DNA from: Octopus bimaculoides
Lineage: Eukaryota
Reading direction: 5' to 3'
Assembly (NCBI RefSeq): GCF_001194135.2
Contig: NC_068981.1
Location: 147,205,182 to 147,269,181 of the forward strand
Length of the DNA stretch: 64,000 bases
Under the pieces are notes generated by a model, which was given only the letters and a program-made list of their open reading frames with translations, had not been told where the DNA came from and made no database searches. Below, piece by piece: positions 1 through 64,000 of this stretch. How positions within the stretch are numbered: position 1 is the stretch's first letter; each line of letters begins with the position of its first letter. Made by a program: the position numbers and the translations under genes.

Positions 1-34
1 GTGTGTGTGTGTATGTAGTATAAATCGACACGCG

Positions 35-103
<69 letters not shown>

Positions 104-1229
104 GATGAAACGCGTGCTTTATAAAGCATTAAATACCATTTTTTTCTGTATTTTATTAGTATTGTTATATATGTGTGGAAACGAGTGGCTTAGAGATTAG
201 GTTCTGGTACTCAAGATCGTAAGTGATTACCATTCCTGGATCGCGCAATGCGTTGTTTTCTTGAGCAAAGCACTTCACTTGACGTTACTCAAGTCCAGTC
301 AAGTGGCAAAAATGGATAAACCTGCGACCGACCGGCGTCCTGTCCAGAACAGTTAAATATATATACGCCACAGAATTCGAAAAACCTTCCTGATCAACCT
401 TAAAGCACGAGAAAGACCTTTGATTTTTTTTTTTTTTAATATGCACATATATGACGTTAAACTGCATCCAGGCGTAGGGCCTTGGGATATGATTCCAGGC
501 TTTTGAGAAGTGTGGAACCACCTCTTAACCACTATTGTTTCTAAATCTACTCTGACCCGAGAAGTAACATCTGTTAGGGTCCCAGCTATATGTTAACTAG
601 CATGTGAACCACTGGAAGTAAAAGACCCATAGTTCTCATTAAAACTTCCTTCTAGGAGAAGATAAACTCGTATAAAAATGAAAACAAAACCTCGAAGTTC
701 AGTTGGTTTCTGGTCGTCTCAACCGCTGTTGTTGTTCCACTGGTGTTATAACTAATTGCGCTAAGAAGTGGGTTCAGTGCTGTGCAACACTTTATCGACT
801 CAAAACAAATTCACGCACAAGAACTTCTTAAACACTTGGAACATTTGCATAGACTTGCTGAGCTTAGGAAGTGGCCTTACACATTCACGAGTTGACTTCC
901 ACCATATATATGCGTGCGTGTGTGTGTGGAAATTAAGTTGTTCACTTCACAACCTTGTGGTGTTTTGTGTTCAGTCCCATTGCTTGGCATCTTAGGTTAG
1001 TGTCTTCTGCTATAGCTTGCCAATGCCTTCTGAGCTGATTTGATAGACAGGGCCCTTTTGTGTGTGTGAGAGAGAGTGCAAAATGATGATATGTCATTTA
1101 TGTTATATCCTTAACATTATGAAGATCTGTCAATTAAAAAAATTTCTTTGCTTAAAACCTGATAAATGTTTGTAACAGAAAGAGTATTCAGCTATAAAAT
1201 AGACTGCCTCAAATAAGTTTTCCTAATGT

Positions 1230-1960
1230 GCATGTATAATCCTATAGCAATGGAATGAGAGAAAAACTGCATATAAGAGATACTAGATGTTATGTGCAAG
1301 ATGGAAAGCTGTGCTGATATGCTCATGTGAAGCAGGTGAGTGATAACAGCTTGCTAATGATGTGCCAAGAACTCAGTGTGAATGGAGGAATTGCAGGAGG
1401 GTGACCCTAGAAACCTTGGGATGAAGTGGTGAAGACAAATCTCAAGATATTGAATCTCGCAAAGTCATTAACCTTTTCCTAATGCCAACCACTTTACAGA
1501 ATGTACTGTGTGCTGTGTGCTTTTAGAGGGATGCTGGGGACTTGCTTGTATGCAAGGATGACCATGTATTTACTTAGTTTGACATGTCTTCTCTGGTACA
1601 GCAAACTGCCAGGAGTTGCAGTCCCCTATCATCCCCTCTGTGAGGCCAAACATAGGAAGATCCTTTCTCACCACTTCATCCCACATCTTCTGGGTCTACC
1701 CCTTACACATGTTCCCTCCACAATTAGAGCTCAGCATTTCTTGATGCAACTGTCCTCATTCATATATATTACATAGCTATACCAATGCAGTCTTCTCTCT
1801 TGCACACTACCTCTGATACCCAGTTTTTCACTCAAATCACTTACACTCTATTGTATATGCATACTGACATTACCCATCTAGCTTCATTTCTTTCAAGCCT
1901 TTGCATGTCCTCAGCAGTTACAGCCCATGTTTCCCTGCCATGTAGCATAGCTAATATGTA
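1230..1960. mobile_element. Two degenerate RTE 3' fragments in opposite orientations
   Basis: About 1250-1490 (+) resembles 63490-63680; about 1700-1950 (-) resembles 28370-28570. Confidence 0.6.
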
Positions 1961-3147
1961 TGTATATATGTATATTAAGCTCTAAAGAAAATCATTTTCT
2001 TATTTTATTTCTTAATTATATAAAGTTTGGATAAAAGCATTGTAACAACAAGGTGTTTCTAAAGTTACTGGATAAGTATATATAGAATTAAGTAAATATA
2101 GTAAAAGCTAGCAATCGTGTAATACACACACATACGCGTGCACACATTTATTTATTTATATTTGTACATACATTATATACTAGCCAATACTAAATCTCTC
2201 GTTTCAGGTCATAAAAATAGCCTTAAGACGCTAATCAGATTACCATGAATTAAAGTATTAAAGACAATGATAATCAACAAATGTACTACGATATTTTCAA
2301 TTGAGCAGAGAGTCATTCAATGCAATCAGATGTTTTGTAAGAATGAAATTCGTTACTATTTACAGATGTATTTCATAGAAAAGCTTTATTTGGGTTGTAA
2401 GTAATTTATTTATTATTCTTTAATTGTTGAAGAGAATTAATATAAACTGTATTTTAGTTGAGAGTTGTAATGATAACGGCTCATTAAGAACATTATATAT
2501 AGTTATAGATATATATGCTCACATATACGGATATGTATGCACACTCACATACATACACATATATAAACATACATACGCTCGCACACATATACATACAAAG
2601 ATGCCCGTGTGTGCATACACACACACACGCACATATCTATGTATCTATATATATACATACACACACTCTCATACACATACATATAAATATATATATATTC
2701 ATACATAAATACATACACACACACATACACATAGATATATACATACACATATACACACACGCACACATACACATATGTACATGCACTCACATACATACAA
2801 TTATCTATTCACACATGACATGCCCAAACACAGACCTGGAATTATGTATGCTACTACTACTGGATAGCACAAAGTAAATCTGAAGGTGGACAAGCTCTAT
2901 ACTGTACTCTGCTACATTCTTAACAGAATATACCATAACTACAAGTGTATGTATGTATATATGTGTGTGTGTATACATACATATATGTGTGTGTGTATGT
3001 TTACACATATATATAAATGTGTGTCTTTCAAAATTGCACCTGTCTGATAAGTAATTTAATCTGAAACTATATGTTGAGGGTAAAGCAATAACAGTGTAGT
3101 AAGTTCATTTTTAGTCATTCAAAAACATGTAGAAGCTTCTCTTAATC

Positions 3148-3181
<34 letters not shown>

Positions 3182-3227
3182 TATTTACATATGTACATAT
3201 GCATATATTTGTATGCGTATGTACATC

Positions 3228-3281
<54 letters not shown>

Positions 3282-5010
3282 TATATTTATATACATATAT
3301 ATACATATGCTTACACAGATATATATATAGATATAGACATATATATATGGATCTGTACATATTTGAATATATAGATTGGTAAATAGATAGATATGTTAAT
3401 GAGTATGTATGTACATGCATATATAATTACAATGGACATGCACATCAGAGAAAATCAAAATAATGATGTGTACATCCATTTATAACAAATTCTGCACGCT
3501 TAATGTACATATACCATGAACATATCACACATACACACACATACATTATATGTGTAGGTGCTGGTGCTATGTAAAAGCACTCAATCCACTCAGTAAGGTG
3601 CTTGTAGTTAGGAAGGGCATCCAGCCATAAAAACCATGCAAAAATGGACAGTGAAGCCTGGTGCAGTCTTCTGCCTAGCCAGCTCCTGTCAAACCACCTA
3701 ACTCATGCCAGCATGGAGGATGAACATTAAACGATAATGATAATGTTGATGTATGTATATATCTGCGTATATGTATGCATATGTATATATGTGTGTGTAT
3801 CCATTTATATTATCAGATAGTTATGTACAAGTCAGAAAAAATGTGTGCTCAGAAGTCATAGAGTGGGTATATTTTTATATTATCAAACAACATGTAACAG
3901 GTTAGAATGGTTACTGTTAGTTTCTCTTTGACATTACCACTAGACAATATCAAAGGCTCTTCAGCTGTGCTGGCCAGAATTGCACATCCTCTTATATGCT
4001 GGATGTATTTCGACTCTGGGTTGGGTAGGTGGTCGCAAAAAAGTGGAACAAAACATAGTGAAAGATAGTAAAAGAAGAAATTATTCCTCACTGGTTGGTT
4101 GTTAGCCATGGGTAAGTTGTATATATATATATTAATTAACGTGTACAGTATTATATTTATCCTTTATAGCCAATCTTACCAATTGTTTTCGCATTAGGGG
4201 TTAAATGGAGTGTTATGTAACAGTCCAATTATGTAACCCTGCGCTCTTTAGAGGTAGCTGTTATGGAATAAAATATAACAACTGCTCTCTATTGTTGGGG
4301 GTGAATATATCATTCCCAAGTTCAAAAATGGGCATGACCGTGCCAAAATGAATTTGTGCTCCTCAGAACAGAATCTGAAAATTTTGCTTTTCAAATTCAG
4401 TAAATTTTTTAGATTGATTCTCTCTCCTCTCCAAGCAAGGTCTGCATCTTTTACTTGTCATTAAGATATGGTCCAGAATGTTCCAGCAAGTAGCTTTGCT
4501 GTCCTCATGGACACAATTTGTGCTTCATTGTTCATGCAGATGTGTGGGTGTGGGGAAAGGATTATTTGTTTTGTTTTGTTTTTACGTCAGTTTTTCCATG
4601 GGAGCATGGGTTAGACACATATATATTGTTGCAGCATTGTTTCATAGCTAGGTGCTCTTCTCATCACTAGTCCTTTCCTATTTCTGAAGCAAGAGAAGTT
4701 TTTCATTCTGTATGTCTTCAAAACTATAGAGCTACAAACAATTTATTAACAAGGAAATGACAATAGCGAATACTGACCGTAGCTCATATGATCACATCTC
4801 TCTCTCTCTCTCTCTTCCACACACATACATATATGCATACTGCGGTTAGTTTATGCAATATTTACTGGCATATAAGATGCACTCCTACTTTACAAGTACA
4901 TTTTGTGGGGAAAAAACATATTTAATATGTTCCATCATACACTCATATTCTTGTTACGCTATGTTATATGGTCACATGAGATGCATGGCAATTTTTTGAT
5001 ACATTTAAAG

Positions 5011-5392
5011 TGTTGCTGTGTGATAAGTAGCTTGCTTACCAACCACATGGTTCCAGGTTCAGTCCCACTGCATAGCACCTTGGGCAAGTGTCCTCTACTA
5101 TAGCCTCAGGCTGACCAAAGCCTTGTGAGTGGATTTGGTAGATGGAAACTGAAAGAGGCCCGTCATATATGTGTGTGTGTTTGTGTGTCTGTGTTTGTCC
5201 CCCCACTATTGCTTGACAACCAATGCTGGTGCGTTTACGTCCCTGTAACTTAGCAGTTTGGCAAGAGACCAATGGAATAAGTACTAAGCTTACAAAGAAT
5301 GAGTCCTGGGGTCGATTTGTTCGACTAAAGGCGGTACTCCAGCATGGTCGCAGTCAAATGACTGAAACAAATAAGAGAGTAAAGAATAAAAT
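5011..5392 (+). mobile_element. tRNA-derived SINE, family A (representative copy)
   Basis: A-box-like TGCTGTGTGATAAG and B-box GGTTCAGTCCC, internal (TA)(TG) tract, conserved 3' end CAGTCAAATGACTGAAAC. Other copies at about 9725-10020, 12786-13175, 55477-55880 and 63800-63965 (+), and 16895-17225, 44628-45100, 49700-50090 and 55080-55425 (-). Confidence 0.85.
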
Positions 5393-8169
5393 AAGTGTGT
5401 CTTATACACCAGCATATATGGTTTTCCTATAATTTAGCCTGAAGCCTTGATGTGAATGGAATTATAATAGAAAACACTATTTCTAATGTTTTTACAAAAG
5501 CATGAATGTTAGAAATTTAGTTTATAAATTTCCATTTTTATACTTTATCTGATTGAATTCTTATCATCTAGGTATGAATTCCAGGTATTTATTGCTGAGA
5601 ATTGGTTTATTAGATTTAGTTCTGCGTAGTTTGTGCATAGTAATCAGGTTGAATTAGTGTATTATTTGTAGCATATGGTATAAAACCAACAGCTGTTCAT
5701 ATGACTGAGACTACATATCAACATTACATCAGAGATTTAGTATTTTGGAAAATACAAGCCATTTTGTCAAGCCAAGCCATTGAATAAGCTTCTACATAGT
5801 TGATTGATCTGCTAGAAATAACAGTAATATCATCCCTCAGATCACACTGTCACATGACCACGTGATCACTTGACCAACCAGACTATCAGATGTGGTTACA
5901 CATTATTGGTCACAGTGCACTTTGTATCATTGCAGCTTTCGCATTACACCACGCCACTGGCTAGGCAAGCAAGCCAACGTTCCCACCCCGCTGATCGATA
6001 GACGGACTGGAGTAACATAAAATGAAGTGTTTTGCTCAAGAACACAATGCGTTGCCCAGTCTGGGGATCAAACCCATGATCTAACAATCATGAGTGTGAC
6101 AGCCCAACCACTATGCCAAGTGCCTTCACTATGCTTCCTTAAAAAGAAGAATACATAAAATCATATGATCTGACTTACTCCTAAGATGGATGGTCACAGC
6201 TGTAATGTTCTTAATCATAGGTCTGCTCAATTAGCTTTGACCTGTAACTAAACAACAAGAATATATTAGCCAATCTAGTCCTATGTCAAGACAAGGAGCC
6301 ACAAACACACATCACACACTGCTACCAACACTGCACCGTGTCTCCCACAACTGCCTCACCTTCTTCTCTCTTTTCATTCTCTTTTTCTACCTCTCTTGTC
6401 TTCTGGTGTCCTGTATTATAGCTTCAGACCAACCAAAACTTTATGAGTGGATTAGACAGAAACAGAAAGATTACTGTTGTGTGTGTGTGTATGCACGCGC
6501 GCATGTGTGTGTGTGTGTGTGCACACGCATGTGTGTGCATCCTTATGTTTGTGTTTGTCTTTCACTGCTTAATAGCTAATGTTGTTTCCTTTATGTCTGT
6601 AACTTAGCAGTTCAGCAAAAAGTGACTGATAGCATAAATACCAGGTTTTAAATATTTTATTCACTTTGTTTGACTAAACCCTTCAAGGCAGTTCCCTGTC
6701 ATTGTCACAGTCTAATGTCTGAAACTAATAAAAGAGTAATAAAACAATATCATGAACATTTATAAATTTATGCATCAGTTAAGAATATTATAAATGTGAA
6801 ATTTACACACGCTCCATGAGTGGATATAAACATTATTCAGATAGCCTTACTTGTTTTATTTATCTCTGTTTCTCTTCTTAAGATCTTAATTAATAGATCT
6901 AATCACAACATAATTATTTCAGCTTAATTATCTAGCATGGACATCTGCAATTATTAATAGTATTATTCATCTTAGCTCTGTATATAATAATACCAAACAT
7001 TGGTATTATTCATCTCAGCTCAGTGTTCAAAGCCAGTGAGCTATTGATGTTGCAGCTATTTCTGTGTGACCATGAGAGAACCATGTGTACATAACATGCT
7101 TGCCTCTTTCAAATGCACACACACAAAATATGACTAACACTAGAAAGAGAAGGCTGATAATGGAAAATTTTCAGAACACACTTGAATTAACACTTGAAGA
7201 AATGCTTTTGCTTTGGTTGAAAAAGAAAATGAAGTAGATACATTCAAAATTATTTGTTTCTAAAGTTAAAAGTGACTCTCTTTTTCTTCCTCTCTTCTCT
7301 GTTATCCTCCTGATTTAAAATGAAGACAATTGAATGATATAATTAATTAATTGACTTACCTAATGTTCTATTACTCCATATTGAAGATGAACAATGTACA
7401 GAAACAGGTTTGTGCTTGGATAAGGAATTATATATAACTTAAAAAGATATACTTGAGACAACAAAGAAAAAAGAAATTGAATAATTTTAATATGCTTTTT
7501 TTTCCTTCATACAAAAAAATGCACAAAATTATAATAAACTACTTATAATATGAAATACAAAAGTATCAATCACTGAGGTGAGAGGTTTCCATTTCCACAA
7601 CTTTGAGCCTAACATGGTTTATTCATAGATGTTGGTAGTGACAAAGTGTATTTATGAATGTTAGTCCTTAAAAGGAACAAAAAGACCCCATTAGATAATT
7701 CACTCACCTCTTTGGAAGGAACATACACACATACATGCACAAGCAATATGACTGACTCTAGAAAAGTGAGGTTTATTAATGATGTTGATAGTTCCTTTAT
7801 TTGCAGATGAAAAAAATACTTTGTATATTTATATCAGCAAAGAAAATTTGAATTAAATCAACGACGCAATATATTTATAGCCACCACATACTTTGTTCTA
7901 ACTTGTTTGGTTCAGCTTACACAAAAGGCTTAAGAAATTTTCCTTTCAAAACCAGTCTATCTTCATTTGACCATCTAGAACAATATAAGTAGCTTAACAT
8001 TTCTTTTAAAATCTTTCTTTGCAATATCTCCTTAACAGTAAGTTTATTGAACTAACTATAACCTTGAACAAGCTGTCTGTGATAATAATAAAACCATGCC
8101 AGCAAGGAAAACAGACACTGAATGATGATGATGATGATGATGATGGTAGTAGCTCTCATTATTATTATT

Positions 8170-8515
8170 AAGATGGCAAGCTGGCAGAATCATTAGCACC
8201 CTGGGCAAAATGCTAGGCAGCATTTTGTCTATCCTTACATTCTGAGTTCAAATTCCACTGGAGTCAACTTTACCTTTCATTGTTTTGGGGTCAATGAAAT
8301 AAATACCAGTTATGCACTGGGGTTGATGTAATCGACTATCCCCTCCCTGAAAAAATTTCAGGCCTTGTACCTATAGTGGAAAAGATTGTTGTTGTTGTTA
8401 TTATTATTATGGCGGTGAGCTGGCAGAATAGTTAGCACACCAGGCAAGATGTTTAGCGGCATTTCGTCTTTATATTCTGAGTTCAAATTCCGCTGAGGTC
8501 AGCTTTACCTTTCAT
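8170..8515 (+). mobile_element. Two tandem copies of tRNA-derived SINE family B
   Basis: TGGCAGAATCATTAG A-box and GAGTTCAAATTCC B-box. Other copies at 13205-13620, 13975-14205 and 17225-17935 (-), and 63270-63480 (+). Confidence 0.8.
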
Positions 8516-8885
8516 ATGACATTGTAGGTTCTATGTGAGAAACTGGATCCAGTCAGTTTGAATATTAAGCATATAGAATATTTTGACTTGATATGGCTAG
8601 GTTTAATGTGTATTTCTTGTTATTTTTGTAATGATTTTTACCTTTTGTTTTTAATACCTTTGAAATTTAAATATGTTTTAGGTTATGACAGAAGTTAAAA
8701 GGAAGTTTGAAATATGACCAGTTTTTGGCTTACATCAATACAGCTTGAATTTAAGAATAACAGAGAGACCTACAGAATACTTGGAAATTTTCCCAATACT
8801 TCCAAAACTCTAAAAACAAAAGATTAAAAAATAAAGAGAAACAGAGAAAAACCATGACATAAAACTGAAAGGTGTGAATTTGAAG

Positions 8886-8989
8886 ATGATACGACAATCT
8901 AATTTAACAAATAGACTTTTGGTTCATTATAATTTGAACCGAAGTGAATACGTTTCACTTGTTACTGATATATGGTTAAAAAGACAAAG
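8886..8989 (+). CDS. Putative first coding segment of an unidentified membrane-protein gene
   Basis: MIRQSNLTNRLLVHYNLNRSEYVSLVTDIWLKRQ(R); phase-2 donor AAG|GTACGT matches the phase of the next exon. The start codon assignment is tentative. Confidence 0.55.
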
Positions 8990-11329
8990 GTACGTAAATA
9001 TCAGTGAATCACTAGATATCATTTAAATTATATTTGAGGTCAAATTACACGTTAGAAATTCTTATCACTACCACCACCTTCATCATCATCATCATCTATG
9101 GGTTGCGCAGATCCCACTGTGTCTCCCTATCAGTTGTAGTCACTCTGGTACACTCATCATCATCATCATCATCATCATCATCGTTTAACGTCTGCTTTCC
9201 ATAGCCATGCCTACAAGAGTCAAGGCTACTGTCCTCTCCTTCCCAGTCTAAATTTTGTAAATTGCTTCATTTTCAATACACCATCTCACATGGTGTGCTG
9301 AACACTGAAATTGTAAAATGATCATAGTGCTTGAAAAGACATATCAAGTTAAGGTTGCCCTTGCATACAGGCTCGCCCCCTGCAACTCTCTCCAGCTGAG
9401 CATCCCTAATCTTGTGGGCTTGTAGGTGCTGGTGCCACATAAAAAGCACCCGTGCCAGTGCTGCATAAAAGCATCCAGTACGCTCTGTAAAGCGGTTGGC
9501 CTTAGGAAGGGCATCAAACTGTAGAAACCATGCCAAAACAGACATAGAGCCTGAACAGCCCTTCAGCTGGATCAGTTCCTGTCAAACCGTCCAACCCATG
9601 CCATCATGGAAAATGGATGTTAAATGATGCTGATAAAATATCAATTTCTTTTGATAACACTTTTTAGCACATTTATGCCTTTCCAAAGACCATCAGCTGT
9701 GTAAATGAAATAAAATATCTATATATAGGTGCTGGCATGTTATGTAGTAAAGAAGCTTGCTTTGCAACTATGTGGCTTCAAGTTCAGTCCCATTGCATGA
9801 CACCTTGAGCAAGTATCTTCTTACTATAGCTCTGGGCCAACCAATGCTTTGTGAATGAATTTCATAGAAGAGAACTGCAAGGAAGCCTGTCATATATAGT
9901 GTGTGTGCACACCTTTGTGTTTCCACCACTTGACAACTGGTGTTGGTTTGTTAATGTCTCTGTAACTTAGAATAAATACCAGGCTTAAAAAGTAAGCACT
10001 GAAGTCAATTTGTTCGATGAACCCTTGTCCACGGAGGCAATGACTGAGACCGTTGGCATTATATTGTTGTGCTTGAGAAGAAGACCCATCAAGCCAAGTA
10101 AAATTGCAGTCATGGCAGATACCTATGTCACACAAATGGCACATAAAAGCACCTTTCAAGCATTGAGCCTCATGGAAGCACAGACCGAAACCATTTGGCA
10201 TTATGCTGGGCTTTGAGTGTTGGACCACATGAAAGCACAGACCGAAACCATTTGGCATTATGCTGTGCTTGAGAAGACACATCAAGCCAAGTAAAACCAC
10301 ACTTGTGGCAGATACCAGTGTTGAGCAAATGGCACCTCTGCCGGTAACATGTAAAAACACCCATTACATTCTCGGAGTGGTTAGCATTAGGAAGGGCATC
10401 CAACCATAGAAACCATGCCAAAACAAACTGGAGTCTGGTGCAGCCTTCCAGCTTGCTAGCCCTGGTCAAACCATCCAACCCATGCCGGCATGGACAACAG
10501 ACGTTAAATGATTATGATGAAGACTTCAAAAAATAATTTCATTAAAGAAAACATTTTTGTTTTGTTTGTTTTCTTTTAGTTCTTAACCATTATTATTTAA
10601 TACCAAGCATTGTTGACATAGTGTTTACATATCTTTAGAGCTGCGGATTGTCCTGCTTCTGATAAGCATTGAAATATGAAATAACAACTGAACCTATTGT
10701 TAGCCACCTTAATACAGGCAGAGAAAATTACGTGTTTTGTACTGAAGCAAAATACAGCCTTTTTATCTTCTTACATGTTTCAGTTATTAAACTACATCCA
10801 CGCTTTGAAGGATTTTAGTCAAACAGATCAGACCCAGTACTTAAATGTTTTTTGTTGTTGTTGTTAAACAGGAAATTGACCATGTGGAGGACAGGAAATG
10901 GAGCATGTGGCGATTAGAAATTGGCTGGATTGTTGGTAGGGAGATGTAGGAAGGGGCAGCATGCGCAAGTATATAGTTCTATATGTGGGTGTGTAGACGC
11001 AATGATATGATATGATTTTGCGTGCATGTGTGTATTGATGCAAGTGTACACATCTGTACATGGGCATGCATGTCTACACACACACGCTTGGACAAACATG
11101 CACATGCATACGCACACATACATGCATACACACACATATTCATTCATATGTACATATGTATATTTGCATACATGTATGCATGCATACCAGTGTGTGCACG
11201 CACATGTGCATTCACATGCATGTGTGTGCACATGCACAAAACAAGCATTGAGGATTGGCAAGCATTGGGGATTGGTATGCATTGGGGGTTGGTAAACATT
11301 GAGGATTGATAAATGGCAGTCCTGCTCAT

Positions 11330-12065
11330 GGAGTTGGTTGGTGTGTTTGACCTTGGTGCAGGTGGTGCAGAGTACCAGCTGGTGCTAAGGTTATGTTGGT
11401 GGAAACTTCTAGGTTAAAAGTGGGGTTATACCATATAATTTTTCCTTCTTATAATCCTTTTGGGGTGGGGAAAGGGTGTTTAGAGGTCGTCCACATATGT
11501 GAGCTTCTCAGTAAACCCGCTCCTCGCCAAAGCATCTATTGGCTGAGAGATTAGATAATCATTTACTAATGCCTGGAACCAAGTTTCTAATTACAGTGGA
11601 GGGATGGTTTGAGCTCTTGTATATGTATACTGTATCCTTGTTAGGCTTCCTGTATGGGTAATACTTTCCTGTACTGAGGTCTAAGGTTACATCCAAGAAA
11701 TCATCTATAGTCAAGACAGGCTGAACTCCTTAAATATTTTTATCAAGTCCTTCCTGAACCTATCCATGGTGTGGCTGTTCATATGGTTTGAGATAGCCAG
11801 GCCGTCATCCTTATAGAGGGCTAACTTTTGTGGGTGGGTATGTCTCTTGAAAGTATCCAAAATGTATAACCTGACGAGGTCAGCGATTTCAGCCCTGTCA
11901 AAGCTCCCCATAGAGACGTTTAACAATGCATCACCTTCTTTTTTCACTCAGAAGGAACTGTCATGGGCCAGAATTGATTTTCTAGCATTCATGATAATGC
12001 TGTCAAGATCACTAATTCTGGTGTATTGCTCAGCAAAAGTTAGGGCCTTCAGAAGGAGGGGCTTA
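11330..12065 (-). mobile_element. Penelope-like element, degenerate RT fragment
   Basis: Translates to ...LLNVSMGSFDRAEIADLVRLYIL...LALYKDDGL...RFRKDLIKIFKEFSL... and, further downstream, KIIWYNPTF, as in Penelope RT (MGSxDGAE, YRDDG); frameshifts and stops. Confidence 0.8.
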
Positions 12066-12564
12066 GATACACACACACACACATATAAATTCATATTTAT
12101 ATATATATATATATATATGATGATGATGACGATGAGCTTTCATTCGTAAAAACCCTGCCAAAACAAACAGTAAAGCCCGATGCAGTCTTCTGCCTCACTA
12201 GCCCCTGTCAACCCTTCCAACCCATCCCAACATGGAAAGCACATTAAATGATGATGGGCTTCCATACCATTTCTGTCTTCCAATTTTACTGATAAGGCAT
12301 TGGTTGGTCCAGGGCTATAGTAGTAGACACTTGCCCAAGGATTGAACCTGAAACCATGTGGTTGCAAAGCAAGCATCTTAACTACACAGCCATGCCTACA
12401 CCAAATCTGGCAATATTTGTCATAAGGTTTAAACTCATTACAAAAAGATTCAGCTGTAACTTTACAACCATTGTATTGTATTGTATTTCACTTATTTTCC
12501 TGAAGTTTTGTCTCATTTTAAATTCAGATTCTGCATTTTATCTTAATGTATTTTTTTTCCACAG

Positions 12565-12713
12565 GTCACGTGATGCAATCTGGTCGTTCCTTTGTGTAGT
12601 TTTCTTATTGGTGCTAATGATGTGGGGTGTATGGTATTATGGCCTTTGCAATCGTAAATCAAAAAGAAATGCCCACAACTTTGAAGACACATGTCATTAT
12701 ACCACAGTCAACA
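12565..12713 (+). CDS. Transmembrane-encoding exon of unidentified gene
   Basis: Strong acceptor TTTTTTTTCCACAG and donor GTAAGG; 149 nt; SRDAIWSFLCVVFLLVLMMWGVWYYGLCNRKSKRNAHNFEDTCHYTTVN has a hydrophobic helix followed by a basic stop-transfer cluster. Confidence 0.78.
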
Positions 12714-12785
12714 GTAAGGTTTCTTTTGATATTCTCTTTATTTTTTTTACTCATCATATAGAACAAACAAAAAAAATAAATATAT

Positions 12786-13175
12786 ATAGGTGCAGAAGTG
12801 GCTGTGTGATAAGTAGCTTGCTTACCAACCACATGGTTCTGGGTTCAGTCCCACTGCGTGGCACCTTGGGCAAGTATCTTCTACTATAGCCTTGGGCTGA
12901 CCAAAGCCTTGTGAGTGGATTTGGTAGACGGAAACTGAAAGAAGCTGTCGTATATATGTATATATATATATATATATGTGTGTTTGTGTTTGTTCCCCCA
13001 CCATCGCTTGACAACCGATACTGGTGTGTTTACGTCCCCGTAACTTAGTGGTTCAGCAAAAGTACTAGGCTTCCAAAGAATAAGTCCTGGGGGCGATTTG
13101 CTCGACTAAAGGCGGTGCTCCAGCATGGCTGCAGTCAAATGACTGAAACAAGTAAAAAAGAGTTAAAGAGAGTAT
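12786..13175 (+). mobile_element. tRNA-derived SINE family A, near full length
   Basis: Co-linear with 5011-5392 and 55477-55880. Confidence 0.85.
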
Positions 13176-13616
13176 AGGAAAAACACTATCGCAAAATGAT
13201 AATAATAATAATAGTTTCAAATTTTGGCACAAGGCCAGAAGTTTTGAGGTGGGGAGTCAATTACATTGATTCCAGTGTTCAACAGGTACTTATTTTATTG
13301 ACTCCAAAAGGATGAAAGGCAATGTTGACCACCACTAAACAATTTGCTTGGCATGCTAATGATTCTGCTAGCTCACCACTTAAAGAATGATAATAATAAT
13401 AATACTTTCTACTGAAGGCACAAGGCCTGAAATTTGGTAGGAGGGGACTAGTCAATTACCTCAACATCAGTGTTTCACTGGTACTTAATTTATCGACCCC
13501 CAAAAGGATGAAAGGCAGAGTTGACCTCAGTGGAATTTGGACTCAGAATGTAAAAACAAATAAAATGCCACTCAGCATTTTGCCTGGTCTGCTAACAATT
13601 CTGCCAGCTTGCCACC

Positions 13617-13651
<35 letters not shown>

Positions 13652-14647
13652 CATCATCATCATCGTTTAATGTCCGCTTTCCATGCTGGCATGGGTTAGA
13701 TGGTTTAACTGAAAACTGGTAAGCCAGAGAGCTACACCAGGTTCCCGTCTGAATTTGGTTTTGTTTCTGCAACCTAATGCCCTTCCCAACACCAACCACT
13801 CCAAGAATGTAGTGGATGCTTTTATGTGTCATTGATGTGACACCAGCATTGGTCACGACTACAATCTCACTTGGCTTGACAGGTCTACACAAGCATGGTA
13901 TATTGCCGAAGATCTTGGTCACCTGTCACTATCTCCACAAAGCCCAATGCTCAAATGGTGCTTTTTACAATAATTTTAAATTTTGGCACAAGGCTAGCAA
14001 CTTCGAGTGAGGGGTAATTTGATTACATTGACCCCAGTGCTCAACTGGTACTTATTTTATTGACCCTGAAAGGCTGCGTTTGAACTCAGAATGTAAAGTC
14101 TGAAGAAATATCACTAAGCATTTTGTGCCGCTCAGTAATGATTCTGCCAGCTCGCTGCCTTAATAATAATAATAATAATGATGATGATGATGATGATGAT
14201 GATAATTTTTTTATCTGATCAGTGTATTTAATATATAATTCACAACCAATGATATAACAAACATCAGTAACAAACATAACATTGTATGTTTTTCTCAATT
14301 ATTGGTCATGTGATATGTTGTATGTTCTTTATATGTTGTCACATGATTTGATCTGTCATCTGTGATTGAATGGTTGAGAAGACTTTGATTGGCCTGGGGC
14401 TTTAGTAGAAGACATGCCCTTGGTGCCTTACAGGGGGACTGAAGAGAAACTATGAGGCTGAAAAACAAACTTCTAAATCACACAGCCAATATATACTTTT
14501 TTACTTCATTATTTGCAAACATAAATCACAATTTTATATTTTGGTTGTTTAACATGTAAGATTTAGTAAATTGAAATTAAAATTGAGAAAATAAATAATT
14601 AAACTTTCTTTTTATCCCTCTCTTCATTTTTGTTTGCTCCCTGACAG

Positions 14648-14841
14648 AAGTCATCCAAGCCAAAGCCAAATTTCTTCCTATGTTTCAAAAGAAGGAGAAA
14701 CAACATGTAGAAGTAACTACCGACAATTCTTCATCTGCCGAAACTGATTATGAAGACATTGATGGAAGTCAGAACTGCTTAACATCTAACAAAAGAAAAA
14801 AAAAGATGTCAAAAACATTCCATAAGAAATTTAATATTTAG
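14648..14841 (+). CDS. Terminal coding exon of unidentified gene (cytoplasmic tail)
   Basis: Pyrimidine-rich acceptor ending CCCTGACAG; phase 1 fits the upstream donor; open for 63 codons (K)VIQAKAKFLPMFQKKEKQHVEVTTDNSSSAETDYEDIDGSQNCLTSNKRKKKMSKTFHKKFNI*. Confidence 0.78.
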
Positions 14842-14883
14842 TGTTAAACGAACTAAAAGTAATAGAATATTTTCCGTATATTT

Positions 14884-14889
14884 AATAAA
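14884..14889 (+). terminator. Possible polyadenylation signal of the membrane-protein gene
   Basis: AATAAA 43 nt after the TAG. Confidence 0.3.
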
Positions 14890-17224
14890 ACTACATCTAC
14901 AAGACCATCATACTGTTTATTAGAACTATGTAAGCAAATATCTTCCAGTTTTTACTTATTAGTTATGTGTACTTTGGTATCTAGACACTGAATTATATTT
15001 GAAATGAAGAACATACTCCATTAAATGAGGTACCAAAATTACTGTCGAGAAATTTGTAGAAATATACTTGTGAATAATAAATATATATTTTCAATGTAAA
15101 TTAAATTAAAACTTACCTTTTTTAAGAATAAAAAACATGAAGATGTTACTTTACTATGAAAAAGGTAAAGTGTTAAAACTGTAAAATATTCTTTTGTATA
15201 AATATATTACAATTAAATTTGTAAATATTTTCTGTTATTTTTAAAGTAATTCTGTCATACACACACACACGTATATATAAATAAATATATATACATATAT
15301 ATGTGTGTGTGTGTGTAATAATATGAGAGGTTTTGGTATCCAGAAGACCCAAAAGGCAAGTAATGCTATGTAAGTATTACAGAAAGAAAAAAAGAACAAC
15401 GTAAAAAACTTACTGCATAAACATTGATTTTCTTTGTCAGTAGTTTTGAAAAAAAAAAACATTAACAACACTGAATATTCCATTCAAAATGTTTTCCCTG
15501 GAATGCTTGAATAATCATATTTACAATTCAACAACTAAGAACATTTTTTTTGTAGAATTTTATTTCCACTGTTACAAATTTTCAAAATAACTTCTGTATT
15601 ATATATACTTATATATTTTTATATATAATTATTGACAGCTTCTTGGCAATAATGATTGTACAATCAAAAGCTTTTAGACTATACAAAATCTGAATTTATT
15701 GTAAAACTAGAGGGTGGGATGGTAGTTCCAGATCGGAGAAAAAAATAAATAGCAAATTTATTATTTCACTCTATTTTTCACACACTTGAAAAATATTTTC
15801 ATGTTTGATATTTTAAAAAAACAATCTTATCACAAATTTTTCTGATCAATTTATATAACTCTTAACCCATGAAATGTGAAGTAAAGAACAAATTAATTGA
15901 GCAAAGGCAGATTTAAAAATACCACACCTATTCACCATATTTTTTTTATCTACAGAACACAATAAACTTTCGAAGGTAAAATTAAGAAACAGAAGATTTT
16001 TTTATCTCAAGTATGTTCTCAAACATTTCGCAATTACAAAGAAACCAATAAATTACACTTGGCAATAAAAATAATAGCTTTTGACAGATATTTAATGCTA
16101 GTTACAAAAAGGAAAATTGGTTTGTGACAAATGTACTTCTAATGTCTTATATATTACTTATTTTTTTGCAATAATATATTCATATTTGAAGCAGCTGAAT
16201 TAAAATATCAGTATTGTTTGAAAATATTTGAGAACTTCACTAACGTTAAAATATATTTCACTAAAAAAAAATGTCTAAACAAATATCAGTTGACTTTTTT
16301 TTACTTTGAAATTAGAGATTGATAAAATTAGATTCACAGTGTCTGTTGTTATAACCAACATAGTATAACCTTGTATACTATATTTGTATATATTAAATGT
16401 GTCTGTATTAGTTTTAACTGCAGACATTAAGTAGATTATAGAAGATAATAAAAAAAGAAGAAAGGAGTGCCACGAAGGGCTTGAACCAGATTTTCTTGTT
16501 AACGTAACGGTAAATAGGATCACATGTTCAGATTTAAAATAAACAAATTACAAAATTTTAAATAATTCATTAAAGCATTGTTATTAAAGAGTAATCTCCC
16601 TTGCAACAAGAGGGGAAATATTACACCTGTCAAGTATTAAAATAAATTTGAATGACTTTTCAACTCGTATTTTGAAAACGATAAACATTTTATTAAACTA
16701 TTATTCATTAGGCAAGATGTTTTATGGAATGTGGCATATCAAAGTAACAGTAAAGGGAGGTAATAAGGAAATGGATCTACAGAAATTTTAATATATACAT
16801 ATTTCTCAATTAATCCAGTCAAAACATACCTCCACATAAAAATAATTATTAATGTAAAAGTTTCTAACTTCAACTGTTTACAATAATCTTTTCTTCTTTT
16901 GTCGTTTACTTGTTTCAGTCATTGAAACCTTCAAAGGTTTAGTCAAACAAATTGATACAAGAATTAATTTTTAAGTTTGGTGCTAATTCCATCAGTGTGC
17001 TGTTACAGGGATGTAAATAAACCAACACTGGTTGTCAAGCAGTGGTGGGGGAACGAATACAAACACACACACATATATGACATGCTTCCATGCAGTCTCT
17101 GTCTACTAAATCCACTCCCAATGCAATGGTTGGCCCAGAGATTTAGTAGAAGACATTTGCCCAAGGTGCAGTGAAGCAGGACTGAATCCAAAGGCAGGTC
17201 TTATCCGCACAGCCATGCCTGCAA

Positions 17225-17935
17225 CTATAATAATAATAATACTTTATTTAAGGAGTACATGAACTGCAATTTTGGTGAACTAGAACTTATTTCATCAATC
17301 CAAAAAAAGAACAGGTACTTATTCCATCAACTCCAAAACGATGAAAGATAATTAATTCCTCAGCGGAATTTGAACTCAGTCTGTAAGAACGGACAAAATG
17401 CTGCTGAGCATTTCACCCAGCATGCTAACAATTCTGCCAGCTTTCCACCTTACTACTAATAATAATAATAATCCTTTCTACTATAGGCACAAGGCCTGAA
17501 AATTTGGGGGAGGGGGCTGGTCAATTACATTGACCTCAGTACTCAACTGGTACTTATTTTATCAACCCTGAAAGAATGAAAGGTAAAGTTGACCACAGCG
17601 GAGTTTGAACTCCTAACAAAATACTACTAAGCATTTCGTCCAACGTGCTAACAATTCTGCCAGCTTGCCATCTTACTACTACTACTACTAATAATAATAA
17701 TAATAATAATCCTTTCTACTGAGAGGCACAAGGCCTCAAATTTGGGGGTAGGGGAGTAGATGATTACATCAACCCCAATGTTTCACTGGTACTTAATAAT
17801 ATCGACCCCGAAAGGATGAAAGGCAGAGTCGACCATGGCGGAATTTGAACTCAGAACATAGTGATGGGCGAAATACCACTAAACATTTCGTCCAGCAGGC
17901 TAACGATTCTGCCAACTCACCACCTTACTAATAGT
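17225..17935 (-). mobile_element. Head-to-tail trimer of SINE family B
   Basis: Three ~230-nt units separated by (AAT)n/(ACT)n tails. Confidence 0.8.
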
Positions 17936-19870
17936 AATAATAATAACAATATATCATGCCATATATTGAAACATATTTAGAACATTGATTGTTCTCAGTT
18001 TTGTGGAGCCCAAAATATTTTTGCTGGACTGGAAAGATTGTAATTATTAGAATCAAAAATTTAAGTTTGTTGACAGTTAATTACTATTGGAAAAAAATAT
18101 TCAACAAACAGAACACAAAATTCAAAAATTGTTGCAATGGCTGTCACACAGATTTCGGTGGGAAAACTATAGTGAATATACTAAAGAGAGAGAAAAAAAT
18201 CAGAAATAACTGACTTCTTGCAGATGAAGTATAGTTGGAGACACCAACTCTAGTACTACACTGGAACTTTTTATCAACCTCAGTAAAACGAAAAAACAAA
18301 GCTGATCACAGAAATACCTAACTCAAAACATGTGGCTTCTCAACCTTCTAGATACAGTAGCTAACTTACCCTTAATTCACAGCTTACCATCTCAAAGAAA
18401 CAAAATAGAAACGTGAGAGAGACAGAGAGACAGATAGACAGAGAATCAGCAGTAAACAGAGAACAATGTAGTTCTGAGAGAATAAACAAAATGGTCAAGT
18501 ATGGAACTCCTTTGATGTTATATTCACTCAATCAATTATTTAATCCCTTTGCATTCAGATTATTGTCAAGTGTAATGCATATTCATTCACATTCTTTTGA
18601 ATTAACCTTGCAATATCTTGTAACTTCAAGATTTTGATGAAGTGATTTTTTAATTTTTAGAATGACATTTTGAAATGACATTCTGAGAGGACAGATATGG
18701 CTGGTTTTGAACATAAAAAAGAAAGAATATTTGGACCAGATATGGTTCGGCTGAAATACTAAAAAGTTAAACCTAGATTTAAACAAATTCAACTCAATAA
18801 AAAGAGAACAAATGTAAAAAAATCTTTGCAATTTCAAAAGCAAAACAATGCAGTTCTCAACAGATGTTTACAAATAAATTGGCTTCAATTTTCATACACA
18901 CAAAGAAAAACAAAAGCCATAAACACTAATACTGGCAAAATAGTCATAATGTGTATATATATATATATAATATATATATATATAAACATATATCATCATC
19001 ATCATCATCGTTTAACGCCCAACCCATGCTAGCATGGAAGGCGGACGTTAAACGATGATGATGATATGTTTATATATATATATGTGAATATATATATATA
19101 TATCAATATTAATAAGTCTCCCTAAAGGAGACTACGGCAGCAGTACTGGGTATTAATAGTTATCGCCAAGCCAACATGGCAGTCCCAAAAATAGGATAAA
19201 TGCTGCTGTTGATTAGCTCCAAGAGGCCATCGCCTCTAGCTAGCTATGTGACACACAAACCTGTGACCATTATAACCATATATATATATATATATATATA
19301 TATGATAGAGACATGATAATGTTGAATAGATTGCTTTGCAGAAATCATTCCAACTCCAACACCTTGAATACCACAACGATCAACTTTGCCTTTCATTGTT
19401 TCAAGTACTGGGATAAATTCTTTCCTTTCTTCAACACCTATCTGTGTTTTTGTTTCCCCTCTTCTGTAAAAAATCAGCTATGATGGAGAGGGATAGGTTC
19501 AGTCACATCTTAAAAATGCCCAAAACACTGTGTCACAACATCATTCCTATGACACCATTCAGGAGTTTGAGTGAGCCTGTGTTGAGCATGTGTGTGTGTG
19601 TTGTGTGTGTGTATATATATATATACATATATATTTACACACACACATATATATATACAAACATGCATATATATATGTACATATATACACACATGCATAC
19701 ACACACATAAATATATATACATACATACATACACATACATTATATATACATATAATATATATATGTGTATATATATGTATATATATATATGATTATATAT
19801 ATATATGTATATTAATATATATATATATATATATAAATATACATATATATATAGTCATATATATATATAT

Positions 19871-19901
<31 letters not shown>

Positions 19902-20049
19902 GGTTTCTTTTTTACAAACAAAAAATAAACTCAAAATATAAGTACATGAATGTATTAATAATTGTCAGAATTTACAAGGGCCTATACCAAAACACAAAAC
20001 TCAGCCCTTGAGGAGACATTCTGAAACTTCAAAAAATTATTAATAAAAA

Positions 20050-20504
20050 ACATGCATATATATATATATATATAAAGAGATAGATACAAACATACATACA
20101 CACACGCATACATATAGACACAAAATATATATATAAACATACATATATGTACATACGTACATATATGTACACACACACATATATATATATACATACATGT
20201 TTACATATATATAAACATATATATATATACATATATATACATACATGTTAACATATATATAAACATATATATATATATATACATATATATACATACATAT
20301 GTTTACATATATATAAACATATATATATATATATATATATATACATACATATATATGCATATATAAATATATATATGCATACATATATATATACATACAT
20401 ATATACATATATATATACATACATATGTAGACATATATATATATATATACATACATATATATATATATATATACATACACATACATATATATATATATAT
20501 ACAC

Positions 20505-20537
<33 letters not shown>

Positions 20538-20562
20538 CACACATACATACATATATATATAT

Positions 20563-20593
<31 letters not shown>

Positions 20594-20594
20594 C

Positions 20595-20643
<49 letters not shown>

Positions 20644-20745
20644 AGAATTTTCAGTATGTTGGAGAAGCAACTCAATTGCTAATCCCTGTATATTTATAAT
20701 GATTATATATATATATATATACATACATACATATATAGACATATA
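20050..20745. repeat. Compound (TA)/(TACA) microsatellite; similar tracts at 1-100, 2500-2800, 3150-3400, 11020-11250, 19590-19900, 21380-21710, 33570-33860, 35350-35800 and 37560-37755
   Basis: Directly visible dinucleotide and tetranucleotide periodicity; explains the YIYI/CVCV ORFs. Confidence 0.98.
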
Positions 20746-20753
20746 TATATATA

Positions 20754-21262
20754 TGGCTGGATGGATGCTGAGAACATTCAGAACCAGAGATATGGAAACT
20801 ATGATGGTCCTACAGAGGACATTCGTCCTCAGCTGCCTGGATTACTGCTCCCAGTTATGGTCACCCAACAGTGTAAAATTAGTAGTCGACTTTGAAGCAA
20901 TCCAGCGAAGATTCACAAAGAAGATCATCTCTTTGCAACTGCTCAGCTACTGGGAAAGGCTGAAACAGCTAAGACTCTACTCCCTGGAGCGAAGGCAGGA
21001 GAGATATGCAGTAATATACATCTGGAAGATCCTCGAAGGAATTGTGCCAAATTTTGGCATTGAAAGCTACACCAGTACTAGAATCGGTTGACACTGCATA
21101 GTGCCAAAGATCCCAGCAATGCCATCGCTCTTCAGGACCAGTTACTGCAACAACCTAGGTTTCAGGGGCCCACAGCTTTTAATATTCTCGCAAAGAGACT
21201 GAGGAACCTGCACAAAGTAGATGTAGGCAGTTTTAAATTAAGGCTGGACCTCTTCCATCAAA
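20754..21262 (+). mobile_element. CR1/L2-group LINE, 3' RT-thumb fragment
   Basis: [11 protein letters not shown]...[10 protein letters not shown]...[11 protein letters not shown]...[30 protein letters not shown]; embedded between (TA)-rich microsatellites. Confidence 0.85.
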
Positions 21263-21382
21263 CTCCATTCTTCACCAAGTGCAACATATTGGAGGAGGCT
21301 CTCAGTAATAACAGTGTAGCAAAACAGCGGTGTATCAGCATGGCTGCAGCTCTGAGCTGAAACTATAATAAAAAAAAATATG

Positions 21383-21446
<64 letters not shown>

Positions 21447-21656
21447 AATATATACATACATACATATACAAATACATATATATACATATATACATACATA
21501 TATACACAAATAAATATATATATACATTTATATACATATATATATATATAAATATATATATATACATATATATACATATACATACATATATATATATATA
21601 TACATACATACATATATATGCATACATACATATATATGCATACATACATATATATG

Positions 21657-21702
<46 letters not shown>

Positions 21703-21959
21703 CATATATCACAAATGCAACATAATAGCATCGTTGGTTACACATTTCCAATGTATCAATATTTCACTTTGCTGCATTTCTGTCATAAAGACTGACAAGG
21801 AAACATCTGTAACTTGATACAGAACAAATATCTCAAGGGCCTGTATTTGCAAAGCACCAATTTTAACAGTTTTCTCACAAGAGAATGCATCCCTGACAAA
21901 TGCCAAAGATTATGCCTAAGTATTTAGTCTGGTCAGTGTCTGTTCTAACGCAGTAACTA

Positions 21960-22184
21960 TTGGGTTGGTGCATAATTACTGCGGCTTTTTTCAACAAATT
22001 TTATTCAACAAAAACATCTTTAAATGACGGTCTGACCGTCTGCCAAGCAAATGGGAAGCAGTAATTTAAGTAGATGGTGAATATGCTCTGGAATAATCAT
22101 TTAAAGATGTTTTTGTTACATGTTGATATTGTTTTTGTTGAAAATTTGTTGAAAAAGAGCTGCAATAATTATGCACCAACCCAA
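21960..22184. mobile_element. 225-bp mariner-derived MITE
   Basis: TIRs TTGGGTTGGTGCATAATTACTGCGGCTTTTT and (rc) TTGGGTTGGTGCATAATTATTGCAGCTCTTT; TA on the left flank. Confidence 0.8.
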
Positions 22185-23375
22185 AAGGATATGTGTAGTG
22201 ATTTTCAAAGAAAGATATTGTTGGGGGATATATCACTGTCATTAAAAAATCTGCCTTGTTTTGGGTTCAGTCCCACAGTGTAGCATACTGGGTATCTTGT
22301 AGTATAGCTTCAGGGCAACAATGTCTGAATTAATTTGGTGAATAGAAACTGTATGAAGTCTGTCATATGTAATATGCATGTGTGCATGTATGCACATGTG
22401 TCTGTGAATATTTACATTCTGGGAGCTTTACAAGAAGAGCACTGAATAACAAGCAGCAAAGTCTGTTTTTTTTCCACTAGCATTGTACTTTCAGAAATGT
22501 AGAATAATGTCTTACTTGAAAAACAGTTAAAGAATAGGAAAAGGAAGTGCATTCAGCTGCAAAATAATACCCCAGTAATATGTATTTGTCTAACTAATTC
22601 TACCATGAGAAAACGGATGTAAAAAACCAATAAAGATATGTGTATGTGTGTGTGCATATATATTTCAAAAATAGGTTATAAATGTGTTTATATGTATGCA
22701 TATAAGCATGTGTTTGTGTGTATATATATTTATTTATACACATGTACATACATAGACATATATATTCACACACATATCATCATCATCGTTTTAACATCCA
22801 CTTTATTTGTTGAGATCTCCTACAGCCAGGTACCCTCTCCTGCTTCCAAGAAAGATATTTCCCCAGATATTTTACAGAGGACTGGTAATGAAGAACACTG
22901 CTTTTACAGTGAGTGGTCATTTACAAATAGTATGCAATGTCAGGGTATAAAGACACAAACACACACATACAACATGCTTCTTTCAGTTTCTGTTTACCAA
23001 ATCCATTCTCAAGACTTGGTTGACCATTTCCCTTCTTAATCATTAACAACAATATTCACAAACTTTCAATCCAAAGATTTAACATTCAATAGAGAAGTAA
23101 TTTGCAAAAAAAAAATATATATGTCAATATTTTTATAAATAAATTTATGGCTCAAAATAAACTTTATAGCGTTGATGTTCATTATTATATATATATATAT
23201 ATATATATNNNNNNNNNNNNNNNNNNNNNNNNNNNNNNNNNNNNNNNNNNNNNNNNNNNNNNNNNNNNNNNNNNNNNNNNNNNNNNNNNNNNNNNNNNNN
23301 NNNNNNNNNNNNNNNNNNNNNNNNNNNNNNNNNNNNNNNNNNNNNNNNNNNNNNNNNNNNNNNNNNNNNNNNNNN

Positions 23376-23407
<32 letters not shown>

Positions 23408-23436
23408 CAGATATTAAAAAATAGAATGTTCAGTTA

Positions 23437-24414
<978 letters not shown>

Positions 24415-24743
24415 CTAATAAACTGTCGTTAACAGTACTAATGGTGACAACGTGTAAGATATATAGACAAACTAACATGTATTATATCACAGCTACACAC
24501 CGGATATGTTCAGAGTTATCTACCTTGACTCATGTCGCGTTTCGGTGAAGATATGAAGTTATGTCCTGGTAGAATAAATACCATGCTGGTTCATGAAGTC
24601 ATGATTTCTTCCAAGGGCAGAAGTTTTTAAAGTTACCTCCTCCTACATTTTGAATACCTATCTAGTAACTTTTTCTCCGTTATATTTTTACAACGGTAAA
24701 TATGGAAATAGTATATAAAACTAAGTCTCTATTAATTGCAATC

Positions 24744-26046
24744 AAATAAAAAACTAATGGTGGACATTGAAATTAGACACTGAGGGAAAATGGCTGTAAC
24801 TTTTTTATTTTTCAATTTTGGCGATTTTCGTTTTCGATAATGTGTTCTACATGTCCAGGTCGTACGAATAGCCTTCTCGCAACTTAGATGTGAAAATGAA
24901 CGGCTTACATTTATATTGAAACAGAAAAAGGATCACATATGGAGTCCCCACCACGAAACTTGATATGCTAGAAATAACAGCTAAACGCGGACAATCCNNN
25001 NNNNNNNNNNNNNNNNNNNNNNNNNNNNNNNNNNNNNNNNNNNNNNNNNNNNNNNNNNNNNNNNNNNNNNNNNNNNNNNNNNNNNNNNNNNNNNNNNNNN
25101 NNNNNNNNNNNNNNNNNNNNNNNNNNNNNNNNNNNNNNNNNNNNNNNNNNNNNNNNNNNNNNNNNNNNNNNNNNNNNNNNNNNNNNNNNNNNNNNNNNNN
25201 NNNNNNNNNNNNNNNNNNNNNNNNNNNNNNNNNNNNNNNNNNNNNNNNNNNNNNNNNNNNNNNNNNNNNNNNNNNNNNNNNNNNNNNNNNNNNNNNNNNN
25301 NNNNNNNNNNNNNNNNNNNNNNNNNNNNNNNNNNNNNNNNNNNNNNNNNNNNNNNNNNNNNNNNNNNNNNNNNNNNNNNNNNNNNNNNNNNNNNNNNNNN
25401 NNNNNNNNNNNNNNNNNNNNNNNNNNNNNNNNNNNNNNNNNNNNNNNNNNNNNNNNNNNNNNNNNNNNNNNNNNNNNNNNNNNNNNNNNNNNNNNNNNNN
25501 NNNNNNNNNNNNNNNNNNNNNNNNNNNNNNNNNNNNNNNNNNNNNNNNNNNNNNNNNNNNNNNNNNNNNNNNNNNNNNNNNNNNNNNNNNNNNNNNNNNN
25601 NNNNNNNNNNNNNNNNNNNNNNNNNNNNNNNNNNNNNNNNNNNNNNNNNNNNNNNNAGATTTGGATTGTCCGCATTTAGCTGTTATTTCTAGCATATCAA
25701 GTTTCGTGGTGGGGACTCCACATGTGATCCTTTTTCTGTTTCAATATAAATGTAAGCCGTTCATTTTCACATCTAAGTTGCGAGAAGGCTATTCGTACGA
25801 CCTGGACATGTAGAACACAATGTCAAAAATGAAAATCGCCCCAAAAAAATTTTTTAATCACCCCCACTCCCCACCCCGTGTGTGGGGGGAGGGGGTCCAA
25901 AATTTTTTTGGGGTGGGGAATCACATGACCGTGACATATAGAACACATTATCGAAAACGAAAATCGCCAAAATTAAAAAGTAAAAATGTTACAGCCATTT
26001 TCCTTCAGTGTCTAATTCCAATGTCCACCAAACTAATTTTTTATTT
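24744..26046. mobile_element. Long inverted repeat (foldback or long-TIR DNA element) spanning an assembly gap
   Basis: 24744-24997 is the reverse complement of 25663-26046, apart from a ~120-nt extra block at about 25821-25940; N gap 24998-25656 lies in the middle. Confidence 0.6.
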
Positions 26047-26599
26047 CATTAGGTTGCGAAGTTTCCGCTCGGCTTAATGCCATTTTGTATTGCTACGTTT
26101 ATGTTTAGAAGTAAAATTTGGTCGCATAAGAAATCTTTCCTCAACTTTGACCCAATTATAATTGAAGTTGCTCATAAAATATCTGAATAATTTTTGGTGT
26201 TTAACAGTCAACATTCTTTTCTCTGTTGGATTCCAAGTCAATTTTATCCACACATAAGTCTAATTTGAAAATTTTCAAGTTTCAAAATTGATGTCTAAAA
26301 TGGGGTAAAATGAGTAATGACTAAGTTCAATAATTTCTTCTCTTTAAATATATCACAAAAAGAACACTCTAGCAGATCATGAAGAAGTTATAGAGAATAT
26401 TTTATGCTAAGCATTTTTTTTATCTAGTCGAGTTTAATTAATTTCGTATCATGTGCCATTTTTTTCTTACCCTCTTTCATTTGACCTACATGTTTAAAAT
26501 TTTCTTTTTGCATTTCTGATCTTTCTGATGTCAAGGGATGGATATGGATGTGTATGAATCTGTTTTGGGGAGAATTGAAGCAGCAAATTTACATTACCT

Positions 26600-27145
26600 T
26601 GTCTTTTATGTAAACACACATGGAGAATATAGCAAATATATTTCTCAGAAACAGTCCTCCCACTTGTAAGATATATATAGTAAAATAAAAATAAGATCAT
26701 AGACATTCTGGTATCAATTGATTTCGCTTTCTGTGTTGAACCAACACTTAAAGCTCATCAGCCAAACTTACTGCAAAAACTATTTCAAAAAACGTTGTTC
26801 AACTGAAGGCCCCCGCGACTTTCAAATGAACATTAGTCAGCAAGTATAAATTTCAAAATTCAAATAAGTTGCCAGTATCAATAAAAATAATGATAAAGTA
26901 GCCAGCAAACATTATTCAAATGAGCAAAATATATAACAATAAAAAGTCAGAATACAATAAGTACCTGCTTGCTTTAAAGAAGAGTTAAAACCCTCCAAAA
27001 CCACACATCTCATTATATGTAAACACGTATGGAGACTATAGCAAATATATTTCTCCAAAACAATCTTCCCACTTGTAAGCGACATATAGTAAAATACAAA
27101 TAAAACCATAGACATTCTGGTATCAATTGATTTTGCTATCAACTT
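26600..27145 (-). mobile_element. Tandem direct repeat with 409-nt periodicity bounded by hammerhead sites (retrozyme-like or Penelope pseudo-LTR)
   Basis: About 26610-26729 is repeated at about 27020-27139. Both copies begin with the hammerhead 3' half (GC-RAAA-TCAATTGATA-CCAGAATGTCTATG). Confidence 0.6.
26707..26766 (-). ncRNA. Minimal type I hammerhead ribozyme
   Basis: Minus strand TTTGG-CTGATGA-GCTTT(aagtgttggttcaacacag)AAAGC-GAAA-TCAATTGA-TA^CCAGA. All core nucleotides are present, with G10.1-C11.1, stems I, II and III, and an AUA cleavage triplet. Confidence 0.85.
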
Positions 27146-27549
27146 CCTAATCTCCATTTTATTTTCTTTATTTAACTTTTAAGGGAATTTCATTCCCCAA
27201 TAATACTAGGTATTAAACCGGTATTTCTTTGGATGTAACCATCTTTAACAAGGTTAACATATCCTCTAATTGAATTATATATATGCATATGTGTGTATGT
27301 GTTAATTATCTCCTTGCTCTGACCTCAAGTGATTGTTGTAAATGACTATCTCTGTCGTACAAGCAGTGTCCTTCATTCCCAATCTTCCATGAAAACATGA
27401 TTGGTCCTACAGAAATGTTACCTTAAAGGTGAGGGTTAGTAACAGGAAAGGCATCCAGCTTAGAAAATCCACCTCAATAAAATAATGAAATTCCATCTGA
27501 ACCATGCAAACATGGAATAGTGGACACTAAAATTATATATATATATATA

Positions 27550-28790
27550 TCATCATCATCATCATTTAACATCCGTTGTCCATGCTGGCACAGGCTGGAT
27601 GGTTTGACCAGGACTGGCAACCTGGAACGCTGCACCAGACCCCAGTCTGTTTTGGCATGGTTTCTACAGCTGGATGCCCTTCCTAAGTCCAACCACTTTG
27701 AGAGTGTAATAGGTGCTTTTATGTGCCACTAGCACGGTTGCCATTTGTGTGATACCTGTGTCTGCCATGGGTCTTCTTCTCAAGCATAGCATAATGTCAA
27801 ATGGACTTAGTCATTGTCTCAGTGAGGCTCAACACTTGAAGCCCAGCATAATGCCAAATGGTCTCAGTCCTTGCCTCCATAAGGCCCAACACTCAAAAGG
27901 TGCTTTTACATGCTACCAGCATGTGTGCAATTTGCGTGACACTGGTATCTGCTATGACTGTGATTTTACTGGGTTTGACAGGTCTTCTTCTCAAGTACAA
28001 CATAATGCCAAAGGTCTCAGTCATTGCCTCTGTGAGGCCCAACATTCAAAAGGAGCTCAACTGCTTTTCCTCCGTGAGGCTCAATACTTGGAAGGTGCTT
28101 TTTATGTGCCACCTGTATGGGTGCTGGTTAAATGACACCAGCATCAGCCATGACTGCAATTTCACTTGGCTTGATGGGTCTTCTCAAGCACAGCATATCA
28201 CCAAATGTCTCAGTCACTAGTCATTGCCTCTGTGAGGCCCAAAATTCGGAAATCATGCTTCACCATCATATCGTCGTATGTCTTCCTAGGTCTACCTCTA
28301 CCACAGGTTCCCTCCACAGTTACGGATCAACACTTCTTTACACAGCTGTCCTCGTCTATACGTATCACATGACCATACCAGTGCAGTTTTCTCTCTTGCA
28401 CACCACATCTGATGTCTCTTGTGCCTAACTTTTCTCTCAAGATGCTTACACTCTGTCAAATGTGCACACTGACATTGCACATCCAGCAAAGCATACTGGC
28501 TTCATTTCTTTCAAGCCTACGCATGTGCTTGGCCGTCACAGCCCATGTTTCACTGTCATGTAGCATAACTGTTCACACACAGGCATCATACAATATGCCT
28601 TTCACTCTGAGAGAGAGGCTCTTTGTTGCCAGTAGAGGTAGGAGCTCTCTAAACTTTGCCCAGCCTAATCTTATTTTGGTAGCTATGCTCTTGGAGCATC
28701 CATCTCTGCTACTAACTTGATCACCTAGGTAACGGAAGCTATCTACTACCTCTAGCTTACCACCCCCATGGCAGTTGATGGAATCTAACA
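27550..28790 (-). mobile_element. RTE-clade LINE 3' portion with repeated 3' UTR
   Basis: KLEVVDSFRYLGDQVSS...IRLGWAKFRELLPLL...MLHDSETW...GRGRPRKT, followed by the common TTAGGAAGGGCATCC...(GAT)n 3' tail. Confidence 0.85.
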
Positions 28791-30134
28791 AAATGAAGTT
28801 CTTGATATATTTACAAAATATGAAAAGATTTTTAATTCTAAAAAATGTTTTAAAAATATATTGATAGTCCTAATGAATTAAGTAGTTTCAACCTTTATTT
28901 CAGCTCTCCAGGCTCTAATACGGTAGTATCGTAGTGATATTACCATACTCTGATATTAATGTTGGTTATCAGTATTTATTTCTAATCTATTTTTAGAACG
29001 AAAATCTTTATAAAATTTTCTTTTCCTTTCTACATTCTTCTTTCTTAGTTTGAAAAGGAGAAATATTTTAACCCTTTAGCATTCAGATTATCTCAAATAT
29101 AATGCATATTTATTCCCATAGTTTTCAATTAATCATGCATTATCTTGTAGCTTTGAGATTTCAATGATGTGACTTATTTTTAGAATGACATTGCAAGGTA
29201 AGAGTGAAAAACCATATCTAGCCATTTGGACACAAAACAGGTAGAATATTTGGGCCAGATATGGTTGGTTTAATTTTCACTCGACAAATGTCAAGATATT
29301 CACTACATGGAATATACCTAATAGATTAATCCCTGTGTTGTTTACTTGGTTCATTTTGTTCCTGTGTGACTGATTATAATTCTCATTGCACTGTAAGCAT
29401 GTTATGCAGTAAATCAAACTTTTTTTTAATTGCAATTCATATTTTCATCAACTCTGAATACCTTTCCATTCTTGATTTAATTAGTTCACTCTGTTCAATA
29501 AAATCACATATCCCACAAAGAGGGTCTTCACATAATTTCCTTTTGATGTAAATCTGCCATTTGTTAAGAGACTTTTAAGATTAGGTGACAGTCTCTAACT
29601 GAATAATTTGTGACTTACACTCAGATTTGATCATTGGAGAAGGATTGAAAAATATCATTTAGTGGAATCTAAAACATTGTGGTTCGGGAATTGTAACTAC
29701 ATATAGAATATTACCAATTGTGTCCTTCTCTTCACTGCTAAAGTTTCTTCTTAAATCAGGAATTAAGATTAGTTTTGCATTATTCATGAATTCTTCCTGA
29801 TATGGTTGTCTCTCGATGAACATTTTAATTTCTTCGTTTTCTCTGTCTATTTGAATATCTAACTATGTCACATATCACTTTCCTGTTTACAGGATATTTA
29901 TTTTAGTATGGAATGAATGGCAAGATCTAAAATCTAATTCCTGACAACAATGAGCACAAAAGCTATCCTTATTTTTATAACACTTGTGATGGGATTTTTA
30001 GAATCAAAGAAAATAAATGACATCCAGTTTAAGATTATTTTTCACAAAAATTGATAACTCATTAAAAGCAAAATTGTAAAAAATACTTTGAAGTCTGTGT
30101 TATATTTTGGAATATAAGTGAGCAAAAGGAGCAC

Positions 30135-30439
30135 TCCATCGGTTACGAGGGTCCCAGCTGATACGATCAACGGAACAGCTTGCTCGTGAAATTAACGTGT
30201 AAGTGACTGAGCAATCCACAGACACGTGTACCTCTAACGTAGTTCTCAGGGAGACTCAGCGTGACAAGGCCGGCCCTTTGAAATACAGGTACTACTCATT
30301 TTTACCAGCTGAGCGGACTGGAGCAACGTGAAATAAAGTGTCTTGCTCAAGGACACAACGTGTCACCGGGAATTGAACTCACGTGTGAAGTGAAGGCGCG
30401 TGGCTTAGTGGTTAGGGCATTCGGCTCACAATCGTAAGG
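30135..30439. mobile_element. SINE family C copy with an inverted 5' head
   Basis: Body 30135-30383 on minus; tRNA-like head about 30385-30439 on plus. Co-linear family members at about 180-350 (+) and 5850-6130 (-). Confidence 0.75.
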
Positions 30440-32349
30440 AATACAAGTAAGGAAGAACTTAAAAGATTTCACAAATGGGTCAAAAATATTCATGAATCAA
30501 TTAGTGAGCCATAAAACTTTTCTTGCCTTAATTATAAACTCCAAGTTTAAAAAAAGAAATATAAAAAAGTTACAATTCAAGTTTACCCCACAATGTTTGT
30601 CTTTCATGCTGGCATGGAGTGGGTGGCTTAACAGAAACTAGGGAGTTGCAAGGCTGCATCAAGCTCCAATGTCAGCTTTGGCATAGTTTCTACTGCTAGA
30701 AGCCCTTCCCAATGCCTACCACTTTACAGTATGAACAGGGTGCTTTTCTCATGCCACCAGCTCTTGTGAGACTAAGTAACTTGTAAGACAGGAAAAGGAG
30801 AAAGCTTCCTTGTTTAAGTGGGCAAGTATTAGAAAAGGGGGAGAGATGGCTTTATGCCAGGTGTTAGGCGGTTAAAGTATGATAGAGGGACAAGCACTGG
30901 TGTCTTGTACATAGAATTAAATAAGCACAACTGGACTATACTGAAGTGAGCTTCTACCAGCATAAAAATAAGTGGGGGTTTTTTTTATTTGCCATAACTT
31001 GTAGGCTTCTTATGGTTGGAGAAAAATTAAAGCATAACTGGAAAATTTAGTATTTTGATATCTAAATACATCTATTACATAAAGAGCTGAAGATGTAACC
31101 TTGATATCATAGGAGTCATGAAAAGCAGAAACTAAAGCAACAATAAACTAAGTTAATAAAGAGATTATCTTTACAAAACTTACAGCTGTATCAAAATTTA
31201 ACAAAAATCTTGAATTACAGTTAGAAGTTAGAGAGGGATTTACAAATTAAAAGGTAACAAGGAAAGAATGAGTATTGCTTGATTAATATTAGCTGATATG
31301 CCAAGGTAAGTAATAATACATCTTTAGAGAAATACAAACTGTAAGCTCTATCGACTATTTTAATACAGAAAATATTTCGAATGTTTTTTGTCTTTTTCTG
31401 AATACCTGGTGATTGAAATTAAAAAAAAAAAAAAAGATACTCTACTTGCCATTTCAATTTATTAATCTAACTGACTTTTCCCATATTTGCTCACATACAT
31501 ACTCCATTTTTATGATAATTTTTTCATGCTAACATAGGTTAGACAGCAGTGTCTCACTCCTAAACGAGACACCTCATCATCTGATACGTACTACAGAGAA
31601 AACATCCAATCTTTGTAATTCTGTATCACACATTTTTAGATGAACCAGATGCATTTTTATCAACTGACACTTAGTGAAGTTGTCTGGTACAGGTGGGAAG
31701 ATCTTAGTTATCAAGGACAGCCAAATGTTACCTTTATGTAATTTTATATTACAATTGATCATGTTTTGAAACTTTTCAACTTTAAAATATATGCTAGTCA
31801 TTTCTTAAGTTTTATTTTTAGACTGTAGCAATATTTTCAAACAAGATTTAAACTTCAGAATCCAGCATTTCACTGTAATTTGGATTACATACAAGCAACC
31901 TATAAGAAAATGAGGAATCAGAGAAATTTTACTGTCTAATTGTATACTGAAGTAAATCACTGTATTATTTGAACCAACAAAAGCCTTTACATGGTTGTTA
32001 GGCCAACTAGAAATAGCAGGCTCCTATATTAAGGTACTGATTCTAAAATACTTATAAACATCTCTTTGGCCTCCATCTGTTAGTGACCCATTACCTACCA
32101 GTGATCTCATGAGATCACTTAAAAATTACAAATTCATAATTATCTGTCAATATTTACACATATCTAACCTTTTTGCTATATCTATTAGGTATATTTCTCT
32201 GATATTCAAATGAGTTTTGCTAATTTTTCACCCAATACCTCGCTTATTTCTATTAAAAATGTTATTTTGATCATTCCAGCGTGTTTCTAAGGCTGTTTTA
32301 TGCTAGAAATTAAAGTTTCATAAAAAAATTCCAGTTAATAGAATTATGG

Positions 32350-32800
32350 GAGGTAATGGGTTAATGACCATGGATGAAGGTTCTAGTTGTCCACCCTACA
32401 GGTCTCTGCCACACTTGTGGGCTGTTCCAGCACTGTTTGGGATGTATCAGTTCTTTTTTTCTAATACAAGGTATTCAATAGAATTCAAGCCTGGGCAATA
32501 TAGTACAGAGAACAGATCGTTGCCAAAGTGTTGTGTTCCCCTCTTCACATCATTGATGGATCCAAAAGAACAGCACAACCATTACAATTTGGTACCAACA
32601 CCATCATAGGAACTGCTAGAATGAAGTTCTAGACAACATTGAATTGTTCAGATTCCTAATTTTTCCTCGGGGTTTACTCCCAAAACCTTTTCTCATGGCT
32701 GGGTATGGCCGCAAAGCAGTGGAGTTTTGAAATAAAGGTTTTCCTTCACCTTGATGGGTTATCCCCTACCCAAATTGTTAATTAACCCACACCTGGAACC
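32350..32800 (-). mobile_element. Degenerate RTE fragment (5' UTR-like part plus RT piece)
   Basis: Minus-strand frames give DVKRG and TLATICSLYYI, recalling the RTE VKQGCVLAPTLF region; 5' part GGTAGGGGATAACCCATCAAGGTGAAGGAAAACC. Confidence 0.5.
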
Positions 32801-33568
32801 CTGATAGATGCTACTACTCCCAGTCAGAATAGACCTGGGAACAATAGTGGCTAAGAGATGGTTTCATACCCCTCAAAATCTGAGGATGCAGTTTAAAGTT
32901 TACTAAAATTAAAAGACAGGTAAATACTGCAAAGTGTTTCATCCAGTATTCTACAAAATCTGCCAGGTTTATCACTCTCTCTAGACCAAATATATTTTTT
33001 TTAAATGCTGAAATATAAAATATCACAGAGAAAAAAAATATTTTGTCATGCTCTACATACTCCTTCACCAGCAAATTCACAAATTAAATAGTAAATCATA
33101 TTTTATTATTAGTATTTCTTTTTTAACTTGACAAACAAATAAATGAGAACAAATATGACTTTTTTTCCTTCCAAATTGATTTTTCTTTTATAGATCACAG
33201 TTTCAGCAATAAAAATACATCTTTTGACAATTGTCTGGTTAGGTTTTGTTCAATATAGATGTAACTTGATACTGTCCAAGTTTACATAAATTAATGAAGT
33301 AGAGAGGGGAATTATTTATTAGGGGTGAGTTAAAGTTTACTTATGAATGTAGAAAGAAAGAATTAGTTAGGTATGTATAGGAGAGTGTATATGCACTTTG
33401 TAAAGGGAAGTATGTATAAATGTACAGGAATGTTTTTGTGTGATTGGTGTGCAAAAATGTATAACAAGTACTGATGACCCAATGAGATTGTTACTTAAGA
33501 ACAGATAATAGTTGTTTAGTTGAACTGGTAAATCACATTTACTAAGTTTTATAAAATTCCATTGCAAA

Positions 33569-33667
<99 letters not shown>

Positions 33668-33697
33668 TAACATTCATGTATGTGTAAATACACATAA

Positions 33698-33743
<46 letters not shown>

Positions 33744-34286
33744 GTATGTCTATACATACACACACATATATATATGTATGTATGCATGCATATATATATA
33801 TGTGTATATGTATGTATTATATATACACACACGTATGCATATATCAGGCACAAATGTATATACATCTTTATACCAATTCACAAATACAAAGCAACATAAA
33901 AACATATTTGTTATAACTGATCTCAAATGAAAAAAGATTGTAATAATTTAAGAAAAAAAACTATTACAAGAAAGTTTAAAAAAAAAAAAACAAAAAAAAA
34001 CTCTTCAAAATAGAAATATTGAGTATTCTTCAAGAACTGCTACTTTTGTTTTGAAAATGGTGGGACATACTGATACTAATGATGATTCAGCATGCCAAAG
34101 AGTCAAAAGAACTTATTTCTGTTGGTCTTTAAATGTGTGCACGTTAAGTATGTTATATAACAATTAACACCAATTAGGTTTCTAAGAAATTTCCTGATAA
34201 AATTATATTTTTTGAATAGCACCAAGAACATCACGTTTCAAAAAGCTGCTGTAAAATCTGATTGGGTGAGATAGAGAGACAGAGAG

Positions 34287-34332
<46 letters not shown>

Positions 34333-35374
34333 TAATAATAATAAATCACATCTAACACCATAACAAAATCACAAAAAGAAAAACAACTTCCAAATTAAAA
34401 TTTGGTTGTAAGAAGTCAGGAAAAGAAAGACAGAGACATAAACATAAAAATAGAGATGTGTGAAGACAGAAAAACATATTTGGAGAAAGACAGAAACAAG
34501 GAATGGAAGAGCTGCCAGCTACAGGCACAGCGAGCAACTGTTAAGGATTTCTAAACACAAAGTCCAGTTTAATAATGAAACTAAATTTCTTTCCATAATT
34601 GAAACAGTTAATCTAACACAGAATAAAGCCAATGAAGTGTTAATTCAGTTACCTTTATGTACACACTTATATTCATGCATGCAAACATATGAGTTTGCAA
34701 ACACACACACACATACTTCTATATATATATATATACACAAACACACACACACATATATATATATACATACACGCACACACACACAAACATATTTTACATA
34801 CTATATGCACTTAACTGTCAGTTTGACAAAGGGAAGATACTGCAATCACTGGATGTGTCTGCCTGGATCTGAAACACCTTGAAAATATGAGGCAGTGGAG
34901 GAGCCATATTCAATCATACTCACATACACATATCTGCATCCAAACACACACAAATATATATCTAAAATATATATATACCCTCATTATCCTTTAACATCCA
35001 CTTTTGTATGCTTGCAAGGGTCAGACAGAATTTGTTGAGGCAGGCTTTCTATGCCTCGATGGTCTCACTGCAGCCAACCCTCACCTGTTACCAAGCAAAC
35101 TAATATTTCCCCATGGCTAGACATGTTTTTCATGGAAGACTAGAAACAAATAACACTACCTGTATGCCAGTGATGCCTATTTACAACCATCACATGATTT
35201 CAAGACAAGGGTACACACATGCATATATATATACACACATATATATATAATGTGTCTCCTTCAGTTTCCATATACTAAATCAATTGACAGTTTTGGTTGG
35301 CCCAAGGCTATATATATAAATATATATATAGTCTTGGGCCAGTGTACATACATACATATATGTATACATACATA

Positions 35375-35446
<72 letters not shown>

Positions 35447-35729
35447 NNNNNNNNNNNNNNNNNNNNNNNNNNNNNNNNNNNNNNNNNNNNNNNNNNNNNN
35501 NNNNNNNNNNNNNNNNNNNNNNNNNNNNNNNNNNNNNNNNNNNNNNNNNNNNNNNNNNNNNNNNNNNNNNNNNNNNNNNNNNNNNNNNNNNNNNNNNNNN
35601 NNNNNNNNNNNNNNNNNNNNNNNNNNNNNNNNNNNNNNNNNNNNNNNNNNNNNNNNNNNNNNNNNNNNNNNNNNNNNNNNNNNNNNNNNNNNNNNNNNNN
35701 NNNNNNNNNNNNNNNNNNNNNNNNNNNNN

Positions 35730-35784
<55 letters not shown>

Positions 35785-37696
35785 TCACACACATATATAC
35801 ATATGTTATGTCTGTATATAAACACACACACACATGTATGGGCACACATTTTATAATGACTGAGAAGACAAAGGGTCTCTAGCACTAGGGATAGGGAGTT
35901 ATTCTTACATTGAAAACCTGGCAGAAATGCATGCACCAGAATGGATTCTGACAAAGAACACAATGACCAAATGATGGTGCTAAACCGGGCAGATAGATTA
36001 TCCACGCATACACTATATACACACACAAACATATATACATATGTACATATGCATATCTATGCCAGTCGCCTTGAATGTAAAATAAAAAATTTAAAAAGAA
36101 CAGGTCAGACTATCAATAGAGCTTAGCTAAATTTATGAGTACATGAACATGAATTACTATTGTATGTATTGAGTACATTTATCTCTCATTTGTTTACCAA
36201 AATGAATAAATATATTACACACATATACATTTAAGCATACATATATATATATATATANNNNNNNNNNNNNNNNNNNNNNNNNNNNNNNNNNNNNNNNNNN
36301 NNNNNNNNNNNNNNNNNNNNNNNNNNNNNNNNNNNNNNNNNNNNATATAATGTACAAATGTATTATGAAAAAAATTTGTAATCCAGTTACAACCAGCTAG
36401 TAATTACAGCTGAAGATTGATGCACATACATACATGCACACACACATACAAACACAAACGTGTAAAAATAACTGTTTCTACAGTTTACTAGAATGAAACT
36501 AGTGAAAAAATATGGTGGGAAAAGGTTTGTTTGTGTTTTTTTTTCAAACATAATTACTGAAATTTTGTATTTTAAAAATAGAGAAACTCAATAAGATATT
36601 TTAAAAAAAAAAAGTTGTGGGTTCTAGAATTTATAAATTTGAGTAAGAAAATATTACTGTCCTATACATACAGAGGTGAGTCAATAAATAGGTAGTATGT
36701 CTTATGACATAAATACATACATACATAGGTATGTATATACATAGACACAAACACACTTGGAAGTGAATGTAATCTTCATGGGGGCTTATGCTTGGGCTAC
36801 CTTGTAGACTACAACATACTGAAATTGTCACATTCTATCATTCAAAATTTTCAGTGGAAATATTTGCTATGTCTTTTATGCTTTAATTTGGTTGGCCCTT
36901 TTTGCCTCAAAGTTAAAATTGTCAGTGTCTATGTTAGAAAGGAAAGTATTTTAAATACAGAATCAATTTTAGTTGGGCAATAAACAATATATATTCTAGT
37001 TGGTATAAGATTTTAACAGAAACAAAACAGTCAACTAATCTATGTGGGATTATATATATGTATAAAAAAAAAAAATTTTTTTTTTTAAATGAAAAGAAGA
37101 TAGGGTTTCCCTGAATTTTTAGCATCACAGACAATTTGGAAACTTATGACATGATCAATGCAATAAGACAAAAAGAGATGATACTATGCTTGAGTCTGAC
37201 TTATTCATCAAACAACGAAGAAACCCAAACTACAGCCATCCATTCTGTTGTAATGTGGTAAGAACACATAGCAAATGGTTTGAAGTATTTTGAGTAGCAG
37301 ACAGAAAGTGACAAGTTAAATATAATTATCAGTTGGTAGTCCAGATATTGTGTACATGACATGATTATTCTTCTCACAAATTAATACATATCCACAATGT
37401 AATTATAAAATCCTGGTTCTTTATCAACCCACCCGCATAAGTATACATACATACATATTTTTATATATACATATATATAGATAGATATTCTGTAAGAAGC
37501 CTGCAAAACTTTAAGTTGCATAGAGCCAAATCAAACTGTTTTGAATAATAACATATATATATATGTTTATATATACATATTTATATACATATATATATGT
37601 TTACATGAATGTATATATATATACATATTTATATGTATGTATATATGTGTGTACATATACATATAAATGTAGATACACACACACACACACACATAC

Positions 37697-37755
<59 letters not shown>

Positions 37756-37761
<6 letters not shown>

Positions 37762-38626
37762 GGCACCCAAAAGAAACTGGAATTTTGCAATCTTATTTTA
37801 TTCACCTAATTTTATATGTTTACTCATTTATCTCCTTGAAAGCATTCTCCATTTGAAGCAATGCCTCAGTCCAGGCATGTTTTCCGCTATACGAAGCATT
37901 GCTGGAACTCTTGTGAAGAGATGTCTTTTACCGCCGCCATTATATTTTTCTTCCCCTCTTCTACATCTGCAAATTCCATAGCATCAGTTCTCCTCACCAG
38001 TGATGACCTTTGAAAAAATGTCCAGATCAACTTCCAGCTGTTCTTTCAGTTCACGACACACGTTCAGTCATGACTGCTTTTGATCTTCCATGAGCAAGCG
38101 AAGCACAAATTTTGCTGCAACTTTTTTCATTCACAATTACTCACTCGAAATTCGTTGGCAGGAGCTCCAGGATACTCCAGTCATATCAACAAGTTCGTCA
38201 ATTGTTTAGTGACGGCCCTCCAAGATCACTTCATGAATTTTCCTGATGCTTTCATTCGTCCGGGAGGTTCACAGTCATCCTGAACAAGGTTGGTCTTCAA
38301 GCAACAAGTAACCATCCCTGAAGCATGGAAACCACCCGTAAACTTGTGTTTTGCTCATGGCAATGTCCTTGTAAGCTGTCTCAGCCACTGTTTTCCCCAG
38401 CAGGAAACAGAATTACATGGAAGTGCACTGTTCCTTCATTTCAGCCATTGCAAAAATCAAGCACTGCAAAACAAAGACACACCATGTGGCAGTATGGTCT
38501 AATTGGATGCCACCAGTCAACAGACTGATGCCTGAGGGTCACAAGTGGCTTCTAGCAGCAGAAACCTGAACTACAACACGTTTGTCCCACAGAGAATGTT
38601 TCCGGTTACTTTTGGGTACCCCTTCA
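37756..38626 (-). mobile_element. Non-autonomous Tc1/mariner element
   Basis: TIRs TGATGGGGCACCCAAAAGAAACTGGAA and (rc) TGAAGGGGTACCCAAAAGTAACCGGAA, flanked by TA; transposase C-terminal relic KDISSQEFQQCF..K..LD..IASNGECFQ. Confidence 0.8.
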
Positions 38627-39424
38627 TATATATATNNNNNNNNNNNNNNNNNNNNNNNNNNNNNNNNNNNNNNNNNNNNNNNNNNNNNNNNNNNNNNNNN
38701 NNNNNNNNNNNNNNNNNNNNNNNNNNNNNNNNNNNNNNNNNNNNNNNNNNNNNNNNNNNNNNNNNNNNNNNNNNNNNNNNNNNNNNNNNNNNNNNNNNNN
38801 NNNNNNNNNNNNNNNNNNNNNNNNNNNNNNNNNNNNNNNNNNNNNNNNNNNNNNNNNNNNNNNNNNNNNNNNNNNNNNNNNNNNNNNNNNNNNNNNNNNN
38901 NNNNNNNNNNNNNNNNNNNNNNNNNNNNNNNNNNNTATGTATATCTATGCAAGTAATATACAGTATTGTCACTTTTCGGCATATGTTGTATATAATGATG
39001 CCAAGGCAGGAAAAGTAGAAAGAAACTCATAGAGTCCCTTCCTTTTACAGCTGAACTTTTTCACTTTTCATTGTTTGTTTGTTTTTTTTGCCATTTTTCT
39101 TCTTTTTTTACAGAAAGAGATAACAAATTAAAACTTTTATGAAAGGAGCATGAGAAATGCAGAACATACAAGGTAGGGTATTTAAAGAGAATTAGCCTAA
39201 CATTTTTCTTATCTTTTCGAATGTTTGATAAAATATAAACATTCCATTCTTTTAATTATTTAAAATTATTTAAGAGTTTCCTTTGTCTTTTTCACTAAAA
39301 AAAAAAAAAAATTGTGAGGAATGGGTGTCTTTCCATTTTTTTTAAAATTTCAAATATATCATCATCATCTTCATCATCCTCATCACCTGATTAAAGATCA
39401 ATGGGGAAAGTGAGGAAGTATACA

Positions 39425-39430
39425 TTTATT
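39425..39430 (-). terminator. Possible proximal polyadenylation signal of PPP6C
   Basis: AATAAA about 22 nt after the stop codon; the hexamer is common in AT-rich DNA. Confidence 0.25.
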
Positions 39431-39451
39431 TACACATTCATGAAAAATTTG

Positions 39452-39642
39452 TCAGAGAAAATAGGGGGTAGTTGATCGAGTAGGGATGACTCTCTCGTTG
39501 TCTGGGACAGCATCAAACAACATGGCTTCCTTGTTATTGCAGTCTGTAAATGATAGCACTGCCGCCACATTGCCACATCGGTAGCAATAATTTGGAGCAG
39601 ACCAGACAGTCACCAATTTCTCATCAAACATGTACCGGTAAC
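39452..39642 (-). CDS. PPP6C: PP6 catalytic subunit terminal coding exon
   Basis: 191 nt, (G)[67 protein letters not shown] motif and C-terminal TPYFL; the sequence fits PP6 better than PP2A or PP4. Confidence 0.96.
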
Positions 39643-39879
39643 CTGAGGAAAGAAATGTAAAAAAAAAAACAAATATATATAAGACATCTTGAAAATAAAG
39701 TAAACTTGAAATAGAAACAGGATCAATTTGAAACAAAACTAAATGGAAGATGAATTCAAAGAATTAAAAATTGTTAAAGAGCACCAGAATTCCAATTCAT
39801 TTTCTTTTTAATAAGAGTACTGTTTTAGAAATGTGTCAGCTCAGGGTTCTCATCACAGACTGATGTGACTTGCTACAGG

Positions 39880-40110
39880 TACCATGTAATCCAGTACTAA
39901 TTGTTCCATGGTTAAGCAGTCAGCAACTAAAACAGCCACCCCACCCCCCCACTTGAGTAGCTTGCTACTCTTGTGAGAAGGGTGTCTGGACACTTGGAGG
40001 GACTAAAATCAAGGGTCTGTCAAAGGGTGGCTGAGCCCCTTGCAGACCAGTTGGGGAAGGCAATGGCAAACCACCCGAATATCTCTGCCAAGAAAACACT
40101 ATGAGAGAGT
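39880..40110 (+). mobile_element. RTE/BovB-like 5' UTR fragment
   Basis: Contains GGGGAAGGCAATGGCAAACCACCCGAATATCTCTGCCAAGAAAAC, similar to the BovB/Bov-A core GGAGAAGGAAATGGCAACCCACTCCAGTATTCTTGCC as recalled. Confidence 0.55.
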
Positions 40111-42233
40111 GAAAACAAAGTAATGCTATGGATTCATCCAATGGGAGAACTTGAGCTTAATCAGGATGACTTTTGTTGTAGTGTCATCAACATGCTGCAA
40201 GGTGTACAATAAATCATGACAACAACTGTTTTAAAAAGAAAACAATATTGTTTTTGTAGTCCATCAGGAGAATCATTGTACCAATAACAAACACACACAC
40301 ACACACTAGTTCTATTCCACTATGTTATTATTAGTCAACTAGTAAACCAAATATCTGGAAAACCAAATACAAAAAAAAAACAATATCTTTATTTAGAATT
40401 AGCAATGAACAGATTTATGAAGTAAATATATTTATCTGCTTTTTTTTTTTCTTTCTTAATTTCTTTACAGCTGATCTCCTTTTTTTTTCACTTAGCTAGG
40501 ATGAGTTCGATTCTAATCAATGCAGCTTTGTGTTTGAGGATACATAACCATATCAAATAGTTTGAACAAAAGTCAGTTAAAAATTGTAATTTGACAATGG
40601 GTAAAATAATTTACCTAACTACTTAACTAAATTCAGTCTTTGTCTAAATGTTTACATTAGAAACTTCTGGTTTCTCAAAGCCTTCACCACTGCTCACTAC
40701 TTAGTCCTTAATCAGATCAACATGCTAGATCTTAAATTAATTTGTTGACAACACAACTTCTCACTACTCTTTCAATTTCATACTTTATCTTCCTTCCAAG
40801 TGCTTCACTTATCATACATATATATTTCAACATATCTTTCAATAATAAACTGACAATGAAATATTATTAATCATCATCATCATTTAACATCCGTTGTCCA
40901 TGCTGGCAAGCTGGAAGGCTGTACCAGACTCCAGTCTGATTTGGCATAGTTTCTATGGCTGGATGCCCTTCCTAACACCAACCACTCCGAGAGTGTAATG
41001 GGTACTTTTACGTGCCACCAGCACGGGTGCCATTTGCATGACACTGGCATCAGCCACAACTGTGATTTTGCTCGGCTTGGTGGGATTTCTTCTCAAGCAC
41101 GATGTAATGCCAAAGGTCTCAATCATTGTCTCTGTGAGGCCCAACATTCAAAAGGAGCTCAGCCACTTTGCCTCTGTGAGGCCCAATGCTTGAAAGGTGC
41201 TTTTTACATGCCACTGGCACACCTACTTTATTCAAAATCAATCCTTCAGCTCACAAAGCCTTTCAAATCATACCTTATTGTCTTAAAAAAAAGTATACAT
41301 GGGACAGTGATATGCAAAATTACAAAATGGTCAAAGCTGAGTGTTTTGGATTATAAGCCTGCTAATCTGGAGCAAAATGTCGTTATCATCCTTGTCAAAA
41401 TAGTCTCACTCCACCATATGCCTACTGCAGCAATCTTACAGAAATTAAAATTCAAGACTAACATGGTCTGGTTATATATGGATTGTTTTGCAATATACAT
41501 TTAGTTATAATGACCAATGCTGAAAGGTTCTCTGGAGCTATCATCACATAATCAAACAACATTCTGAGGTGCTTCTGTGTGGTCACTCAACTTGTTAGAA
41601 ATAGCAGCTAAATTTTCCACAAATAACATCCTACAATCTTTAAAAATAAAATCAATATATTTGATAATATAGTACTACATACAGTTTGCCTAAACAAAAA
41701 AGGGTCTGCTTGGTCAGGGTTAAACAACTATAGCAAGAAATCTATAGGAAATCAGTGAAGGGATCCACAATTTATTACTAGATAATAAGTAGTTAAAAAA
41801 TATTTGAGAGCCCTACAACAGATAATGTAGTGTGAATCAGATGTATCAAAAAGATCCTAATATGTAACTTAACATCTAAACAAGCTGACTTAAACAGATT
41901 TTATTTAATGAACTACTTATAATATATTTTATCAACCCTAGTCTCTGAAGTGAAGAAAACAAGAATCTCTCTGTAAGAATTGTATAAAAATTTCTTATTC
42001 TAGCAGAGCATAAAAAGTTCATCAGTGCCACTGAACTAAGAGATTGTGTACTTGAAAATCCCCAGCTGTGACTTGAAACAGAAAACAGATGAACAAAGTT
42101 CTATTGTCTTTATAGCACTACAGCAACAACATTAAAGTTGCTTTATTTTGTAGATTATTCTTTCTCAAAATGAAATTCTTTTAATATTTATGTAACACAC
42201 TTCAAAAAACATTTTATAAAGCTTAAGACTTAC

Positions 42234-42291
42234 CTTCATGTACTAATTGATGAGCCCGACATATTAATTTTAAATTATTGATATGAACAAA
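42234..42291 (-). CDS. PPP6C: PP6 catalytic subunit exon
   Basis: 58 nt, FVHINNLKLICRAHQLVHE(G) with the RAHQ motif; AG/GTAAGT. Confidence 0.96.
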
Positions 42292-44476
42292 CTAAAAGGG
42301 AAAAAAAAATGTTGAGAAAAATCAATGACAAAAATTAAACGAAAGAACAGAAATAATAGTTACAACTTAGTCAGAGGAGGAAGGGTAGCTCTGATGATCA
42401 TTTCCAAAGTCTCCAAGACTGGAAGGAGAAAAGGGAAGAAAGTAGGACTTATGGGAAGTTCATAGTATGAAATAGTAACTACATACTGCACCAAGGTAAT
42501 TAGTCTTCCACAGACAAGACACCTAGCTAAGTGCTTTTACAGAGTGGATTAGAATAGCACCCAAGAGCATGGTGGTGGTACTAAAAAAAAGTCATGAATT
42601 TAATTAACCACAAGAACAGCAGCAGTCCATCTGACAAACTTCAGCACCATTTCTATCAAACCAATTTCAATCATAAGGCTTGGATGATTCTAAGGCTATG
42701 TCAGAAGACACTTGCCTTAGGTTCTGTGAAGTAGTATCCGACCCAAAACCATATACTTGTGAAACAAACATTTTAACCAAACAGCCATGCTTGCAACCAA
42801 CATGGCTTGGTGTAGTAAAGATCTTCTTGTAATCAGGAGAAATGACAGTGAAATTGGTGGAATCATAAATTCCTACTTGCAATCATTTCAATTCACTTTC
42901 TAATGTACTTTTGAGAAATATCTGAATCTCAGACATTCAGAAACCAATAAGAGAGCTTCTATTTGTCACTCCATCTACTAGAAATGGCAGACAAATTTCT
43001 CTTAAATTACTCTCTACCCTCTTGATTAAGGAAAGAACATGAGGTAATGCAGTCATGTACATCTCTAAAAACAAAAGATGACCCATGGCCAATATGCCTT
43101 TGATCTTAGATCTATTTGGTCAGGGTTGATTGGTTAGGATTGATCTGGGTGTAAACAACAGGTGGTGATTCAGCAGTCTTTAACACAGCATAGAGAATGC
43201 TGCATGGCATTTATTCTAAATCTTTGCATTCAAGTTCAAATTCTGCTGAGGTTAACTTTGCCTTTCAACCTTTTGGGGTTCAATAAAATAAAAAATACTA
43301 ATCCATGGTAATTAATTGGTAGAACTGCAAGAACACTGGTTTCAAACTTTGGTATAAGGCCAACAATTTCGGAGTGGTGGTGGGGAGTTACATTGACCCC
43401 ACCAGTGCTCAATTGGTATTTATTTTATTAACTCTGAAATGGTAAGAACATTAAACTAGAGATCTTGTGGTATTTGTTCCAGCTCTTTGCATTCTGAATT
43501 GAAATCCCCCTACAACCTACTTGGGAGGTAGACTTAATTCACTGCCTGGTTAACACCATCACCTGGTACCTGGAGTGTTTTAACAGAGTTCATTTTGTTG
43601 CAGGCATTTTGAAGATACCTTCCTCCCACCTTTCCATCTATCTCAAAGGCCCTGTAAAATGTCATGGGCAACTCCTCCCTCCTGACTTAAAGATAAAAAT
43701 AAAAACAACAGCATTCGTAAATTCCCATCTCTCTAATAAATCTGACAATGCTCAAACCATTATTTTTGTTGTTTTAGAGGGGGTTATTTTTCTGTAATTT
43801 AAAAATGCATCGACTAATTTGCAGTAAGTTTACCAGTTATTTTCCAGCAATAAAAGCAAAATTTTAACAAGTCAAATCTAAAAGCCATATATTGCAAGTA
43901 ACAGTAACTCACACTTCCAATAATTATTGTTGTATAACTGAATTCCTTTTGTTTTCCAGCATGAATCATTGAAATTATGAAGGAGGAAAAGAAATCAAAA
44001 GTCTGGCCAATTTTTTCAAGAATATGAACACAGCAAAACCAACAAGGAATCTTCTACATCAGGCATGGGTAACCTTTTCCAAGAAGCAGGCTGCATGAGA
44101 CATGGATCGTCATCAGGCAGACTGCCCTATTAAAAAAATTCATGGAAATTTTTCTTTAGGAGTCATTAGGTGTCAGAAAGTCCCACAGGCTACAGTTTAC
44201 TCATAAGAGTTCTACATAGTTGCTCAACCTGCTAGAAATAATAGCTAAATCTTCCTAAATAATGAATATCTTTAAAAGGGACACTGGATAAGGAAGCCTA
44301 AGATACAAGAGGACTGAAAAGAGAGAGAAAGAAAATGGTCATATCCTGAACACCTTAGGTCTTAGGCCATCTTGGTTAAGTTAACATGGGGATAAAAAAA
44401 ACATTAGCACAGTATAAAAATTAAATTTAGAATGTACAACAACAAGATTATTCTTAAGATACAAAAATGTATTTAC

Positions 44477-44568
44477 CTCGTTAGTAACCATTGCTCCAAA
44501 TAACCAACCAGCACCACGTGGACTAATTGTCCAACTTTCCACATCTTCAGGATCAGACCAAACAAGAT
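44477..44568 (-). CDS. PPP6C: PP6 catalytic subunit exon
   Basis: 92 nt, (D)[30 protein letters not shown]; GTAAAT donor; no AG at the acceptor. Confidence 0.95.
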
Positions 44569-45623
44569 TTGAATACAGTTAAAGAAAAAAAAATTGTCAA
44601 GAGAGAATACTTTACAATATATGTAAACCTACATATTCCTTTACACGTTTCAGTCATTTGACTGCGGCCATGCTAGAGCACTGCCCTAAAGGGTTTTAGT
44701 TGAAGAAATCAACACTTTCATAAGCCTAGTACTTAATCTGTTGTTCTCTTTTGCTGAACCACTAAGTTATGGGAACATAAACACTGACATCAGTTGTCAA
44801 GTGATGGTAGGGGGGGGGGGCAAACACAGACACACACAAATATATATATATATATATATATCATCATCATCATCATAGTTTAACATCCACTTTCCATGCT
44901 AGCATGGGTTGGACAATTTGACTGAGGACTGGCAAACTAGATGGCTGCACCAGGCTCCAATCTCATCTACGACAAGCTTCTTTCCGTTTCCATCTACAAA
45001 ATCCACTCAAATGCTTTGGTCAGCCTGAGGCTATAGTAGAAGACACTTGCCCAGAACCATGTGGTCGAGAAGCAAGCTTCTTACCATACAACCACACTTG
45101 CGCTATTTAACTTATTTCACCACAATCAATTTCCTACCCTTCATGAGGTCTCATCAAAGATATCAACATCATTTGATGAATCCTAGAGAAACAAGTAGCC
45201 ATTCTGTTTATATATACATCAAATCTAGTAGCCTCAGATAACTGGAGCTGTACTCGACTAGATACAATACCATAAGTAATTAAATAATTTATTTATTAAT
45301 TGCTGGGTTGAGAGGAAGGGACAGTGCCCAACGTCATAGCCTTCCTAGACAGGTGAGAGTAATTCCACCAATGTTCCTCTTAAACCTTTGTAAGTCAACA
45401 CCTGCCAGAAAGAAAAGATCAAAGAGGAAGTACCAAAGTCTCCAGTGCCAAAAAGTATGAATGTCCAGTCAGTCATACCAAATCGCCAGTGTTCGAACAG
45501 CCATGCCCAATCAACTCATTTCACTGCTTTGGTAACTTATAATACAGAGGTTGCTAAATAATACACATCAAGCTATTCAGAAATTACAATTAGCTAAAAG
45601 ATTGATAATTCCTAAAAGGATAT
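44569..45623 (-). other. U12-type (minor spliceosome) intron with AT-AA termini
   Basis: 5' end ATATCCTTTT; branch-site-like TTCTTTAAC about 10 nt from the 3' end; ends TATTCAA. Splicing at these ends restores the conserved GAFC-D-LVWSDP. Confidence 0.88.
45290..45510 (-). mobile_element. Degenerate CR1/Jockey-group LINE 3' end inside the U12 intron
   Basis: Minus-strand translation ...RLWYFLFDLFFLAGVDLQRFKRNI resembles the LINE C-terminal RLWN.LP...DLQ.FK pattern, followed by an (AATT/AATA)-rich tail. Confidence 0.5.
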
Positions 45624-45741
45624 CACAAAAGGCTCCCTTGTGTGGAATTTCTTGATTTCTGTCAATTGTCCGGATCTGATCAATGGTTTTGATATCAGGA
45701 GATAATCCTCCATGTACACACAAGATACATTCATCAATAAT
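45624..45741 (-). CDS. PPP6C: PP6 catalytic subunit exon, followed by a U12-type intron
   Basis: 118 nt, [39 protein letters not shown](D); AG acceptor; donor reads ATATCCTTTT. Confidence 0.95.
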
Positions 45742-47664
45742 CTATGAAATCAGAAGAGAAAAAAATATAGAAAATATATAAATAAAAACAACCGTATTGA
45801 AGTAATCAATATAGTAATATAATTATCAGTCAGCTACAATATTATCAATCAAATAAATATAAATAAGATATAATATTTGTTTAATATTTTTTATGCTTAT
45901 TAAAGATTTCATTTTTGGAGTTTTGATTTAGCTAAAACTGTTAGGATAATTGAGAGTTAAATTAATGTTTAGCAAAAGGTGTTCCAACATTTTCCAAACA
46001 TAATGTATGTAAAACTACATTGAAAAACATTCATTTTTTTTTAAACAGTAGAGCGAGTTGTGAGGGATATTTGATTTCTATTTCAGCAGGTTAAAAGACC
46101 AATCAGAGATTTTTTTCCAGATTTGGCTCAGCTAGTGAGGGATGTAAAACTGTAAGTTAGCTTTGTAGACAAAACTACGTAGATAGCTGCAAAAAGAAAT
46201 GTCAATCACTTAAAATGTATGGAAATTGTGGAAGAGAGAGACCCAGAAAGACACAGGACAAAGTACTGAAGGCTGATCATGGGACACTGAGCCTTATAGA
46301 GGAGATGACAAAGGGCTGAAGTATCTGGTGCCTTGCTGTACTCAAGAAGCTCCATCCTCCACAGCAGAATTGTTAATGCCCAACTCCCAGGGGAAGTGGT
46401 TTTTGCTTGCAAGAGCTCAGTGCTGGTGCCACATAAAAGCACCTATGTTGCTGCCACATAAAATTACCTGTGCTGGTACCAAGTAAACAGTATTGGTTTT
46501 GCATGGGATGTAATAGAGATCTGCCCAAGGTGTCACACTGTGGGAGTGAACCTATAAACCACTTGGCAACAGAGCAAACTTCTTAGCAAATGGCCAAGCC
46601 TATGTTACTCTGTATGAATGTATGTATGATGATGTATGTGTGTATAGAGTATGTAAGACCAGATAAGAAGGTCAAAACAGCACTCAATACCAACTGGAGA
46701 GATGTGAAGTGCCAGCAGTTATAAACATAAGTGTATGTGTGCGCACACACACATGCACTTACATTTGCCCATCTCAGAAAATCACTCAGCTATGATATGG
46801 GCAGTGATATTGCTGTCATTTCCCATGTCAACAGTTTTTATGTAGCCTTTGTACCTTTAAAAACGTGTGCATTAATGTATTCCTTACTTGAAAAACAGAC
46901 AAGGATTAGCAGCAAGAAAGGCTGATGACATTTTACTAATTATATTTGCCAGGCTCGTGCTAGCATGGAAACAAATGTAAAAATAAATGAAACAAAATGA
47001 ATATAGGATGAATTCTCATAAGATAGCAGCATCTTGCAGAATATTAGTTATAAAATGGCACACAGTATCTATGTATACTAAATCACTGCACAATATGTGT
47101 AAGGTTAAGCTGTGCGACAACTAATCACATAAAAAGTTAGAAGTTCAGTTTACAGTTAATATTTTGTGTCCATGAGCAAGTTATGTACTTTTGTTTGCTT
47201 AACTAAATGAAAATACAAGCTCTACTGCCTACTTCACAGTTGAATGGTTAGTAGTAGAAATGACATCCAGCTGTAAAAATGCAGTTGATCTAACATGTAA
47301 CTTATTCTACCTATAATTATGACACAAAAGCTGTTACTAAAGCTAAAAATCTAAAATATAGTTAGCACTATAGATCTAGTGGTTAGTTACTAGTAAGTGG
47401 ATGCCATATTTGATGACATAAAAATGCACAGAATATCAGACACAGGCTAATTTAAGCAGTTTTAGTACATTAAAGCTTATGCAAGGCCTAACTTTACATA
47501 TAGAATGTGAGATGATTTTTTTGAGATATTTTCATGTTTTGAGGAAAAAGTGGATCGTTAATGCTGTCAAATACAATATATATTTTTTTAATGGCTTAGT
47601 CATTAAATCCTTTGTTGAAGCTAGCAACAAACTGTTTATACAAGAAATATGCTGAAGTACTTAC

Positions 47665-47744
47665 AGCAGCAATTGTCAGAAGATCAAAGACTTTACAACA
47701 ATATCGCCATGCATTGGCATTGCCATATTTTGTTTGACACTCAT
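47665..47744 (-). CDS. PPP6C: PP6 catalytic subunit exon
   Basis: 80 nt, (D)[26 protein letters not shown]; AG/GTAAGT; phase 1-0. Confidence 0.97.
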
Positions 47745-48280
47745 CTGAAAGTAAGAATTTAGGAAATAGAGAAGAAAACAAAAAAAATATTAAAAAAAAA
47801 ACAATAATAATCCAATCTTAGTAAAATATCAAACAACAAGGATTAACAAAATTAGAATGAAATTATATTTTCTTCATTCCTTTTAACCCTTTATCTGCAA
47901 AATTAAATTTCATGGTTATCCCAATACTGATGGTAAATATCTAATAAAAAAAAAAAAGATTTTCTGCACGTCACATTACCTCAATAAACTTGACATGTCT
48001 CAACAGAATATAGTGTCAAACATAACAAAGTAGATTGCTATATAAAAGTGCTTTTTGCAATTTAAGGTAATGACATTTTGAGTGGAGATATTTGATTTCT
48101 GCAGTAAAGGGATTAACCAATTCCAAAGCAGAGAAGATTGTGTAAAATATAAAACATGTTAATTATGCTTAAGTATATTGAATGCAAATGTATTTCACAG
48201 CAATATGAACAGATGACAACTTTATTCTGTACAAGTAAAAATAGTTAATTCCTTTAATACTGGACAGTTAGAGAACTTAC

Positions 48281-48354
48281 CATAAAATCCATAGATTTGT
48301 GTAATTTGTCTACTTTCATGGTTTCCCCTGAGTAAAACAATTTTATCAGGCCAC
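48281..48354 (-). CDS. PPP6C: PP6 catalytic subunit exon
   Basis: 74 nt, [24 protein letters not shown](D) with the GNHE motif; AG/GTAAGT; phase 2-1. Confidence 0.97.
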
Positions 48355-49586
48355 CTAAAGGAAAAAATTGAACAATTATTTATCAATTTTGAAGTAAAAT
48401 GCTAACAAAAAGAATATATATATACCAACACCAGTCTGAATATTAAACCTCTTAATGCCAGTGGCATGATAAAAAGAAATTTTAATAAAAAATGTGACAC
48501 ATACTACAACAAGGATTAACAATTCTCTCAGTTGTTATGTGCATTAGGAAATGGAGGGAACATAAGACAGTGTTGGAGCAGACCCAATCAACTCATGCCA
48601 GCATAAAAAACAAAAGACATGGACGACGACAACAACAAGGAGGGTGCAGTAGTGGTGGTGGTGGTGATGATGATTAAGATGATGTTGATGAGAAGGAGGG
48701 ATTAACAACTATTGAAAGTAGAAATAATTTTGGTCATAAATCAAATGAGCAAAGGATTAGGTCAAATATTTTTTTCATCTGATTTTAGAAATACTGAAAC
48801 ATTTCAAAGCAAAGTTGTTTCAGTTGCTACAGTAAAAAAAGAAAAATAGTTGTTGCTTAAAAATGAAATATCTATGAATGAACATATTTCTGTAGCAGTG
48901 GTACTATTAAAACATTGCAACTGAGAAGATCAAGAAAAGCTGCTTCAACCTCAACAAGTAATTAAGACTCTTTATATTATAAATTCCAAAATTCTTCATT
49001 AAAAAAAAAGTTACAATGCACCTAAAAATATTCATTAGTATTGATAACATTTTAAAGCGGAGTTTGAACTCACTGCTCCAATTTCTTTTGATAAAGCTAA
49101 CTTTGATTTCATGTTAACAATTAAGATACTTTCCTTCTTTTACATTTGATTATTTGAAGAGAAGCAACAGTTCCTATATATGTGCCATTCCTACTAGATT
49201 AAGGAGAGCTTAAGTAGAATTAGTGACGTTATTTTGATTGCTATAAGATAATGTTTAGAGTTAAAACATTAACCAGATTTTTATGTTCAAGAGTAAAGCA
49301 ACTCTTGATTGAGATGATTGAGACCAACAAATTTCTTATTCCCACAACCCTGGCCCAAAATATTTTTCTCTCTCATCAATACTTGATCCTTGCAATTTCT
49401 ATATAAGCAAAGATAATATGGATAACATTTGGACTCACAAAGTTTAATGCAATTAAACTAGGAAATAATGTAGAAAACAAAACATAACTTCACACTCATT
49501 TTCAAAGTCACAAAATCTATTTATTTGACTAGTTTCCTACTAAACCAACAAAGACAACAGACCAATGAGAAATAAAATTAACTTAC

Positions 49587-49654
49587 TTGGCTTTTAAAGT
49601 TAATAACAATGTGAATGTCTCCAGACTGTAGTATCCTCGGTCCACAAAATCTCC
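49587..49654 (-). CDS. PPP6C: PP6 catalytic subunit exon
   Basis: 68 nt, [22 protein letters not shown](K) with the GDFVDRG motif; AG/GTAAGT; phase 0-2. Confidence 0.97.
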
Positions 49655-50289
49655 CTGGAAAATATCAGTTAATTGTTTAAAAAATAAATTATTTATTGCA
49701 TTCATTCTCTTATTCTTTTACTTGTTTCAGTCATTTGACTGTGGCCAAGCTGGAGCACCACCCCTAGTTGAACAAATCGACCCTAGGACTTCATTGTAAG
49801 CCTAGTACATATTCTACCAGCCTCGTTTACCAAACCACTAAGTTACGGGGATGTAAACACATCAACATTGGTTGTTAAGTGATGGTAGGGGGACAAACAC
49901 AGACACACAAATACACACACACACACACACTTACAACAGGCGTCCTTCAATTTCTATCAAGCAAATCCACTCACAAGGCTTTGGTTGGCCTGAGGCTATA
50001 GTAGAAAATACTTGCCCAAGGTGTCATGCAGTGGGACTGAACCTGGAGCCATGTTGTTGGGAAGCAAGCTTCTTACCACACAGCCACTCCTGATTGTCAA
50101 TATAAATTTAATATAGGTAACAAAACAGAAACCAAAAAAACTTGTGGTGGTTTTTTTAAAGTTTATATATTTGTAAGAGAAAAATTTCTAGATGCTTGGG
50201 ACTGAGCCCTTCCCAAAAAAGAGTAAACTGTATCATCTGAAAACTGAAATATGATGTTAATAAAGTGCACTCTTCACTTTAAGATATGA

Positions 50290-50520
50290 GTGTAAAGTTA
50301 ATTATGACCACAAGGACCAGTCCTTGCTACAGTGTGGTGGCCTGTGTGCCTTGATGACCCTAAGAGCTATGCATGCTCCAGGTAAGACCTGCCATGGTGG
50401 ACAGGTCAAAAGATACAGGCCAAACTATTATGGATTACCTCTTCCCAGAGCTAAAAGTAAGTTTACATATGGCCAACATTCCTACCTAGGAAAAATAAAG
50501 TTACAGGCACATTAACGACA
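50290..50520 (+). mobile_element. RTE-like 5' UTR fragment
   Basis: GTGCCTTGATGACCCTAAGAGCTATGC...GGACAGGTCAAAAGATACAGGCCAAACTA pattern typical of RTE 5' regions. Confidence 0.4.
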
Positions 50521-52169
50521 ATCTCAAACTAATAAAACCGAGGAGAGGAAGGCCTTCCCTTAGAGATATATATGATTTGGTGTAGTGAAATCCAAAAGGA
50601 TTCAACCAGAGAGAAGCAGGAAAAAAAACAGCTCAGAGTCAACAACAGCAGAAAAAAAAAGTCGTTGATGGCCTTAGCTCCACAAGGAGCAAAGGAGTTA
50701 AGTATGTATAAAGTTAATTGTGAGTATAATGAGCATAAAGTTTTTTTCTTTTTGTTTGCAATTATAAAACCACTGTTACTTTTAGTTTGTAAGTGTTCAT
50801 ATGGGTGGAACATGTATCATCAGATATAGGTCAACATCTTATCACTTTTTTCATCACTCAACTATGTTTTGAGCACAAAAAAGAAGTTCTCTTTACTTCT
50901 TTTATATATTTCTGAGTACTTTGGGTAAATTTTTTTTTCATTTTCCTAAGTCCATGATTCTTTGGTCGAGGGGAAATAACTGGTAAAAAAAAAAACTAAG
51001 GTGTTTTATCCTTCAATAATTTGAACCTGTTGACTTGCAGTTAATTCTAAATGTGTCCTAATGAAGATAACGATTGCATATGGTTCAGTTTAATAAGAAA
51101 GTTCCAATACAATAAAAAAAAGGAATAAGTGTATCAAAGGAAGAAAAAGAAAGAAAAGGGAAATACATATTCAAAAGTTCTTCATCCATGAACCCACCAC
51201 TAACACCCATATGAACTTAATAGTTTGTTTATATTTACTGTGTTCAAACAAAGCATTTAAAATATATCCAGTCTTTTCTCTAAAATGCAGAGATCACATC
51301 TTTTAGCCACCATTTAAATAAATTTTAGCTTGCAATTTTAACTTCTAAAAATCAAATCTAACTTGAGAGCCTTATTAGATTTCAATTATCTATGTTCCTG
51401 AAAGAAGAGGAGTGATTGTGAAATCTTTTCTTGAATGTTCCTTCCGTCATACTAATAAAGCAGTTTAGAGGTTGCAAGGGTTGGGCCCATTGATTTAACC
51501 TCTGGTTTCTGTATTGCAGGATATGTTCTGTGGGAATGTACCATTGTTTCTATATTAGTAACAGACTTCAGTAGTTGTAAATTTATGGAATAAACTTATA
51601 TTGGTTGAATAGTTCCTGCATCTATGGTTAGTGAGAAAGAGCTTCTTAGGCAGACTTTTATTATGATTTAACATTTACAGATTAAGGAGTGGAAACCAAA
51701 TGATATCATGGCTTTTTTTTTTCCAAAAGTATGTACCTAACTTTATCTTTGAGTCTACTCACTTCTTGTACAACCTCATAGCTAAGGGTTGCTCTATCAA
51801 AGAACTCTTTACTACAGAACAGATTCAAAATCCTTTTACGTATATTGTTGATTAGGTTTTGGAACACTAAAGACAGATGGCATGAACCAATAACTAAGTC
51901 ACTATATATATATAAAAACTATGTAAGAAGCAGAGAGTCAAAAACAAACTAGTTTGATGAAAGCCCTTAATAATAGAGACTTTATAAGTAATTTCCCTAT
52001 GGAAGTTGAAGATATTCAGCAGTTAATGAATTCACAACATAACAAATTTGTGAAGATATTGTGCATAATGACAAGGTATTTACATATGTGTGTTCATAAT
52101 GTTCACAGAAAATCTATAAATGTAATGTGCAGTACACTATAGCATGGAAACAAACCATTATTAACAGAC

Positions 52170-52612
52170 CAGTAATTTATTAATCACTCTGGCAACCAAG
52201 AACATGCTTTACATGGAAATTGGTCATTGGAAGTTATGGAGAAGTGTGCATTCAATGATAGATGTAAAAAAGATGAATGGGGTCCAATCTATAAGTGTGC
52301 ACATGGAGGAAAGACCAATGGATTGGGTCTGGTAGAGTGTGATATTCACAACTGATTGAGGGTAAATACAATTCAAGAAAAGTACCTCATCTCTCCAGAT
52401 TTGGAGTTTATGTCTGAATTAGTGTTGTATAACTGGCAAAGTTGAAGAAATTGAAATAAAGGAATAGTGAATTTGATGAATGAGAGATGAGAACAGGAAT
52501 TGTCAAAACAGAAATTGGAGCCAGTAAGCTTGTAGTGGAAGGAAGAATAGAGGTGAAGGCCGTCAATAATGACAGAGATGTTAAAAGATCTGATATGAAG
52601 GAAGTTATTTCC
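52170..52612 (-). mobile_element. Second Penelope-like fragment (RT C-terminal region)
   Basis: ISVIIDGLHLYSSFHYKLTGSNFCFDNSCSHLSFIKFTIPLFQFLQLCQL resembles the PLE pattern L.TS.Y.KPTD...YL...S.HP...K.SIP.SQ.LR. Confidence 0.6.
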
Positions 52613-52977
52613 AACATATAGGTATGGTTGTGTGGTTAAGAAGCTTGCTTCCCAACTGTGTGTTTCAGGTTCAGTCCTACTATGTGGCACCATCGGAAAT
52701 TTGTGAGTAGATTTGGCAGATGGAAACTGAAGGAAACTTATCATGTACGTGCATGAGTGTATGTATATGGGAATCTTACTAGTTTTGACATTGTGTGATC
52801 ATTGTAAAAGAACGTATATTTCAAATCTTCTGTGAAAAACATGTCTGACCTTGGGAGATATTACTTTGCTTGGGGACAGATGAGTGTTGGTGACAAGGAA
52901 AGCAGCCAGCTACAGAAAATCTGCCACAATGAATTCATTGTGACCCATGCCAGCATGGAAAAGTGGACATTAGAATA

Positions 52978-53014
<37 letters not shown>

Positions 53015-53212
53015 GTGTAATGAGTAAACGTAAGAATTTAATATTCTTTTACTGGTTTCATTCACTGGACTGTGGCCATACTAGAGCACTGTTTTCAAGG
53101 TTTTAACTGGTCCTGTCAACTCCAGTACTTAATTCAGTCAGTTCTCTATCAAACAGCTAAGTTGTAAGACAAAGGATATTTATTCTGAACAGCATAAACT
53201 TAGACACATTTA

Positions 53213-53243
<31 letters not shown>

Positions 53244-53490
53244 ATACATGCATGCAGCAAACTTCTGTGCAATTTCTGTACCAAATTTCATTCACAAAAT
53301 ATTGGTCAACACAAGGCTATGATAGAAGACACCAGCTCTGCATATAACAGTGATTGAACTTAGAACCATGTGATCATGAAGTAAACTTCTTAACCATGCA
53401 ACTATACCTGTGCCTATATAACATATTTAGCTTGTAAACGTTTTATGCCAAGAAGATTGTTGTGAAGTGGAATAAACTTTAAATACTTAC

Positions 53491-53556
53491 CATAAATACA
53501 TAATGTTTATCTGGCATTTCACCACCAGTACGGAAAAGGGCCATTAAATCATAAAA
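53491..53556 (-). CDS. PPP6C: PP6 catalytic subunit exon
   Basis: 66 nt, FYDLMALFRTGGEMPDKHYVFM; AG/GTAAGT; phase 0-0. Confidence 0.95.
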
Positions 53557-54599
53557 CTAGAAAAAAACAGAAAATATAGAGTAGTGGTAAGAAACAAAAA
53601 TCTTCCAAATATGGAAATAGAGTTAATGCAAAAAAAAAAAAAAAAAAATTTTAATATTTTCTATTACTAAAAATGAATTAAAACCAAAATAATTAAATAT
53701 ATTGGCAATTATGTATACAAAAACTTCAATGTATACTGAAGATATTTTAATAGAAGAACATTTGTAGTTTGGTCAGAGGAGATCAGATGGCACCCATGAA
53801 GCTTTGCAGAGTCTCTGAGAATGGTGGGGACTAAAGGGGTAAGAAAGAAACTATGATGGTGCCAATAAAATGAGTACCAGTCTCCACTGACTGGCTCCTG
53901 TGCTGGTGACACATAAAAAGCACCACCCGAACGTGATCAATGCCAGGTTCACCCGACTGGCTCCTGTGCCAGTTGCACGTAAAATGCACTATCTGAACAC
54001 GATCAATGCCAGGCCCACTTGAGTAGATCCTGTGCCGGTGGCATGTAAAAAGCACCCACTATTCTCTTGGAGTGGTTGACATTAGGAAGGGCATCCAGCT
54101 GTAGAAACATTGCTTGATTAGATTGCAGCCTGGTGTAGCTGCTGGCTTTCTAGATCTCAGTCAAACCGTTTAACCCATGTTAGCGTGGAAAACGGACGTT
54201 AAACAATGATGATGATGATGATGATGATGACTGAACCAACTATATCCCTCTTCCAGAAAGTGAAGCTTTGTGCCTAAGTTAGAAACCATCACCATTATCA
54301 TTTTATGTCCACTTCCCATACTGACATGGGCTGGTTGTCACAAACCAAGTCAGTTCTTGTTCAGAATTACTGCCCTCTTGGATGGGTTAGAGGACCCCAT
54401 TTCTCTAGTACATTCAATTTTAGCTTGGTTTCCATGGCTGGGTGCACATTCTAATATCAATCAATTACAGAATGCACTTAGTGCATTTTATCATGGCACC
54501 AACACTAGAGAAACTTATGTATGTGACTGGAGAAAACTAAAGGGTTCTCTCAACTCTGGAAGAGACAATACGAAAGAATGAATAGAAAAACAGTATCAG

Positions 54600-54870
54600 A
54601 GAGAGAGAGTGGTGGTAGGTACATGTTTACTGCTAAGAGAGGATGCAAGTGATAAATAATCATAGATATGGATAATAGCAAGAGAAATCAGTGGCTAGCA
54701 ATAAAGAAGAGCAATGGTTGAGTGTACTGGATATGAACAAGCTTGATATACTCTTGCATTATCCAAGTGTTTTAAATGGGAGTCAGAGAGTGATGGAGAT
54801 GGTGGAAGGAGGGAGTGGAGTAATTGAGTATGGACAGATCCTATGCCAATCATTATAATTATAAAAATAA
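54600..54870 (-). mobile_element. Possible highly decayed Jockey/I-group LINE fragment
   Basis: SPSLSDSHLKHLDNARVYQACSYPVHSTIALLY loosely matches the post-RT W.P..S.T.L..L...QN.ALR...ST...L pattern. Confidence 0.3.
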
Positions 54871-55476
54871 TCTCAAACACAGAAGAAATCGTCATCAACG
54901 TTATTACCATTATCATATGACTGATGAAAAACCCCTGGATTTAAATCATTTTTCATCAAAGGAGATCTGCTATTTATTTGGAAATATGGACAGACACAGA
55001 TGCCCAACTTAAAAAATACTAAATTCTTCTGACAGTGATTAGAACTCTTTTCACTTATAATTACAAGAGCATTATCTTTATCATTGATCTTTTACTTGTT
55101 CTAACCATTGGATTGCAGCAATGCTAGGGAACCACTTTGAATGGCTTTTAATCAAACTAATTGATCCCCAGTACTTGTGTTTTAAAAAGTCTGGTACTTA
55201 TTTTATTGGTCACTTTTGCCAAAACACTAAGAGGGACATAAATAAACCAACACTAGTTGTCAAGTGGGTGAAGGGAGAAACACATTGTATCTACCAATTT
55301 CACTCACAAGGCATTAGTCAGCTTGAGGCTATAGTAGAAGATACTTGCCCAAGGTGCCTTGCAATAGTACTGAACCTGAAAACATGTGGTTGCAAAGAGA
55401 GCTTCTTAACCACACAGCCATGCCTGTGCCAACGGAGAAGAAATTTCCATTGTTTTTATGGCCTATGGTTTCATAT

Positions 55477-55880
55477 GCGTAGGAGTGGCTGTGTGGTAAG
55501 TAGCTTGCTTACCAACCACATGGTTCCGGGTTCAGTCCCACTGCGTGGCTTCTTGGGCAAATGTCTTCTACTATAGCCTCGGGCTGACCAAAACCTTGTG
55601 AGTGGATCTGGTAGACGGAAACTGAAAGAAGCCCATCGTATATATGTGTGTGTGTGTGTGTATATATGTTTGTGTGGGTGTGTGTGTGTCCCAACATCGC
55701 TTGACAACCAATGCTGGTGTGTTTACGTCCCCCGTAACTTAGCGGTTCGGCACAAAAGACTGATAGAATAAGTAGTAGGCTTCCAAAGAATAAGTCCTGG
55801 GGTCGATTTGCTCGACTAAAGGCGGTGCTCCAGCATGGCCACAGTCAAATGACTGAAACAAGAAAAGGAGTAAAGGAGTA
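55477..55880 (+). mobile_element. tRNA-derived SINE family A, near full length
   Basis: Co-linear with the other family A copies; retains many CpGs, so it is probably young. Confidence 0.85.
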
Positions 55881-56009
55881 ATGTTGATACAACTTCTAAG
55901 AACAGAATAGAGTAATTACCCAAGGTCAGCATTTACTAAATGTTAATAGTCAACTTGAATTATTGGGATATTCAATATATAGAAAGCACAAGTGGAATAG
56001 TACACTTAC

Positions 56010-56105
56010 CTGTCCATGAATATCTCCACATACAATAACTGGTGTTGACACTGGCTGTACATTGGATTCTTCCAGTAAAAGTTCACATACTAGTTCACAT
56101 AGTTT
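56010..56105 (-). CDS. PPP6C: Ser/Thr protein phosphatase 6 catalytic subunit, first exon present in the window (probable coding exon 2)
   Basis: 96 nt, [32 protein letters not shown] with the GDIHGQ motif; AG acceptor, GTAAGT donor. Confidence 0.96.
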
Positions 56106-56818
56106 CTATAATGAAAGACATAAAAAATTCAATAGATGATTAAAGATCTGTCTTACTTAGAATTCAAATAAAGACTACTCCAAATTATTAATGTTTGAGT
56201 CTTTTTTTATCAATCAGCAAAGAAAAATATATTTAGTTAAATATTAAGCTAGAAGTTAAAGAAATTTAACTGGGGAAAATGTTGTTAAGGTCAAACAAAT
56301 TTAAAACATACAAGCAGAATTTCTTTTTTACAGGGTGAAATATTGTTTAGCCCCATGATGGCTCTGGTCCAGTAGATTTATGACCCAAAGCCTTTCAGCC
56401 ATGACCATCCCATCCATTCCTCGGTCATGAATCTGGTGTTACTTTCTAAAGATGGAGTAGGGGGAGTTGAAGGAGATTTGGCTGCTATTTTTAACAGGTT
56501 GAGAGACCACATGAATGCACAAGAGGTGTAACAGGATTGTAGAAATATAGACAAGAAATAAACATTTTGAGTATCTAGCTGAAGTTGTCTCTGTGTTTAG
56601 CAGCAAAGCACTGAAGATACAACTCCAGTGCTTTCCTGAAAACAAAAGATAAGGTCTTTCATTAAAAGAACAAAATAATTAAAGTGATTGATGACAGTGA
56701 CAAGTCAAAATTGTGATAAAGTATGAAAGCAAAAAAAAAAAAAAAAAGAAAGAGTAGTGACAGTAACTTAATCACATACAACATCATTCATTAATATGAG
56801 CCAATGAGAGAACCTCTA

Positions 56819-57717
56819 CGTGGTATCAAAAAGTTCCTGGACTAGTTACGTTTACTAAAAAATAACTTATTTACCTAAGTTTTAACATTATCTCTTTTNN
56901 NNNNNNNNAACAGTCATCTTGTGCAGCAATAAAACCGTCTCAGCGTTCCTACCACTTTTGGAATCCGGCCTGTAAATTGTTTCCTGTGAGTCGAGGACCT
57001 TCAGCAATTCACTCTTGATCTCAACAACGGTATTAAAACAGTGACCTTTGAGCTACATTTTCATCTTGGGGAAGAGATGGAAGTCTGCAGGTGCTAAATC
57101 TAGTGAATAGGGCGGGTGCGGAAGCAATACCATGTTGTTTTTGGCAAGAAACTCACGAGTGAGGAGAGCTCAGTGACAGGGTGCATTGTCATCATTATGA
57201 ATCCAATTCTTTGCGCTCCACAGATCCAGTTGATTTTGCCAAATGTCCTGCCTCAAATGCTTCAAAACATTGTTGATTGTCCTCCAACAATCCTCAAATA
57301 CAAGCTGATGAATTTTCTCCACATTTCCAGGGGTGATGCTCATGGCAGGTCTTCCAGGGACGTTCTTCCGCTTTTGAAGTGCCCATGCCACTCAAAACAT
57401 TGCATATGACCTATTGCCTTGTCACCATAAGCTTACTGAAGGTTGCTCAATGTCTCTGTAGCAGACTTCCTAAGTTTAACGCAAAATTTCATGTTGGCTC
57501 TTTCTTCCAACTTCCTGTCTATGACAAAAATTGCAGACTTCAGCATACACATGATCTCAAAAACAGAAATTTCACAACTTGCAAAGTAAACACAGTGATA
57601 TCACTCAGCACACTGCCTCATGAAGGTCACTGCTAGCTCTCCCTGCGCATGCAACTGTGTGCTGCCACCTGTTGGCATGCTACAGAACTAGTCCAGGAAG
57701 GTTTTGATACCACCTTG
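56819..57717 (-). mobile_element. Degenerate mariner element in the first PPP6C intron
   Basis: TIRs GTGGTATCAAAAAGTTCCTGGACTAGT and (rc) GTGGTATCAAAACCTTCCTGGACTAGT with TA flanks; WIHNDDNAPCH matches the mariner W.LHHDNAP.H motif. Confidence 0.82.
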
Positions 57718-58139
57718 TATATTGCTATCAATATGAAAGAAATAAAAACCAAATCTCCTTCAAATCACAATCTAACGCTTAAAAAACAAAAATAGGAAGG
57801 CTACTTCAGATTTGATAGTGCAATCCTAGATACACCATACATGAAAAAAAAAAGATTGGATAATAACCGCTGAGATACCTTTGTTCAAAGGCGTGCTGAA
57901 TCAGAATTGACAAAGAGCTAAACATCATAATCACTAATACAACAAAAAATAACCATAGATAATCATCTATCCAACATCAAGCTTTTCCTTCTCCTCTCTG
58001 TAATTGTAAGTATAGGTTCAACAAAGTCAGATCCAATGAAAAAATCTATCCTGTGTTACAGATCAGGGATACTGCTGTTGTGAATTTGGGGCAAAAAATG
58101 AAAATATTGCTATTCAAATCACCAAAATCTTTGAGTATA

Positions 58140-59516
58140 CCAGACATGAGAATCCCAAGCCAGGTTACCAATGAATGAGTGTTGTCTATCATGAGTAAAG
58201 AAGACCGACAGTTTCTAACCAAAATGTGTAGCTTGTATGGAAAGGATTCCCTCCAAGCTACAATCGATTTGACATTTGACAAATAGTGACTGTAAAGTAT
58301 TGATAGTTTGAATTAGTTCAATACCATTGTAACCCAGATGCTGTCTATTTTGTGGAAATCTCACTAATGACTCTGTATCCTCTTTATTCACAAATGATAC
58401 ATGGTTCAAACCATCTCACTTCTTACACTTTCTAGATTTAACAATTACTAACAATTTCTTCTGAAATCTTCACATATTTTAAGAGGAAAAGCCAAACACT
58501 TAACCATGAACAGCTCCTAACCTTTACAAAAACCAGATATCTCTATACTATAAAAGTTATCACATATCATACATTTAAGATAATACACTCACAATATATA
58601 TAGTGTCCTCCCTTACACACACACACACACAAATAAATTTTTAAAAACCTCATCTAACTGATAGACAAAGCTTCATTTATATACAACCAATGGCCCACAA
58701 CTTAAATCTTTCATATTTAATATTGCTTTTTATTCAGTTTTCCAGGTCTTGCAGATTTTTATCTAAATTTTTATACCTATTTTAAATAATCTCTGAAAAT
58801 TTACATAACTTAGCTATGATTTATTCTGAGAAGAATTAACTGGTTACTAATCCCTTTTCAATTCATCAAATCAACCAGCCTCATTAAAATCCAATATGTC
58901 ACTTATGTTTCCACTTCTATGCCGAAAGCTATTATACCAAATGAAAACTATAAATTTCTTTCTGAAGACATTAACAATTTTATCTGAATCTATTAAGATC
59001 TTTAGAAACTAACCATTCATATCATTAAGTCAATCTATGAGCTTATAATATTTTGCATTATTTACAACAATTTAGATACTTGAAAATACAACAGGCACAG
59101 CAAAATGACAAGCTAAATATAGAGTTTATATGAATCATACAGAAAATACTAAAAACTCATGTAATTAGTTCATGGAATTATTGCAGTAAAGAAAAATAAA
59201 AAGGACACAAGAAAGATGATGGAACTGAAAACTAGTTCTTCAGTTTAAAAATAGACATTTGTTTACTAAACAGTAAACCAGTCATGACAACAAATATATA
59301 TTTTAAAGCTCATTTTATACTCTCTGTATAACAAAAGAAAAAAACAAAAAAAAAATGAATGTACATTTTACAAAATTTTTGAAACAAAATGACAAGAATA
59401 ATATGCCAGACTTGAGAATCCCAAACCAGGTTACCAGCAAATGAATGTTATCTGTAGGCTGTTAATTTCTAGCCAAATTGTATATCTCATGTGGATAGGG
59501 CTCCCTCCAAATTACA
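58140..59516. repeat. Dispersed pair of homologous ~115-125-nt segments (58140-58262 and 59406-59516)
   Basis: 29 of 31 nt identical in the first block (CCAGACwTGAGAATCCCAArCCAGGTTACCA), plus two further conserved blocks. Confidence 0.75.
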
Positions 59517-60029
59517 AGCAATCTGATTTTTCTCAGATTTTATACATGAAACAAATAACATCAAATCTGAGTATATTAAACTTACATGACAAAAGTTTAT
59601 ACAAAATAATTCAGGTTTTGATTCTATAATAACTATACACTGTAAAATACTATATATAACGTGTTGGATATTAAACAATTGAAATAATAGCCTGGTTTTA
59701 TAATAAATTGAAATACATTGAAAGTAATACTATTGTATGATATACTGAAAAAAAAGTGGATTTTTTTTTTTTAATCTCATTTTGCTTAATCAGAAATAAT
59801 ATTCAAATTTTGCTATAAAGTGTTTTTTCAATCAAGTATTCTGAAGGGAAATGATAGCTCCATCAGCTAATATAGTTTGCTGCTTCACATATGAAAACAA
59901 CAAAATGAAAAGCTTGCAGAAACCCTAAGTAATTCTTTATATTTGAATATTATTGCATGCAGTTACAGTACCTGGTGGGTATTGCAGAAGTACAGATACC
60001 TGGATAATTTACATATTCAGGATCAAGGG

Positions 60030-61335
60030 CTAAATGACTGCCCAGAAGATGACCAGCATGGAAAAGAAAGGTCTGGAAGCTTAAGGATCCTCTGAATGGA
60101 CAGAGATTTTAGAAACATATTAATTGAAGCTTTTGACAAAAAAGTAGAGGACATAGGGTCTCATAATGTGGACAACTGGAGGTTCCTATGGGACAACCTG
60201 TTCAGGGCTACTGACCAAATTTGTGGCTGGTGCAAAGTCCCTTCTCAACCTAAGGTAATGTGGTAGTGGAACAATGTAGTTGACAGAGCCATTAAGGAAA
60301 AGAAATGGGCATGGAAGGACTCGAAGTGTGGTGGTAACAGGGAACTGTATCAGATCGCCAGAACGGAAGCTAGGAAATAGGTTTACTTAACCAGAGGGGA
60401 AGCAGATAAGAAGAAATTTGCCAATGTTCTGCATCATGAGGACCAGAGACTTGAAGTGTTTCATATTGCAAGACAGTGTGTGAGAGAGAATCATGATGTC
60501 ATAGGAGAGAAATGTGTCCACATGGATGATGGCTCACTTGCATTTAATGATACTGCAAAGAGAGAGACTTGGAGATGCCACTATGAAAGGTTGCTAAATG
60601 AAGAGAATGAATGGGAGAAAGAGAGTCTGCCAAATGTTGACCCAACAGAGGGACTAGCTATTCAAATTGACAGTACCTTGGTAGATAAAGCAATTAAGGT
60701 TATGAAGACAGGGAAAGCCCCCAGTCCAGCAGGAATCACTGCAGAAATGCTTAAAATATCTGGCTTATGACCTTCAAATGTTGGGATTCACAGAGACAAT
60801 GACAAGTGACCGAGATCTTTGGAGATATGCTGTGATTGAGAAGACCCGGCAAGCCAAGTGAGATCATAGCCGTGGCCGATGCCAGTGTCGCATAACTGGC
60901 CAGTTTAAAAGTACCCTTCAATCGTCAGGCAATATGCTGTGCTTGAGAAGACTTGTTGAGTCAAATGAAATCGTAGTTGTGGCCAATGCCAGTGCTGCCT
61001 GACTAGCACTCATGCCGGTGGCACGTAAAAAGCACCATTCGAGTATGGTCGATGCCAGTGCTGACTGACTTGCTCCTGTGCTGGTAGCACATAAAAAGCA
61101 CCATTTGAGAGTGGTTGATGCCAGTGCCACCTGACTGGCCCCCATGCNNNNNNNNNNGACTTGCTCCTGTGCTGGTAGCACATAAAAAGCACCATTTGAG
61201 AGTGGTTGATGCCAGTGCCACCTGACTGGCCCCCATGCTTGTGGCATGTAAAAAGCACCCACTACACTCTCAGAGTGGCTGGCGTTAGGAAGGACATCCA
61301 GCTATAGAAACTGCCAGATCAGATTGAAGTCTGGT
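60030..61335 (+). mobile_element. Internally deleted RTE LINE
   Basis: WKRKVWKLKDP...WRCHYERLLNEENEW...KAIKVMKTGKAPSPAGITAEMLKISG is joined at about 60765 directly to the element 3' end; the 3' end is homologous to 28130-28265. Confidence 0.85.
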
Positions 61336-62175
61336 GTACCTGTGACCTCTTCCACTCTTATCACCTCTCTCACTCCCTACACACACACACTTGCAACCTA
61401 CCCACTCGCCATCTACCCATCATCTTCTTTTCTCTCATCCTTTCCCTATTTGCTGCTCTTCACCCTTTCTGTATTGCTAGTCGTTACCTCCCCTTCAACT
61501 TTCCCTTTAACCCATATTATCAACCACCCCTTTACCCTTTATTCACCATTCACCCCCTCCCACCCTATTCCCCTATCTCTAACTATCCTTTACACTCTCC
61601 CCCACCCTTCCTAATATTCTGTCCCATTCTCTTTTCTACTCACTTTCCTCTACCTTGAGGACACACTCTGACATCTTGTCACTTCTATCAATCTCTTTTC
61701 CAGCTCCACAGATTCTTCCCACACATTCTTAGATAGCAAGAAGCTTGTTCCTGTCCTTTCTTTAATATTTTAACCTTTCAACACTTAGCATAAAGCTATC
61801 TCCCTCTCTACCATACTCGCAGAAGGGGACTCTTTAGTGATGCAAGTTACGTGGCAATCTTAGTACTGGTGCCATGAATAAAAAGCATCCAGTATACACA
61901 GTAAAATGACCAATGTTAAGAAAGACATCCAGCCACAGAAACCATATCAAAGCAGACATCGGGGCACAATGCATCCCTCCGACTCATTAGATTTTATCAA
62001 GCCATCCAACCCATGCCAGCATAGAAAACAAACATTAAATGACAATATATGGACACACGCACATACACACAGGTAGGTAAGAGGATCTGGTTGTAAAATA
62101 AGCCTTCTATAGTTATTTCTTCAACTCACGCTAGAACTTATATATTAATATGCGCGCACACACATCTGTACTTGC

Positions 62176-62227
<52 letters not shown>

Positions 62228-62381
62228 TGTGAAGAAAAACTTGAACAAGACACTGGTGTTAAAGCTGAAATGAGTGGCATATAAATAAAGATTTGAAGGA
62301 CTGGTAATGAAGCTAATATCCATTAATGTAAAAGATTCATGGTGCATTGAGATGTCAAGAATAAATATTTATTAATTAATT

Positions 62382-62432
62382 TCAGAATGAAACAAGATTG
62401 CAATTAACTAATTGCAATTTGTTTCATTCTGA
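62382..62432. repeat. 24-bp near-perfect inverted repeat (hairpin)
   Basis: TCAGAATGAAACAA(g)ATTGCAATTA-ac-TAATTGCAATTTGTTTCATTCTGA. Confidence 0.9.
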
Positions 62433-63958
62433 TGAACCTGTTAAACAAAGAACACAATAGATTGTATTTTATCATGAATCATCATTAGCATTTTAACATC
62501 CACTTTTCACATGCTAGCATAGGTCAGATAAAATAAGTTGGGGTAGATTTTCTACAGGTAGATGCTCTTTCTGACACTAATCCTCACTTGTTTTAAGAAA
62601 AAATTTCCTAGTCTTCTGAACATGAACAGACAATGTTTTCATGGAAGACTGTAACAAACATCCCTCATATGAGTGTTGTATTTACAGTTAGCAAGGACAC
62701 ACACACACACACATGTTTAATGATTATTTTAATTCAGAGATTAGGAAAACTAGACATGTAAATAAGAGACTAAATACATTTTAATGTAGTTAGATATTCT
62801 ATTATACAAATAGGGTCAAATATCCAATATTATTTGTATAATAAAATATACATGTATACACACACACATTTAATAAGCTAAAAGAAAACACAGTAGTAAC
62901 TGCACAGAGACAATAAGTACTATGAGCACATGCAAAATAGATTCTATCCACTGCATAGTTGCTTTCTAAAAGTAGTTGAGAATGTCTTTTATCTGGGGGG
63001 GGGGGTCCTAATTAGCAGTTGTCATAGTAGTGCAGAAAGCATATTTACAGAACTCATTGGAAAAAGTTCAAGAAGTTATTACTACTGCTGGCAACAAAGG
63101 GCTTTCCTTCAGAGTAAAGGGCAGATTGTGTAATGCTAGTGTATGAAGTGTGATTCTGTATGATAGTGAGACATGGGTCTTGAATGCAGAGGATTTGCAA
63201 AGACTAAAAAGAAAGCAAATGACCAAGCTCCATTGGATGTGTAATATTAATGTGCATGAAAGGCAGCAAAGTGGTAGAAACATTAGCACGCCAGCAAAAT
63301 GCTTAGCGGTATTTCATCTGTCGCTATGTTCTGAGATCAAATTCTGCCGAGGTCGACTTTGCCTTCCATCCTTTCAGGGTCGATAAATTAAGTACCAGTT
63401 GCGTACTAGGGTCGATCTAATCAACTACCCCCCACCTCCCCAAAATTTCGGGCCTTGTGCCTAGAGTAGAAAAGAATAATAATATGCATGAACAATAGAG
63501 CTGAGAGAAAAACTGAACGTAAGATTAATCAGATATAGTGCACGAAAGAGAATACTGTGTGTGTTGATATGGGCATGGGATACATATGGAGGGAGACAGC
63601 TGTATAAAGAAGTGCTGCACATTGAAACTGAATGAAACCAGAGAGACAAAGAAAGACTTTGGATGTGATGGTGGAAAATATTGTAGAGAAGATGGCAAAG
63701 GGCTGCAGTAACTGATGTGCAGTTCAGAAGTCCTATTCAACCATGCAGGCATGGCAAAATAGACATTAAAACTGTGTACATGTGTATATGTGAGTGTGTG
63801 CAGGCATGGCTGTGTGATAAGAAACTTGATTCTCAACCACATGGTTCCAAGTTCAGTCCCACTGTGTGACACCATGGGCAAGTTTCGTCTTCTATAGCCA
63901 TGGTCCAACCAAAGCCTTGTGTGTGGACTTGGTAGATAGAAACTGAAAGAAGCCTGTC

Positions 63959-64000
<42 letters not shown>

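Follow-up and report, generated by a model that had tools for sequence, protein, structure and literature searches.

A probable minor-spliceosome intron with AT-AA termini in the PPP6C gene of Octopus bimaculoides

U12-type introns with AT-AA termini were previously established as a small natural class. Eight of them were reported by Sheth et al. 2006 (three from human, four from mouse and one from Arabidopsis), with RASGRP4 and FLJ21106 as human/mouse examples and MSH3 displaying AT-AA in human versus AT-AC in mouse (PMC1557818). According to a survey of minor introns, no other non-canonical type is as common as AT-AA in animals and plants; the survey also recorded a relative enrichment of minor introns in molluscs and had Octopus sinensis among the species of its conserved minor-intron comparison (PMC10639083). 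In human cells, AT-AN introns were the class most dependent on CENATAC/CCDC84 and were spliced less efficiently (PMC8280824). The variable last base of this class and the proximity of its 3' site to the branch are covered by secondary descriptions (PMC8280824, PMC2831892). In the literature library searched, no paper paired PPP6C with U12-type introns, for which the lack of the intron in vertebrates (one lizard examined) is a plausible reason.

The intron described here, located in PPP6C of O. bimaculoides, is very probably an AT-AA minor-spliceosome intron of the U12 type, A-type subclass. It is a further example of a known, uncommon class and calls for no new mechanism. With canonical U12 AT-AC introns it shared the 5' site ATATCCTT, a TCCTTAAC-like branch motif about 10 nt from the 3' end and the lack of a pyrimidine tract, and it was directly orthologous to the PPP6C AT-AC introns of oyster, chiton, spider and starfish; it differed from them by its last base, A instead of C, and by a single T for C in the branch motif. 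Likewise, it resembled the known AT-AA introns (RASGRP4, FLJ21106, MSH3) in its termini, its U12 5' site and the single-base switch between AT-AC and AT-AA among orthologues, but it occurred in a different gene and lineage, the lizard PPP6C being devoid of an intron at this position. By its sequence, it belongs to the AT-AN introns that depend on CENATAC in human (PMC8280824). The first dinucleotide AT is also found in U2-type AT-AC (type II) introns, yet their 5' site is U2-like and has G at position +5 (PMC1557818, PMC2831892), whereas the octopus intron displayed ATATCC and a U12 branch motif. AT-AA had been called rare in the sequence-only reading of this DNA, a preliminary annotation that preceded the present analysis; this stands when all introns are considered, but not among non-canonical minor introns (PMC10639083).

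The host gene was identified in the window, i.e. the whole analysed stretch of 64,000 nucleotides, through a tblastn scan with a PP6 sequence, after which exon borders were placed by hand. Over 1401 nt around the intron, the window was 100% identical to chromosome CM046601.1 of the O. bimaculoides assembly GCA_001194135.2, which confirmed its origin from this species. The features on which the argument relies are the following.

39452 to 56105, minus strand: PPP6C, the part within the window, nine coding exons (tblastn and manual model).
45624 to 45741, minus strand: PPP6C exon upstream of the AT-AA intron, 39 residues and the first base of the Asp codon (translation, gene model, transcript contig pieces 45622-45741).
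44569 to 45623, minus strand: PPP6C AT-AA intron in phase 1, length 1055 nt (exactly this length is skipped by the RNA-seq joint).
45614 to 45623, minus strand: U12-type 5' splice site ATATCCTTTT, intron positions +1 to +10 (sequence, orthologues, DNA contigs of three runs with 0 differences).
44578 to 44586, minus strand: putative branch-site motif TTCTTTAAC, one C>T from the consensus TTCCTTAAC (sequence, orthologues).
44569 to 44570, minus strand: 3' terminal dinucleotide AA, read as TT on the plus strand (seven DNA runs with 0 differences, organism B, O. sinensis).
44477 to 44568, minus strand: PPP6C exon downstream of the AT-AA intron, last two bases of the Asp codon and 30 residues (gene model, RNA reads ending at 44568 and 44477).

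The assignment to PPP6C, already made in the sequence-only reading, was upheld by a Pfam Metallophos domain (E = 4e-43), by 83-89% identity to animal PP6 catalytic subunits and by an exact match of the 305-aa protein to RefSeq entries XP_052827323.1 (O. bimaculoides) and XP_029640369.1 (O. sinensis), each of which bears the name serine/threonine-protein phosphatase 6 catalytic subunit. For this 305-aa comparison, the N-terminal exon, located outside the window, was supplied from P0005; exon 1 gave no match within the window and, according to the O. bimaculoides locus record, lies about 10.7 kb past its end. The seven remaining PPP6C introns of the window were ordinary U2-type introns (GTAAGT or GTAAAT donors and pyrimidine-rich YAG acceptors), from which the AT-AA intron stood out. 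One of them, the intron that follows exon 44477-44568, displayed a depth of about 3-5 over 44354-44461 in RNA-seq run X24 alone, against 0 in runs X38 and X39; some pre-mRNA or intron retention in the X24 sample could account for this signal.

On the minus strand, the upstream exon ended with ...CAC AAG GGA GCC TTT TGT G, its last base at 45624, and the downstream exon started with AT CTT GTT TGG TCT GAT CCT from 44568; joining 45624 to 44568 yielded an in-frame C-D-L-V-W. The intron started with ATATCCTTTT (longer start ATATCCTTTTAGG) and ended with TTCTTTAAC-TGTATTCAA, i.e. ...TTTTTTTTTCTTTAACTGTATTCAA (longer end ...GACAATTTTTTTTTCTTTAACTGTATTCAA), at 44569. Its 5' site agreed with the U12 consensus [A/G]TATCCTT at 8/8 positions, directly at the exon edge. 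The 8-nt branch motif TCTTTAAC (44585 to 44578) differed from TCCTTAAC by one C>T, and the presumed branch A at 44579 was located 10 nt from the last base of the intron. Just 9 nt (TGTATTCAA) separated the branch motif from the intron end and held no pyrimidine tract with YAG, the T-run being located upstream of the branch motif instead of between this motif and the 3' site. No AG occurred in the last 40 nt of the intron, and the single AC of this segment was inside the branch motif itself (TTTAAC). If this AC served as the 3' site, the mRNA would gain 9 nt and encode C-V-Y-S-N-L instead of C-D-L. Both the U12-type 5' site with its nearby branch motif and the replacement of Asp by V-Y-S-N had been put forward in the sequence-only reading, and the consensus agreement, the branch spacing and the translation confirmed them.

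The 9-mer RTATCCTTT occurred three times in the window versus 1.87 expected, which by itself is not significant; the significance of the 5' site derives from its exact placement at a conserved in-frame exon edge, combined with orthology, with the junction seen in RNA and with a branch motif whose distance to the 3' end is 10 nt. The two further exact matches to ATATCCTTT, both on the minus strand, were found at 22184-22192 (non-coding and repeat-like) and at 53171-53179 (PPP6C intron 2, on the strand of the gene). No sign of their use was seen, and the motif count was within chance.

The junction was directly observed in RNA. Three raw RNA-seq runs and one transcript contig displayed a sole exon-exon joint, skipping 1055 nt (44566 to 45622, equal to 44568/45624, as two letters fit either side), with 23, 8 and 11 supporting reads in the three runs. 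When these runs were placed on the repeat-free stretch 44440-44623, 45/45 reads reaching the exon edge broke at 44568 (26, 8 and 11 per run, agreement 1.0) and continued past it with CACAAAAGGCTCCCTTGTGTGGAATTTCTT, which is how the last bases of the upstream exon read on the opposite strand. The 3' splice site displayed no further kind of loose end, and depth was 0 over 44573-44623. Since all 45 reads stopped at 44568, neither the AC located 9 nt upstream nor the AG at 44546-44545 was used. Two further O. bimaculoides studies, as well as one on a closely related second species, yielded transcript contigs with the identical joint; altogether, the reads and contigs that use the junction 45624/44568 come from five studies, four on O. 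bimaculoides and one on the sister species. The intron coordinates and exon edges proposed in the preliminary annotation were thereby found to be exact to the base.

Intron retention, which had also been raised there, was low at steady state, since the raw reads covered unique intron bins at no more than about 2% of the exon depth and no unspliced reads crossed the 3' splice site in the three RNA-seq runs. Low-depth intronic contigs were present in two transcript assemblies. Splicing of the AT-AA intron thus looks efficient, in contrast to the less efficient splicing of human AT-AN introns.

Orthologous introns were compared at the PPP6C loci of other animals, at the same codon (TGT G/AT) and in the same phase 1.

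Oyster Crassostrea (two assemblies): 5' ATATCCTTTT, 3' TTCCTTAACATTTATCAC, U12 AT-AC.
Chiton Liolophura: 5' ATATCCTTTA, 3' TCCTTAACTCCCCTGTAC, U12 AT-AC.
Spider Uloborus: 5' ATATCCTTTA, 3' CCCTTAACTTGGAGAAC, U12 AT-AC.
Starfish Acanthaster: 5' ATATCCTTTG, 3' CCCTTAATCATTCTCAC, U12 AT-AC.
Placozoan Trichoplax sp. H2: 5' ATATCCTTTT, 3' TCCTTAACTCTATGCAA, AT-AA (from sequence only).
Abalone Haliotis rubra: 5' GTATCCTTTT, 3' GGCCTTAATTCCCAACACAG, U12-like GT-AG (tentative).
Apple snail Pomacea: 5' GTTAGT, 3' TTTGTAG, U2 GT-AG.
Sponge Corticium: 5' GTGAGC, 3' GTTTAG, U2 GT-AG.
Lizard Hemicordylus: no intron at this codon.

The 5' site ATATCCTTTT was identical or nearly so in the introns of O. sinensis, oyster, chiton, spider, starfish and Trichoplax. 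Branch motifs TCCTTAAC, CCCTTAAC or CCCTTAAT were located near the 3' end of the AT-AC introns of Crassostrea, Liolophura, Uloborus and Acanthaster, and the branch A was 10-11 nt from the 3' end in every AT-AC or AT-AA U12 orthologue with a located motif (Haliotis left out). The U12 character of the octopus intron, as proposed beforehand, was therefore matched in molluscs and outgroups, where oyster, chiton, spider and starfish displayed U12 AT-AC introns. In Trichoplax sp. H2 (GCA_003344405.1), the intron was 136 nt long (about 2190-2345 of the fetched locus) and appears, from its sequence and from protein conservation, to be AT-AA. The lizard Hemicordylus kept its other PPP6C introns.

The Haliotis rubra intron (about 8248-10037 of the fetched locus) displayed GTATCCTTTT...GGCCTTAAT...ACAG, with a 3' end CCTTAAT...ACAG. 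Its upstream exon, GGGGCCTTTGTG, lacks one base relative to the other species, and the annotated protein (KGPLCNLVW) had no simple derivation from the genome. The call of U12 GT-AG is tentative because the exon frame does not close with the annotated protein; this mismatch may be due to homopolymer assembly errors or to a corrected RefSeq model.

As to the exact intron borders, the same mRNA junction would also be obtained in a shifted register, the intron being read as ATCCTT...CAAAT (AT-AT) or as TATCCT...TCAAA. The two letters AT fit either side of the joint (G/AT...AA/AT), a point on which RNA-seq alone cannot decide. In U12 introns, cleavage occurs immediately 5' of the conserved A/G-TATCCTT. 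The shifted registers break this 5' consensus, whereas the AT-AA assignment follows from the invariant /ATATCC; moreover, the AT-AC orthologues share the same register ambiguity, and there the canonical register gives textbook AT-AC introns. A shifted register is thus very unlikely, and the AT-AA borders were retained.

Cephalopods carry out extensive RNA editing and possess a very active ADAR system. The terminal A of the AT-AA intron could accordingly be converted to inosine before splicing, the spliceosome then facing AT-AI, an equivalent of AT-AG, and minor introns of the AT-AG type do exist (PMC1557818). As no unspliced reads covered 44569, an A>G signal could not have shown in these data. 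Yet, AT-AA introns of mammals and plants are spliced without such editing (PMC1557818, PMC10639083), and Trichoplax appears to share the terminal AA. Such editing ahead of splicing is therefore very unlikely, and direct use of AT-AA is the preferred reading.

The terminal AA was also established at the DNA level. Contigs from seven independent DNA runs (several samples from three studies, word depths 12-61, each run assembled separately) displayed 0 differences to the window across 44440-44623, and three of the seven contig sets also covered the 5' splice site, again with 0 differences. The DNA support is that of these per-run contigs, since the raw genomic reads, of which 1-2% of each run was sampled, included no read over the 3' site. 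A related species (organism B) displayed several intronic differences, none of them within the splice signals, and kept AA. In O. sinensis, the intron was 923 nt long, 91-97% identical and exactly of the form ATATCCTTTT...TTCTTTAACTGTATTCAA. In genomic DNA, the first AT and the last AA were thus shared by O. bimaculoides (seven runs) and two other Octopus species. If the intron were of the ordinary AT-AC kind and its last base had been misread in sequencing or assembly, a single base change would suffice to match the orthologous state of oyster, chiton, spider and starfish; this explanation was refuted by the seven-run contigs and by the AA of the sister species and O. sinensis, which left it a negligible probability. 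The absence of AG or AC at the junction, claimed in the sequence-only reading, was therefore retained.

Two public gene models follow a different path, i.e. major-spliceosome splicing from a cryptic GT (45626-45625 or 45587-45586) to the AG at 44546-44545. The 2015 O. bimaculoides model (UniProt A0A0L8IH57) reads ...KGAFYVESW through the exonic GT 45626-45625 and the AG 44546-44545, and a conserved segment of 10 residues is deleted. The O. vulgaris model (CAI9716164.1) reads 12 codons into the intron (...AFCDILLRIINLLANYVESW) up to a GT equivalent to 45587-45586 and uses the same AG. Such splicing is practically excluded and was refuted for the sampled RNA libraries by the junction reads: no read supported it, coverage was unbroken from 44545 to 44568 where 45/45 reads broke, the 1055-nt skip was the sole exon-exon joint, and the models delete or replace the 10-residue segment retained by every orthologue.

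A similar defect was found in the deposited protein of Trichoplax sp. H2, which reads into the orthologous intron (...AFCDILLNNFLCEMYYIWSDP). RefSeq, on the other hand, holds the correct PP6 product for both O. bimaculoides and O. sinensis. The expectation that standard gene predictors would mis-annotate this locus was borne out by A0A0L8IH57 and CAI9716164.1, with the reservation that evidence-based pipelines succeed. The two Octopus models and that of Trichoplax sp. H2 lose or corrupt a conserved 10-residue segment of the PP6 catalytic core, and work on PP6 or phylogenomic work relying on such faulty protein sets inherits the error. Being verified by RNA and able to break gene predictors, this non-canonical minor intron can serve in annotation quality control.

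Regarding mechanism, the splice signals and orthology suggest that the PPP6C intron would depend on the U11, U12, U4atac and U6atac snRNPs; on the same grounds, PP6 expression would require U11/U12 splicing, as proposed in the sequence-only reading. The U11/U12 di-snRNP would cooperatively recognise the 5' site ATATCCTT and the branch site UCUUUAAC, with U11 at the former and U12 at the latter. The C>U difference in the branch site should preserve a G-U pair with U12 snRNA, as deduced from known pairing. The U4atac/U6atac.U5 tri-snRNP would join next and U6atac would replace U11 at the 5' site, with branching predicted at 44579. Cleavage at the 3' site would be set mainly by how far this site lies from the branch adenosine (about 10 nt) rather than by which base comes last, which would explain how a terminal A can work instead of C. 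The invariant spacing in orthologues, their variable last base and the clean site 10 nt after the branch A fit this picture of minor splicing.

The orthologues indicate that the PPP6C intron dates back at least to the placozoan-bilaterian ancestor and that it was U12-type in the bilaterian ancestor. As AT-AC was displayed by other bilaterians, the octopus state would amount to one C-to-A change of the terminal intron base, most simply a substitution fixed before the split between O. bimaculoides and O. sinensis. The change from AC to AA apparently occurred at least twice (octopuses and Trichoplax), the 10-nt spacing between branch and 3' end being retained. A more elaborate proposal is that these changes were not neutral drift, a weaker AT-AA 3' site tuning PP6 dosage through minor-spliceosome or CENATAC-like activity, or being read as AI after A-to-I editing in cephalopods; we consider it improbable.

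The U2 GT-AG introns of Pomacea and Corticium at the same position and phase, together with the U12-like GT-AG intron of Haliotis, fit a proposed path from AT-AC via U12 GT-AG to U2 GT-AG. Subtype switch, conversion to U2 and loss are evolutionary routes of minor introns that were reportedly described by Burge et al. in 1998. The same routes were described by Lin et al. 2010 (PMC2831892). Since this one PPP6C position spans AT-AC, AT-AA, U12 GT-AG, U2 GT-AG and intron loss, it provides a marker for the evolution of minor introns in molluscs.

Apart from its splice signals, the AT-AA intron harboured a repeat.

44624 to 45109, unstranded: very high-copy interspersed repeat inside the AT-AA intron (DNA word depth, RNA loose ends).

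Word depth over this repeat was about 10^5 to 10^7 in DNA contigs versus 15-60 in the flanks. Thousands of RNA reads originating from it ran into other copies, with the loose-end consensus GGTGCCACGCAGTGGGACTGAACCC. This consensus looks tRNA-derived and the repeat may be a SINE; the Rfam scan of the window recorded no tRNA or other family at the gathering threshold. No tandem repeats were found in 44000-46000.

Elsewhere in the window, an uninterrupted ORF of 312 aa (23437-24375, minus strand) matched Pfam NOA36 (ZNF330-like zinc-finger, E = 1e-145); located downstream of PPP6C, it seems to form a gene with one exon. Runs of N, corresponding to assembly gaps, were located at 23209-23375, 24998-25656, 35447-35729, 36258-36344 and 38636-38935, and were mostly flanked by long microsatellites of the (TA)n/(CA)n type (about 20000-21800 and 33400-35900).
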